Shown piece by piece: positions 1-64,000 of a stretch of 64,000 nt of DNA. The notes below the pieces were generated by a model that had not been told where the DNA came from, made no database searches, and saw only the letters and a list, made by a program, of their open reading frames with translations. The stretch is from Antedon mediterranea (Eukaryota > Animalia > Echinodermata): the NCBI RefSeq assembly GCF_964355755.1, contig NC_092677.1, forward strand, positions 15,460,101 to 15,524,100. The letters run 5' to 3'. A program made the translations under genes and the position numbers. Positions within the stretch are counted from its first letter, which is position 1; every line of letters starts with the position of its first letter.

Positions 1-538
1 GGTAGGCCTACATAAAGAGATATAAATAAAACAAAGAACAATTATAAGCCTACTTCTAAATCTAAGGTCACTATCAGTATAAATCAAAACGACTGAGGTG
101 AGTCTGAAGACTGTACTGATTGAATTATGGAAAAAAAAATGTGTGGTTTCGCTGGATATTCAATCACTACATTATTTAGAATAGTTCAATAGAACTCTGA
201 TTCAGAAACTTCAATTTCGCAGGTTGTCCGCCACAAACTGATTTATCATATCAATGAGATTTTAAGACACTATTCAGCTAAGAACTTTCTAATGTTTACA
301 GATAGGTTTACAAAACGTTAAAATCTATCAATAATACATTGAGTATTTAATATAACTTTTTGGATTTCCCAACAAAAACATTTTACCAATTTGAATTTCC
401 AACTGATTTATATTTTTATAATTTTACTATAAAGAAATAACAAGCAATGTGTTAACTTCGTTTTAAATTAAATAAAACAGACAAACAAATAAAATGTCTT
501 TTTATTTTAATTTCAGTTTTGTCATATTATCATATTAA

Positions 539-1550
539 AGGAAAGGAACACCCTGGGCTAAATGTGCCACTGTGCTTATAGATAAATGTAACAAAAACAT
601 GATTACGATGGTTCAAGGTACAATAGTAAGCAATTTAGTTAAAAAATAGACTTTTAAACGACAACATATCGGAAATTGAACAGCGCCATTTTGACAGGTT
701 AAGAGCAATTATGTGACGTCAGATTAGGTGGACGCATTCAAGCAAATCCAAGCGCCCATCGTCTTACTACAGTATTTCAATATGGAAGTGCGGGATATAA
801 CCACAAATAAAATCAATTAAATAGCCTAACATACCTAATATTTTCGGAATATGGCTTGGAGTTTTTATAATTCAGAAAATTTGGAACCAGAATATACAGA
901 AAGAGAGTTAGTTTTTCGTCGTGCTGATGAGGAAAAAAGAAGAGAAGAAGAACATTCTCGAGCATAACAAGCCGTCGAAGAATGGTGTACTTTCGGCCAG
1001 TGTATCTGTACTGTATGCCTTACTAGGCCTAGAACTCGTGTTGAACGAAAATAAAGTAGACACTGCATCGTCAACCAACAGCCTCCGTTTGGAAGGTTTG
1101 TCAGTTAATTCCCCTACCAAATCCCGTTTGAAACAGCTAGGCAATAAAAGTAACAATAGATTAACAATAGCTGAAAGATTTACGAATTGGCTTGCAGAAG
1201 AAAAGATCGATCGAAGGTTTGTTTACCAAGCCAGCGCATGCTCATACCGTGTCATCGCCGTCCTGCATGACCGCATGTCGCGTTATTAGCCAATCATATT
1301 AGCGGATTCGCTTAGCCAATAGAAGCGCTGAATGCAACCGCGAATCTTAAAATTTTCGTCGGCCGTATCTGACGTCACAAACAGGCTGCCATGAGCACAA
1401 GATGGCGATTTTCAAATGTCTTGAAAACAGCTTTAAAATCCTGTTTACTAAAAAACTACAAATCCGATTTAAACATAAATTTTGTTGAATATTAAGTTGG
1501 TAGGGTTACTTCTATAATAGTTAGGTAAGATATTAGGGTGTTCCTTTCCT
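539..1550. mobile_element. Non-autonomous Kolobok-like DNA transposon
   Basis: 16-bp TIR AGGAAAGGAACACCCT (539-554) / AGGGTGTTCCTTTCCT (1535-1550); TTAA on both sides (535-538, 1551-1554). Purine-purine start plus TTAA TSD fits Kolobok rather than piggyBac (CC ends). No transposase. Confidence 0.8.
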
Positions 1551-1588
1551 TTAAGTAATTCATCTGGTGAAATTAGTGTAAACATTAT

Positions 1589-2280
1589 ATAGTATATAGC
1601 TCATACGACTTACATAGTAGTATATCATACGACTTATTACAGTAGTATATCATACGACTTATTATAGTAGTATATCATACGACTTACATAGTAGTATATA
1701 GCTCATACGACTTACATAGTAGTATATCATACGACTTACATAGTAGTATATAGCTCATACGACTTACATAGTAGTATATCATACGACTTACATAGTAGTA
1801 TATAGCTCATACGACTTACATAGTAGTATATCATACGACTTATTATAGTAGTACTGTATATCATACGACTTATTATAGTAGTATATCATACGACTTATTA
1901 TAGTAGTATATCATACGACTTACATAGTAGTATATCATACGACTTATAGTATTATATCATACGACTTATTATAGTAGTATATCATACGACTTACATAGTA
2001 GTATATCATACGACTTATAGTATTATATCATACGACTTATTATAGTAGTATATCATACGACTTATTATAGTAGTATATCATACGATTTATTATAGTAGTA
2101 TATCATACGACTTATTATAGTAGTATATCATACGACTTATAGTAGTACATCATACGACTTACAGTAGTATGTCATACGACTTACAGTAGCATATCACACG
2201 TACGACTTACATAGTATATCATACGACTTATAGTAGTATATCATACGACTTAGTATCGCTAGTACGTACGACTTACATCA
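1589..2280. repeat. Minisatellite, ~22-27 bp unit TCATACGACTTA(C/TT)ATAGTAGTATA
   Basis: More than 25 head-to-tail units with small indels, degenerating at the right end. Confidence 0.95.
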
Positions 2281-3291
2281 GCATCTCGTACGTACGAATT
2301 ACAATCATTAGTTACTTCCATCTCGTACGTACCAACATTTTCTGCTTTTCTTTTTATTTCATTTTGAAAAATAAAATGAAATAAAACTTTAATCTAAGTT
2401 ATATATTGCATTGCAATTCAACGAGAAAAATGGTTAGTGGTAAGTACACGCTCAAAACCGATTACTTTTGATCACTTAATTTGATAATGATTGCTTTTCA
2501 CATAAAATACCTACTGGAAAAGTGTCTTTATATTATGAGAAAAATATTTGTTGTGATGTTATTTTATGACTAGGCTATTCAAATTCAACATTTACTTTAG
2601 AAATGTATTAATGGTATAAACGAACAGGAATTGTAACCCAGTGAGATGTAGCAAGGGCATCCAGTGTTTGTTTATGTCTGAAAAAATTGTGTTATTGGTA
2701 ATAGAAATTTCAACTAATTATTTTCGTTGTTGGTAAGAATTGTTTTTTCTGTTCGTTGTACACAGTAAATATAAAGTAAGTAAATATAAATTATTTTATT
2801 CCTTTAAAAGTCTATAATATAGATGGGTTTGTCGCAAAGAGCAACATAAAAAAACAATTCGTCATGCAATAGAAAAAATTAATAAAAATGTATAGAATTG
2901 TTGAATTAAATTCGTTTATCTCTTTAAAAGTGTAATCACATTTTTTTATATTTTATTAGTAATAATAATAATAATATTTCTTTTCACAAATAATAGAGCA
3001 AAACACAGAGTAATGGCATATGCGAGCGAAATCGGACATAAGTCGCATATGTATATTTGTAATGACAGCCAAAAACAAAAAAAGCTGAAAAATTACATTT
3101 TTTAAAATCTTTTACAGTCTATTTCCTATTACGTTCTATTTTTAGTCTCTAAATCTAAATTATAGTATATGCGCTCACTGAACCCGTTTGAAAAATATCA
3201 GATAGGTATAAGACCGCTTGGACGCCGATTTAGAGAAGTCCGTACTAACAATTTAAGCTTTTCTGCGTTTGCCTATTACGATACGTGCATT

Positions 3292-4820
3292 ACGAGATGG
3301 TGCGTTTATCATGGTAAAATGTGACGTATGCTATCATAAAGCATCATATCAGTGTCTGAAACGAGCAACTGGTGTCTGCCATCAAATACGGAATGAATGG
3401 GACATGTGATCAGTTTTGGTCAGTGGAGAAGTAACCTTCAGCAATGAAGACACCACGTGTGATCTTGTGGATGCATCGACTCGTTTTAACCTGTATCCAG
3501 AACGTGGTGAACTGTGTATAGTTGCTTCTACTGCTACATCTACCCAAACCAAGCACAATATACACATAGCTACTACCCTGTTGGCAATCTTCTCTACCTT
3601 AGAAGAAACCGAGATACAGGTTATAATCACGGTGAGGCAGAAACTTACGGTGGCTGATTTCCGCCAAAGAAACAAATTATTTTATAATAATACGGCGTGA
3701 TAACGCCGTAATTAGGGCGTTATAACGCCGTATTAAGGCGTTATAATGCCCTAATTTTACAATCCGTTCACACGTACATGCGCAAGCGTAGTACATCAAC
3801 AAACCCAGAGCCATAAAAGTTTCGACTATAAATGGATTGAATCAATTTGTTTAAAGGTTTTTGTTAAAATAATAATATTATTTTGATGATTTTAATCAAA
3901 ATAGATTTAATCCATTTAATTTAACGGCTCTGGCTGTGCGCTCTATGCACGCTCTACGCGTGCGCGTTTATTTTGTACAGCGATTCTCTAATAGTAATGC
4001 ATTGTTTTTACATTTTGTTGTTTAAAATTCATTCATTCATTCAAGTAAACATTCATTTCTACGATAAGAAAAAACATTTTTTTCAATTTACAAATAAATT
4101 ATGAGATTAAAATCATCTTCGCCGTAACTTATGATTGCGTTATCTTAACAAAAACCTTTAAACAAATTGATTGTTTTGATATTAAATTAGATATTTAAAA
4201 CCTTGTGAAAGTTATACATTTTTTAAGCAAATGACTCGACTCCATACACTACATAGGCATATTGGACACAAAGATGGCCAGTAATGTACCACGTGAATTT
4301 CTAAAATCTATGAATGCGCCGAGAGGTTTGTTGATGTACTACGCATGCGCATGTACGTGTGAACAGATTGTATATTTAGGGCGTTATAACGCCTTAATAC
4401 GGCGTTATAACGCTGTATTATTATAAAATAATTTGTTTCTTTGGCGGAAATCAGCCACTGTAGAAACTCGATGTCAGAAAGAGTTCGGAGGTCACATGGC
4501 ACTACCTAGAGATGTCTATAATGTTAGTTTAAGTGGTGTTAAATGTGTTTGGAATCAGCGTAGGAGTTTTTGCTCACTTTCCAACATCGACCTAAACCAG
4601 TATCCACCACTGGGTAATAGCCATTAGAGGCGTCGGTACAATTTGGTGATATTAGTGGTACACTGAAAGAGCACGCTTCATTACTCCAGTATTCGATTGG
4701 ATCGCAGAACAGAGAGTAGTAAAATCATGTCCCATAGTGCATGGCAAAAACTGTGAATTTATAGGTTTATTTGAAGAAACCAAAAAAAAACCCCATTTTA
4801 GGTTAGGACGCTTTTTGTTA
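3292..4820 (+). pseudogene. Pseudogene copy 1 of the PAN/3xLink gene (last-exon remnant)
   Basis: Clear nucleotide match to 7829-8770 (e.g. SGEVTFSNEDTTCDLVDASTRFNLYPER, ETRCQKEFGGHMALP) with frameshifts and deletions, interrupted by the element at 3646-4462. Signal-peptide and PAN exons not found. Confidence 0.9.
3646..4462. mobile_element. Non-autonomous TIR element with 6-bp TSD, IS3EU-like termini
   Basis: ~140-160 bp TIRs beginning TAC(G/A)GTGGCTGATTTCCGCC; flanked by GAAACT twice, whereas the intact paralogue near 37880 has a single GAAACT. Confidence 0.85.
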
Positions 4821-6029
4821 TAATGTTCCTATATTTAGCACTGGACTCCGGTCTGGAAGAAGGTTGGGGATGCAATTTCCTCCGTATTCTATGAACAAGC
4901 AAGGTGTAACTAATACGACACTGCATGTTTTGATATTTGTTATGTATGAATAAAAGTCACGTACGTGATTGTAAACTATATATTTTACTTTACTTTTATA
5001 GATTTAAAGCTCTATTATAAATAGTATTATTCATTTTTCTAGCGAAGTATGAGTAATCAATGAATTATAATAACTCATATTGTAATAAAAAAAAACCTTA
5101 AAAATAATTATTTACAGAGTTTTCGACTGTTTATTATACCCATTTTCAACTGAAAAAAAAGAAATGTAAATTTTAATTTCATTGAAAAGTATCTCATACG
5201 CAAAACGTTCTTTTATTCTACTTCTTTTTAATATCATTTATTGAATAGCAATTAAATAAAACCTTTAATGTTAGTTCAATTATGTTTTATTGTTAATAAG
5301 GAGAAAATAGTTATTATGTACACGATCAACCGATAATATTTGCTCACATAATTGAATTATGATTACTTTTAACATAAAATACGTACAGCAAACATAAATG
5401 TCCTTATAGGAGAGATAGAAACAAAACATTTTTAGTGATGTCAACTCCTGACTAGCCAAGTGAAAACTTAATTTAAAAGTCAATCATTATTCATATACAC
5501 GAACAGGAATTCCAACCCGGTGATATGTAGCCATGACCACAAGTATATATTTACAACTGACATATAAATATATCCCATTATATGATTGCTCTTAACTTTG
5601 ATGCTGCTAAATAGAAGTTTCAACAACTGATGTTCAACAACTGTTGGTAAGATTATACTTGGTTGTTTATTAAATAATGTCAATCAAATTTTCTATTTTA
5701 CAATTATTTTATATTTATAAAGAATATTTATATAATGTTTTTTTTTTCATTATTTGTTGGTAAGAATATTATTTTGTTATTGCTGTTTTTTTAAATATTG
5801 TAAATCGAAAACTACTGATACAAATACAAAGTATATGCATTAATTAATATCGATTTTTTTATAAAAAATATTTGATGTACAGCATATAAGATGGAACATG
5901 TGTACATTTTCAAATAATTGTTGGTGTCGAACCAGAAATACTGTTTATATGTTTTTTATATTTCATTAATTCATTTATTTTTCATAATTAAATTATTCGC
6001 TATTGTTTTGTATGCAAATATTGGGTTCC

Positions 6030-6285
6030 GGACTGTTTCCACCTGTTATTTTGCCACCCAGCATATAGCCACCAGGCCTTTTGCCACCCGGTCTTTCTCC
6101 ACCGGCCTATTGCCACCCGGCCAATTACCACCCTGTCCATTTCGCCACCCGGCCTTCAACCACTTGGGTTTTTACCACCTTAGGCCTTTTGCCACCCGGC
6201 CAATTGCAACCCGGCCTGTTACCACCTTAGGTGTTTTGCCACCCGGCCTGTTGCTACCCGGCCTTTTGTCACCCGGCCTATTATT
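6030..6285. repeat. Tandem ~17-bp GCCACCCGGCC-core repeats, probably a DNA-transposon subterminal array
   Basis: About a dozen imperfect TTGCCACCCGGCC units in intron 1 of gene copy 2; no partner TIR identified. Confidence 0.75.
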
Positions 6286-7037
6286 GCAGTTGTGTAGTTA
6301 TTATTTTAAAAGAAGCCAGGCTGTGTATTACTTACTAAAATATATTTTGAAATAAATAAACTGATTCTTTATCTCAATACTATTGTATTATATAAATCTG
6401 AAGAAGGACTAGATTTAGATATTACTATTTCGATATAACAACCTATTTCTATAACACCTATTGAGAGTAGGCCTTCTTCAGTCCTCAAAGAACGTTGGTG
6501 GTCATGGCTTTCCAATAGTTCTATTCTCAGCCAACTATAAATCTCAACATGCATTGCACGCGGATTGATATTTTAGTTTTCTTCTGTAATTCACCCACTT
6601 TGAAGAACGTCAGGCTAGGCATAGAGATATTATCTCTATGGGCTAGGCCTATAGCTATTGTACGATGTTAGTACGTCGCTGCTGTTTACCAGCAAGGCCT
6701 ACAAAATCAAGCCTACTGTAGCTAGACTTGATTTGGTCCACGAGAGGAAATTCACCGCGTGCTACTTAGGTAGTGCATTGTTTCTCTCTTTTTATCATAA
6801 TTTACCATAAAATGTACATTTAAGAAAAGGGATGACCTGGTTTAATATTTTTATTAATATCATATATTGCATTATTTGACAAAACGTCAAAAATTGTAGG
6901 GATGGGTCTTTAACTTTTTAAAAGTTCATAATACAGGAGGTTTTGTTGCAAAGAACAAAAAAAATAACAACAACAATTTGTTAAATGTATTCTTTATCTT
7001 TTCATTTCCAGTGGCATTTCTTAGTTCGTGTTCTGTG

Positions 7038-8770
7038 ATGTTGTTTATGTATTGGATAGCTGCAGTCATTTTAATTGCTACGGCACATGGTAACTAAGTC
7101 TGATTATTAAGCTGTAACTAACTATAGAAATTGAAGTGACGAAAAACGAGAACGAAAAAGAAGATGACGATGATAATGATGACGGTAATGCCGATGACTA
7201 TGATGATGATGAACCAATGTCGGTTAACGTTACTAAAAGTAGATATCTACAAAATACGAAGGTGATGATAACGATAAAGTAAAACTGCTAAAAACGATAA
7301 TATGAGTATTACAAGATTTCTTCTCCTTTCAGCTCGAACACCAGGGCTTAGAACAGTGCTGTTTCGTACGAAAACTGGAACCATTTCAGCAAAAATGAGT
7401 GATCAACCAATCAGCATTCGATGTGCACAAGCATGTTTAAGATTAGGTTACGATGCATGTGATTATTTTAGGATTAGTAGGCCTTTGGTTGAAGGAAGCG
7501 TGCCTGGATGCGATATTAAAAATTCGATAGCAGATAATGATGTGTTGCTGGAATACGAAATTAAGGTATGTGCTTAATATTCTATGGCGATTCTCAAGAA
7601 GGGTGAATGGGAAGCTATTGAGTGCGCAAGGGTACAGATTATCTCCCCCAATAAATAACACAAACATACTTTGCCTACGATTTCATTCCAATGTAAAAAT
7701 ATTCGGGTAGGTCTCCGAATAATGATTTGTGTGTGTAGTAGGCTACTAAACGATTAAAATGTGTGGTAAAGCACTGAGCTTGATTCTTGCTGTAGACAAC
7801 ATAAACGTTTTAATTTTCATTATTACAGTTTCAAAATGGCGCATTCATAAAGGTAATGGACGAAGTAAACTACCAGCAAGCATTAGATAAGTGTTTGCAA
7901 TTAAAAGGAAATCTAGCATTTTACGAGCAATTGGTGTCTGCCATCAAATACGGAATGAAAATGACATGTGACCAGTGTTGGCTTATCAGTGGAGAAGTAA
8001 CCTTCAGCAATGAAGACACCGGGTGTGATCTTGTGGATGCATCGACTCGTTTCAACCTGTATCCAGAACGTGATGAACTGTATAGTTGCTTCTACTGCTA
8101 CATCTACTCAAATCAACCACAAGATACACATAGCTACTACCCTGCTAGCAAGATTCTGTACCTTAGAAAGAATAATGGTACAGGCTATAATTACGTTGGG
8201 GCAGAAACCCGATGTCAGTCAGAGTTTGGAGGACACCTGGCCCTACCTATGGAGGTTTATAATGCTAGTCTAAATGGTGTTACAATGTGCTTGGACAAAA
8301 AATTTTGGTTTTCTCACAATATGTCTGGAGCTTGTTGTGTAGAAGATTATATTGATACGTGTTGGTCTAACATATTAGTTGGAGGAAAATTTAAAATCAC
8401 AAATCTCGAAAAAAAAAAGTTACGAAAGGCTTTTTGTTCGCTATCAAACATTGATCTCAACCAGTACCCGTATCCATCTCATTGGGTAATAGCTATAAGG
8501 GGAGAACAAAAGAAGAGTCTCACATTTAAAGAGGCGTCGGAAAAATGTCGTGATATCGGTGGTACAATTGCAACAAAAGAGCAAGTTAACAAGGCTTACT
8601 TGAAGGGATATTTCTCTCCCATCCGTGGTTGGATTGCAGAAGAGAGAGTAGTGAGGTCATGTTCCATAGTACACGGCACAACCTGTGAATATATCGGTTT
8701 ATTTGAAGAAACCACCACCACTTCAGCTGAGTATGACGCCTTTTGTTACGTTCCTCCTGATGGTAATTAA
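7038..8770 (+). CDS. Secreted PAN/apple-like + three Link-like module protein, copy 2 (408 aa, 3 coding exons)
   Basis: Exons 7038-7089 (MLFMYWIAAVILIATAH, signal-like, GTAACT donor), 7333-7565 (CAQACLRLGYDACDYF...C, PAN-like) and 7829-8770 join in frame at GT-AG sites. The last module has the Link signature LTFKEASEKCRDIGGTIATKEQV...GWI...YDAFCY; two earlier modules are weaker matches. Same exon phases in paralogues. Confidence 0.85.
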
Positions 8771-9212
8771 CAATGGAATACAGCCATGCACGCTCAGCCT
8801 TTATAACAATTATCGTTATTGAAATGATAGTAGACATGTGATGCCACTTGTAATATGCTAATTTTTTACCTGCACCTTAATTATATCAGTAGCAGATAAG
8901 AACTCACATTACATTTACATCTAATATTGATGAAATTACTTACAAATGAATGTTTTATATTAGCAATATAACTAATTTTACTAATTAACAAAACAATTAG
9001 GAATTGTGTAGCATAAAAAGTTTTCACAATATATAAACATACAGTACGCTTACTATACTATACTGTAATATAACAAGTGATAATAAGTAATAAATAAGTA
9101 GTGACCAACTAACATTATGTTTACAAAATATATAATTATGTTAACTGTATTCAGGCAATAACACATACTGTAATCCGTAACAATAGACGACCAATTATTT
9201 GTATAGTGGGGT

Positions 9213-12200
9213 TATGGCAAGCCTCAGCTGTCTGAAGTATTCAAAATATTATATTATTATATCATTTTTTAATTATATTATATATTGTATTGTAATGAAT
9301 TATACGTTTTGCATTATATTACTTGGTTTTAGCATTATATTATATCTATTTCTAATATATTATGTGAAAAATGTAACAAATTATTGACTTTTTGTATTAT
9401 ATTATTTGGTTTTAGCATTATATTATGAACATTTAATATTATATTATTAATAAAATACATTATATTATAATATAATTGTATTATATTAAACGCATTTACT
9501 TTACTTTATAACATACAACATTATTATATTATACGGATTCGTTAGTTATATTATTATTTTGTATGATGTTTATTATACGTCACGGCTTATTTCAGTTCTT
9601 CTAACTCTTTCTCTCCCTCCCCCTGTTCACTAGCAATCAGCGGCCGGCAGAATCTGAATTGTGACTGTTGAAGAATAACTACGTACTAGGCCTAGCCTAG
9701 GGGATCTAGACAAGTGACCAAGGATCACCGGACAGCTACAACTAATACTACAATACAATAATACTACTACAATAACTACTACTGCTACTACCTAGGCCTA
9801 GCTAGTGAGTAGTAGGTAGCTACTACTAGGCTCTAGGGCGTATGTATGATGTTAACTACAAGGGCCTAGGCCTAGACTTAAGTTGTAGTAGCCTGCTGCC
9901 TTAGGCTAGGCTACTACTACTACTACTACTAGGCAGCCCATGATGGGTACGAGTAAGCCAAAATGTTGGATATATGTAAACCAAAATTTGGGTACGAGCG
10001 TGTTGGCATGGTATGGGTACGGGTTGACCTGTATCCTTCTAGCTAATCGTACTATGCCTAGGCCTCAAGTAAGTCTACGCTACCCAGTCCGGCTACAATA
10101 TGGTCTATTTTGTTTTATAGCTTTATTGATAGCTGGGTTCAAATCTGGGTTGGGACGGCTTTTTCTCATTCTAAAACAGATTTCCTTATCATAATAAAAT
10201 AATATATGAATTTATTTGTAATATTATTGTAATGTATACATAATATAAGTAATTGCCATTGCCTTTATTACTATTAATTATGTATTATACGGTTACCCCT
10301 TAATTATACTATAGTATAATTTCCTTGTTATATTTTACAATATTTTCTTCCTAATTCTACAATTTTGTCTTTCACAGCACAAATTTATCATACTGAATCA
10401 TCACACACCAAGTCTCATAAATCTCTACTGTATTTGTCCAAGCTACTCCAGCTACATGGTATTGCCTTGAGGCTAAATTACACGGTATACTGGCACTACC
10501 ATCATTCCTGGCTCGTCAACCTGTACCACATAAGCACAGTTTCAGTTTCAGTTTATTTACCATTTCAATTTCTGAACATAAGAGATGAACAACTTATATG
10601 GATGGATAATCGTAAGAGCGAAGCTCGTTTACCGGTCACCCGTTAGTGCAGTGACATTACAGACAACATAAAGACAGGACAAAGGTGCAATACTTAACAA
10701 GACATGTGAACACTTGTGTTTGCAACCCCTTGGATAAAATAATATATTTATATAATGGAGAAAGTTAGATATTATAATATTTCTTTTTGATCATACAATG
10801 ATAATTTTTAAATTACTTCTTAAGAAGTCATACTACTGATTCAAAATAGTGACTTACACCCTGTGGTCAAGGCTTTCTTTGCTCTTATGCTTATATCCTC
10901 CAACATACAGAGTACATAGGACTTTTTTTATTCATAACTGTTGGAATTGTTTCCCAATACATAGTACCTATTGGTATTATATCTAAAAATACAAAGGCGG
11001 CTAACACAGATAGTTCCATATATACAGTACTCCTTTATAAATAAATGTATCTCTCCAAACTACTCCCAACTACCTAATCTAATAATAGTACTATTAGCAT
11101 ACTACTATACACTTTGTAGACAAGAAATAAGTTGTATACACTACAGGACTTATGGTAGTACAGTCGATCGCCCTCTCACTGGCCCGGTCAACATAATCTA
11201 TACCTAGATTATTACAGTAATTAAAGTACATTATTACAGAGTTTTTTTTTTTTTTGCAGAAATCAAAGTTATGTGTATAGAAAGCAGTACTCGTATTAAA
11301 AACTAAGCAGGTTTTTGAACGCAAACTGGCAGGATATTTTGAATATTTTTTGTTGTTGAAATGATGGAATCCTAACTTCAATTTCCACGAACCCTTTTAT
11401 TTAAATTTATTTGAATAGACCTCCATGTAAACTCATTAAAGGCTACATGATTGTTTTATATTTTAATATGTGATAGTAGAAAATCATTGTGTATAATGAG
11501 GACTATGAATCTGATATTTACTTGCATTCTCATCTTTTTAAATTATTATTTATAATGCCGGTAATGAGTTTAAAATTTAATTACCGTATATTGACTATTT
11601 TTGATAATCATCATTCAAGATTCAAGATTCAAGAAATTTTATTTGTCCATAAAAATGGAAATTCACTTTGCTTGGTAGATTAAAACAACAATATTGCAAC
11701 AATTTAAAAACGTGCAGTATTATAACAGATTAAAAATACAAGATAAAAAGTAAAAACACTGTTAAAAATGTAAAACTATGTCCTTATAAATTCATTTATA
11801 TTTCTTTTGTGTAATATAGTTCATATATTATGTATTAAGTAAATTGGTAAGGCCCTATACTGTTACTATTTAAGGAAAGTTTATATACACTATTATTTTA
11901 TGCCTACCAATATTAGTATTAATTGTTTATGTAAATATTTTGTCTAATTGCCTTGATTTTTTGTATAGGCCAATGGCATCAATGTTTTTCTCAAAGCAAA
12001 TTAGCCTAATAATGCCACATTTAGACACATGATTCATTGATTTCTGATATTCTGTACTTGTGTATGCATTACTAAAATAGTAGTTAATATATTTCATTTA
12101 TAATGTATGTATAAACATATATTCATATTTTGTTTAACATTTTTAAATTTAAAAATTATTACAATACCTATCTACCTTTCTGATATTGTTACTATTATAT

Positions 12201-15200
12201 AATATTCTTTGAGGCAGCAATAAAAAAAAAAATTGGAACAATTAATTTGACTTATACTGTACTATGTTAGTTCAGGAGATGAAGTGTGTGTGGGCAGAAA
12301 CTAGTGTGTTGGAGGTTGGTGGTGTGAGGTGTATAGTTGTCACTTTAAGACCTAAATTAGATGTTTTCTGAAGAAAAGAAGTAAGCGCATACGCTTTCAA
12401 ACAACTCCAAGAAGATTCACACAAAAATAATTACTTTCCAATAAAGTAGTATAACAGTGTATATTACAGTACATTGAATAAACTCGAGCGGAATAATAAC
12501 GCACATAAAAAAACATTCATTTTCTTTTCGAAAAGTGCCCTCTCTAGTTTTCTATAAATTTATTAATAATTATTATTAATTAATGAGTAATATGAACATA
12601 TTTTTAACATTCAATGCTGGAAGCTGGTTCTACTCCTAACAAAGTTTCATATCTCCAAATTTCATCAACGTATTCAAAGCACTTCAATATTAAATATCAC
12701 ATTTAACATAAAAATTCGGGTTTTGGATAGAATTTTGCTTAAAAACATATACAAAAAACATCGATAAAAAATACTTTTCGTATTCAAAAACATTTGATAC
12801 TTGGTATAAATGTTCACTATAGGTTGCTCTATTCACAGACAAAAATTGCATTCATGAACGTTTTTTGTTGGTTGTTTTTTCAAAATAGTTATTAGCTTGA
12901 AAAAAATGAGTTGGAATTGTATGGTCTTTCATAAGTGTACATTTTGTAAAAACGTAAATTTAAAAAATCAGTGATATGGCTTGATAGTTATGTTTTGTTT
13001 GCAATATGGATGGAGCAACCTATATTGAACATTTATACCAAGTATCAAATGTTTTTGAATACGAAAAGTATTTTTTATCGATGTTTTTTGTATATGTTTT
13101 TAAGCAAAATTATATCCAAAACCTGAATTTGTAATGTTAAATGTAATTTATTTAAGTGCTTTGAATACGTTGATGAAATTTGGAGATATGAAACTTTGTT
13201 AGGAGTAGATACAGTTTCCAGCATTAAATTTTAAAAATATGTTCATATTACTCATTAATTGATAATAATTATTAATAAATTAATAGAAAACTAGAGAGGG
13301 CACTTTTCGACAAGAAAATGAATGTTTTTTTATGTGTGTTATTATTCCGCTCGAGTTTATTCAATGTACTGTAATATACACTGTTATACTATTTTATTGG
13401 AAAGTAATTATTTTTGTGTGAATCTTCTTGGAGTTGTTTGAAAGCGTATCCGCTTACTTCTTTTCTTCAGAAAACATCTAATTTAGGTCTTAAAGTGACA
13501 ACTATACACCTCACACCACCAACCTCCAACACACTAGTTTCTGCCCACACACACTTCATCTCCTGAACTAACATAGTACAGTATAAGTCAAATAAATTTT
13601 TAATTTTTTTTTTATTGCTGCCTCAAAAAATATTATATAATAGTAACAATATCAGAAAGGTAGATAGGTATTGTAATAATTTTTAAATTTAAAAATGTTA
13701 AAAAAAATATGAATATATGTTTATACATACATTATAAATGAAATATATTAATTACTATTTTAGTAATGCATACACAAGTACAGAATATCAGAAATCAATG
13801 AATCATGTGTCTAAATGTGGCATTATTAGGCTAATTTGCTTTGAGAAAAACATTGATGCCATTGGCCTATACAAAAATCAAGGCAATTAGACAAAATATT
13901 TGCATAAACAATTAATACTAATATTGGTAGGCATAAAATAATAGTGTATATAAACTTTCCTTAAATAGTAACAGTATAGGGCCTTACCAATTTATTTAAT
14001 ACATAATATATGAACTGTATTACACAAAAAAAGTATAAATGAATTTATAAGGACATGATGATTATCAAAAATAGTCAATATAATTAAATTTTAAACTCAT
14101 TACCGGCATTATAAATAATATTTTAAAAAGATAAGAATGCAAGTAAATATCAGATTCATAGTCCTCATTATACACAATGATTTCCTACTATCACATATTA
14201 AAATATAAAACAATCATGTAACCTTTAATGACTTTACATGGAGGTCTATTCAAATAAATTTAAATGAAAGGGTCATAATATGTCTTCGTCTCCAGTTCGT
14301 GGAAATTGAAGTTAGGATTCCATCATTTCAACAACAAAAAATATTCAAAATATCCTGCCAGTTTGCATTCAAGACCTGCAACCTGCTTAGTTTTTAATAC
14401 GAGTACTGCTTTCTATACACATAACTTTGATTTCTGCAAAAAAAAAAAAAAACTCTGTAATAATGTACTTTAATTACTGTAATAATCTAGGTATAGATTA
14501 TGTTTACCGGGCCAGTGAGAGGGCGTTCGACTGTACTACCATAAGTCCTGAAGGTGGATACAACTTATTTCTTGTCTTCAAAGTGTATAGTAGTATGCTA
14601 ATAGTACTATTATTAGATTAGGTAGTTGGGAGTAGTTTGGAGAGATGCATCTATCTATAAAAGAGTACTGTATATATGGAACTATCTGTGTTAGCCGCCT
14701 TTGTATTTTTAAATATAATACCAATAGGTACTATGTATTGGGAAACAATTCAACAGTTATGAATAAAAAAAGTCCTATGTACTCTGTATGTTGGAGGAAA
14801 TACCCATAAGAGCAAATAAAGCCTTGACCACAGGGTGTAAGTCACTATTTTGAATCAGTAGTATGACTTCTTAAGAAGTAATTTAAAAATTATCATTGTA
14901 TGATCAAAAAGAAATATTATAATATCTAACTTTCTCCTTTATATAAATATATTATTTTATCCAAGGGGTTGCAAACACAAGTGTTCACATGTCTTGTTAA
15001 GTATTGCACCTTTGTCCTGTCTTTATGTTTTCTGTAATGTCACTGCACTAACGGGTGACCGGTAAACGAGCTTCGCTCTTACGGTTATCCATCCATATAA
15101 GTTGTTCATCTCTTATGTTCAGAAATTGAAATGGTAAATAAACTGAAACTGTGCTTATGTGGTACAGGTTGACGAGCCAGGAATGATGGTAGTGCCAGTA

Positions 15201-16536
15201 TACCGTGTAGTTTAGCCTCAAGGCAATACCATGTAGCTGGAGTAGCTTGGACAAATACAGTAGAGATTTATGAGACTTGGTGTGTGATGATTCAGTATGA
15301 TAAATTTGTGCTGTGAAAGACAAAATTGTAGAATTAGGAAGAAAATATTGTGAAATATAACAAGGAAATTATACTATAGTATAATTAAGGGGTAACCGTA
15401 TAATACATAATTAATAGTAATAAAGGCAATGGCAATTACTTATATTATGTATACATTACAATAATATTACAAATAAATTCATATATTATTTTATTATGAT
15501 AAGGAAATCTGTTTTAGAATGAGAAAAAGCCGTCCCAACCCAGATTTGAACCCAGCTATCAATAAAGCTATAAAACAAAATAGACCATATTGTAGCCGGA
15601 CTGGGTAGCGTAGACTTACTTGAGGCCTAGGCATAGTACGATTAGCTAGAAGGATACAGGTCAACCCGTACCCATGGCATATGCCATGCCAACACGCTCG
15701 TACCCAAATTTTGGTTTACATAATATATCCAAAATTTTGGCTTACTCGTACCCATCATGGGCTGCCTAGTAGTAGTAGTAGTAGTAGCCTAGCCTAAGGC
15801 AGCAGGCCCGGCCCTAGCCTACTACAACTTAAGTCTAGGCCTAGCCTAGTACTAGTAGGCCTCTAGGCCTAGCCTAGGCCTAGGCCCTAGTAGTTAACAT
15901 CATACATACGCCCTAGAGCCTAGTAGTAGCTACCTACTACTCACTAGCTAGGCCTAGGTAGTAGCAGTAGTAGTTATTGTAGTAGTATTATTGTATTGTA
16001 GTATTAGTTGTAGCTGTCCGGTGATCCTTGGTCACTTGTCTAGATCCCCTAGGCTAGGCCTAGTACGTAGTTATTCTTCAACAGTCACAATTCAGATTCT
16101 GCCGGCCGCTGATTGCTAGTGAACAGGGGGAGGGAGAGAAAGAGTTAGAAGAACTGAAATAAGCCGTGACGTATAATAAACATCATACAAAATAATAATA
16201 TAACTAACGAATCCGTATAATATAATAATGTTGTATGTTATAAAGTAAAGTAAATGCGTTTAATATAATACAATTATATTATAATATAATGTATTTTATT
16301 AATAATATAATATTAAATGTTCATAATATAATGCTAAAACCAAATAATATAATACAAAAAGTCAATAATTTGTTACATTTTTCACATAATATATTAGAAA
16401 TAGATATAATATAATGCTAAAACCAAGTAATATAATGCAAAACGTATAATTCATTACAATACAATATATAATATAATAAAAAAATGATATAATAATATAA
16501 TATTTTGAATACTTCAGACAGCTGAGGCTTGCCATA
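9213..16536. mobile_element. Giant palindromic (foldback) element A, 7324 bp
   Basis: Ends TATGGCAAGCCTCAGCTG...CAGCTGAGGCTTGCCATA; arms 9213-12829 and 13013-16536; spacer 12830-13012; TSD TGGGGT (9207-9212, 16537-16542). Confidence 0.95.
11613..11777 (-). mobile_element. 3' fragment of a LINE inserted in the left arm of element A
   Basis: ~165 bp absent from the other intact arms; minus strand ends AATAAA...(TCTTGAA)n. A similar tail lies on + near 32290-32322. Confidence 0.65.
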
Positions 16537-16859
16537 TGGGGTAGTACAGTAAGTAATTAAGATTATTATTAAGAGTATTTGTATTTCTTTAGTTTTTATA
16601 TACACAACGTCGAAATTAAATCTAAAATGTATTTCTTGGAAATAATATTAAGAAAATACATTAGTAGTAGAAAGCTTTTTTTTTTTAGTTGTAGTTTAGT
16701 TTAGAGATTAATACTGGTTACTGTAGTAATATACCTCTCCATATCTTAATTCAATTGATTCTCTATACATAGTGAAAAAAATAGTATAATTGGCTGTGAT
16801 ATACAAAATGAAAACATACTATTTGTATGAGAATTATATTGTATATTTTAGAGAAAGTG

Positions 16860-19800
16860 TATGGCAAGCCTCAGCTGTCTGAAGTATTCAAAATATTATA
16901 TTATTATATCATTTTTTTACTATATTATATATTGTATTGTAATGAATTATACGTTTTGCATTATATTACTTGGTTTTAGCATTATATTATATCTATTTCT
17001 AATATATTATGTGAAAAATGTAACAAATTATTGACTTTTTGTACTATATTATTTGGTTTTAGCATTATATTATGAACATTTAATATTATATTATTAATAA
17101 AATACATTATATTATAATATAATTGTATTATATTAAACGCATTTACTTTACTTTATAACATACAACATTATTATATTATACGGATTCGTTAGTTATATTA
17201 TTATGTTGTATGATGTTTATTATACGTCACGGCTTATTTCAGTTCTTCTAACTCTTTCTCTCCCTCCCCCTGTTCACTAGCAATCAGCGGCCGGCAGAAT
17301 CTGAATTGTGTGACTGTTGAAGAATAACTACGTACTAGGCCTAGCCTAGGCCTACTAGGGGATCTAGACAAGTGACCAAGGATCACCGGACAGCTACAAC
17401 TAATACTACAATACAATAATACTACTACAATAACTACTACTGCTACTACCTAGGCCTAGCTAGTGAGTAGTAGGTAGCTACTACTAGGCTCTAGGGCGTA
17501 TGTATGATGTTAACTACAAGGGCCTAGGCCTAGACTTAAGTTGTAGTAGCCTGCTGCCTTAGGCTAGGCTACTACTACTACTACTACTAGGCAGCCCATG
17601 ATGGGTACGAGTAAGCCAAAATGTTGGATATATGTAAACCAAAATTTGGGTACGAGCGTGTTGGCATGGTATGGGTACGGGTTGACCTGTATCCTTCTAG
17701 CTAATCGTACTATGCCTAGGCCTCAAGTAAGTCTACGCTACCCAGTCCGGCTACAATATGGTCTATTTTGTTTTATAGCTTTATTGATAGCTGGGTTCAA
17801 ATCTGGGTTGGGACGGCTTTTTCTCATTCTAAAACAGATTTCCTTATCATAATAAAATAATATATGAATTTATTTGTAATATTATTGTAATGTATACATA
17901 ATATAAGTAATTGCCATTGCCTTTATTACTATTAATTATGTATTATACGGTTACCCCTTAATTATACTATAGTATAATTTCCTTGTTATATTTTACAATA
18001 TTTTCTTCCTAATTCTACAATTTTGTCTTTCACAGCACAAATTTATCATACTGAATCATCACACACCAAGTCTCATAAATCTCTACTGTATTTGTCCAAG
18101 CTACTCCAGCTACATGGTATTGCCTTGAGGCTAAATTACACGGTATACTGGCACTACCATCATTCCTGGCTCGTCAACCTGTACCACATAAGCACAGTTT
18201 CAGTTTCAGTTTATTTACCATTTCAATTTCTGAACATAAGAGATGAACAACTTATATGGATGGATAATCGTAAGAGCGAAGCTCGTTTACCGGTCACCCG
18301 TTAGTGCAGTGACATTACAGACAACATAAAGACAGGACAAAGGTGCAATACTTAACAAGACATGTGAACACTTGTGTTTGCAACCCCTTGGATAAAATAA
18401 TATATTTATATAATGGAGAAAGTTAGATATTATAATATTTCTTTTTGATCATACAATGATAATTTTTAAATTACTTCTTAAGAAGTCATACTACTGATTC
18501 AAAATAGTGACTTACACCCTGTGGTCAAGGCTTTCTTTGCTCTTATGCTTATATCCTCCAACATACAGAGTACATAGGACTTTTTTTATTCATAACTGTC
18601 AATGTTTTTCTCAAAGCAAATTAGCCTAATAATGCCACATTTAGACACATGATTCATTGATTTCTGATATTCTGTACTTGTGTATGCATTACTAAAATAG
18701 TAGTTAATATATTTCATTTATAATGTATGTATAAACATATATTCATATTTTGTTTAACATTTTTAAATTTAAAAATTATTACAATACCTATCTACCTTTC
18801 TGATATTGTTACTATTATATAATATTCTTTGAGGCAGCAATAAAAAAAAAAATTGGAACAATTAATTTGACTTATACTGTACTATGTTAGTTCAGGAGAT
18901 GAAGTGTGTGTGGGCAGAAACTAGTGTGTTGGAGGTTGGTGGTGTGAGGTGTATAGTTGTCACTTTAAGACCTAAATTAGATGTTTTCTGAAGAAAAGAA
19001 GTAAGCGCATACGCTTTCAAACAACTCCAAGAAGATTCACACAAAAATAATTACTTTCCAATAAAGTAGTATAACAGTGTATATTACAGTACATTGAATA
19101 AACTCGAGCGGAATAATAACGCACATAAAAAAACATTCATTTTCTTTTCGAAAAGTGCCCTCTCTAGTTTTCTATAAATTTATTAATAATTATTATTAAT
19201 TAATGAGTAATATGAACATATTTTTAACATTCAATGCTGGAAGCTGGTTCTACTCCTAACAAAGTTTCATATCTCCAAATTTCATCAACGTATTCAAAGC
19301 ACTTCAATATTAAATATCACATTTAACATAAAAATTCGGGTTTTGGATAGAATTTTGCTTAAAAACATATACAAAAAACATCGATAAAAAATACTTTTCG
19401 TATTCAAAAACATTTGATACTTGGTATAAATGTTCACTATAGGTTGCTCTATTCACAGACAAAAATTGCATTCATGAACGTTTTTTGTTGGTTGTTTTTT
19501 CAAAATAGTTATTAGCTTGAAAAAAATGAGTTGGAATTGTATGGTCTTTCATAAGTGTACATTTTGTAAAAACGTAAATTTAAAAAATCAGTGATATGGC
19601 TTGATAGTTATGTTTTGTTTGCAATATGGATGGAGCAACCTATATTGAACATTTATACCAAGTATCAAATGTTTTTGAATACGAAAAGTATTTTTTATCG
19701 ATGTTTTTTGTATATGTTTTTAAGCAAAATTATATCCAAAACCTGAATTTGTAATGTTAAATGTAATTTATTTAAGTGCTTTGAATACGTTGATGAAATT

Positions 19801-22800
19801 TGGAGATATGAAACTTTGTTAGGAGTAGATACAGTTTCCAGCATTAAATTTTAAAAATATGTTCATATTACTCATTAATTGATAATAATTATTAATAAAT
19901 TAATAGAAAACTAGAGAGGGCACGTTTCGACAAGAAAATGAATGTTTTTTCATGTGTGTTATTATTCCGCTCGAGTTTATTCAATGTACTGTAATATACA
20001 CTGTTATACTATTTTATTGGAAAGTAATTATTTTTGTGTGAATCTTCTTGGAGTTGTTTGAAAGCGTATCCGCTTACTTCTTTTCTTCAGAAAACATCTA
20101 ATTTAGGTCTTAAAGTGACAATTATACACCTCACACCACCAACCTCCAACACACTAGTTTCTGCCCACACACACTTCATCTCCTGAACTAACATAGTACA
20201 GTATAAGTCAAATAAATTTTTTTATTTTTTTTATTGCTGCCTCAAAAAATATTATATAATAGTAACAATATCAGAAAGGTAGATAGGTATTGTAATAATT
20301 TTTAAATTTAAAAATGTTTAAAAAAATATGAATATATGTTTATACATACATTATAAATGAAATATATTAACTACTATTTTAGTAATGCATACACAAGTAC
20401 AGAATATCAGAAATCAATGAATCATGTGTCTAAATGTGGCATTATTAGGCTAATTTGCTTTGAGAAAAACATTGATGCCATTGGCCTATACAAAAATCAA
20501 GGCAATTAGACAAAATATTTACATAAACAATTAATACTAATATTGGTAGGCATAAAATAATAGTGTATATAAACTTTCCTTAAATAATAACAGTATAGGG
20601 CCTTACAAATTTATTTAATACATAATATATGAAAAATATTACACAAAAAAAGTATAAATGAATTTATAAGGACATGATGATTATCAAAAATAGTCAATAT
20701 AATTAAATTTTAAACTCATTACCGGCATTATAAATAATATTTTAAAAAGATAAGAATGCAAGTAAATATCAGATTCATAGTCCTCATTATACACAATGAT
20801 TTCCTACTATCACATATTAAAATATAAAACAATCATGTAGCCTTTATTGACTTTACATGGAGGTCTATTCAAATAAATTTAAATAAAAGGGTCATAATAT
20901 GTCTTCGTCTCCAGTTCGTGGAAATTGAAGTTAGGATTCCATCATTTCAACAACAAAAAATATTCAAAATATCCTGCCAGTTTGCATTCAAGACCTGCAA
21001 CCTGCTTAGTTTTTAATACGAGTACTGCTTTCTATACACATAACTTTGATTTCTGCAAAAAAAAACAAAACTCTGTAATAATGTACTTTAAATACTGTAA
21101 TAATCTAGGTATAGATTATGTTTACCGGGCCAGTGAGAGGGCGTTCGACTGTACTACCATAAGTCCTGTAGGTGTATACAACTTATTTCTTGTCTACAAA
21201 GTGTATAGTAGTATGCTAATAGTACTATTATTAGATTAGGTAGTTGGGAGTAGTTTGGAGAGATACATCTATCTATAAAAGAGTACTGTATATATGGAAC
21301 TATCTGTGTTAGCCGCCTTTGTATTTTTAGATATAATACCAATAGGTACTATGTATTGGGAAACAATTCAACAGTTATGAATAAAAAAAGTCCTATGTAC
21401 TCTGTATGTTGGAGGAAATACGCATAAGAGCAAATAAAGCCTTGACCACAGGGTGTAAGTCACTATTTTGAATCAGTAGTATGACTTCTTAAGAAGTAAT
21501 TTAAAAATTATCATTGTATGATCAAAAAGAAATATTATAATATCTAACTTTCTCCTTTATATAATAAATATATTATTTTATCCAAGGGGTTGCAAACACA
21601 AGTGTTCACATGTCTTGTTAAGTATTGCACCTTTGTCCTGTCTTTATGTTTTCTGTAATGTCACTGCACTAACGGGTGACCGGTAAACGAGCTCCGCTCT
21701 TACGGTTATCCATCCATATAAGTTGTTCATCTCTTATGTTCAGAAATTGAAATGGTAAATAAACTGAAACTGAAACTGTGCTTATGTGGTACAGGTTGAC
21801 GAGCCAGGAATGATGGTAGTGCCAGTATACCGTGTAGTTTAGCCTCAAGGCAATACCATGTAGCTGGAGTAGCTTGGACAAATACAGTAGAGATTTATGA
21901 GACTTGGTGTGTGATGATTCAGTATGATAAATTTGTGCTGTGAAAGACAAAATTGTAGAATTAGGAAGAAAATATTGTAAAATATAACAAGGAAATTATA
22001 CTATAGTATAATTAAGGAGTAACCGTATAATACATAATTAATAGTAATAAAGGCAATGGCAATTACTTATATTATGTATACATTACAATAATATTACAAA
22101 TAAATTCATATATTATTTTATTATGATAAGGAAATCTGTTTTAGAATGAGAAAAAGCCGTCCCAACCCAGATTTGAACCCAGCTATCAATAAAGCTATAA
22201 AACAAAATAGACCATATTGTAGCCGGACTGGGTAGCGTAGACTTACTTGAGGCCTAGGCATAGTACGATTAGCTAGAAGGATACAGGTCAACCCGTACCC
22301 ATGCCATGCCAACACGCTCGTACCCAAATTTTGGTTTACATATATCCAAAATTTTGGCTTACTCGTACCCATCATGGGCTGCCTAGTAGTAGTAGTAGTA
22401 GTAGTAGTAGCCTAGCCTAAGGCAGCAGGCCCGGCCCTAGCCTACTACAACTTAAGTCTAGGCCTAGCCTAGTACTAGTAGGCCTCTAGGCCTAGCCTAG
22501 GCCCTAGTAGTTAACATCATACATACGCCCTAGAGCCTAGTATATTCCTACCTACTACTCACTAGCTAGGCCTAGGTAGTAGCAGTAGTAGTTATTGTAG
22601 TAGTATTATTGTATTGTAGTATTAGTTGTAGCTGTCCGGTGATCCTTGGTCACTTGTCTAGATCCCCTAGTAGGCCTAGGCTAGGCCTAGTACGTAGTTA
22701 TTCTTCAACAGTCACACAATTCAGATTCTGCCGGCCGCTGATTGCTAGTGAACAGGGGGAGGGAGAGAAAGAGTTAGAAGAACTGAAATAAGCCGTGACG

Positions 22801-23165
22801 TATAATAAACATCATACAAAATAATAATATAACTAACGAATCCGTATAATATAATAATGTTGTATGTTATAAAGTAAAGTAAATGCGTTTAATATAATAC
22901 AATTATATTATAATATAATGTATTTTATTAATAATATAATATTAAATGTTCATAATATAATGCTAAAACCAAATAATATAATACAAAAAGTCAATAATTT
23001 GTTACATTTTTCACATAATATATTAGAAATAGATATAATATAATGCTAAAACCAAGTAATATAATGCAAAACGTATAATTCATTACAATACAATATATAA
23101 TATAATAAAAAAATGATATAATAATATAATATTTTGAATACTTCAGACAGCTGAGGCTTGCCATA
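16860..23165. mobile_element. Giant palindromic element B, 6306 bp
   Basis: Same termini as A; TSD GAAAGTG (16853-16859, 23166-23172); spacer 19450-19632; ~1.04 kb deleted from the left arm at 18599/18600. Confidence 0.95.
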
Positions 23166-23228
23166 GAAAGTGTGTTTAAAAAAAATAGTTTTATGTATAT
23201 TAATTTTTTTTAGACAGGTTGCCATAAT

Positions 23229-23842
23229 TCATTTATATAACTATTTATATTTCAATGTTTAAGGGCTGAACTTGATTAGCTTGATTAGCTTTAACTATTT
23301 TTAGCCCTTCCCTTGATACAGTTATTATTATTTGTATGTTACAATGTTTATAATTTATATATTCATGGGTAAAATAAAGAAAGAAAAGAAAGAAAGAAAA
23401 GACAGTAAGTTTTTTCAGTTTTTAATGCTGTTTACAAACATCTTTTCTTGATAATTTTATTGAGAAATTTGTAGACATTTACAACGGATTGATTGGAAAC
23501 TACTGTTTCTTATAGACTTTAAACTCATTTGTAAATCCTTTCATAGATTATTTTTTTCAATCAATTGTATATAAAATATCGAGCCTATTGTGCTGTATAC
23601 ATTACCTATGATACAATGTGGCGATACAGCACTGGAAATCCAGTGATTAGCCTATCATTTATATAACTATTTATATTTCAATGTTTAAGGGCTGAACTTG
23701 ATTAGCTTGATTAGCTTTAACTATTTTTAGCCCTTCCCTTGATACAGTTATTATTATTTGTATGTTACAATGTTTATAATTTATATATTCATGGGTAAAA
23801 TAAAGAAAGAAAAGAAAGAAAGAAAAGACAGTAAGTTTTTTC
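23229..23842 (+). repeat. Local 263-bp direct duplication containing a LINE-like 3' tail (AATAAA + GAAA repeats)
   Basis: 23229-23491 is repeated at 23655-23842 and continues at 31067-31141 after element C and its duplicated target. Confidence 0.9.
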
Positions 23843-26800
23843 TATGGCAAGCCTCAGCTGTCTGAAGTATTCAAAATATTATATTATTATATCATTTTTT
23901 ATTATATTATATATTGTATTGTAATGAATTATACGTTTTGCATTATATTACTTGGTTTTAGCATTATATTATATCTATTTCTAATATATTATGTGAAAAA
24001 TGTAACAAATTATTGACTTTTTGTATTATATTATTTGGTTTTAGCATTATATTATGAACATTTAATATTATATTATTAATAAAATACATTATATTATAAT
24101 ATAATTGTATTATATTAAACGCATTTACTTTACTTTATAACATACAACATTATTATATTATACGGATTCGTTAGTTATATTATTATTTTGTATGATGTTT
24201 ATTATACGTCACGGCTTATTTCAGTTCTTCTAACTCTTTCTCTCCCTCCCCCTGTTCACTAGCAATCAGCGGCCGGCAGAATCTGAATTGTGTGACTGTT
24301 GAAGAATAACTACGTACTAGGCCTAGCCTAGGCCTACTAGGGGATCTAGACAAGTGACCAAGGATCACCGGACAGCTACAACTAATACTACAATACAATA
24401 ATACTACTACAATAACTACTACCTAGGCCTAGCTAGTGAGTAGTAGGTAGCTACTACTAGGCTCTAGGGCGTATGTATGATGTTAACTACTAGGGCCTGG
24501 GCTAGGCCTAGAGAGGCTTACTAGTACTAGACTAGGCCTAGACTTAAGTTGTAGTAGGCTAGGGCCGGGCCTGCTGCCTTAGGCTAGGCTACTACTACTA
24601 CTACTACTACTACTACTAGGCAGCCCATGATGGGTACGAGTAAGCCAAAATTTTGGATATATGTAAACCAAAATTTGGGTACGAGCATGTTGGCATGGCA
24701 TGGGTACGGGTTGACCTGTATCCTTCTAGCCAATCGTACTATGCCTAGGCCTCAAGTAAGTATACGCTACCCAGTCCGGCTACAATATGGTCTATTTTGT
24801 TTTATAGCTTTATTGATAGCTGGGTTCAAATCTGTGTTGGGACGGCTTTTTCTCATTCTAAAACAGATTTCCTTATAATAAAATAATATATGAATTTATT
24901 TGTAATATTGTAATGTATACATAATATAAGTAATTGCCATTGCCTTTATTACTATTAATTATGTATTATACGGTTACCCCTTAATTATACTATAGTATAA
25001 TTTCCTTGTTATATTTTACAATATTTTCTTCCTAATTCGACAATTTTGTCTTTCACAGCACAAATTTATCATACTGAATCATCACACACCAAGTCTCATA
25101 AATCTCTACTGTATTTGTCCAAGCTACTCCAGCTACGGTACATGGTATTGCCTTGAGGCTAAACTACACGGTATACTGGCACTACCATCATTCCTGGCTC
25201 GTCAACCTGTACCACATAAGCACAGTTTCAGTTTATTTACCATTTCAATTTCTGAACATAAGAGATGAACAACTTATATGGATGGATAACCGTAAGAGCG
25301 AAGCTCGTTTACCGGTCACCCGTTAGTGCAGTGACATTACAGACAACATAAAGACAAAGGTGCAATACATAACAAGACATGTGAACACTTGTGTTTGCAA
25401 CCCCTTGGATAAAATAATATATTTATATAATGGAGAAAGTTAGATATTATAATATTTCTTTTTGATCATACAATGATAATTTTTAAATTACTTCTTAAGA
25501 AGTCATACTACTGATTCAAAATAGTGACTTACACCCTGTGGTCAAGGCTTTCTTTGCTCTTATGCTTATTTCCTCCAACATACAGAGTACATAGGACTTT
25601 TTTTATTCATAACTGTTGAATTGTTTCCCAATACATAGTACCTATTGGTATTATATCTAAAAATACAAAGGCGGCTAACACAGATAGTTCCATATATACA
25701 GTACTCTTTTATAAATAAATGTATCTCTCCAAACTACTCCCAACTACCTAATCTAATAATAGTACTATTAGCATACTACTATACACTTTGTAGACAAGAA
25801 ATAAGTTGTATACACTACTAGAGGACTTATGGTAGTACAGTCGATCGCCCTCTCACCGGCCCGGTCAACATAATCTATACCTAGATTATTACAGTAATTA
25901 AAGTACATTATTACAGAGTTTTTTTTTTTTTTGCAGAAATCAAAGTTATGTGTATAGAAAGCAGTACTCGTATTAAAAACTAAGCAGGTTGCAGGTCTTG
26001 AACGCAAACTGACAGGATATTCTGAATATTTTTTGTTGTTGAAATGATGGAATCCTAACTTCAATTTCCACGAACTGGAGACGAAGACATATTATGACCC
26101 TTTTATTTAAAATTATTTGAATAGACCTCCATGTAAACTCATTAAAGGCTACATGATTGTTTTATATTTTAATATGTGATAGTAGGAAATCATTGTGTAT
26201 AATGAGGACTATGAATCTGATATTTACTTGCATTCTTATCTTTTTAAAATATTATTTATAATGCCGGTAATGAGTTTAAAATTTAATTATATTGACTATT
26301 TTTGATAATCATCATGTCCTTATAAATTCATTTATACTTTTTTGTGTAATATAGTTCATATATTATGTATTAAATAAATTGGTAAGGCCCTATACTGTTA
26401 TTATTTAAGGAAAGTTTATATACACTATTATTTTATGCCTACCAATATTAGTATTAATTGTTTATGTAAATATTTTGTCTTAATTGCCTTGATTTTTGTA
26501 TAGGCCAATGGCATCAATGTTTTTCTCAAAGCAAATTAGCCTAATAATGCCACATTTAGACACATGATTCATTGATTTCTTATATTCTGTACTTGTGTAT
26601 GCATTACTAAAATAGTAGTTAATATATTTCATTTATAATGTATGTATAAACATATATTCATATTTTTTTAAACATTTTTAAATTTAAAAATTATTACAAT
26701 ACCTATCTACCTTTCTGATATTGTTACTATTATATAATATTTTTTGAGGAAGCAATAAAAAAAAATTAACAAATTTATTTGACTTATACTGTACTATGTT

Positions 26801-29800
26801 AGTTCAGGAGATGAAGTGTGTGTGGGCAGAAACTAGTGTGTTGGAGGTTGGTGGTGTGAGGTGTATAGTTGTCACTTTAAGACCTAAATTAGATGTTTTC
26901 TGAAGAAAAGAAGTAAGCGGATACGCTTTCAAACAACTCCAAGAAGATTCACACAAAAATAATTACTTTCCAATAAAATAGTATAACAGTGTATATTACA
27001 GTACATTGAATAAACTCGAGCGGAATAATAACGCACATAAAAAACCTTCATTTTCTTGTCGAAAAGTGCCCTCTCTATTTTTCTATTAATTTATTAATAA
27101 TTATTATCAATTAATGAGTAATATAAACATATTTTTTACATTTAATGCTGGAAACTGTATCTACTCCTAACAAAGTTTCATATCTCCAAATTTCATCAAC
27201 GTATTCAAAGCAATTAAATAAATTACATTTAACATTACAAATTCAGGTTTTGGATATAATTTTGCTTAAAAACATATACAAAAAACATCGATAAAAAATA
27301 CTTTTCGTATTCAAAAACATTTGATACTTGGTATAAATGTTCAATATAGGTTGCTCCATCCATATTGCAAACAAAAAGTAACTATCAAGCCATATCACTG
27401 ATTTTTTAAATTTACGTTTTTACAAAATGTACACTTATGAAAGAACATACAATTCCAACTCATTTTTTTCATTTCAAGCTAATAACTATTTTGAAAAAAC
27501 AACCAACAAAAAACGTTCATGAATGCAATTTTTTTCTGTGAATAGAGCAACCTATAGTGAACATTTATACCAAGTATCAAATGTTTTTGAATACGAAAAG
27601 TATTTTTTATCGATGTTTTTTGTATATGTTTTTAAGCAAAATTCTATCCAAAACCCGAATTTTTATGTTAAATGTGATATTTAATATTGAAGTGCTTTGA
27701 ATACGTTAATGAAATTTGGAGATATGAAACTTTGTTGGGAGTAGAACCAGCTTCCAGCATTGAATGTTAAAAATATGTTCATATTACTCATTAATTAATA
27801 ATAATTATTAATACATTAATAGAAAACTAGAGAGGGCACTTTTCGAAAAGAAAATGAATGTTTTTTTATGTGCGTTATTATTCCGCTCGAGTTTATTCAA
27901 TGTACTGTAATATACACTGTTATACTACTTTATTGGAAAGTAATTATTTTTGTGTGAATCTTCTTGGAGTTGTTTGAAAGCGTATGCGCTTACTTCTTTT
28001 CTTCAGAAAACATCTAATTTAAGTCTTAAAGTGACAACTATACACCTCACACCACCAACCTCCAACACACTAGTTTCTGCCCACACACACTTCATCTTCT
28101 GAACTAACATAGTACAGTATAAGTCAAATAAATTGTTCTAATTTTTTTTTTATTGCTGCCTCAAAGAATATTATATAATAGTAACAATATCAGAAAGGTA
28201 GATAGGTATTGTAATAATTTTTAAATTTAAAAATGTTTAAAAAAATATGAATATATGTTTATACATACATAATAAATGAAATATATTAACTACTATTTTA
28301 GTAATGCATACACAAGTACAGAATATCAGAAATCAATGAATCATGTGTCTAAATGTGGCATTATTAGGCTAATTTGCTTTGAGAAAAACATTGATGCCAT
28401 TGGCCTATACAAAAATCAAGGCAATTAGACAAAATATTTACATAAACAATTAATACTAATATTGGTAGGCATAAAATAATAGTGTATATAAACTTTCCTT
28501 AAATAATAACAGTATAGGGCCTTACCAATTTATTTAATACATAATATATGAACTATATTACACAAAAAAAGTATAAATGAATTTATAAGGACATGATGAT
28601 TATCAAAAATAGTCAATATAATTAAATTTTAAACTCATTACCGGCATTATAAATAATATTTTAAAAAGATAATGCAAGTAAATATCAGATTCATAGTCCT
28701 CATTATACACAATGATTTCCTACTATCACATATTAAAATATAAAACAATCATGTAGCCTTTAATGACTTTACATGGAGGTCTATTCAAATAAATTTAAAT
28801 AAAAGGGTCATAATATGTCTTCGTCTCCAGTTCGTGGAAATTGAAGTTAGGATTCCATCATTTCAACAACAAAAAATATTCAAAATATCCTGCCAGTTTC
28901 ATTCAAGACCTGCAACCTGCTTAGTTTTTAATACGAGTACTGCTTTCTATACACATAACTTTGATTTCTGCAAAAAAAACAAAACTCTGTAATAATGTAC
29001 TTTAATTACTGTAATAATCTAGGTATAGATTATGTTGACCGGGCCAGTGAGAGGGCGATCGACTGTACTACCATAAGTCCTGTAGGTGTATACAACTTAT
29101 TTCTTGTCTACAAAGTGTATAGTAGTATGCTAATAGTACTATTATAGTTTGGAGAGATACATTTATCTATAAAAGAGTACTGTATATATGGAACTATCTG
29201 TGTTAGCCGCCTTTGTATTTTTAGATATAATACCAATAGGTACTATGTATTGGGAAACAATTCAACAGTTATGAATAAAAAAAGTCCTATGTACTCTGTA
29301 TGTTGGAGGAAATAAGCATAAGAGCAAATAAAGCCTTGACCACAGGGTGTAAGTCACTATTTTGAATCAGTAGTATGACTTCTTAAGAAGTAATTTAAAA
29401 CTTATCATTGTATGATCAAAAAGAAATATTATAATATCTAACTTTCTCCTTTATATGAATATATTATTTTATCCAAGGGGTTGCAAACACAAGTGTTCAC
29501 ATGTCTTGTTATGTATTGCACCTTTGTCTTTATGTTGTCTGTAATGTCACTGCACTAACGGGTGACCGGTAAACGAGCTTCGCTCTTACGGTTATCCATC
29601 CATATAAGTTGTTCATCTCTTATGTTCAGAAATTGAAATGGTAAATAAACTGAAACTGAAACTGTGCTTATGTGGTACAGGTTGACGAGCCAGGAATGAT
29701 GGTAGTGCCAGTATACCGTGTAGTTTAGCCTCAAGGCAATACCATGTACCGTAGCTGGAGTAGCTTGGACAAATACAGTAGAGATTTATGAGACTTGGTG

Positions 29801-31060
29801 TGTGATGATTCAGTATGATAAATTTGTGCTGTGAAAGACAAAATTGTAGAATTAGGAAGAAAATATTGTAAAATATAACAAGGAAATTATACTATAGTAT
29901 AATTAAGGGGTAACCGTATAATACATAATTAATAGTAATAAAGGCAATGGCAATTACTTATATTATGTATACATTACAATATTACAAATAAATTCATATA
30001 TTATTTTATTATAAGGAAATCTGTTTTAGAATGAGAAAAAGCCGTCCCAACACAGATTTGAACCCAGCTATCAATAAAGCTATAAAACAAAATAGACCAT
30101 ATTGTAGCCGGACTGGGTAGCGTATACTTACTTGAGGCCTAGGCATAGTACGATTGGCTAGAAGGATACAGGTCAACCCGTACCCATGCCATGCCAACAT
30201 GCTCGTACCCAAATTTTGGTTTACATATATCCAAAATTTTGGCTTACTCGTACCCATCATGGGCTGCCTAGTAGTAGTAGTAGTAGTAGTAGTAGTAGCC
30301 TAGCCTAAGGCAGCAGGCCCGGCCCTAGCCTACTACAACTTAAGTCTAGGCCTAGTCTAGTACTAGTAAGCCTCTCTAGGCCTAGCCCAGGCCCTAGTAG
30401 TTAACATCATACATACGCCCTAGAGCCTAGTAGTAGCTACCTACTACTCACTAGCTAGGCCTAGGTAGTAGCAGTAGTAGTTATTGTAGTAGTATTATTG
30501 TATTGTAGTATTAGTTGTAGCTGTCCGGTGATCCTTGGTCACTTGTCTAGATCCCCTAGTAGGCCTAGGCTAGGCCTAGTAGTAGTACGTAGTTATTCTT
30601 CAACAGTCACACAATTCAGATTCTGCCGGCCGCTGATTGCTAGTGAACAGGGGGAGGGAGAGAAAGAGTTAGAAGAACTGAAATAAGCCGTGACGTATAA
30701 TAAACATCATACAAAATAATAATATAACTAACGAATCCGTATAATATAATAATGTTGTATGTTATAAAGTAAAGTAAATGCGTTTAATATAATACAATTA
30801 TATTATAATATAATGTATTTTATTAATAATATAATATTAAATGTTCATAATATAATGCTAAAACCAAATAATATAATACAAAAAGTCAATAATTTGTTAC
30901 ATTTTTCACATAATATATTAGAAATAGATATAATATAATGCTAAAACCAAGTAATATAATGCAAAACGTATAATTCATTACAATACAATATATAATATAA
31001 TAAAAAAATGATATAATAATATAATATTTTGAATACTTCAGACAGCTGAGGCTTGCCATA
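23843..31060. mobile_element. Giant palindromic element C, 7218 bp
   Basis: Same termini; TSD TTTTTC (23837-23842, 31061-31066); spacer 27357-27544 inverted relative to A and B. Confidence 0.95.
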
Positions 31061-32699
31061 TTTTTCAGTTTTTAATGCTGTTTACAAACATCTTTTCTTG
31101 ATAATTTTATTGAGAAATTTGTAGACATTTACAACGGATTGTATCAAAGATTAACGTATTTGGAGGTTAACGTATTTTGTACGCATGACTCGCGGCAGTA
31201 GTATCTCGACCGATTCAATATCTCGAACGAATTACACATCATATATTTGATATAGTTTAGTTATATTATAGTTAATGTTAAGTTTAATGTTTTATTTTTT
31301 AAATTGTGTTTCACTTCTTATATAGTTAAAACCGTAAAATGTTAGTAGTGTATTGCACACAGAAAAAAGACGAATTTAATTAAAGTATAAAATGTTTAAT
31401 GCGTACACGCGCAATTAGCAATAATTAATTTTTACATCGGCTTGAAAAGGTTAAACACATAAAACGAATCAAAATCGTTTATACGATACAAAACTAAACA
31501 CGCCATAACATAATTTAGGTCTTAATCAATAATAAATACACGAACAAGAAGTTATTATCTGGTGACGTGCAACAAGGATCCCATTATATTCCAGAGTATC
31601 GTAGATAATTTTTAGTCATCACATCTTTGATAAAAAATAGTAGTTTCAACAACTGGTTTTCTTTGTTGGTAAGATCATACTTTGTTTTTTGTTTAAATAA
31701 AATACTTTTTAATTAAACACAATAAGTAAATTTTACAATATATTCCTGTTTTAAGCCAATTGTTTTAGTTAGATCATAATCAATTCATATAATAATCATT
31801 CTATATAACATAACACATTGTTCTTTGCCATTTTATTTAGTAACATGTCGCTCAGTATTAGTTCTAGTAAACGGAAAAGTGAAAATATAGAGAATGGATT
31901 TGTTTGTAGTTTTGTGCAAAGCGAGAATAAGAATTTTCTTCATTTTCAAAATAAGAGCTCTCTTTTAACTGTTGTTACTAAGAGTTTGAATGTTACCGTT
32001 TTATACATTTTAGTACTATTTTTGGCATTTTTTAGTCCGTTTATGCAAACGATTCTCGGTAGTATTGGTTTCCGAAGTATCATATGTAATATACAACATC
32101 ACATGTTTCACATGTGACATAACCCTTAACCTAACCTTACATGATACACGCACCAATGTTATGCAAATGATATGCCGTATTACCAAATTCCTATTATGCT
32201 TCGGAAATAGATAGTATGTGCAGATACGGCACTTTGGAATTAAGTGGTTTATGTATAATATGTATTTAAAACAAATCTTTTTTGACGAAGACAAATAAAG
32301 TTTCTTGCATCTCGTATCTTGAAAATAATTTGATTCTGAATTATTGGGTGGCTCATATCAAGCTCTGTCTACACTATCAAAGTTTTTGTGACGAAACAAA
32401 TGTGCCCATAATGGACATGTTGATGCCATATCACTACCATCACACTTAACTCGTGCAAATTTGACATTTCTATTAAAATATTATGTTATTTACTATAGCA
32501 ATCTAGCTATACCATCGGTAGTGTTAGAAACGTGCCCATCTTATCATTTTAGAAGTTTGTAATAATATTGTTTGATAATAAAGTTTCTAATACACAGCGT
32601 AAAAACAACACAACTGTAGTAGATAACAGAATACAGTCACTGATAAACATTCCACTTGGCGAATTTATCTCAGTCGAAGCGTTGTGTTGATAAGCGGAT

Positions 32700-35698
32700 A
32701 ACATATATAACTCGGATAGGCGTAGATGGGTGTTAGCACCTGTGAAACTAGTACAAGAAAACGGTACAAATAGCAATGTTATTCTGTATGTCTGGAATGC
32801 ACGATCTATGTGCAAAAAAACTACAACTATCTTCGACCTATTAATTGAGTTCGAAATTGATATTTTGGTTATCACAGAGTCTTGGCTCAGTGATGAAGAC
32901 GCTTCAGTTGTTCGTCAGGAGTGCACACCAATCGGATACGATTTTCATAACTTTCCGCGTAAAGAAGGTAGCGGGGGTGGTAGTGATCATTCATAAGGCG
33001 CAGCTGAAATGTATTAGATCACCTATCTCGGGTTCCTTTAAATCGTTTGAGCATGGATGTATTTATGATCCCAACAAATACCTGAGATTAATTGTTGTAT
33101 ACCGTCCGCCGCCGTCGAACGAAAACGGATTAAAACATTCACAGTTTATTGATGAATTTACCGAATTCATGTATGAAATTGATGGTCTGTCTGGAAAACC
33201 ACTGATTGTTGGGGATATGAATGTACACGTAGATAACCATGTAGACAATTTTGTTGCTCAATATCTACAAATTTTACGTGATCATGATTTTATTCAAACT
33301 GTAAAGCAACCGACTCATGCCAAAGGTCATATTCTGGATCATGTTTTGTGTCGCGTCGACGATAGTACTGTCACAGATTGCACAGTTCTACCTCATAGAT
33401 ACGGTTCAGATCACCATATCGTGAAAGTCGCGCTTGACTATGATAAACAAGATCAGTCTAAAATATATTGTAAATCACGCTCTTTTAGAAACTTAGACAT
33501 TGACTCATTTCAACTTTCGCTTAAAGACAAACTTGCTGTAATCTTCCAATTAGACGACCCTGACAAGCAAGCCATAATGTACGATAATGCTGTTAGATCG
33601 ATTCTTGACGATGTCTGCCCAGTGAAAACACGTGTGCGCAAATTAATTGTTAGCAAGCCAAGCTGGTACACGATAAGATTGACAGCGAGCGACGTATCAG
33701 ACGAGGACTTGAACGAAGATGGAGAAAGAGCGACATAGATAAGGCTATTTTTGATGCTCAACAAAAACTTGTATGCAATCTTGTAATTAAGGAAAAACTA
33801 CATATTTTAAATCTATTTTTGTAAACTCTAGACCCAAAGAAATGTATAATGCACTGTATAAACTGTTAGGTAAATCTAAGAGTAGTATTCCTACGTGCCA
33901 TTCAAACAAGGTTTTATGTCAAGATTTTGCTAATTATTTTAGAGACAAAGTTGTAAATATTAAGGCTTTTATTGATGATCGTCTAGTTGAAACTAACAGT
34001 AGTGGTATAGTCACCTTGCCTGTGGAGCAGACACTTATTCCTGAAACTGATTGTAGTCTTACAACGTTCCCATTAGTTAAGACTGATGACATGTTTGAAA
34101 TAATTAATAAAATTCCTAACAAGTCTAGTCCATTAGCCTACATGGCTGCTTAAGAAATGTACTCAGTTGATCTCCCCTGTTTTTACGCACATTGCAAATA
34201 GTTCATACACATTGGGTGTTTTTCCACAAAGTCTAAGAATAGGTGCTGTTACACCTATCATTAAAAAACCCTCACTTGACCAAAATGTTTTGGCAAATTT
34301 CCGACCTGTTTCAAATTTGCCAACTCTTGGAAAACTAATTTAAAGGCCAGTCTTGAGTGCTTTTAATAATGATTGTATTGAAAACGACCTCATGGAGCCG
34401 TTACAATCTGCTTACAAACCCAAATTTAGTACCGAGACAGCACTGTTAAAGCTTAAAACTGATATCCTGCAGGAATTCTCTAAGGGTCGTGTGGTGATAC
34501 TGGTACTTCTAGATTTATCCGCAGCCTTCGACACGGTAGATCACCATATACTTGTAAACAGACTTAAAGATAACTATGGGGTAATAGGAAATGCTAGTAA
34601 CTGGATTAAAACAGATATTGTAAAGTCACTTTAAATGGATCTGAATCAAGTAAATGTCATCTTAGCTCCGGTGTCCCACAAGGGTCCACAATTAGTCCCC
34701 GACTTTTTACCACTTACATTAAACCTATTGCTGACATTATTAAGTCTCATGGGATACTTTTTCATCTATACGCAGACGACACTCAATTGTATACAAGCTT
34801 TAACCCTAAAGTGCCAGGGAATCTCGAAGTTGCCATTTATAGAATTACTAAATGTATTAATGATCTTAGTATTTGGATGTACAAAAATCAACTTAAACTT
34901 AATGAATCAAAAAGAGTTATTAGTTTTAACTCCACCTAAAGTCGACATTAGTAATAGAAATATTTAACTGAATATTGGTGAAATTATTGTTAAACCCTCC
35001 AACACAGTTATAAATCTTGGTGTGGTGTTTGATGTTTTTCTTCGTATGACACCCCACATTGATAATGTCTGCCGTACTGTAATTTTTTTCTTAAGGGCAT
35101 TGCGTAGAATAAGAAATTGTTACCGAGGCTATGAGGTCACTAATTCTATCCAGGTTAGATTATTGTAACTCACTATTTGTTGGAATGTCCAAACATAACA
35201 TTTCGAGATTACAAAAGCTTCAGAATCGGGCTGCCATGTTAATTTACCAAATACCTATGTTTGTTAGTTCTAGACCTCTGCTTTATGAATTGCATTGGCT
35301 ACCTGTTGAAAGTAGAATCACTTTTAAAGTGTTACTTCATGTCTACAATTGTATAAATAATAATGCGCCCTGTTATCTGAGCAATCTCTTACGGGTGTAT
35401 AGATGTGCTAAGAGAGGCCTGAGGTCCGAGATAGATCACACTAGATTGGATCACTGTCTCGAAAAGCGGACCTCTGGAAATAATACTTTCTCAAAATTTG
35501 GACCGGTGATGTGGAACGAACTCCCGTCTGTGATCCGGGAACAAACCACGGTTTTAGAATTTTAAAAAGCCCTCAAAACACATCTATATCCTAAGAATTA
35601 ACTCATTGTTGGGTCTGTTGATGTAAAGCTAAGCGCTTTGATCATTTTATACTAATTTGGAAAAGCGCTATATAAATAAAATAATAATAATAATAATA
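32700..35698 (+). mobile_element. Degenerate L2-clade LINE ORF2 (APE endonuclease + reverse transcriptase)
   Basis: VWNARS, ITESWL, VVYRPP, IVGDMN, GSDH (APE); QSAYK..STETAL, LLDLSAAFDTVDH (RT); SRLDYCNSL...LHWLPV (L2-type C-terminus); several frameshifts; 3' AAGCGC..GCGCT stem and (TAA)n tail. Confidence 0.9.
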
Positions 35699-35840
35699 CC
35701 AGAAACTAGAAGCAATGATTAATCGAAACATTTAACACAAATGTATTTGTTATTTTTCAGAGAGCTGTTTTCAATTTTTTCATCATTTTTTTTATCCAGT
35801 TTACAAGTATTGTTTTGGCTAATCACGTTTTGTGATCTCA

Positions 35841-38451
35841 ATGTTTTGGATAGCTGCAGTCCTCTTACTTTCTAGGCCTACCGCACAAGGTAACTATAGC
35901 ACTAGAATTTGGTAAAATTAACCGAGTCTCCGACTAAAGTGCAAAATCCAATGTTATTGCCTGCCCGGTGGAATTTACCTAATTAACTCTCGCTCTCTCG
36001 AAGTGCCATATCATGAGACTTCGGCGATCAGTTTGTGTCAAAATTCTTTGTCTATTGCCATGTTCAGCAACTCCACTTCTTTGGTATTCTCACCTCTATT
36101 CCGAATCCATTCAGCTATGCTGGCCAACCAACAATCAACTGACTAAAAAGTCAAATAAAACGTTCGACACGAGTTAACATGAACTTCACTAGGCGAGTCA
36201 ATCATGGTTAAATGTCTTTAAAACCATGGTAAAACTAACCGAATGAAAATATAAAAAATTGTCAAATTTTCCGATTAAATTGGGTAAAGTTAGCGTGATT
36301 AAATTTACCATTTAAGTTCAACCATAAACTAAAACCATGAACTATAGAAAAGGGACTGAGAAAATGATGTGGATAATGGCGAAAATGTTGACATGATAAT
36401 GAAAACCCAGTATTAGCGGTCAACATTCCAAAAATGAGATATCCTTTTACGTACAAAGGTGTTGTTAGTGACCCATACTATAGTCGTAACATCGGCAAGG
36501 TTTCGAGGCTCACTCGCTCATGGTTCTGGGTCCACGGACAATTTTAAAGAACCTACAGTAGAACATCTTTTGAGATGATAGAGTGTGACCGCGGAGTACA
36601 CACACAGCCACTTTCAAACATCGTCCTTCAATGGGTTTTGGGCAAATGAATAAAAAATAAATACAAATAAAATAATGATAAAAACGGTAATAATAACTAT
36701 GACGACATCCGTCTTACTTTCAGCTCGTACACCAGGGCTTAAATCAGTATTGTTTGTAGTTCGTACAAAGATGAGAACTGAACCAGCACAAATAAGTAAG
36801 CAACCAATCAACATCCGATGTGCACAAGCATGTTTAAGACTAGGTTACGATGAATGTGATTATTTTAGGATTGGGTTTTCCATTTCCGAAGGAAGTGTGC
36901 CTAGATGCGGGATTGAATACGTGATAACAGATAAAGAAGTGTCACGGGAGTACGAAATCAAGGTAGGCTTAATCATCTCTAAGAGTAAAATGTTGCACAC
37001 AAACCACAATGTCAAAACTACAAAGCATTTCACATTTTCTTACCAACCCAATTTATATCAAGCGAAAATATATTATTTACGTGTGTTTAGTTACGTCATT
37101 AATTATTTATAAAAAAAAGCCTACTTTTAAAATAATTAGGCAGACAAACAAACAAAATAAAACAAGTACTATACTTGACAAAGTTAATTTGTTGTTAACT
37201 TATTCTTAGAGAGGCAATGTATAAGCTAATCATACCATATAACATTATAACATCAGTTAACATATCTTCAATAGTGGTGACCGTAAGGTCTATGTCGTCT
37301 GACTTATTTATACCTACTAATTACGACATTATTGCAAAATAGTTAAACCTCGTTTCTGCATATACACCATGCGGTCATTCAACCAACGTCAACATTTTTC
37401 TTCAAAAAATAGTACGCTACTAACAACATTTGCACTTCTAGTGAAGCAAATTCAGTTGTTTGTCGGTAGTTATGTGAGTTTAATTAGACATCTTTCATTT
37501 TCAATTCAGTTTCAAGATGGCGCAATCATAAAGCTAGCAGACGAAGTAAACTACCAGCAAGCATCAGATAAGTGTCTGCAACGGAAAGGAATTCTCGCAC
37601 TTTATGAGCAATTGGTGTCCGCCACCAAATACGGAATGAAAGTAGCATGTGACCAGTGTTGGCTAATAAGTGGAGAAGTAACCTTCAGCAATGAAGAAAC
37701 CGGGTGTGATCTTGTGGATGCATCGACTCGTTTCAACCTGTATCCAGAACGTGATGAACTCTATAGTTGCTTCTACTGCTACATCTACCCAAATCAATCA
37801 CAAGATACACATAGCTACTACCCTGCTAGCAAGCTTCTCTACCTTAGAAGAAACCAAAATACAGGCTATGATTATCTTGAAGCAGAAACTCGATGTCAGA
37901 AAGAGTTTGGAGGTCACCTTGCCCTACCTATGGAGGTGTATAATGTTAGTTTAAGTGGTGTTAAAATGTGCTTGAACAAGAAATTTTGGTTTTCGCACAA
38001 TATGTCTGGAAATTGTTGTCTGGAAGATTATAATGATACATGTTGGTCTAACATTTTGGTTGGAGGGAAATTTAAAATAACGAACCAACAAAAAGATAAG
38101 TTCCGAAGGGCTTTTTGCTCGGTATCAAACATCGGTCACAATGAGTACCCTTATCCACCTCATTTTATAATAGCCATTAGAGGAGAAGATAGGGACACAC
38201 TCACATTCGACGAGGCGTTGGTGAATTGTGGTGACATTGGTGGTACACTAGCAACAAAAGAGCAAGTGTACCAGGCTTATTTGATGGGGTATATATCTAC
38301 CACATTTGGTTGGATTTTTGAACAGAAAACATTAAAGTTATGTCCCATAGTGTATAACAGTAATTGTGAGTCGATAGGTTTATTTGAAAACACAGAACAA
38401 CCCACTACAGAGCATGATGCATATTGTTACGTTCATCCTAATGATATTTAG
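35841..38451 (+). CDS. Secreted PAN/apple-like + three Link-like module protein, copy 3 (409 aa)
   Basis: Exons 35841-35889, 36724-36962 and 37510-38451 in frame with GT-AG sites; last exon has the same 942-nt length as copy 2; ends ...HDAYCYVHPNDI*. Confidence 0.85.
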
Positions 38452-40568
38452 CAGTAGAATTCAATACATTTTGTAACTCAAACGGCCCTGTGAGTCACGG
38501 AACGGTTAAGAAAATGAAACCGTTAAACGTAGCCATATTATCGGAATTCGGTCCATGGTTCAAGTCTTTTCGTCCACCAGTGTACAAAAAATGCTCATGT
38601 CTAATTTAAAGAACCTTGTACATCTTGTACAACAATCAGGGGTTACTCGGGTGTCCTAGTCCACACAGCCACGGTCACACAATCCACTACTTAAAATTAG
38701 GCCGTCTAGTAGGCCTCACAGTTCCGTAAAAATCAAATTGTTGATTGTGAAGCTTGCGACGAAGCAGATGAAGTTATTATGTGTTTATGTTCAATATTTA
38801 TTTATTTATTTATATTTCTTCTTAACGCCGTTCCGCCTCAGCCGCTCTGTTTATTTCCGCTGTAAAGTTTCTCGAAAGTTTTCTGTAATGCTATGTTCTT
38901 TTTTTCTGTTGGTCCATTGCGGTTTTGAATTTTGTTGGTAGTGTCCATACAATACGTCCACTTATCGTATCGTTCTATACCTGGGATATCTGAATTTGCT
39001 TGCTGTTATTCAGTCATTCGTTTAAGTTCTCTGACATTAGTTTTCTTCTTCATCCTTGTTTTGATTGGTCATGTTTCGTTTGTGTTTTGGGTTTGTTTGG
39101 AAATTAGAACTGAACTGTTCCGAGGAGCTGGAGCGGCGTCACTCGCTCCACCAACAAACTCCACCAACAACCAACTATGTAAAATATTTATATTATTTAA
39201 AAAAAATAATGTACACCTCGAAATGAAAATGGTTTACACGTAAGATAAAACACTGTAAAATTTACACATTGAATTAACTATGTAAATAAGAATATATAAC
39301 ACAAATAAACATTATTAACGTAGGTCTACACATTTTTTCACTTTAGATTTATATATCCTTATTAAATGCAATTATATACCGTAGCCATTGTGTCAATGAT
39401 TAGACCTACGTAATCTAAATAGTCTTACACTAGGTTATAAATTAATTATTTATTATTAGAATGATAAATATTGTTTTGTTTCACAAATATATATTTCTTA
39501 TGTGTATATTTCAATTTGTAAAAAATTTAGTGAAATTGGAATTGTTTACAACAACAAATTGTAAAGGCAATGATATCATAATCGCAATCTTGTGTAACTT
39601 TTGAAAATCTAGTATTTCCCATGAAATGTTAGACCATTTACAATATCACTAGTAAACTTTCTCCAAATAAAAAATCTTGATTAACTTAAATAAGCTGGCT
39701 TCTGTAGATATTATTTAGTTCCCAATAAGCACCGGTGCCCCTCCAGAAGCTACCTCCTCAACTAACCAACAAGTCATTCGGAGTTACTTCAACGGCGGTA
39801 GAGGATCGAGTTTTTTAACCGTAGATTCCAGGAGTGGTATTTGCTATATAACGAGGATTACCGCTTTTAGTTCACAGCAACGACGATGCCGGGCAGCATT
39901 TTTTTCCTATCCAATTATGCCAGAAATCATGAATAATTCATTATCTTAAATATTACTGAACCGAACCCTCTAAATAATCTCTCTCAACTATTGAAAAAAA
40001 AAACATTTTCTTGAAAGCCCTCCCGTGTAATAGGTTAAAGTCTTTACCACTAGACCAATCACAAATTATTTAATCTCTCTGCATGCTTATATAGCGCCCT
40101 CTATAGTCATCATTATTGGATAGGAAAAAAATAATTCTGCCGGGCACCCAGCAGTCAAATGCAAACCCCTGATGCAATGGCGTGTACAATACAATAGGGA
40201 CTTTACGAAACACGACGGGAAGCCACAGGACAGTGCTCATGAATTATTTATGCGTGAGCTTTAACAAAGTGGGCGGAGCTTAGCGTGAAATTTTGAAATT
40301 TTTAGGACGATACATTTGCCATTTTTCTGTTTACGAAGAACGACTAAAAATAATGTATATATAACCTTAAATATACAGTTTAAATTAAACTTAAACGTAA
40401 ATTTAAAAAAATCTAAATACTATTTGAACTTCCAATTTAATTGTTTAATGAAATAACCTTTTTATTGGGTTAAAATGACTTTATTAAAAGCGGCGTTTGA
40501 ATGCGAGGCCACTAGGAAGGCTAGGCCTATGCTATATTACCAGAACCAAGCAATTCAGAAGAGCCCTG

Positions 40569-41861
40569 TTACAACCGCTAATGTAGAAAACGCCAGCTAA
40601 TGTCGAAACAACCACTAATGTAGTAACGAAAATTGCCCACCAGCTAATGTAGTTACTATCGCCAGCTAATGTAGAAAATATTATATATTTTACAAACCTA
40701 TTATAATTCATGTGCAAATACATCTCTTTACTTTAGCTATCTCGTAAACGACCGCCTTCCAAAACGCGGCCATCTCGTAAGCGACCATACATCGTAAGCA
40801 ACCACCCTCGTTAGCAACCATCTCTATTGAACGACCACCATCTCTAAGGGACCGCTTCTCATATCTAACCACCTCTCGTAAGTCCACCTCTTTTGAAGGA
40901 CAACCAACTCTTGTAAGGAACCGCTTTCATAATCGACCGCCTCTAGTAAGCGACCACCTCTTTTAAGGGACCACAACCTCCCTCTCTCTCTCTCTCTCGT
41001 AAGAAACCACTTCTCATTATCGACCACATCCAGTAACGATCACTTCTTGTAAATGAACACCTCTATTGAATGACCACCGTCTCTGTTAAGAGACCACTTC
41101 TCATAATAAAACACCTCTCGTAAGTGATCACCTCCTCTCATAAGGGACCCATATTCATAATCGATCACCTCTCATAAGCGACCACCTTTCTTAACGACCA
41201 CACCTCTATTAAGTAACTACCTCTTTTATGGGACCCCAATTCTAGTAAGGAACCGCTTTTCATAATCGACCACTTCTCGTAAGTGATCACCTCTTTTAAG
41301 GGACAACAACCTTTCTCTCTGACGAGGTGTGGTCGTTAAGAGAGGAAGTAGTCGTTAGAAGAGTGGTCGATTATGAGAAGCGGTTCCTTAACAGAGATGG
41401 TGGTCGTTTAATACGAGATGTCGTTGTTGCGGGAGATGGTCGATTATGAGAAGCGGTCCCTTAAGAGAGATAGTGGTCCCTTAAGAGAACTTGTGGTCCT
41501 ATAAAGTGGTCGTCACTTACAATAGGTGTGGTCGTTAAAAGAAGTTGTCGGTTACGAGAGGTGGTCCTAAAAGAGGTGGTCGTTCAATAGAGGTGGTCAC
41601 TTACGACAGGTGGTCGTTACGGGAGGTTCTCGAGAAGCCAACCCTTAAGAGAGGTGGTTTTTTACGATGTACTACGGTCTGTTTTTTGGAAGGTGGTCAC
41701 ATAGGAGATGTCACCTTTTTGAGAGTCGGTCGCTTACGAAGGGTGGATAGACTGATAGGTAAGTAAGGAGATGCATTTGAACAGGATTTAGACAAATATA
41801 TAATATTGTCTCATTAGCTGGCGATAGTAACTACATTAGGTTGGAGGCAATTTGTGTTACT

Positions 41862-41933
<72 letters not shown>

Positions 41934-42119
41934 GGATTTTTATAGCGCACATACCACTCAGAGTGCTCAAGGCGCATTCAAAAATAAAAACAAATCATAC
42001 ATTAGCTGTTGACCGTTCTACATTAGCTGGTGTTGATTTTGTATTTACTACATAAGCTGTTTCTACATAAGCTGTTTCTACATTATCTGGAGGTTTTACT
42101 GCATTAGCAGCGGTTGTAA
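40569..42119. mobile_element. Foldback-type element with long imperfect TIRs built of subrepeats
   Basis: TTACAACCGCT...AGCGGTTGTAA ends; outer CCAGCTAATGTAG repeats; inner CGACCACCTCTCGTAAG repeats on the left (40740-41320) mirrored on the right (41325-41745). Confidence 0.7.
41866..41990 (-). mobile_element. L2-like LINE 3' end with (TAA)n tail
   Basis: Minus strand GCGCCTTGAGC...GCGCTATAAAAA followed by ~21 TTA units; resembles the tail at 35631-35698. Confidence 0.65.
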
Positions 42120-42779
42120 GGCGCCACGAGACAGGGAAGGAGAGACTGCCGGTCGTCATCTTCGCGCAAGGGTACGTAACTAGTAAAGCGGCTTCGTTGA
42201 CTGTATATGATTTTACACTTTAGCGAACACAGGATATTCCTCGTCCTTTTCTAACCGTCGTGTTTCGTAAAGTCCATAATAATCAGGCACTATATTAATT
42301 TTTATTCTGTAGATTTTGCTTCAATTTACAACAAAACGCCATTAGGCCTACTAAACATATTTTTATGTATTCTTCTTGATTTAAGCAATAGCAAACAGCC
42401 AATAATTTACTTCAGTTAATTCGCATAATTCTAATTTTTTTCTAAATCAACTTTACACAGTCAACTATGTTCTCTGATAAGTTATGGGTTTACTTTAAAA
42501 AAAAAAATCAATTAGATATTTGCTAAAGTGGCAAAAAGTAACGTAAATTCGTATATTTCAAATCACTCATGTATGTAGTGTTTGTGTATTACGTAACGTT
42601 TGGCCAAAGCTCCAGTGATAAAACATGTTTTGCAGAAATTGTATATTGTTAATGGATGGATGTGATGTTTGTGTGTTATCTACAACTGACTACTGAAAGC
42701 CAACGCGAGTATCAAAATGAAAAAAATTGTACTTGAAAATGTAAAGGTCCAGAGTTCAATCCTGACCTTGTGCCAGGGT

Positions 42780-43540
42780 TATAACTAACAAAGTTACAAA
42801 CTGGGTTGTGTTCGTAAATGGTTCTTCATTAGATGAAACAACAGAGGTAACTTCACGTTTTATTGATTTCTGTGTCAATTATGCTATTAAGGAGAGGCAA
42901 AATGTACCCTAACAAAAAACCTTGGCTTAATGCAAGGTTAAAGAAATTCATTAAAAGAAAGCATGAATGCATCGAGAATATGAATAGAAAGCAAATACAG
43001 AAAGAGATGGAAGTGTCACAATTCAAGAGAAAGTTTGGAAGAAAGATTGAAGACAAGTTCCAAACTGGTAGGCCTAATAGCAAATAGCAATAATGTATGG
43101 GACAGTATAAAGGAAATGACAGGTTATGGTAAAAAGTGTGCCACAGTTACGAAAACTGATGACAAAAAATATGGACTGTGATCTTAATTTATTTTATTTA
43201 CGTTTTGATGGTCAAGATATTAATAACGATAGGTGTCAAATTAAAAATAATATTAAAGAAAGTATGTGCGGTAAAATTGTTACAATAGGGAATTTAAGCA
43301 GATGTTGAATGTGTTAAAAAAAAGTAAATCCAAGAAAAGCAGATGGCTCAGATGGCGTCAGTGGTAAAATAAATTAAGGAATGTAATTTGCAATTATACC
43401 ATGTTTTTGCTATTCTCTATAACTGGTCACTTAGATTACATGAGGTACCTACTATTTTAAAAACGCTGACTGATACGTCCACTGGCAAAAAGTAGTAATC
43501 AAAAAACGCTAAATGACCATAGACCTATTGCTCTCACAGT
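42780..43540 (+). mobile_element. Degraded LINE ORF2 fragment, Rex1/Babar-like
   Basis: YPNKKPWLNARLKKFIKRK, LNLFYLRFD, NPRKADGSDGVSG and NDHRPIALT motifs across frameshifts. Confidence 0.7.
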
Positions 43541-44015
43541 GGTGAACGATCCTTTCAGGAGTAAGGAATGGTTTTCGTGAGGGTTAATTTTGAATGTTAA
43601 AGAGGTAGGCTATAAAAATGATTACCATAGTTCAGTCACGTGTGGTGTTTTGTAGGTCCAGGTGACGATCAACGACACATTGATTAAAATTACCTACAAT
43701 AGTAGATATTCGTGAAACTTATTATTATTCTGCTTTTCAAAACATGTTTTATATATAATTACGTAAACGAATATCAAATAAACCGTTAGAAATAAGTAGT
43801 TTTAAACTACTGTATATACAAAACAAAATAATCATAATAATTGTTATATTTATTTGAAGAGAAAATGATTATTACTTACACAGAAACTATCATTGGGCTA
43901 AATACATAATTTGATTATGATTTCTTTCCACATCTAAATATATTATAATAGTAAAACGAATCAAAATATTAGAGAAAGTAATAAAACAGAATTACATTTC
44001 TTAAACATTGTGTAT

Positions 44016-44202
44016 GCGTGGTTCCCACTAAAACGCAACGCAGCGATGTATTGGTGCAAAGTGCAGTATTGTGTATAATCCCAATTGGGAACCGACGACG
44101 CAACAGTGCTACAAACATCGCAGGTTTTATTTCACGCAGGCGGGAGCGGCATTTTCTTACGATGCGTATGTTACATTACGTTTCGTCGCTAGTGAACTAG
44201 CT
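44016..44202. mobile_element. Degenerate Harbinger-like MITE
   Basis: GCGTGGTTCCCACTA..ACGCAACG at left and CGTTTCGTCGCTAGTGAACTAGC at right form imperfect TIRs. Confidence 0.4.
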
Positions 44203-45039
44203 TCAGGTGAAAATCAATATTATGATACACGAATCGGAATCGATATTTACTTTAATTTAATGTGAAGTTCTCGATTTGCGTACTTACTTTATATTTATAA
44301 TTACTTATTACACAATTCATCATTCTGCTTCTCCAAAATGGGATTTCGTAAACGTTAATTAAGTAGATGAGACTACATACAATAACAAAATAATTATATC
44401 TGTATTGTGATGTGAGGAGAAAATAGTTAGTACGTACACGAGATTTATATTACTGGCTTACTTTAAATTTGGTTTTTGATTACTTTCTAAATTATTCTTC
44501 ATTGGTAATACGTAGAACAAATCAAAATCTTTGTATATGGGTAAAAAGAAAGGAAAAGTACATTTCTTTAAACCAAAGCAATAATATTATGATACACGAA
44601 AGGGAATGATTGGTCTATAACCACGATGAAGCAATTATCATCAGTATATTTACGTCAGATAGATAAATGTACCATTATTAGGTTCTGCATCTCGTACGTA
44701 CTTATTTTTCACATCTTTTATGCATAATAGAAGTTTCCTAATTTCCTTCATTGGTAAGAACATTTTTATTTGTTATTGTTAAACAATTAAATGTAATGGT
44801 TGACAAAATACACTACGTATTAACGGCTGCTGGGTATGGCTGCAAATATTTGGTCAGCTTAATTCTTATTGTTTCAAGTTTGTGACAAAGTACAAGAGGA
44901 AAAATCACTTAAAACTGTTTAAAATGCAAAATTTATTTTACATAATACCGACTATTTTAATAACTTTATAAATAGATCTTATGCAAACTGATAAAGTTTG
45001 GGAATTATTAATACATTTATTCAATAGTATGTAGTATTT

Positions 45040-45217
45040 ATATACATGGCTGCAGTCGCGTGCTCAAATTTGGGTTAATGTTTATTTTTTATTTATTTTT
45101 TATTTATTTATTTTATTTCCAAACCCAACCAACAGCAACATAAACCATGGAGGGTTATTACCGACCGACCAACCGACCAACATAATGAGCTGTATAATGG
45201 CGTTTGCACGCGACTAA
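45040..45217 (+). mobile_element. Short Helentron/HINE-type element; related reverse fragment at ~60490-60573
   Basis: AGTCGCGTG near the 5' end, CCGA microsatellite, CACGCGACTAA at the 3' end; ATACATGGCTGCAGTCGCGTGCTCAA recurs inverted near 60540-60565. Confidence 0.6.
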
Positions 45218-46828
45218 TACTACAATTATTATAAAGTTTAATAGTACTAACAAAATAATTAGTTCTCTTTTTATATGCGAAAAAGGCAAATCTTACCAGG
45301 TTATTGATTACTTTTTTTCTTTTTGTTTTTCATTAGTAAAATAAACTTTGTAGTTGTAGTACTAAAGCAAAGAGTCATTTTCAACCTCGTTACATTTGCA
45401 AACTTTACAGATTCGTTTTTCCCTTTTAATTCCTATTCATCTTCCTTTTCGTTTTCAAGATCTAAAATTCCTAATCTTAACTTAGTCAAGTTTTGAATAT
45501 CAATATGAAAATCTTCTAATTTAAAATCAGTCTTAATTTCTTTGTAATATTTCAACCTTGAAGAAAGCGTAATTTCCTCGTTAAGTTTTTGCTTAAATGG
45601 CCATGACTGGATCCAAAGGTTAAGTAATCATCTATGCATTGTGTTTGCCTTCTTCACTCCCTGAAACCCAATTATTTTAAGATAAACTATTAAACAATTG
45701 GGAGAGTAAAATGTAATGAATGGGTGAAGCAGTATAAACTATTATTCTGGATTTTGGTGATTTTGTGTATCGTTTATCCAACTTCCAGAAATTTCCAAAA
45801 ATTGCCAAATTGGCGATTCTTTTCTGTCAACGTACAACCACGTTCTTGACATAGTTGTGTAGTGTGACAAACTTTATATGAAAGAAAAATGTGATATGCC
45901 CATTTTGGGCATATCACCACCATATTCGGGCACTTCACACTTTTTTTAGTCAAACTAGATTGACAGTGTAGACAGAGATTTGAATAATAATGAGAGCATA
46001 TTATTATTAGCGCATAATTGATTTTTTTAAAGTTCATAATAATAATAACATTTCAGTATGTCACCGGGCGGTTTAGAATTAATGTTCTATGCCTGATGTG
46101 TTTTATTCACGAAGAAGCGGGATCTCTGAAAGAATACTTTTTTATATATAAACATCACAGAAAGATGAGGGCGTATCAATTTGATCTCCGGTGCGCGTGC
46201 GTACAACTGAGGGATTATTAGTGCTGTTCCATCGTACACCGCCGAAAATGTTCTTCCAAAATATAACTTAACCTAACCTTATAAATCTCCCTCATTATGA
46301 AGGAATTCAAACCCCGTACATAGACATAGCCCTGCACTTAGCGAATTGAATTATTCATGTTTTCTACATCTCTTCTCTACATCTGCTCCTTGTCTTATTT
46401 AGATCACCAAATACATAAGGCTTGTGTAGTCCATGGGCTATAATATCTACAAGGTTCACGGGAAATTGACATCTTTTCATGCTTGTTGCTCAGTTACGAG
46501 TGAGCCGGCCGCGATTTTTTTTTCGTACATAAGTTTGGGATCCCTCATGAAACGTCACAAAATAAACATGAATAATTCATCAGTTAAGTTTGTTGTTCCG
46601 TGTGTACCCAAGCGTATAGCAACACGAAGTGATTACACAACTGCGATACGATTCTAGACAAGACATTCAACTAAGTAGTAATTGACATAGCCCAAAGAAA
46701 GCTTAGACCCACAAGAATAAAGAATTTATTTTTGTGTAAGATTTATTGTTTAATTTTGCTGACTTATTACTCGGACTGTGTCATACCTAACACACACACG
46801 TCACACAGACTACTAGAATAGACATGGG

Positions 46829-47824
46829 TGTTATATCTTATGTGTATTTATTGCATCTTTCATTGTGTGTACAACGTACTGTATACATACAGATTACCAA
46901 CCATGTGGTTATATCGATCTCCCTTAACCCATAATGCCTTGCTTTCCCTTAGTCTCCCAATCCAGACACTACATCTTCCCCCTTCTTTAGCTAAAACTCA
47001 CAACCCAATTAACTCCATACAATATGATATTCATTTTGGTTTTTTTTTTAACTTTAACAAAACAATTTAACTTTAAACTTTAAATCAAATATCATCATAC
47101 ATGCATATTATACATGTTTTCCTTTTTCTAGCAATTTTAGTCTCAGTCTATTTGATTTGCATTTTTCAATAACATGGTCTCTAATTAACTCATCAACATT
47201 CGCATCATCAAATTCACATTTTGCAGCATGCTGCCTCAATATGTTTATAAATTGGTGAATAGTTTCGTCATCACCTTGCGTCAGTTTTCTAAAACAATAA
47301 CGCTCATACGGTACGTTGGTTTTCATAGCAAATTGTTTATTTAATGTGTTTACAACAACATCATACTCATTTGTTCCGTTCTCCTCTGTTAAACAGTCAT
47401 ATATGTCCTGTACAGACATTCCGGCGCAATGCAATAACAAAGCTTTCTTTTGGTTTTTGTCTACTACTCCTTTACCAGTAGCATATAATTCAAAACTGCG
47501 AAGCCATTTCTTCCACCGTTCAGCCGAAGCGTGCACATCGTGTGGATCATACGCAGCGATTCCAGTGATTTCAACGTTCACAGCGGTCATCGTTACAACA
47601 GTATTAAAATAAATATATCGCCAAAAATTACAGTATTAAAACTTCTAATCACTTGTGGTTCGATATTCTCCTTAACTCGTCGCCAATGTTATATCTTATG
47701 TGTATTTATTGCATCTTTCATTGTGTGTACAACGTACTGTATACATACAGATTACCAACCATGTGGTTATATCGATCTCCCTTAACCCATAATGCCTTGC
47801 TTTCCCTTAGTCTCCCAATCTACA
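46829..47824 (-). mobile_element. Internally deleted Gypsy-type LTR retrotransposon (996 bp)
   Basis: TG...CA LTRs at 46829-46973 and 47687-47824; TSD ATGGG; PBS TGGCGACGAG and PPT AAAGAAGGGGGAAGA on the minus strand. Confidence 0.92.
47108..47590 (-). CDS. gag: Truncated Gypsy Gag (N-terminal 160 aa)
   Basis: WKKWLRSFELY...KKALLLHCAG...ERYCFRKLTQ..ETIHQF..LRQHAAKCEF is a typical Gypsy Gag pattern, located between PBS and PPT. Confidence 0.8.
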   Translation of the reverse strand: MTAVNVEITGIAAYDPHDVHASAERWKKWLRSFELYATGKGVVDKNQKKALLLHCAGMSVQDIYDCLTEENGTNEYDVVVNTLNKQFAMKTNVPYERYCFRKLTQGDDETIHQFINILRQHAAKCEFDDANVDELIRDHVIEKCKSNRLRLKLLEKGKHV

Positions 47825-48065
47825 ATGGGCTTTAGAGACTAACAATTAGGCCTAATAGTATTAATAGAAACAGCCAGACAAAACTTTGCAGCTAGTAAAA
47901 CAAAGAAACTCACAGAAAGTGGAGAGAAAAATGCAGAAAAAAAAAGAAAAAAGGTCAGATTCTGTAAATAAGGCGTAAATTTTTTGAAAATTAACTGTAT
48001 GAAAAAGAATATTTAAGGTAATAAATATGTGTATAAAATTAAGATGTAACTAAAAAAACACTATT

Positions 48066-51000
48066 ATGAATTGGCTTCATTGTATCACCCTCAACGTTAG
48101 AGGGATTAGATCAAAAGATAAAGTGAAAAAAGTATTTCAATGGTGTAAAGACCAAAAAACAGATTCTTTTACAGGAAACACATTTAACAAATGAATTAAT
48201 CAATAAGTCTTTTTTTAATTGGGAAGGAGAAGCCATACACAGTGTTGGTAGTTCACATAGTAGAGGTGTTTCTGTCCTAATTAGAAAATAATTAGAAAAG
48301 ATTTAGAATGTAGCGTTATTAAATTTTTAATTGATAAAGACGGAAGATATATTTTTATAAAAGTGCTTGTACATGGAAAGCCACTTATTATTATTAACGT
48401 ATATGCGCCAAATTAATGTAAAAATAGAAGTACATTCTTCAGAAATATTCATAAAATTTATAAAAATTTTAATGATGAGAGTTGTAAAAAGGTTATCATG
48501 GGAGGAGACATGAACTGTATTTTAGATATAGATGTAGACCAAAAAGGAAGTGTAAATAAAATAGATAAATCTGTAATTACTCTTAAAAATCTAATAAAAA
48601 ATTTAAAGTTGATAGATGGTTGGAGAACAATAAATCCAAACAAAATGCAGTTCACATGGCGACAAAAACTAAAAAGTAATTATCGTAGGTTAGATTACTG
48701 GTTTATATCAGAAGATTTAGTAATAAATGGGGATATTATGTTTGTGATATACGCCCGACGTTCTTTTCTGACCACCAAGCGGTCTCTATTAAGTTAGATA
48801 TGCATGAACCAAGACATGGTCCAAGGCTCTGGAAATGTAATAATAGTTATCTGCAAGATAAGACATACACAAATTCAATAAATTACATAATTGAAAAAAC
48901 ATTAGCGAAAAGGCAAATAACTGGAGTTCAGTCATGAAATTGGAAATTATAAAAACGAAAGTTAAAGAATTTTCAATTCAATACGGTAAAGCAAAAAGTA
49001 AAAAACAAAATATAAAAAAAGAAAAATTACAAAAAGAAATAAAAATTCTAGATCAAAACATTATTAATGATTTTAATTATAATGTAGATGTTGAAACTAT
49101 TATGGAAAACAAAAAGAATGAATTAGAAAATATTTATGATGTTGAGGCCAGAGGTGCTCAGATAAGATCGAGGGCTAAATGGATTGAAGAAGGTGAACGT
49201 AGTACATCTTTTTTTCTTGGTCTTGAAAAATCAAACTGTAAAAATAAACAAATTAAGAGCCTGTTAAACAATAATGGAAAGATTGTAACAAAACCAGAAG
49301 ATATACTTGATGTTCAAGTAAAACATTTTAAAAGTTTGTATGAAAGTGTTAAAATATGCCCCAAAAAAATTGATGAATACCTGAAAAAGACAAAAGTGAA
49401 TACACTCACTGATAAAGAGAAAGAGTTATGTGAAGGTAAAATCACTATTGAGGAATGTAAAGGGGCTCTTTTAAGTATGAAGAAAAATAAATCGCCTGGC
49501 TCAGATGGACTAGGTGTAGAATTTTACATTTTCTTTTGGGACGGTGTTGGACAACTGTTATGTGATGCGTTAAATGAATCCTTTGATTCAAAGGAACTTT
49601 CAAACTCACAAAGAAGAGGTGTTATTACCCTTTTATTTAAAAGTGGTGAAACCAAAATTTAAATAACTGGCGTCCAATTACACTCCTAAATACTGATTAT
49701 AAAATTCTTGCCCATGTGTTAAGTTATAGACTACGCAGGGTCATTAAGTCACTAATTGATTCAGACCAAAAGGGTTATATTAAAGATAGGTTTGCGGGGG
49801 AAAATATACGTTTAGCTAAAGATCTACTTTATTATACGGAAGAAAATGATATTGAAGGGGCTATGATGGTTCTTGACTTTAAAAAGGCTTTTGACTCGGT
49901 TAGTAGAGAGTTTATGTTTGCGGTATTAGCAAAATTAAAATTTGGTAATGTGTTTTGTGAATGGGTAAAAATTCTGTATAACAGAGTAGAGAGTGTCACA
50001 ATTAATAATGGATGGGTATCAGAAAACATCAGAATGGAAAGAGGCATTCGGCAAGGGTGTCCGCTATCGGCACTTTTATTTATTCTTGTGGTCGAATGTC
50101 GAAGCTAGAATAAGTCAGTTAGCTGATGACACAATACTTTATGTTGGTAATGAAAAGAGTCTTCATACAGCGGTTAAAACTGTGGAAGAATTTTGTGAAA
50201 TGTCAGGCTTGAAATTAAACAAACATAAATCAAAAGCTATGTGGATGGGTAAATGGAAAAATAGAAGTGATAAACTACTTGATTTATGTTGGGAAAAAAA
50301 GCCGATAAAGATATTAGGAATATATGTGGGATATGATTACAAGACTTGTGAAACTAAAAATTGGAGTGATAAACTGGTTGATTTTGAAAAGATTTTGAAA
50401 TTATGGAGTTCTAGAAATTTAACACTTTATGGGAAAGTAATTATATTGAAGTCACTTGCACTAGCAAAACTTACATACAATGCAAATATTATTACTGTAC
50501 CAAAGTATGTTTATGACATAGTTAACAAACAAAGTTATACATTTTTATGGAGTAAAAAATCTGAAAAAATAAAAAGGAAAACCTTAATTGGAAACCTATA
50601 ACGAAGGTTGAATTAAAATGCCAGATTTTAAATTACATACAAAAGCACTTAATGTCACATGGCTAAAAAGGTTGTTACATGAAGATGAAGCAAAATGGAA
50701 ATTTATTCCAAAATTTTATATTAATAATTTATGTTCAGAAAATATTCTTTTTAACATGACAGATGAAAACCAATTTATACATAAAATGCCTATGTTTTAT
50801 GCATGCATAAAGTATAATAATTGCTGTAAAAGAAGTGTAGACACATATGATGATATAATGAATGAACAGTTGTGGGGTAATAAGTTAATACAACTTAAAA
50901 ACCAATCACTATGTTATAAACATTGGATTGAATGTGGCATTATTTTAGTGAAGGATATTATAAAAGAAAATAGATTCATAACTTCAAAAGAATTGTTGGT

Positions 51001-52108
51001 AAAATTAAAGTACAAAGCAAACTGGTTAAATGAATACATGTGCTTATTAAAAGCGATACCAATACAATGGAAAACTATAATCAAATACGAGGAAAATTGT
51101 TATTATAATATAACAGAAAATGTCATTAAGAATAGATATAAGGACATCACAACAAAGAGTATTTATCTCTGTTTTGTGGAGGAAATTTTTGTCCCTCCGG
51201 TTTGTCAAGGAAAATGGGAAAAATATTTTCATAATTTTAATATTGATTGGAAGTCATGTTGGTTATCTAAAGTTTGTAAAATGAAAGATAAAAAATTAAT
51301 ACACTTTAATTACAAACTGTTAAATAGAATTTTAGCAACAAACAAAAGGTTGTTTATCTGGAAACTAAAAGATACTAATATATGTGGTAGATGTGGAGAG
51401 GTACAAGATGAGGAGCATATGTTTTTTACTTGTAAATTTATTCAAGGTTTTTGGACAAAAATAGAGATTGTTTGTTTGTTTGTTTGTTGTTGTTGCTTTT
51501 GAAAATCTGGTAATTGGAACAAGAAATATTCTTACTGATTTTATATATACATTTGCTGCTTTCACGGCTTATAAACAAAAGATACTGGCTGATGTTACAA
51601 ATAAAAGTTATTTTAATTTATGGAAATCTTTTAAACAAGGAATTCTATTCAGAATGGAATGTGATATAGTGTATAAAAGAGAGGAAAGCATAAAAAAATG
51701 GGATAAAGGTAAAAAATATTATTTTAGCAATGTAAAAATGTATAATTGTTAAACAATAACAGGCTAAAAACACGAGAAAATATTATTACGACACAATACT
51801 TAGTATTCTAGTATGGTTTCTACCTTACTAGTTTTATTTACTGGTGCTGTATGAGTTAAAGTATATTTTATTTTGTGATGTTGTAATGGCAATTGTGAAC
51901 CTATATTATGTGATGTATACTTTTATATAACTTTTGTCTACTTTTTAAATGCTTTAACTTTTTATATATGTTAAATACTAAAAATAAGAAAAAAAAATAT
52001 TTAAGCTGTAGAGATAGTTTTCTACTGAAACAAAATTGATATAGATTATTGTAACAATTGTAAAGAATGAAATAAAAGTGAGTGAATCTCACAAAAGACA
52101 AAAAAAAA
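48066..52108 (+). mobile_element. Degenerate Tx1/L1-clade LINE ORF2
   Basis: TLNVRG, NVYAP, GGDMNC, RLDYW (APE); KSPGSDGL, DFKKAFDSV, RQGCPLS, QLADD (RT); CGRC...HMFFTC zinc knuckle; frameshifts; AATAAA and A-rich 3' end. Confidence 0.92.
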
Positions 52109-52240
52109 TTAATAGAAACTATAATTTTAACACGTAATTCTTTAGTAATAAATTCTATTAAAAACACCATAAACTAAAAGCTGATTATTTCGACAATCCA
52201 CACAAAACGCCGCAACCACAGCGGAGATAGGCCTAGAATC

Positions 52241-53318
52241 GGGTGTCACGAAACCTAAGACCACGAAAGCTAAGACCTCCTAAGACCTAAGATCACGAAA
52301 GCTAAGACCCAAGACCTAAGATTACAAATATTTATCTTTCGCACCTGCCTTGTATTTTAACTCCCAACATTTATTCTGATGAAAAAGAATCACATAAAAA
52401 GTAACAAATACATTTTTAAAATGATATAAAGACGTTTTTCTCGCACACAAAAAGACTAGCCTACAGTACTACAGTAGGCCTACCCCATGTTCAATGTTTT
52501 TGTTTCTATGGAACGTCAAAAGAGCAACAATTATATAGAGGGCTGAAAACTCTGTGGAGTCCATCTACAGTGTGGATGGAACAATGTAAAATTAAAATTG
52601 TTATGACAATAGTATAATCATGCAAGTACGAAGAAATAAATACTGGCAAATAAATTTTTTTTTTTTAATAAGTTTTTTTGTTTCGTTTTCTTTCTGTTTT
52701 TATACTTGTACTATTATTGTTGCTCTTTTGGCGCTCAATAGAAACAAAAACATTGAGCATGGGGAGCTCATGGAGGTATAAAACTAGATATTTTTATACC
52801 TCCATGGGGAGCTCGAGAAGTTACAGTATACAAAGAAACACGTCTGTAAAATCATCAATTTAAAGGATTTATTTATTTGTTTTTATGTGTTTCTCCTTCT
52901 GAAAGTACTTATAAGTCCTAATTTTAAAGTGTGGTATTCAGGATAAAGTTAGTCAACAAATTTGGAGTAAAAATACAAGAAAGGCAGGTGCGTAAGAAAA
53001 ACATCCTCTGAACCAACACAATGGAGTAAATATATACCAACAAACAACCCGTCAAGTTTGTTTGTTGTAAAGAAAAAATATACATTTACTCAACGGGCGA
53101 AAATAATATGCGTTTATCTATGTTTTGCGTTAGTATTAAATTATATTTATGGTAATAAATGAAACGTACTGTGTTTAAAATTTTGTATGAATAAACAAGT
53201 ATTGTTTTTAAGCTGTAGTATATCTTAGAATTTGTAATCTTAGGTCTTGGGTCTTAGCTTTCGTGATCTTAGGTCTTAGGGGGTCTTAGCTTTCGTGGTC
53301 TTAGGTTTCGTGACACCC
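52241..53318. mobile_element. Non-autonomous MULE-like TIR element
   Basis: ~85-bp TIRs GGGTGTCACGAAACCTAAGACC with TAAGACC subrepeats; flanking direct repeat GCCTAGAATC (10 bp, or 8 bp if the terminal C/G belong to the element). Confidence 0.85.
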
Positions 53319-53569
53319 GCCTAGAATCGTATCGCAGTTGTGTAATCACTTCTTGTTGCTATACGCTTGGGTGCACACAGAACAAGAAAATTTAACTGAT
53401 GAATTATTCATGTTTATTTTGTGACGTTTCATGAGGGTCCCCAACTTATGTACGAAAAAAAAATCGCGAGCCGGCCTATATAAAAACGTAACATGTCTTC
53501 AATAATGGACATTCCACCACAGTAATAAAAAATAGTGAGAAACAATGGAGTTATTTACATAATAATTAA

Positions 53570-56500
53570 AGTTGTATTGTCCCCCAAAACATGAAAAATA
53601 AAGATGAAAAAAATCAAATTTTGAATAGACCACTTTGTAGTTATAATAATAAAGTTATTCACTTTCGCCGAAAAAAAAATATTGATTTCGCTTATAAAAA
53701 ATCAAAATAAGTTTACAATTTTTTCGAAATAATAATCTCAGAAATTCCTAAATAAAGAGGGTTAGCTAACAGCTCATAAATATGCATGATATGTTAATGA
53801 GCATCCAAACAGGGGAGATCCGATCTGTTCACCACATAAACAAGCATGTGCGACGAACAGAAAAAAAGTGCTGGGGTTTCCCTGATCGTATGATGTAAAA
53901 AGCTCTGCCGTTAATTTGCTGGTATGTAGAATCCTATTTTAGATTAATGACACATCCTCCTATAATAGTTATATATCGCAAAAACTAGATGTTTTTGGCG
54001 TATAGTTATAGGCTTAGCTATCTAGGCTAGGGCTATAATATAAGCCTACTATCTAGGGCCTAGGCCTAGTTAGTACTGTAGTTTACTACTGTGTAGTGTA
54101 GCAGCTGTAGGCAGGCAGATAATCGGGTCAGAAAAGTAGACGGGAACCCACTTTGAGACCTAGCTAGGTCATATATATCGTACTCACCTAGCTAAGCCAT
54201 CACTCCACAACTAGCTACAGGAAATAGGCCTACTATGTTGATGTACTATTGATATACATTTGGAAGGAGCTCGAATTAATTTTAAAGTCTAAAAAAAGAC
54301 TAACTGATGACAAACAAGGCCAACAGCCATTAAGTCGCGTGTTACAATGCATAGCGATACCGGACCGACAGACAAACAGACCGACAGACAGACCGACAGA
54401 CAGACGGACCGACCGACATAGTGAACTATACTGACCGAAATTACTGAACATGTTTAAAAATGTTGAAATGTTTAAAAACATTTATATTTTTTTAATTTAC
54501 ACGTGCGTAGCCTGTCACTTTTGACGTGCTCGTATAACGTAATTTCGAGTTGAAAAGTAAGTCAAGAAAACAGAAATCGGGTAAAAAGAGTGCGCAATAA
54601 CATTTAACGCGCAGTGCGCGCGCAAAAATCTTCGCACTCATGGCAATTTTGTAAACGCTTAAAATTGCCTGAAACGTACTCTTATTTCATCGAAAATAAA
54701 TTTTGAAAATTTTAAGCGCGCGTACGCATGCGTTACATGCGCTACGCACGTAATTGTATTGCCATATATTGATTTATGCCCTGAAATTTATGAGTACCAA
54801 ATTTTATTTAATTGTGATTCATGGTTGTTAAGATATGATTACAAACGTGATTTCGTTAAATCGTGCGTAGACCGCGTAATTTTTTATTGCGCACCGTGAA
54901 AACATAACCACATCGATTCCTGGCCATAAGGAATATTCTGTGAAAAATTGACTTAGCTAGATTAAACTGATATCAAGATAAGGTCATAAAGCGATAAAAC
55001 GCATAGTGATACCGGACCGACAGACAGACAGACCGACAGACAGACCGACAGACAGACAGACAGACCGACCGACCGACATAGTGAACTATAGAGTCGCTTC
55101 CACGCGACTAAAAACGAACATTTGGAAAATGATCAGCATACAGTACCGAAGAAGTTGACGGTAGAATAGTTTGTTGTTGATAGCAACCAAAACGGAAACA
55201 CTAGTAATTAGACTAGACCTTTTTGAGGGAGGAAATGCACTTTTCAGTTATTCCTTACTGTACATTAGTACCCCAAATTGAAAACTTCAGATTCATGTAC
55301 AGAAATAATAATTATATGTATGCAATAAATTGTGAAATATTTAACTTTTCTATTTGACTTTTGTATTTATACATCATTGTTTTTCAATTTATAGACTTAA
55401 GCTAATGAAGATTGGAACAGAGTTTACACCCATACTGCATAATAAAGGCAACTGGCAGTAGACTCGGTAGAGTGGAACACAAGATAAATATTGGATGACT
55501 ATCATAAAGCATTAGGCAAATGTGTTGGTAGTTTTCCAGCTTTTAAAATGTTGTATATTTTTCATAATTAGAGCAATAACATTTGTATAAATTATTTTGC
55601 AAACATAGCAACAGCATTAAATAAATAAAAAATACTACTACAGTACATGAGATAAAATCTTCATAATTTTAATGTGTGAAGATTTACAGTACAGTACAGT
55701 AAAAAATGAGTTAATTACTAGTATATTTCATTGAATTTCTGCATTATTGTTGACAATTTATTTTCAACTATTAATTGATGTGTTGATTGTGGCAGTACAG
55801 CAATAGCTTGTCTTCTGTGATTGTTCAACCATTTTAAAGTGTCATAGTAAGAAACGTTCAAATAAATATTGTGAATGTTGCTACCACATTTGGTGTTGAT
55901 TTCTTCACCATTTTCCACTACTTGCTCATATTGTTCATTCAAGTGTGTTAATACCTATTAAAAGAAAGACATTTTTTATTAAAATATGTACATAAAAAGT
56001 TTAATTGTGTGAATGTTGGTTTGAACGTTATTGCTTTGGAAGAATTTTCAACATAACGGTACTAAGTACTGTAAAGTACACATTCCAAAAAATATTTAAC
56101 TTAGATTATTTCGTCATTTTCTCTAAAATAATTACATTATTGGATGTACAGTATAGGCCTAGTTACAATTTTCACAAATTTATATTAGCATTAAAATCTA
56201 ATTAATCATGAAGGAAAAACCAAGCACCATAATCTCTCCTGGCCCTGGTGGTGACCTTATTTTTTATTTTTGGCAGCCATTCACAAGTTTTCGCTTTTTT
56301 AGTTTCGCTGCTCTAATACTTATGTATAATTTTTTTAAATCACAAACTCTACATAGAAAAGAAAATTAAATGTTTTAAAATGAATGAAAAGTGATATGAA
56401 TAATGATAAAAAATACTAAAAATAAGACGAGTTGGTGGTGTCAAAATTCACACTACTAAAACCTAAGTTATTTTTTACTCCATGCTCACAGATGATATAG

Positions 56501-57174
56501 GCCTCATCCTATTTAAAGCTAGGTTGGCAATAACTATTAATAAGGCTTACAAGTTGTATCTATTAGTATTAGCTAGGCCTACTACTCACTCAGGGTGAAC
56601 CCTCACTCAGGCCTACAACTAGGCCTAGTACTACTACTAGACTAGCTACTACTAGGCTATTTCTAGGCCTAGCCAATAGATAGGGAATAGTACACTAGCC
56701 AGTACAGCTGTAATGGGCTAGCTAGGCTTCCTATACTAACTAACAAAGCTGCACCATAGAAACTACAGTTCTTACTTACCAATCTGCTAGGGCCTAGCCA
56801 TAGTCTTTTCTTCAAAATAGGAGTTGTTTTTTTGTTGTTAAACTACAGAACTTTCCCACATCGTCGTCTCGCCATATAAAGTCGTATTTTTTTTTGTTAT
56901 GATCTAGAGGTCACATACACGCACAAGAATCATACAATATGCATAATTCATAAGCTAATTCAGGTCAAGGGTTAAACTAAACCGGAAGCCAGCTGGCTGC
57001 CAGCCAACCGACTTCCGGTTGACTATTTTTTACTTTAAATTACGATTTTCTCAGGTAAATAATTTTTTTTCGATCAAATTTTATTTCAAAGTGAATAACT
57101 TGTATGTATCATTAAAATGGCCTATTCAACAAAAATATTTTTAAAAATTATTTGTTCAGGGGGACAATACATCT
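53570..57174. mobile_element. Kolobok-like DNA transposon, 3.6 kb, no intact transposase
   Basis: TIR AGTTGTATTGTCCCCC / GGGGGACAATACATCT (15/16 match); TTAA on both sides (53566-53569, 57175-57178). Confidence 0.8.
54312..55114 (+). mobile_element. Helentron-associated (HINE/DINE-1-like) element nested in the Kolobok-like element
   Basis: AACAAG start, subterminal AGTCGCGTG, two GACA/GACC microsatellite blocks, 3' hairpin AGTCGCTTCCACGCGACT followed by an A run. Confidence 0.7.
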
Positions 57175-57206
57175 TTAAGGTGGATGTATCCGCGTGGATT
57201 GAACGT

Positions 57207-57389
57207 AGGGCCAATTTACACAGACAAGCGGTAACAGTAAGCTACAACCGCGTAATTGTCTCACATAAAATCTGTATCTATCCCGAGCGCGGAGGAAACC
57301 ACCCATCCACTCCAGGTTGTTTGTAAATGGTCATAAGAAATATTCTATATTTGAATTACCGTTACCGCTGGTCTGTGTAAATCGGCCAT
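57207..57389. mobile_element. Harbinger-like MITE
   Basis: TIR GGCCAATTTACACAGACAAGCGGTAAC / GTTACCGCTGGTCTGTGTAAATCGGCC. Confidence 0.65.
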
Positions 57390-57555
57390 TAGAGAGATAT
57401 TATAGTTCACTATAATATCACTATGGTAGGGCTTATATGAACATATTTAATTGTATTGCCCTGTATTCTCATTTTGTGACAATCACACTTTTTTCTTTGA
57501 ATATTTATTATTCAGGCGTGTGCTGATATTATTCTGGCTAATTGTGTGTTCTGTG

Positions 57556-58808
57556 ATGTCAAATATGTACTGGATCGTTGCAGTCATTTTATTTTCTCCA
57601 GCACAAGGTAGGTAGGCCTAAACATGATAATTAAAATAATGAAAGCGTGTATCACAAAATATGTATAATTTGCTTCTTTTTTTTTTCCAAATTACCGCCA
57701 CTAACAGGTTTGATACAAACAAAGCCAGAACTGTTTAAAGCACCTTGATTGGTCCTAACATTGATCAAGGACTTCTCTCGTCCAGCGCTCACCTTGCTAA
57801 TGAACAGAAGCCAAAATACCCCTAATTTTTAGAAGAGCCCAGAAACTCCTCACAGGCACTTCCTCAGCAGAAGCACGTCCACAGCCACACCTAACTTACA
57901 GCATACTTCGTCCTCTGTTCCTGTGTTTGTATTTGATTCTGTATTTTTACCGCATCATGTAGTATATTAGGCACGACTAAATAAACAACTGTGATATTTA
58001 AACCAAGCGAGTAGACTCGTTAATACAGTTTTAAACCTCACACACTATATTACACTATATTTCTTATGCAGAAATAGTCATTAGTAATACTAGACGATAA
58101 AGATACCAACGACGGTGATAGTTATTTTTTGTACAACAATAAAGATTCAAGTGATGAGAATAATAACTTAAACTATTTCGTTTTACTTTTAGCTCGTACA
58201 CTGGGGTTGAAATCTGGGATGTTTGCTATTCGTACAAAGAATTGGCGTATTTCAGAAAGCACGAATGATCAACCGACCGGCATCAGATGCGCACAAGCAT
58301 GTTTAAGATTAGGTTACGATGAATGTAATCACTTTAAGATTATTAGATGTGAAGGAGGCATGTCTGGATGCGAAATTAAATCTAAGACAACAGACGATGA
58401 AGTAGCATGGGACTACAAAATTAAGGTACGAATATAGGCCTACTTGGCGAGTTGAAAATTCGAAATAGAACAACAGAATTAAATGCTGAAAACAGCATTT
58501 TTATTGTTTTGTTTTCTTGATGTTTTACTTAAAATTTGTGGTGAGAGCGAAAGGTTTGTTTTTAAAGAAGTTGAGTCTGTATCAACGTTTTATTTTTTAT
58601 TTTAGTTTCAAGATGGCGCATTTATAAAAGGTAACGGATGACGTAAGCTACCAGCAAGCAACGGAAAGGAACTCTTGCGTTGTACGAGCAACTGGTGTCT
58701 GCCACTAAATACGGAATGAAAGTGACATGTGATCAGTGTTGGCTAATAAGTGGAGAAGTAACCTTCAGCAATGACGACACCACGTGTGATCTTGTGGATG
58801 CATCGACA
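57556..58808 (+). pseudogene. Pseudogene copy 4 of the PAN/3xLink gene
   Basis: Exons 57556-57607 and 58193-58425 are open. The last exon (from 58606) has a +1 frameshift giving an early TGA, a 17-bp deletion between GCA repeats, and breaks off at 58808. Confidence 0.9.
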
Positions 58809-58900
58809 TAGACTTAAATAAATCAAATTGCAAGAATATAATCAATAAGCTTACATTGATTACATGTATAATCATATGCACACTCCCTTAAACGGGTTCC

Positions 58901-59500
58901 TTAAACGTAATTGTTCATAGTGATACAGTATTTAAACGTAATTGTTCATAGTGATACAGTATTTAAACGTAATTGTTCATAGTGATACAGTATTTAAACG
59001 TAATTGTTTATAGTGATACAGTATTTAAACGTAATTGTTCATAGTGATACAATATTTAAACGTAATTGTTCATAGTGATACAATATTTAAACGTAATTGT
59101 TCATAGTGATACAGTATTTTAAACGTAATTGTTCATAGTGATATAATAAACGTAGTTGCTCATAGTGATATATTAAACGCAATTGTTCATAGTGATATAA
59201 TAAACGTAGTTGCTCACAGTGATATATTAAACGTAATTGTTCATAATAATATATTAAACGTAATTGGTCATAGTGATATATTAAACGTAAATGTTCATAG
59301 TGATATATTAAACGTAATTGTTCATAGTGATATATTAAACGTAATTGTTCATAGTTATATAAATGTAATTGTTTATAGTGATATATTAAACGTAATTGTT
59401 CATAGTGATATATTAAACGTAATTGTTCATAGTGATATATTAAACGTAATTGCTCATAGTGATATATTAAACATAATTGTTCATAATAATATATTAAACG
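58901..59500. repeat. Minisatellite of 31-bp then 27-bp units (AAACGTAATTGTTCATAGTGATA...)
   Basis: Period 31 at left (58934, 58965) and period 27 at right (59283, 59310). Confidence 0.95.
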
Positions 59501-59519
59501 TACTTAAACGTATGATTAA

Positions 59520-59800
59520 TTGTAATACATGTTCTAAACAAATTCATAGCCAGCATCCCAAAACTCTCTGTTCACTGTGTAAAATAATAATAATAATAGA
59601 TGTATTTATCCGAACCTTGATATAAAAGAAAACTGGTTTTGCTTTAATTGTACTGGAGAGATATTACCCTTTAACCATTATGTAGATGACAATGAATTTA
59701 AATTTGCTTTGTATTGTTTTGATAACACAATTAACTACAATAAAATGTTAAACTTGAATCTTAACCCGTTTTTGTATGAAGACGCTATCCACTCTGATAT
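59520..59800 (+). mobile_element. PHD-finger-like N-terminal fragment of a CR1-group LINE
   Basis: Manual translation gives CSKQIHSQHPKTLCSLC then ENWFCFNCTGEILPFNHYVDDNEF...LNPF, the pattern seen upstream of APE in CR1-group ORF2. Confidence 0.55.
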
Positions 59801-62800
59801 CCACCACATAATCAATGTATATAATCGCGAAAGCTAAGGCCGATAGTTTTAATAGTTTGTAAACTCGACTAATATTGATAGGTCCAAGCTGCTGGACCCA
59901 AAAACGTCTGGGGAAAAGAGAGTCTATGAGGACTCACGGTTGAATGATTTTGGATTCTCGCCCATGGTTGACGTGAATCAACAGACTGCGGAAGAATTTT
60001 CTCACGCATGTGCCGTTGTCTCTGAGGACTTCAGCAAGTCCCACACACGTGTATTGAAATTCTTTGGATGAGGTTAAATAAACACTCTTTTTATTTAATA
60101 ATCATGTATTCAAGTTGAATTTGAATTTTACAATGTTGATATACAAAATATATTACTAAACTAATAAGTTCATACAATTGCCTTTTGAGGGCGCAATTTA
60201 TTTACTTCGATTATTTTCGGCGATGTTTTGGACCCTATATATTTCGAAAACTACAAGTCAGATTTTCATAATTCTTTCTTTATTTTAATATTGATACAAC
60301 ATATTAACAGGCAATACATGCTATTAACTTATAATGCTGCATCGTTATCTCTAGGGAAGTAGGCCTAAATATACTAGTAGTATGCGTGTGGGTCGGGTCA
60401 TTAGGAAGTTAATGCTCCTACACTGGAATATGTACATATACTGTAGTTTAGTTTATGATTATATTTTGTCCGATCGACCGACATAGTAAGCTTAAGCTCT
60501 ACAGTTCATTATGTCGGTCGGTCGGTAAACACTAACTTGAGCACGCGACTGCAGCCATGTATATGGCCTTGTTCTTGACAAATAGGGAATTGCAGAAGAT
60601 AAAAACTGCCATTTCTGACACGACGATATAATGACTAAAAGCTGTGTAGGTCTATTAAATATGATGATTAAATATGATTCATTTATTCATTCCAGCTCTA
60701 CAAAGTAACCTAATGGAAATATGTTGCAGTAATATTCGTTTAATTATAATTACAAATTATTCATCAAGAAAAAAAAAGATATATAGGCCTACACATCTCT
60801 ATATAAATGTACGTAAGGTCAAAGTTCGATCAATTTTTACTCGTCGATGGTATATAAAGTTGGTTCGTACAGTATACTTTCGGTACTGATTTTAACCACC
60901 TCATGTAACCCTGTTTACTAATTAAATGGAGTTAGATAATTAGTTACAGACAATGAAAACGAATTTGGTTCAACGATATGGGTGTTTTCCGATCGTGGTA
61001 TAGCACTGTCTATATAATGGATGTCCATATTGAAAAATACTCGCACTCAATAATACGAGGATGCTTCGCATTTTCCTATCTCCGCCTACGATAATTGTTT
61101 TTAATAGCCAAAAAACCGGTTGAACAGCTCGAGTACAGCATCAAAATGTTAAAGACAGGTCGAATTTCTTTTAAAAATATTATTTTGATAGATTTAGGCC
61201 TAATAAACGTTTATATAAATGTATTGATTTGCGATAAATGGAACATTCCAATCTCTATTCGACAAGTGTCTATTCCCCGAAGCGTCGTAATAGCACAAAA
61301 GGCAAGTACAGCATATTTGATCCATTTTTTCAATCTGTGCTGCAGAGGTTGGATATAGGTATTTTTTTAAACAGATAATGGACTAGCGTTTTCAGTCGCC
61401 GTCTATATCCGTACAATCAATTTTATTATTGCAGTTAAACAATCGCCCACACCACCACCCGCACCCTCAATGCGTTGTAAGCCAGTATAGGATAGGCCTA
61501 CAGTAAAGAAGGATCACTTGCCCTAAACGCAGAACTAGGCCTACTTTGGTGGGTTAACCAACTTAAGTATGAATTGGCTCTATGAAACATTAGGCCTACT
61601 AATTAAATTAAATTAGATAATTATTTATTTATTGACGAATAAAGCGAATTTACGATTTGCCCCGAATAAAGTGTTTTTCACAAACTGTTTTACATTATAT
61701 AAACACATAGGCCTATACACATTTTTATTCATTTATTTATTTATTCATTTAGAATCCATTCAACAGTAATAAAAACAATAAATAAAAACAATAAGTAAAG
61801 AGCAACAATATCATAAAACCGAAATGTATACAATCATATAGGAATATCAACGATGAGATACTTTCTTAGTATAATTTTTAAAATAGAATGATTATTGGTC
61901 TCATTGTGTGACAAGTTTCTCTTTCAGAAGTAATTCCCAGGGTGCTAATTTTAGTTGAGTACATAAATCACCGTGTCTATTTATTCGTTTCTGTAAACAA
62001 AATTTGTCCTGCGGTACGTACATTTGAAATCGCCAGTTTTTTAACGCTGAAAATAATACTATGTATTGGAGAACCTTCTGTGGGCACGACCTAGATGGTA
62101 CGCGAGCGAAGCGAGTTATTTGCCAGCATTAGGGATTCTGTTACGCCAGGAAAAGTGACAATTTCACTCTTCTCTGGTTACACATGTTATTTTGTAAATT
62201 AAGTTTTGATCATTCATTGGCTTATAATTGCTAGAATCTTAAGAACCATTATACATCAATATTCCTTTTATTTTTAATTATTTTTAGTGTTAAAGTACAT
62301 TATCCTTTGCATGACAGTTATTAAATGTACCCACAAATAATATAATATTATGCAATTATCAATAAACTTATTATTGGTTATTCATAATAACTCCATAAAA
62401 AAGAATATACCAAAAGAAAGTAAATTCCTGTCACGTCAGACGCTTCTTGACATAAATTACGTTTTAAACTGTTTTCATTTTAGTTGCTCTATACTGTGTA
62501 TCTGCGGACTGAAATTAAATATTGATTGATATGTTTAAATAATTAAAAACAATATTAAACATGCTTTCAATTCTTGTGCACGTACACTAGATTCTTTTGA
62601 AATAACATCTATTCATGCTAGATTAGCATTTTAATTTTATCAAAGGGGTGTTAGCACTACAGTACCTAAGGCACGAAATATTTTTTTAACGACATGCATT
62701 AAATTTCATTAAGAGTTCTTGAGCTTTTCATAAAAAAACCATGGCAAAACAGTATGGTTTTCCAGCACACATCAAATATACAAATGACGTAGCCTAAACT

Positions 62801-64000
62801 CGGTATGTGATTGGCCCACAGTAACGATTGACTGACATCCTCCTAATTGTGCCGTTCGCTGTCGATTACAGCAGAGCCTTACTTCGGGACCTAACAGAAA
62901 GTTTCCATAATAGGGTATAACTTGAATACTCTACAAACGAAAAACTGAAACTAACATCTTTTTTCCATATTAGTCACTGTTTTTAAATGTTTCTTAAGGC
63001 AGTAACAGTTATATGACGTCATCATATTACGTTAATTATAACGAATTTCTTAACAAGTCTCTGACATGGCTAAACTTAAAAAATTATTTAGCCCTGTCTT
63101 TTTTTAATTTCTATTGTTTAAAAATACCGAACTACAGAGTAGACAAAACAGGTGGTTGTCAAATGTACTATATTATGTTATATTGTTGTAAAAGGCTCTG
63201 GCCTCCCTAACTTGTGTGGGGTAGCGGTCGACACGTGAAATAATGATCTCACAACAAACATTTATTGGAATATAAACAGGCAAGCAAAACAGGCTAAGTT
63301 TATGGCAGTTTAATTACAAATTCTATAGCATTTATTTGCTTTATTAGCAAGGAGAACACTCCTCTCCGTGCCAGTCACCCAGGCCAAAGAGAGAGATGTC
63401 TCCTTGGATACAGCTATCTAGGCTTGGGTGTCCAGCAGGGTTCCCATCCCCCATGGGCTATTCCATTACCAAAAATCAAAACAAAATTACTGAACCATAA
63501 CATGTTCCCTGTGATGACTATACCTGGCCCCCAAGTATTGTAATCTGACACACTGTCGCAAGATAAAAGTATACTGATTATTAGATACCCGATTGTTGGC
63601 TGAAATAGCATTGGGATGGCACTCCCCATTAAGACATTCTACAATGGACTCCTAACCATCATGTCATGCCAACTGTTAAAGTGAAGATACTAAATACGGA
63701 ACCAGTACGGTCCCTCCCAATAGCAGAAGTATGAGGAATTTCCAATGTGAGTCCACCCATCATGGCCCTTGTTACCATGACACTCACCCGATCAGTAAAG
63801 TTCTGATCGCACCTCATGACCACTGCTAAAGGTTCACCCATAAGACTGCTTTCCAACGCAACTAACAGCTCAAGGAGCATGACCAATCCAATAGGTGCCG
63901 CCATACGGCTTCATACCCCAACAACTATAACTACAACTCACAGAGCCCTATAATCATTACCCTGTGACAGATCAATTCATTATTTTTTTTTTATTTTATT

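What the first reader, a model, noticed from the sequence alone, without database searches (positions are those of the whole stretch)
9213..31060. Three independently inserted 6-7 kb near-perfect palindromic transposons within 22 kb
Each unit is almost entirely inverted repeat: arms up to ~3.6 kb around a ~185-bp spacer, with no recognisable protein. Each has its own TSD (TGGGGT, GAAAGTG, TTTTTC) and they are separated by only 323 and 677 bp of other sequence, so these are three transposition events rather than tandem duplication. TAY...RTA ends with 6-bp TSDs match my recollection of the little-studied IS3EU superfamily. A giant foldback derivative with local hopping or hotspot targeting appears unusual, since palindromes this long are normally unstable. 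This is the best candidate for an undescribed system in the window.
Basis: partly seen in the sequence, partly recalled or inferred. Interest (0 to 1): 0.88.

Follow-up and report, generated by a model that had tools for sequence, protein, structure and literature searches.

The report
Clustered giant palindromic feather-star transposons
Three 6-7 kb gene-less, mirror-image jumping elements of one repeated family sit within about 1 kb of original sequence in a feather-star genome, at least one of them missing from a second allele; they are likely moved by the little-studied IS3EU/GingerRoot enzymes and likely piled up by local jumping, which makes them a striking variant of known foldback transposons rather than a new system.

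Summary
Elements A (9213-16536), B (16860-23165) and C (23843-31060) are inverted repeats with arms of 2.6-3.6 kb, spacers of 183/183/188 bp, TATGG...CCATA ends and TSDs of 6, 7 and 6 bp. They are not fold-back artefacts: the arms differ by 1.4-1.9% plus indels, read contigs show the empty A allele with a single TGGGGT, and C's empty site survives as a perfect 263-bp duplicate next to it. The host is a crinoid (the neighbouring gene matches an Antedon mediterranea protein). Contig depths suggest roughly 40 copies per haploid genome with two arms per spacer, and other copies have other flanks. The ends and TSDs match the published IS3EU/GingerRoot signature; no transposase was found, so membership is unproven. 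'Independent' is only partly right: A and B share an identical tract of about 3.6 kb (left arm and spacer), but their right arms differ by 1%. Divergence between the two arms of one element rises from 0-0.5% at the ends to 3-4% at the spacer, which points to arm-to-arm copying from the ends inward. Foldback architecture of this size (Galileo) and local hopping are both known. Verdict: new variant of a known kind.

The parts
7278..8770 (+). Host gene, last two exon-bearing ORFs (7278-7577, 7814-8770), Xlink/link-domain protein; element A lies 442 bp after its stop codon
   Evidence: 313 of 315 identical to P0001, named Antedon mediterranea by its source
9207..9212 (+). Left TSD of A (TGGGGT)
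   Evidence: single copy in the empty-allele contig
9213..16536 (+). Element A: left arm 9213-12829, spacer 12830-13012, right arm 13013-16536
9245..9530 (+). AT-rich subterminal zone with degenerate 21/42/83-bp repeats, present at all six ends; likely transposase-binding region (inferred)
11614..11778 (-). 165-bp insert in A's left arm only; high-copy repeat with a short tandem tail, likely the 3' end of a LINE (inferred)
   Evidence: depth peak; contigs that skip it; 34-bp match at 32290-32323
16537..16542 (+). Right TSD of A
16853..16859 (+). Left TSD of B (GAAAGTG, 7 bp)
16860..23165 (+). Element B: left arm 16860-19449 with a deletion of about 0.9 kb at 18598/18599 (1-bp microhomology), spacer 19450-19632, right arm 19633-23165
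23166..23172 (+). Right TSD of B
23205..23226 (-). Degenerate terminus-like relic; the only 1-mismatch match to the 10-base end motif outside the six real ends
   Evidence: 0 of 4300 control windows scored as high
23229..23491 (+). 263-bp segment D1, 100% identical to C's two flanks (23655-23842 and 31067-31141) with a single TTTTTC: an in-window empty site of C
23837..23842 (+). Left TSD of C (TTTTTC)
23843..31060 (-). Element C, opposite orientation by its spacer: arm 23843-27356, spacer 27357-27544, arm 27545-31060; the most complete copy
31061..31066 (+). Right TSD of C

Best explanation
These are three young, gene-less copies of one foldback-shaped DNA transposon family, each inserted separately with its own 6-7 bp target duplication, likely mobilised in trans by an IS3EU/GingerRoot-type transposase encoded elsewhere, and likely gathered here by a local jump (A and B) plus a further insertion into the same spot (C). 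Shown: the anatomy, the TSDs, the empty A allele, the empty-site duplicate of C, other copies with other flanks, the identical A/B tract and the arm-divergence gradient. Inferred steps: (1) the palindrome arose once, when one end of a parent element was copied in inverted orientation, because next to the spacer the arms of all three copies still sort into the same two classes; (2) both ends stayed intact, so a transposase can still cut and paste the 7-kb unit; (3) A and B are mother and daughter of a 317-bp hop, the donor being refilled by gap repair that switched templates, which would explain B's 0.9-kb deletion and the unlike right arms; (4) repair and gene conversion copy one arm onto the other from the ends inward, so the ends are nearly identical while the centre keeps 3-4% divergence; (5) the 183-188 bp spacer and that central divergence let the palindrome persist.
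For: TSDs 6/7/6 bp and identical TATGG ends match IS3EU (TA..TA, usually 6 bp, PMC10045372; TAYGG..CCRTA, PMC12730594; 5 of 77 with 7 bp, PMC6839031). Empty A allele: a 1059-base contig in 3 of 4 runs of one sample joins 8400-9212 to 16537-16765, with the loose end equal to window 9177-9206. Empty C site: perfect duplicate D1. Family: in runs X6 and X7 the spacer stands at 44x and 41x the flank depth and single arm contigs at 86-110x, about two arms per spacer; 8 distinct foreign flanks at the termini among the 23 loose-end rows shown; run X1 of another study also holds arm and spacer. A/B link: 0 of 2002 mismatches against 34 of 2929 for the right arms, Fisher p 3e-8; the shared variants are rare in the family (position 12840 carried by about 237 of 46,517 depth units in X5; position 9965 by about 11 of 2185 in X6). 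Gradient: within-element mismatches 0-0.5% in the outer 600 columns and 3.2-4.3% in the inner 860, KS p 6e-6 to 3e-12 for the three elements, against p 0.04-0.38 for 5 same-class pairs from different elements. All 19 class-defining sites lie in columns 3001-3760. Trees: C's arms group together in the outer zone (0.92) and by class in the inner zone (1.0).
Against: No transposase or autonomous partner was seen: no genome is held, and the collection scans gave only chance matches (0 of 123 loci with a partner end and TSD). Superfamily rests on five terminal bases and TSD length. A simple hop predicts identical right arms too; RA and RB differ at 34 sites and A and B also differ in the outer 500 columns (4 substitutions, 2 indels), so extra exchange events are needed. 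C differs from A and B by 1.1-1.9% and by a 5-bp spacer indel, so it is not a recent hop of either. No listed contig bridged a flank-to-element junction of A, B or C by 31 or more bases on both sides. The B empty-site contigs (X5 record 7, X8 loose end) could come from a paralogous place. The depth ratios are rough: the tool states that depth is no copy number, and summed X5 depths give a much higher figure.
Confidence: 0.72

Rival explanations
1. Hotspot plus conversion: A, B and C are three unrelated family members that inserted into one favoured 1-kb target, and the A/B identity is one later gene-conversion tract of about 3.6 kb between neighbours, with no local hop.
For: The identical tract is internal, bounded by differences at column 501 or before and at column 3452 of the right arm; one conversion explains this with fewer events than a hop. 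C is unrelated at the 1-2% level. A terminus-like relic lies in the same gap. Internal conversion tracts between copies are proposed for Galileo (PMC3573991).
Against: It needs three near-coincident insertions without a donor effect; the three TSDs share no motif; local hopping is common for DNA transposons.
Confidence: 0.15
2. The family is a foldback mobilised by a different superfamily whose ends happen to be TA (for example a Ginger2, Maverick or unclassified partner).
For: No transposase seen; foldback shape arises in several superfamilies (PMC4079207; PMC3169594); 6-bp TSDs also occur in Maverick and Ginger2.
Against: Maverick ends are AG and Ginger ends TG; Mutator-type foldbacks have 8-10 bp TSDs; the 5-base TAYGG match is exact.
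Confidence: 0.09
3. The cluster, or the A/B identity, is an assembly or fold-back artefact.
For: Long inverted repeats are hard to assemble; no spanning long read was seen (only contigs); the empty A allele is what the contigs show.
Against: Arms differ by 48-63 substitutions and by indels in a pattern repeated across three copies, whereas fold-back reads are nearly perfect palindromes and virtually absent from HiFi data (PMC12870357); exact TSDs relative to the empty alleles are not expected from mis-assembly; both arm-spacer junctions occur in contigs.
Confidence: 0.03

Closest known systems
IS3EU/GingerRoot DNA transposons (PMC10045372, PMC12730594, PMC11934779: passages; PMC6839031: part 2 of 7 and passages)
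   Same: TA..TA ends, exact TAYGG..CCRTA; TSD mostly 6 bp, sometimes 7; size within the 3.9-12.9 kb range of GingerRoot; superfamily reported from marine invertebrates (Hydra, acorn worm, coral, oyster).
   Different: TIRs are about 3.5 kb, not over 30 or 100-150 bp; no transposase; the whole element is the inverted repeat; no foldback form was found in the passages read.
Galileo two-TIR copies, above all copy 112 of Drosophila willistoni (PMC4168063, PMC3573991: passages)
   Same: Transposase-less element made of two multi-kb TIRs (4246 and 4680 bp) with TSDs; TIRs that take in other sequence; conversion and chimerism among copies.
   Different: P superfamily, 7-8 bp TSD with a target motif; copy 112 is a single extreme copy, whereas here the giant palindrome seems to be the typical form of a family of about 40 copies; no tandem arrays inside the arms here.
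Foldback elements: Drosophila FB, Tetris, sea-urchin long-TIR element (PMC4079207: passages; the 1983 sea-urchin paper seen only as a reference)
   Same: Long TIRs around a non-coding middle; non-autonomous; known in an echinoderm.
   Different: Most are assigned to Mutator with 8-10 bp TSDs and have modular tandem-repeat domains; here 6-7 bp TSDs, only short degenerate subterminal repeats, and a 185-bp middle.
Local hopping of P, Ac and Tc1/mariner elements (PMC2874221: passages)
   Same: Re-insertion near the donor gives clusters of copies with separate TSDs.
   Different: Reported ranges are 100 kb to megabases; here 317 and 670 bp, and not reported for IS3EU in what was read.

Membership tests
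IS3EU/GingerRoot | TA..TA termini (TAYGG..CCRTA in fungal IS3EU) | tested here: met
   6 of 6 ends read TATGG; definitions
IS3EU/GingerRoot | TSD usually 6 bp, occasionally 7-8 bp | tested here: met
   6, 7, 6 bp; A and C verified against empty sites
IS3EU/GingerRoot | TIRs of tens to 150 bp | tested here: inconclusive
   TIRs are present but 2.6-3.6 kb long, far outside the reported range
IS3EU/GingerRoot | DDE transposase of the IS3EU/GingerRoot clade, in the element or in an autonomous partner with the same ends | not testable with these tools
   None in the elements, as expected for non-autonomous copies; no genome held; scans found no partner
Foldback (structural group) | Very long TIRs around a non-coding middle, flanked by TSDs | tested here: met
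Foldback (structural group) | Modular TIRs with a tandem-repeat outer domain | tested here: inconclusive
   Only degenerate 21/42/83-bp repeats in the first 300 bp
Mutator-type foldback | 8-10 bp TSD | tested here: not met
   6-7 bp
Maverick/Polinton | AG termini with 6-bp TSD and virus-like genes | tested here: not met
   TA termini, no genes
Galileo / P superfamily | 7-8 bp TSD with GTATTAC-like consensus | tested here: not met
   2 of 3 TSDs are 6 bp and none resembles the consensus

The most novel reading that the evidence does not exclude
Multi-kilobase palindromes are the normal, actively spreading non-autonomous form of IS3EU/GingerRoot elements in echinoderms, and their transposition cycle itself rewrites the arms from the ends inward (a panhandle or single-strand copy-out intermediate, as recalled for bacterial IS3) and re-inserts copies within a few hundred bases of existing ends. 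This polymorphic three-copy cluster would then be a direct record of a eukaryotic transposition mechanism that has not been studied.
Probability: 0.12. Interest if true: 0.75.

Novelty: new variant of a known kind. Interest (0 to 1): 0.42.

Why it matters
IS3EU structure and function are described as largely unexplored (PMC11934779). A young, polymorphic family with intact ends implies an active transposase in a crinoid genome and gives the end sequence needed to find it. The three copies also record how giant palindromes are kept: a clean end-to-centre gradient of arm identity, an old two-class core and a 3.6-kb exchange between neighbours. About 21 kb of inverted repeat placed 442 bp behind a gene, with A absent from a second allele, is a candidate source of rearrangement and of double-stranded RNA. 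Both architecture and local hopping have precedents, so this is a good case study rather than a new system.

Tried and rejected
Whole-genome search: no genome held, so copy map, TSD spectrum and partner could not be obtained. Collection scans with the end motif: 27 bases, 0 hits in metagenomes; 17 bases, 5 viral and 118 metagenome loci (the second scan covered 51 of 64 parts, and flanks were fetched for 80 of 118). None extended beyond chance, 0 of 123 had a partner end with a TSD of 5 bp or more, and blastn of the arm found nothing. Coding remnants: 27 of 45 ORFs against Pfam, best E 0.019, none at cut-off; a 108-aa arm ORF, no hit among longer proteins (lengths near its own not searched); an exon-like stretch at 25937-26107 gave one HMMER hit, P0005, which is a translated tandem repeat with a 22-bit local match and was rejected. 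Rfam: none. Summed X5 depths were not used for copy number. Tandem duplication as the origin of the cluster was rejected (three different TSDs, unique gaps, C inverted). Insertion directly beside an existing end was rejected (distances 317 and 670 bp). Repbase and Dfam could not be searched, so a catalogued name is not excluded. Paper searches listed no paper describing a foldback IS3EU family or this crinoid family; only 30 of 62, 30 of 47, 25 of 118 and 10 of 15 results were listed, and one listed paper holding both 'IS3EU' and 'foldback' (PMC8268682) was not read. Supplements were not opened; those of PMC10045372 and PMC6839031 may list animal IS3EU termini.

Full report
Observation. Self-comparison of the window shows three large inverted-repeat units: A 9213-16536, B 16860-23165 and C 23843-31060. 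All six ends begin TATGGCAAGC and the 9-base end motif occurs nowhere else in 64 kb. The TSDs are TGGGGT (6 bp), GAAAGTG (7 bp) and TTTTTC (6 bp); the spacers are 183, 183 and 188 bp. C's spacer is inverted relative to A and B. A's left arm holds a 165-bp insert of another high-copy repeat, and B's left arm lacks about 0.9 kb. The two arms of an element differ by 63 of 3437, 48 of 2587 and 50 of 3491 aligned sites. No coding or RNA family was recognised.

Host and context. The gene upstream encodes a link-domain protein that is 313 of 315 identical to a protein its source names Antedon mediterranea, so the window is from a feather star. Element A starts 442 bp after the stop codon. No genome was available.

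Real insertions. Four runs of one sample and one run of another study were laid as contigs. In X5, X6 and X7 one 1059-base contig covers 8400-9212 and continues at 16537-16765; its loose end equals window 9177-9206, so it is the empty A site with a single TGGGGT, and in X6 and X7 it carries 4 other letters, that is a second allele. X8 had no contig there. For C, the segment 23229-23491 is a perfect 263-bp duplicate of C's flanks with one TTTTTC. No listed contig bridged a filled junction by 31 bases on both sides, and no long read was seen. An artefact is still unlikely: exact TSDs against empty sites, arms that differ in a pattern shared by three copies, and both arm-spacer junctions in contigs; fold-back reads are described as nearly perfect palindromes and as virtually absent from HiFi data (PMC12870357, passages).

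A family, not a one-off. Against the flank, spacer depth is 44x and 41x and single arm contigs 86-110x in X6 and X7. The tool warns that depth is no copy number, so this is rough, but it suggests about 40 copies per haploid genome and about two arms per spacer, so the giant palindrome is probably the usual form. Eight distinct foreign flanks appear at the termini among 23 loose-end rows shown, 7 more rows not being shown. X1, from another study, holds arm and spacer at about the same 2:1 ratio. With 40-100 copies in 265-500 Mb (assumed), three within 1 kb are expected 1e-7 to 7e-6 times: the cluster is not chance.

History in the arms. Next to the spacer the six arms fall into two classes (LA, LB, RC against RA, RB, LC): all 19 class-defining sites lie in alignment columns 3001-3760 and the tree support is 1.0. 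So the palindrome formed once, before these copies spread. Further out the classes vanish and arms resemble their partner in the same element: C has 1 mismatch in 968 sites at columns 601-1600 against 15 in 954 between elements (p 2e-4), and A's arms share two deletions near the end. Within-element divergence goes from 0-0.5% in the outer zone to 3.2-4.3% in the inner zone (KS p 6e-6 or smaller), while 5 same-class pairs from different elements show only a weak trend (p 0.04-0.38). The outer 600 columns are conserved between elements too, so part of the gradient may be constraint. I infer arm-to-arm conversion running inward from the ends.

A and B are linked. Their left arms have 0 mismatches over 2002 sites from column 601 on, their spacers are identical over 171 of 171 bases, and the identity runs about 300 columns into the right arm; the rest of the right arms differ at 34 sites. 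Two of the shared variants are rare in the family by contig depth. A local hop followed by gap repair with template switching fits, and would also explain B's deletion; one conversion tract between two separately inserted neighbours fits as well. C differs by 1.1-1.9% and is a separate arrival. A degenerate terminus-like relic at 23205-23226 hints that the spot was hit before.

Comparison with what is known. IS3EU families have TA..TA ends and usually 6-bp TSDs and form one lineage with GingerRoot (PMC10045372, passages); fungal IS3EU end in TAYGG..CCRTA (PMC12730594, passages); 5 of 77 GingerRoot copies have 7-bp TSDs and TIRs are 100-150 bp (PMC6839031, part 2 of 7 and passages). The ends and TSDs here match; the transposase test could not be run, so it works like an IS3EU/GingerRoot derivative but is not proven a member. 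The architecture has precedent: Galileo copy 112 is 9021 bp of two TIRs without transposase (PMC4168063, passages); conversion and chimerism among Galileo copies are proposed (PMC3573991, passages); foldbacks arise from several superfamilies and occur in sea urchin (PMC4079207, PMC3169594, passages). Local hopping is known for P, Ac and Tc1/mariner (PMC2874221, passages). Longer spacers and lower arm identity reduce palindrome instability (PMC7999016, passages). The IS3 copy-out mechanism and gap-repair models are recalled, from no call.

Novelty. Ten paper searches listed no description of a foldback IS3EU family or of this family, within the limits given under Tried and rejected. Earlier notes of this scan report palindromic IS3EU-type elements of 3.5-8.5 kb in other genomes (12 findings held the search words, 8 shown); these are unchecked AI notes and not support, but they suggest the form recurs and is not unique to this window. 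No look-alike or same-genome note was found. What this window adds is the tight, polymorphic cluster, the A/B exchange and the measured gradient.

Verdict. Observation confirmed; interpretation partly supported; new variant of a known kind; interest 0.42.

Noticed in passing
window 23229-23491 and 23655-23842 + 31067-31141: Perfect 263-bp direct duplication separated by 163 bp of unrelated sequence, lying between B and C; C inserted into the second copy. Its origin (repair by-product of transposition or a small separate element) is unexplained.
   Followed up: partly
window 23205-23226 (- strand): Degenerate end-like relic of the same motif 40 bp right of B; one X8 contig lacks the 69 bases that contain it.
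   Followed up: partly
window 3361-3700, 7278-8770, 36654-38460, 58078-58807: Array of paralogous link-domain (Xlink) genes or gene fragments, 77-91% identical in DNA; relatives found only in crinoids among 4 hits.
   Followed up: partly
Read laying, loose ends behind 16912-16916: Contigs that share about 50 bases of the end and then diverge (for example X7 record 23): related subfamilies or the other end of a partner element; they could not be fetched.
   Followed up: no
window 32549-35565 (+) and 48417-51752 (+): Two broken LINE-like elements with endonuclease and reverse-transcriptase-like ORF pieces; the RT label is from recalled motifs.
   Followed up: no
window 47108-47635 (-), with a 134-bp perfect direct repeat at 46829-46962 and 47687-47820: Gag-like (PNMA, weak) ORF between short identical direct repeats: likely a small LTR-element remnant.
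   Followed up: no
window 40830-41620: Smaller inverted-repeat element built of degenerate 17-bp units.
   Followed up: no
window 1585-2278 and 58901-59502: Minisatellite arrays with periods of about 25 and 27 bp.
   Followed up: no
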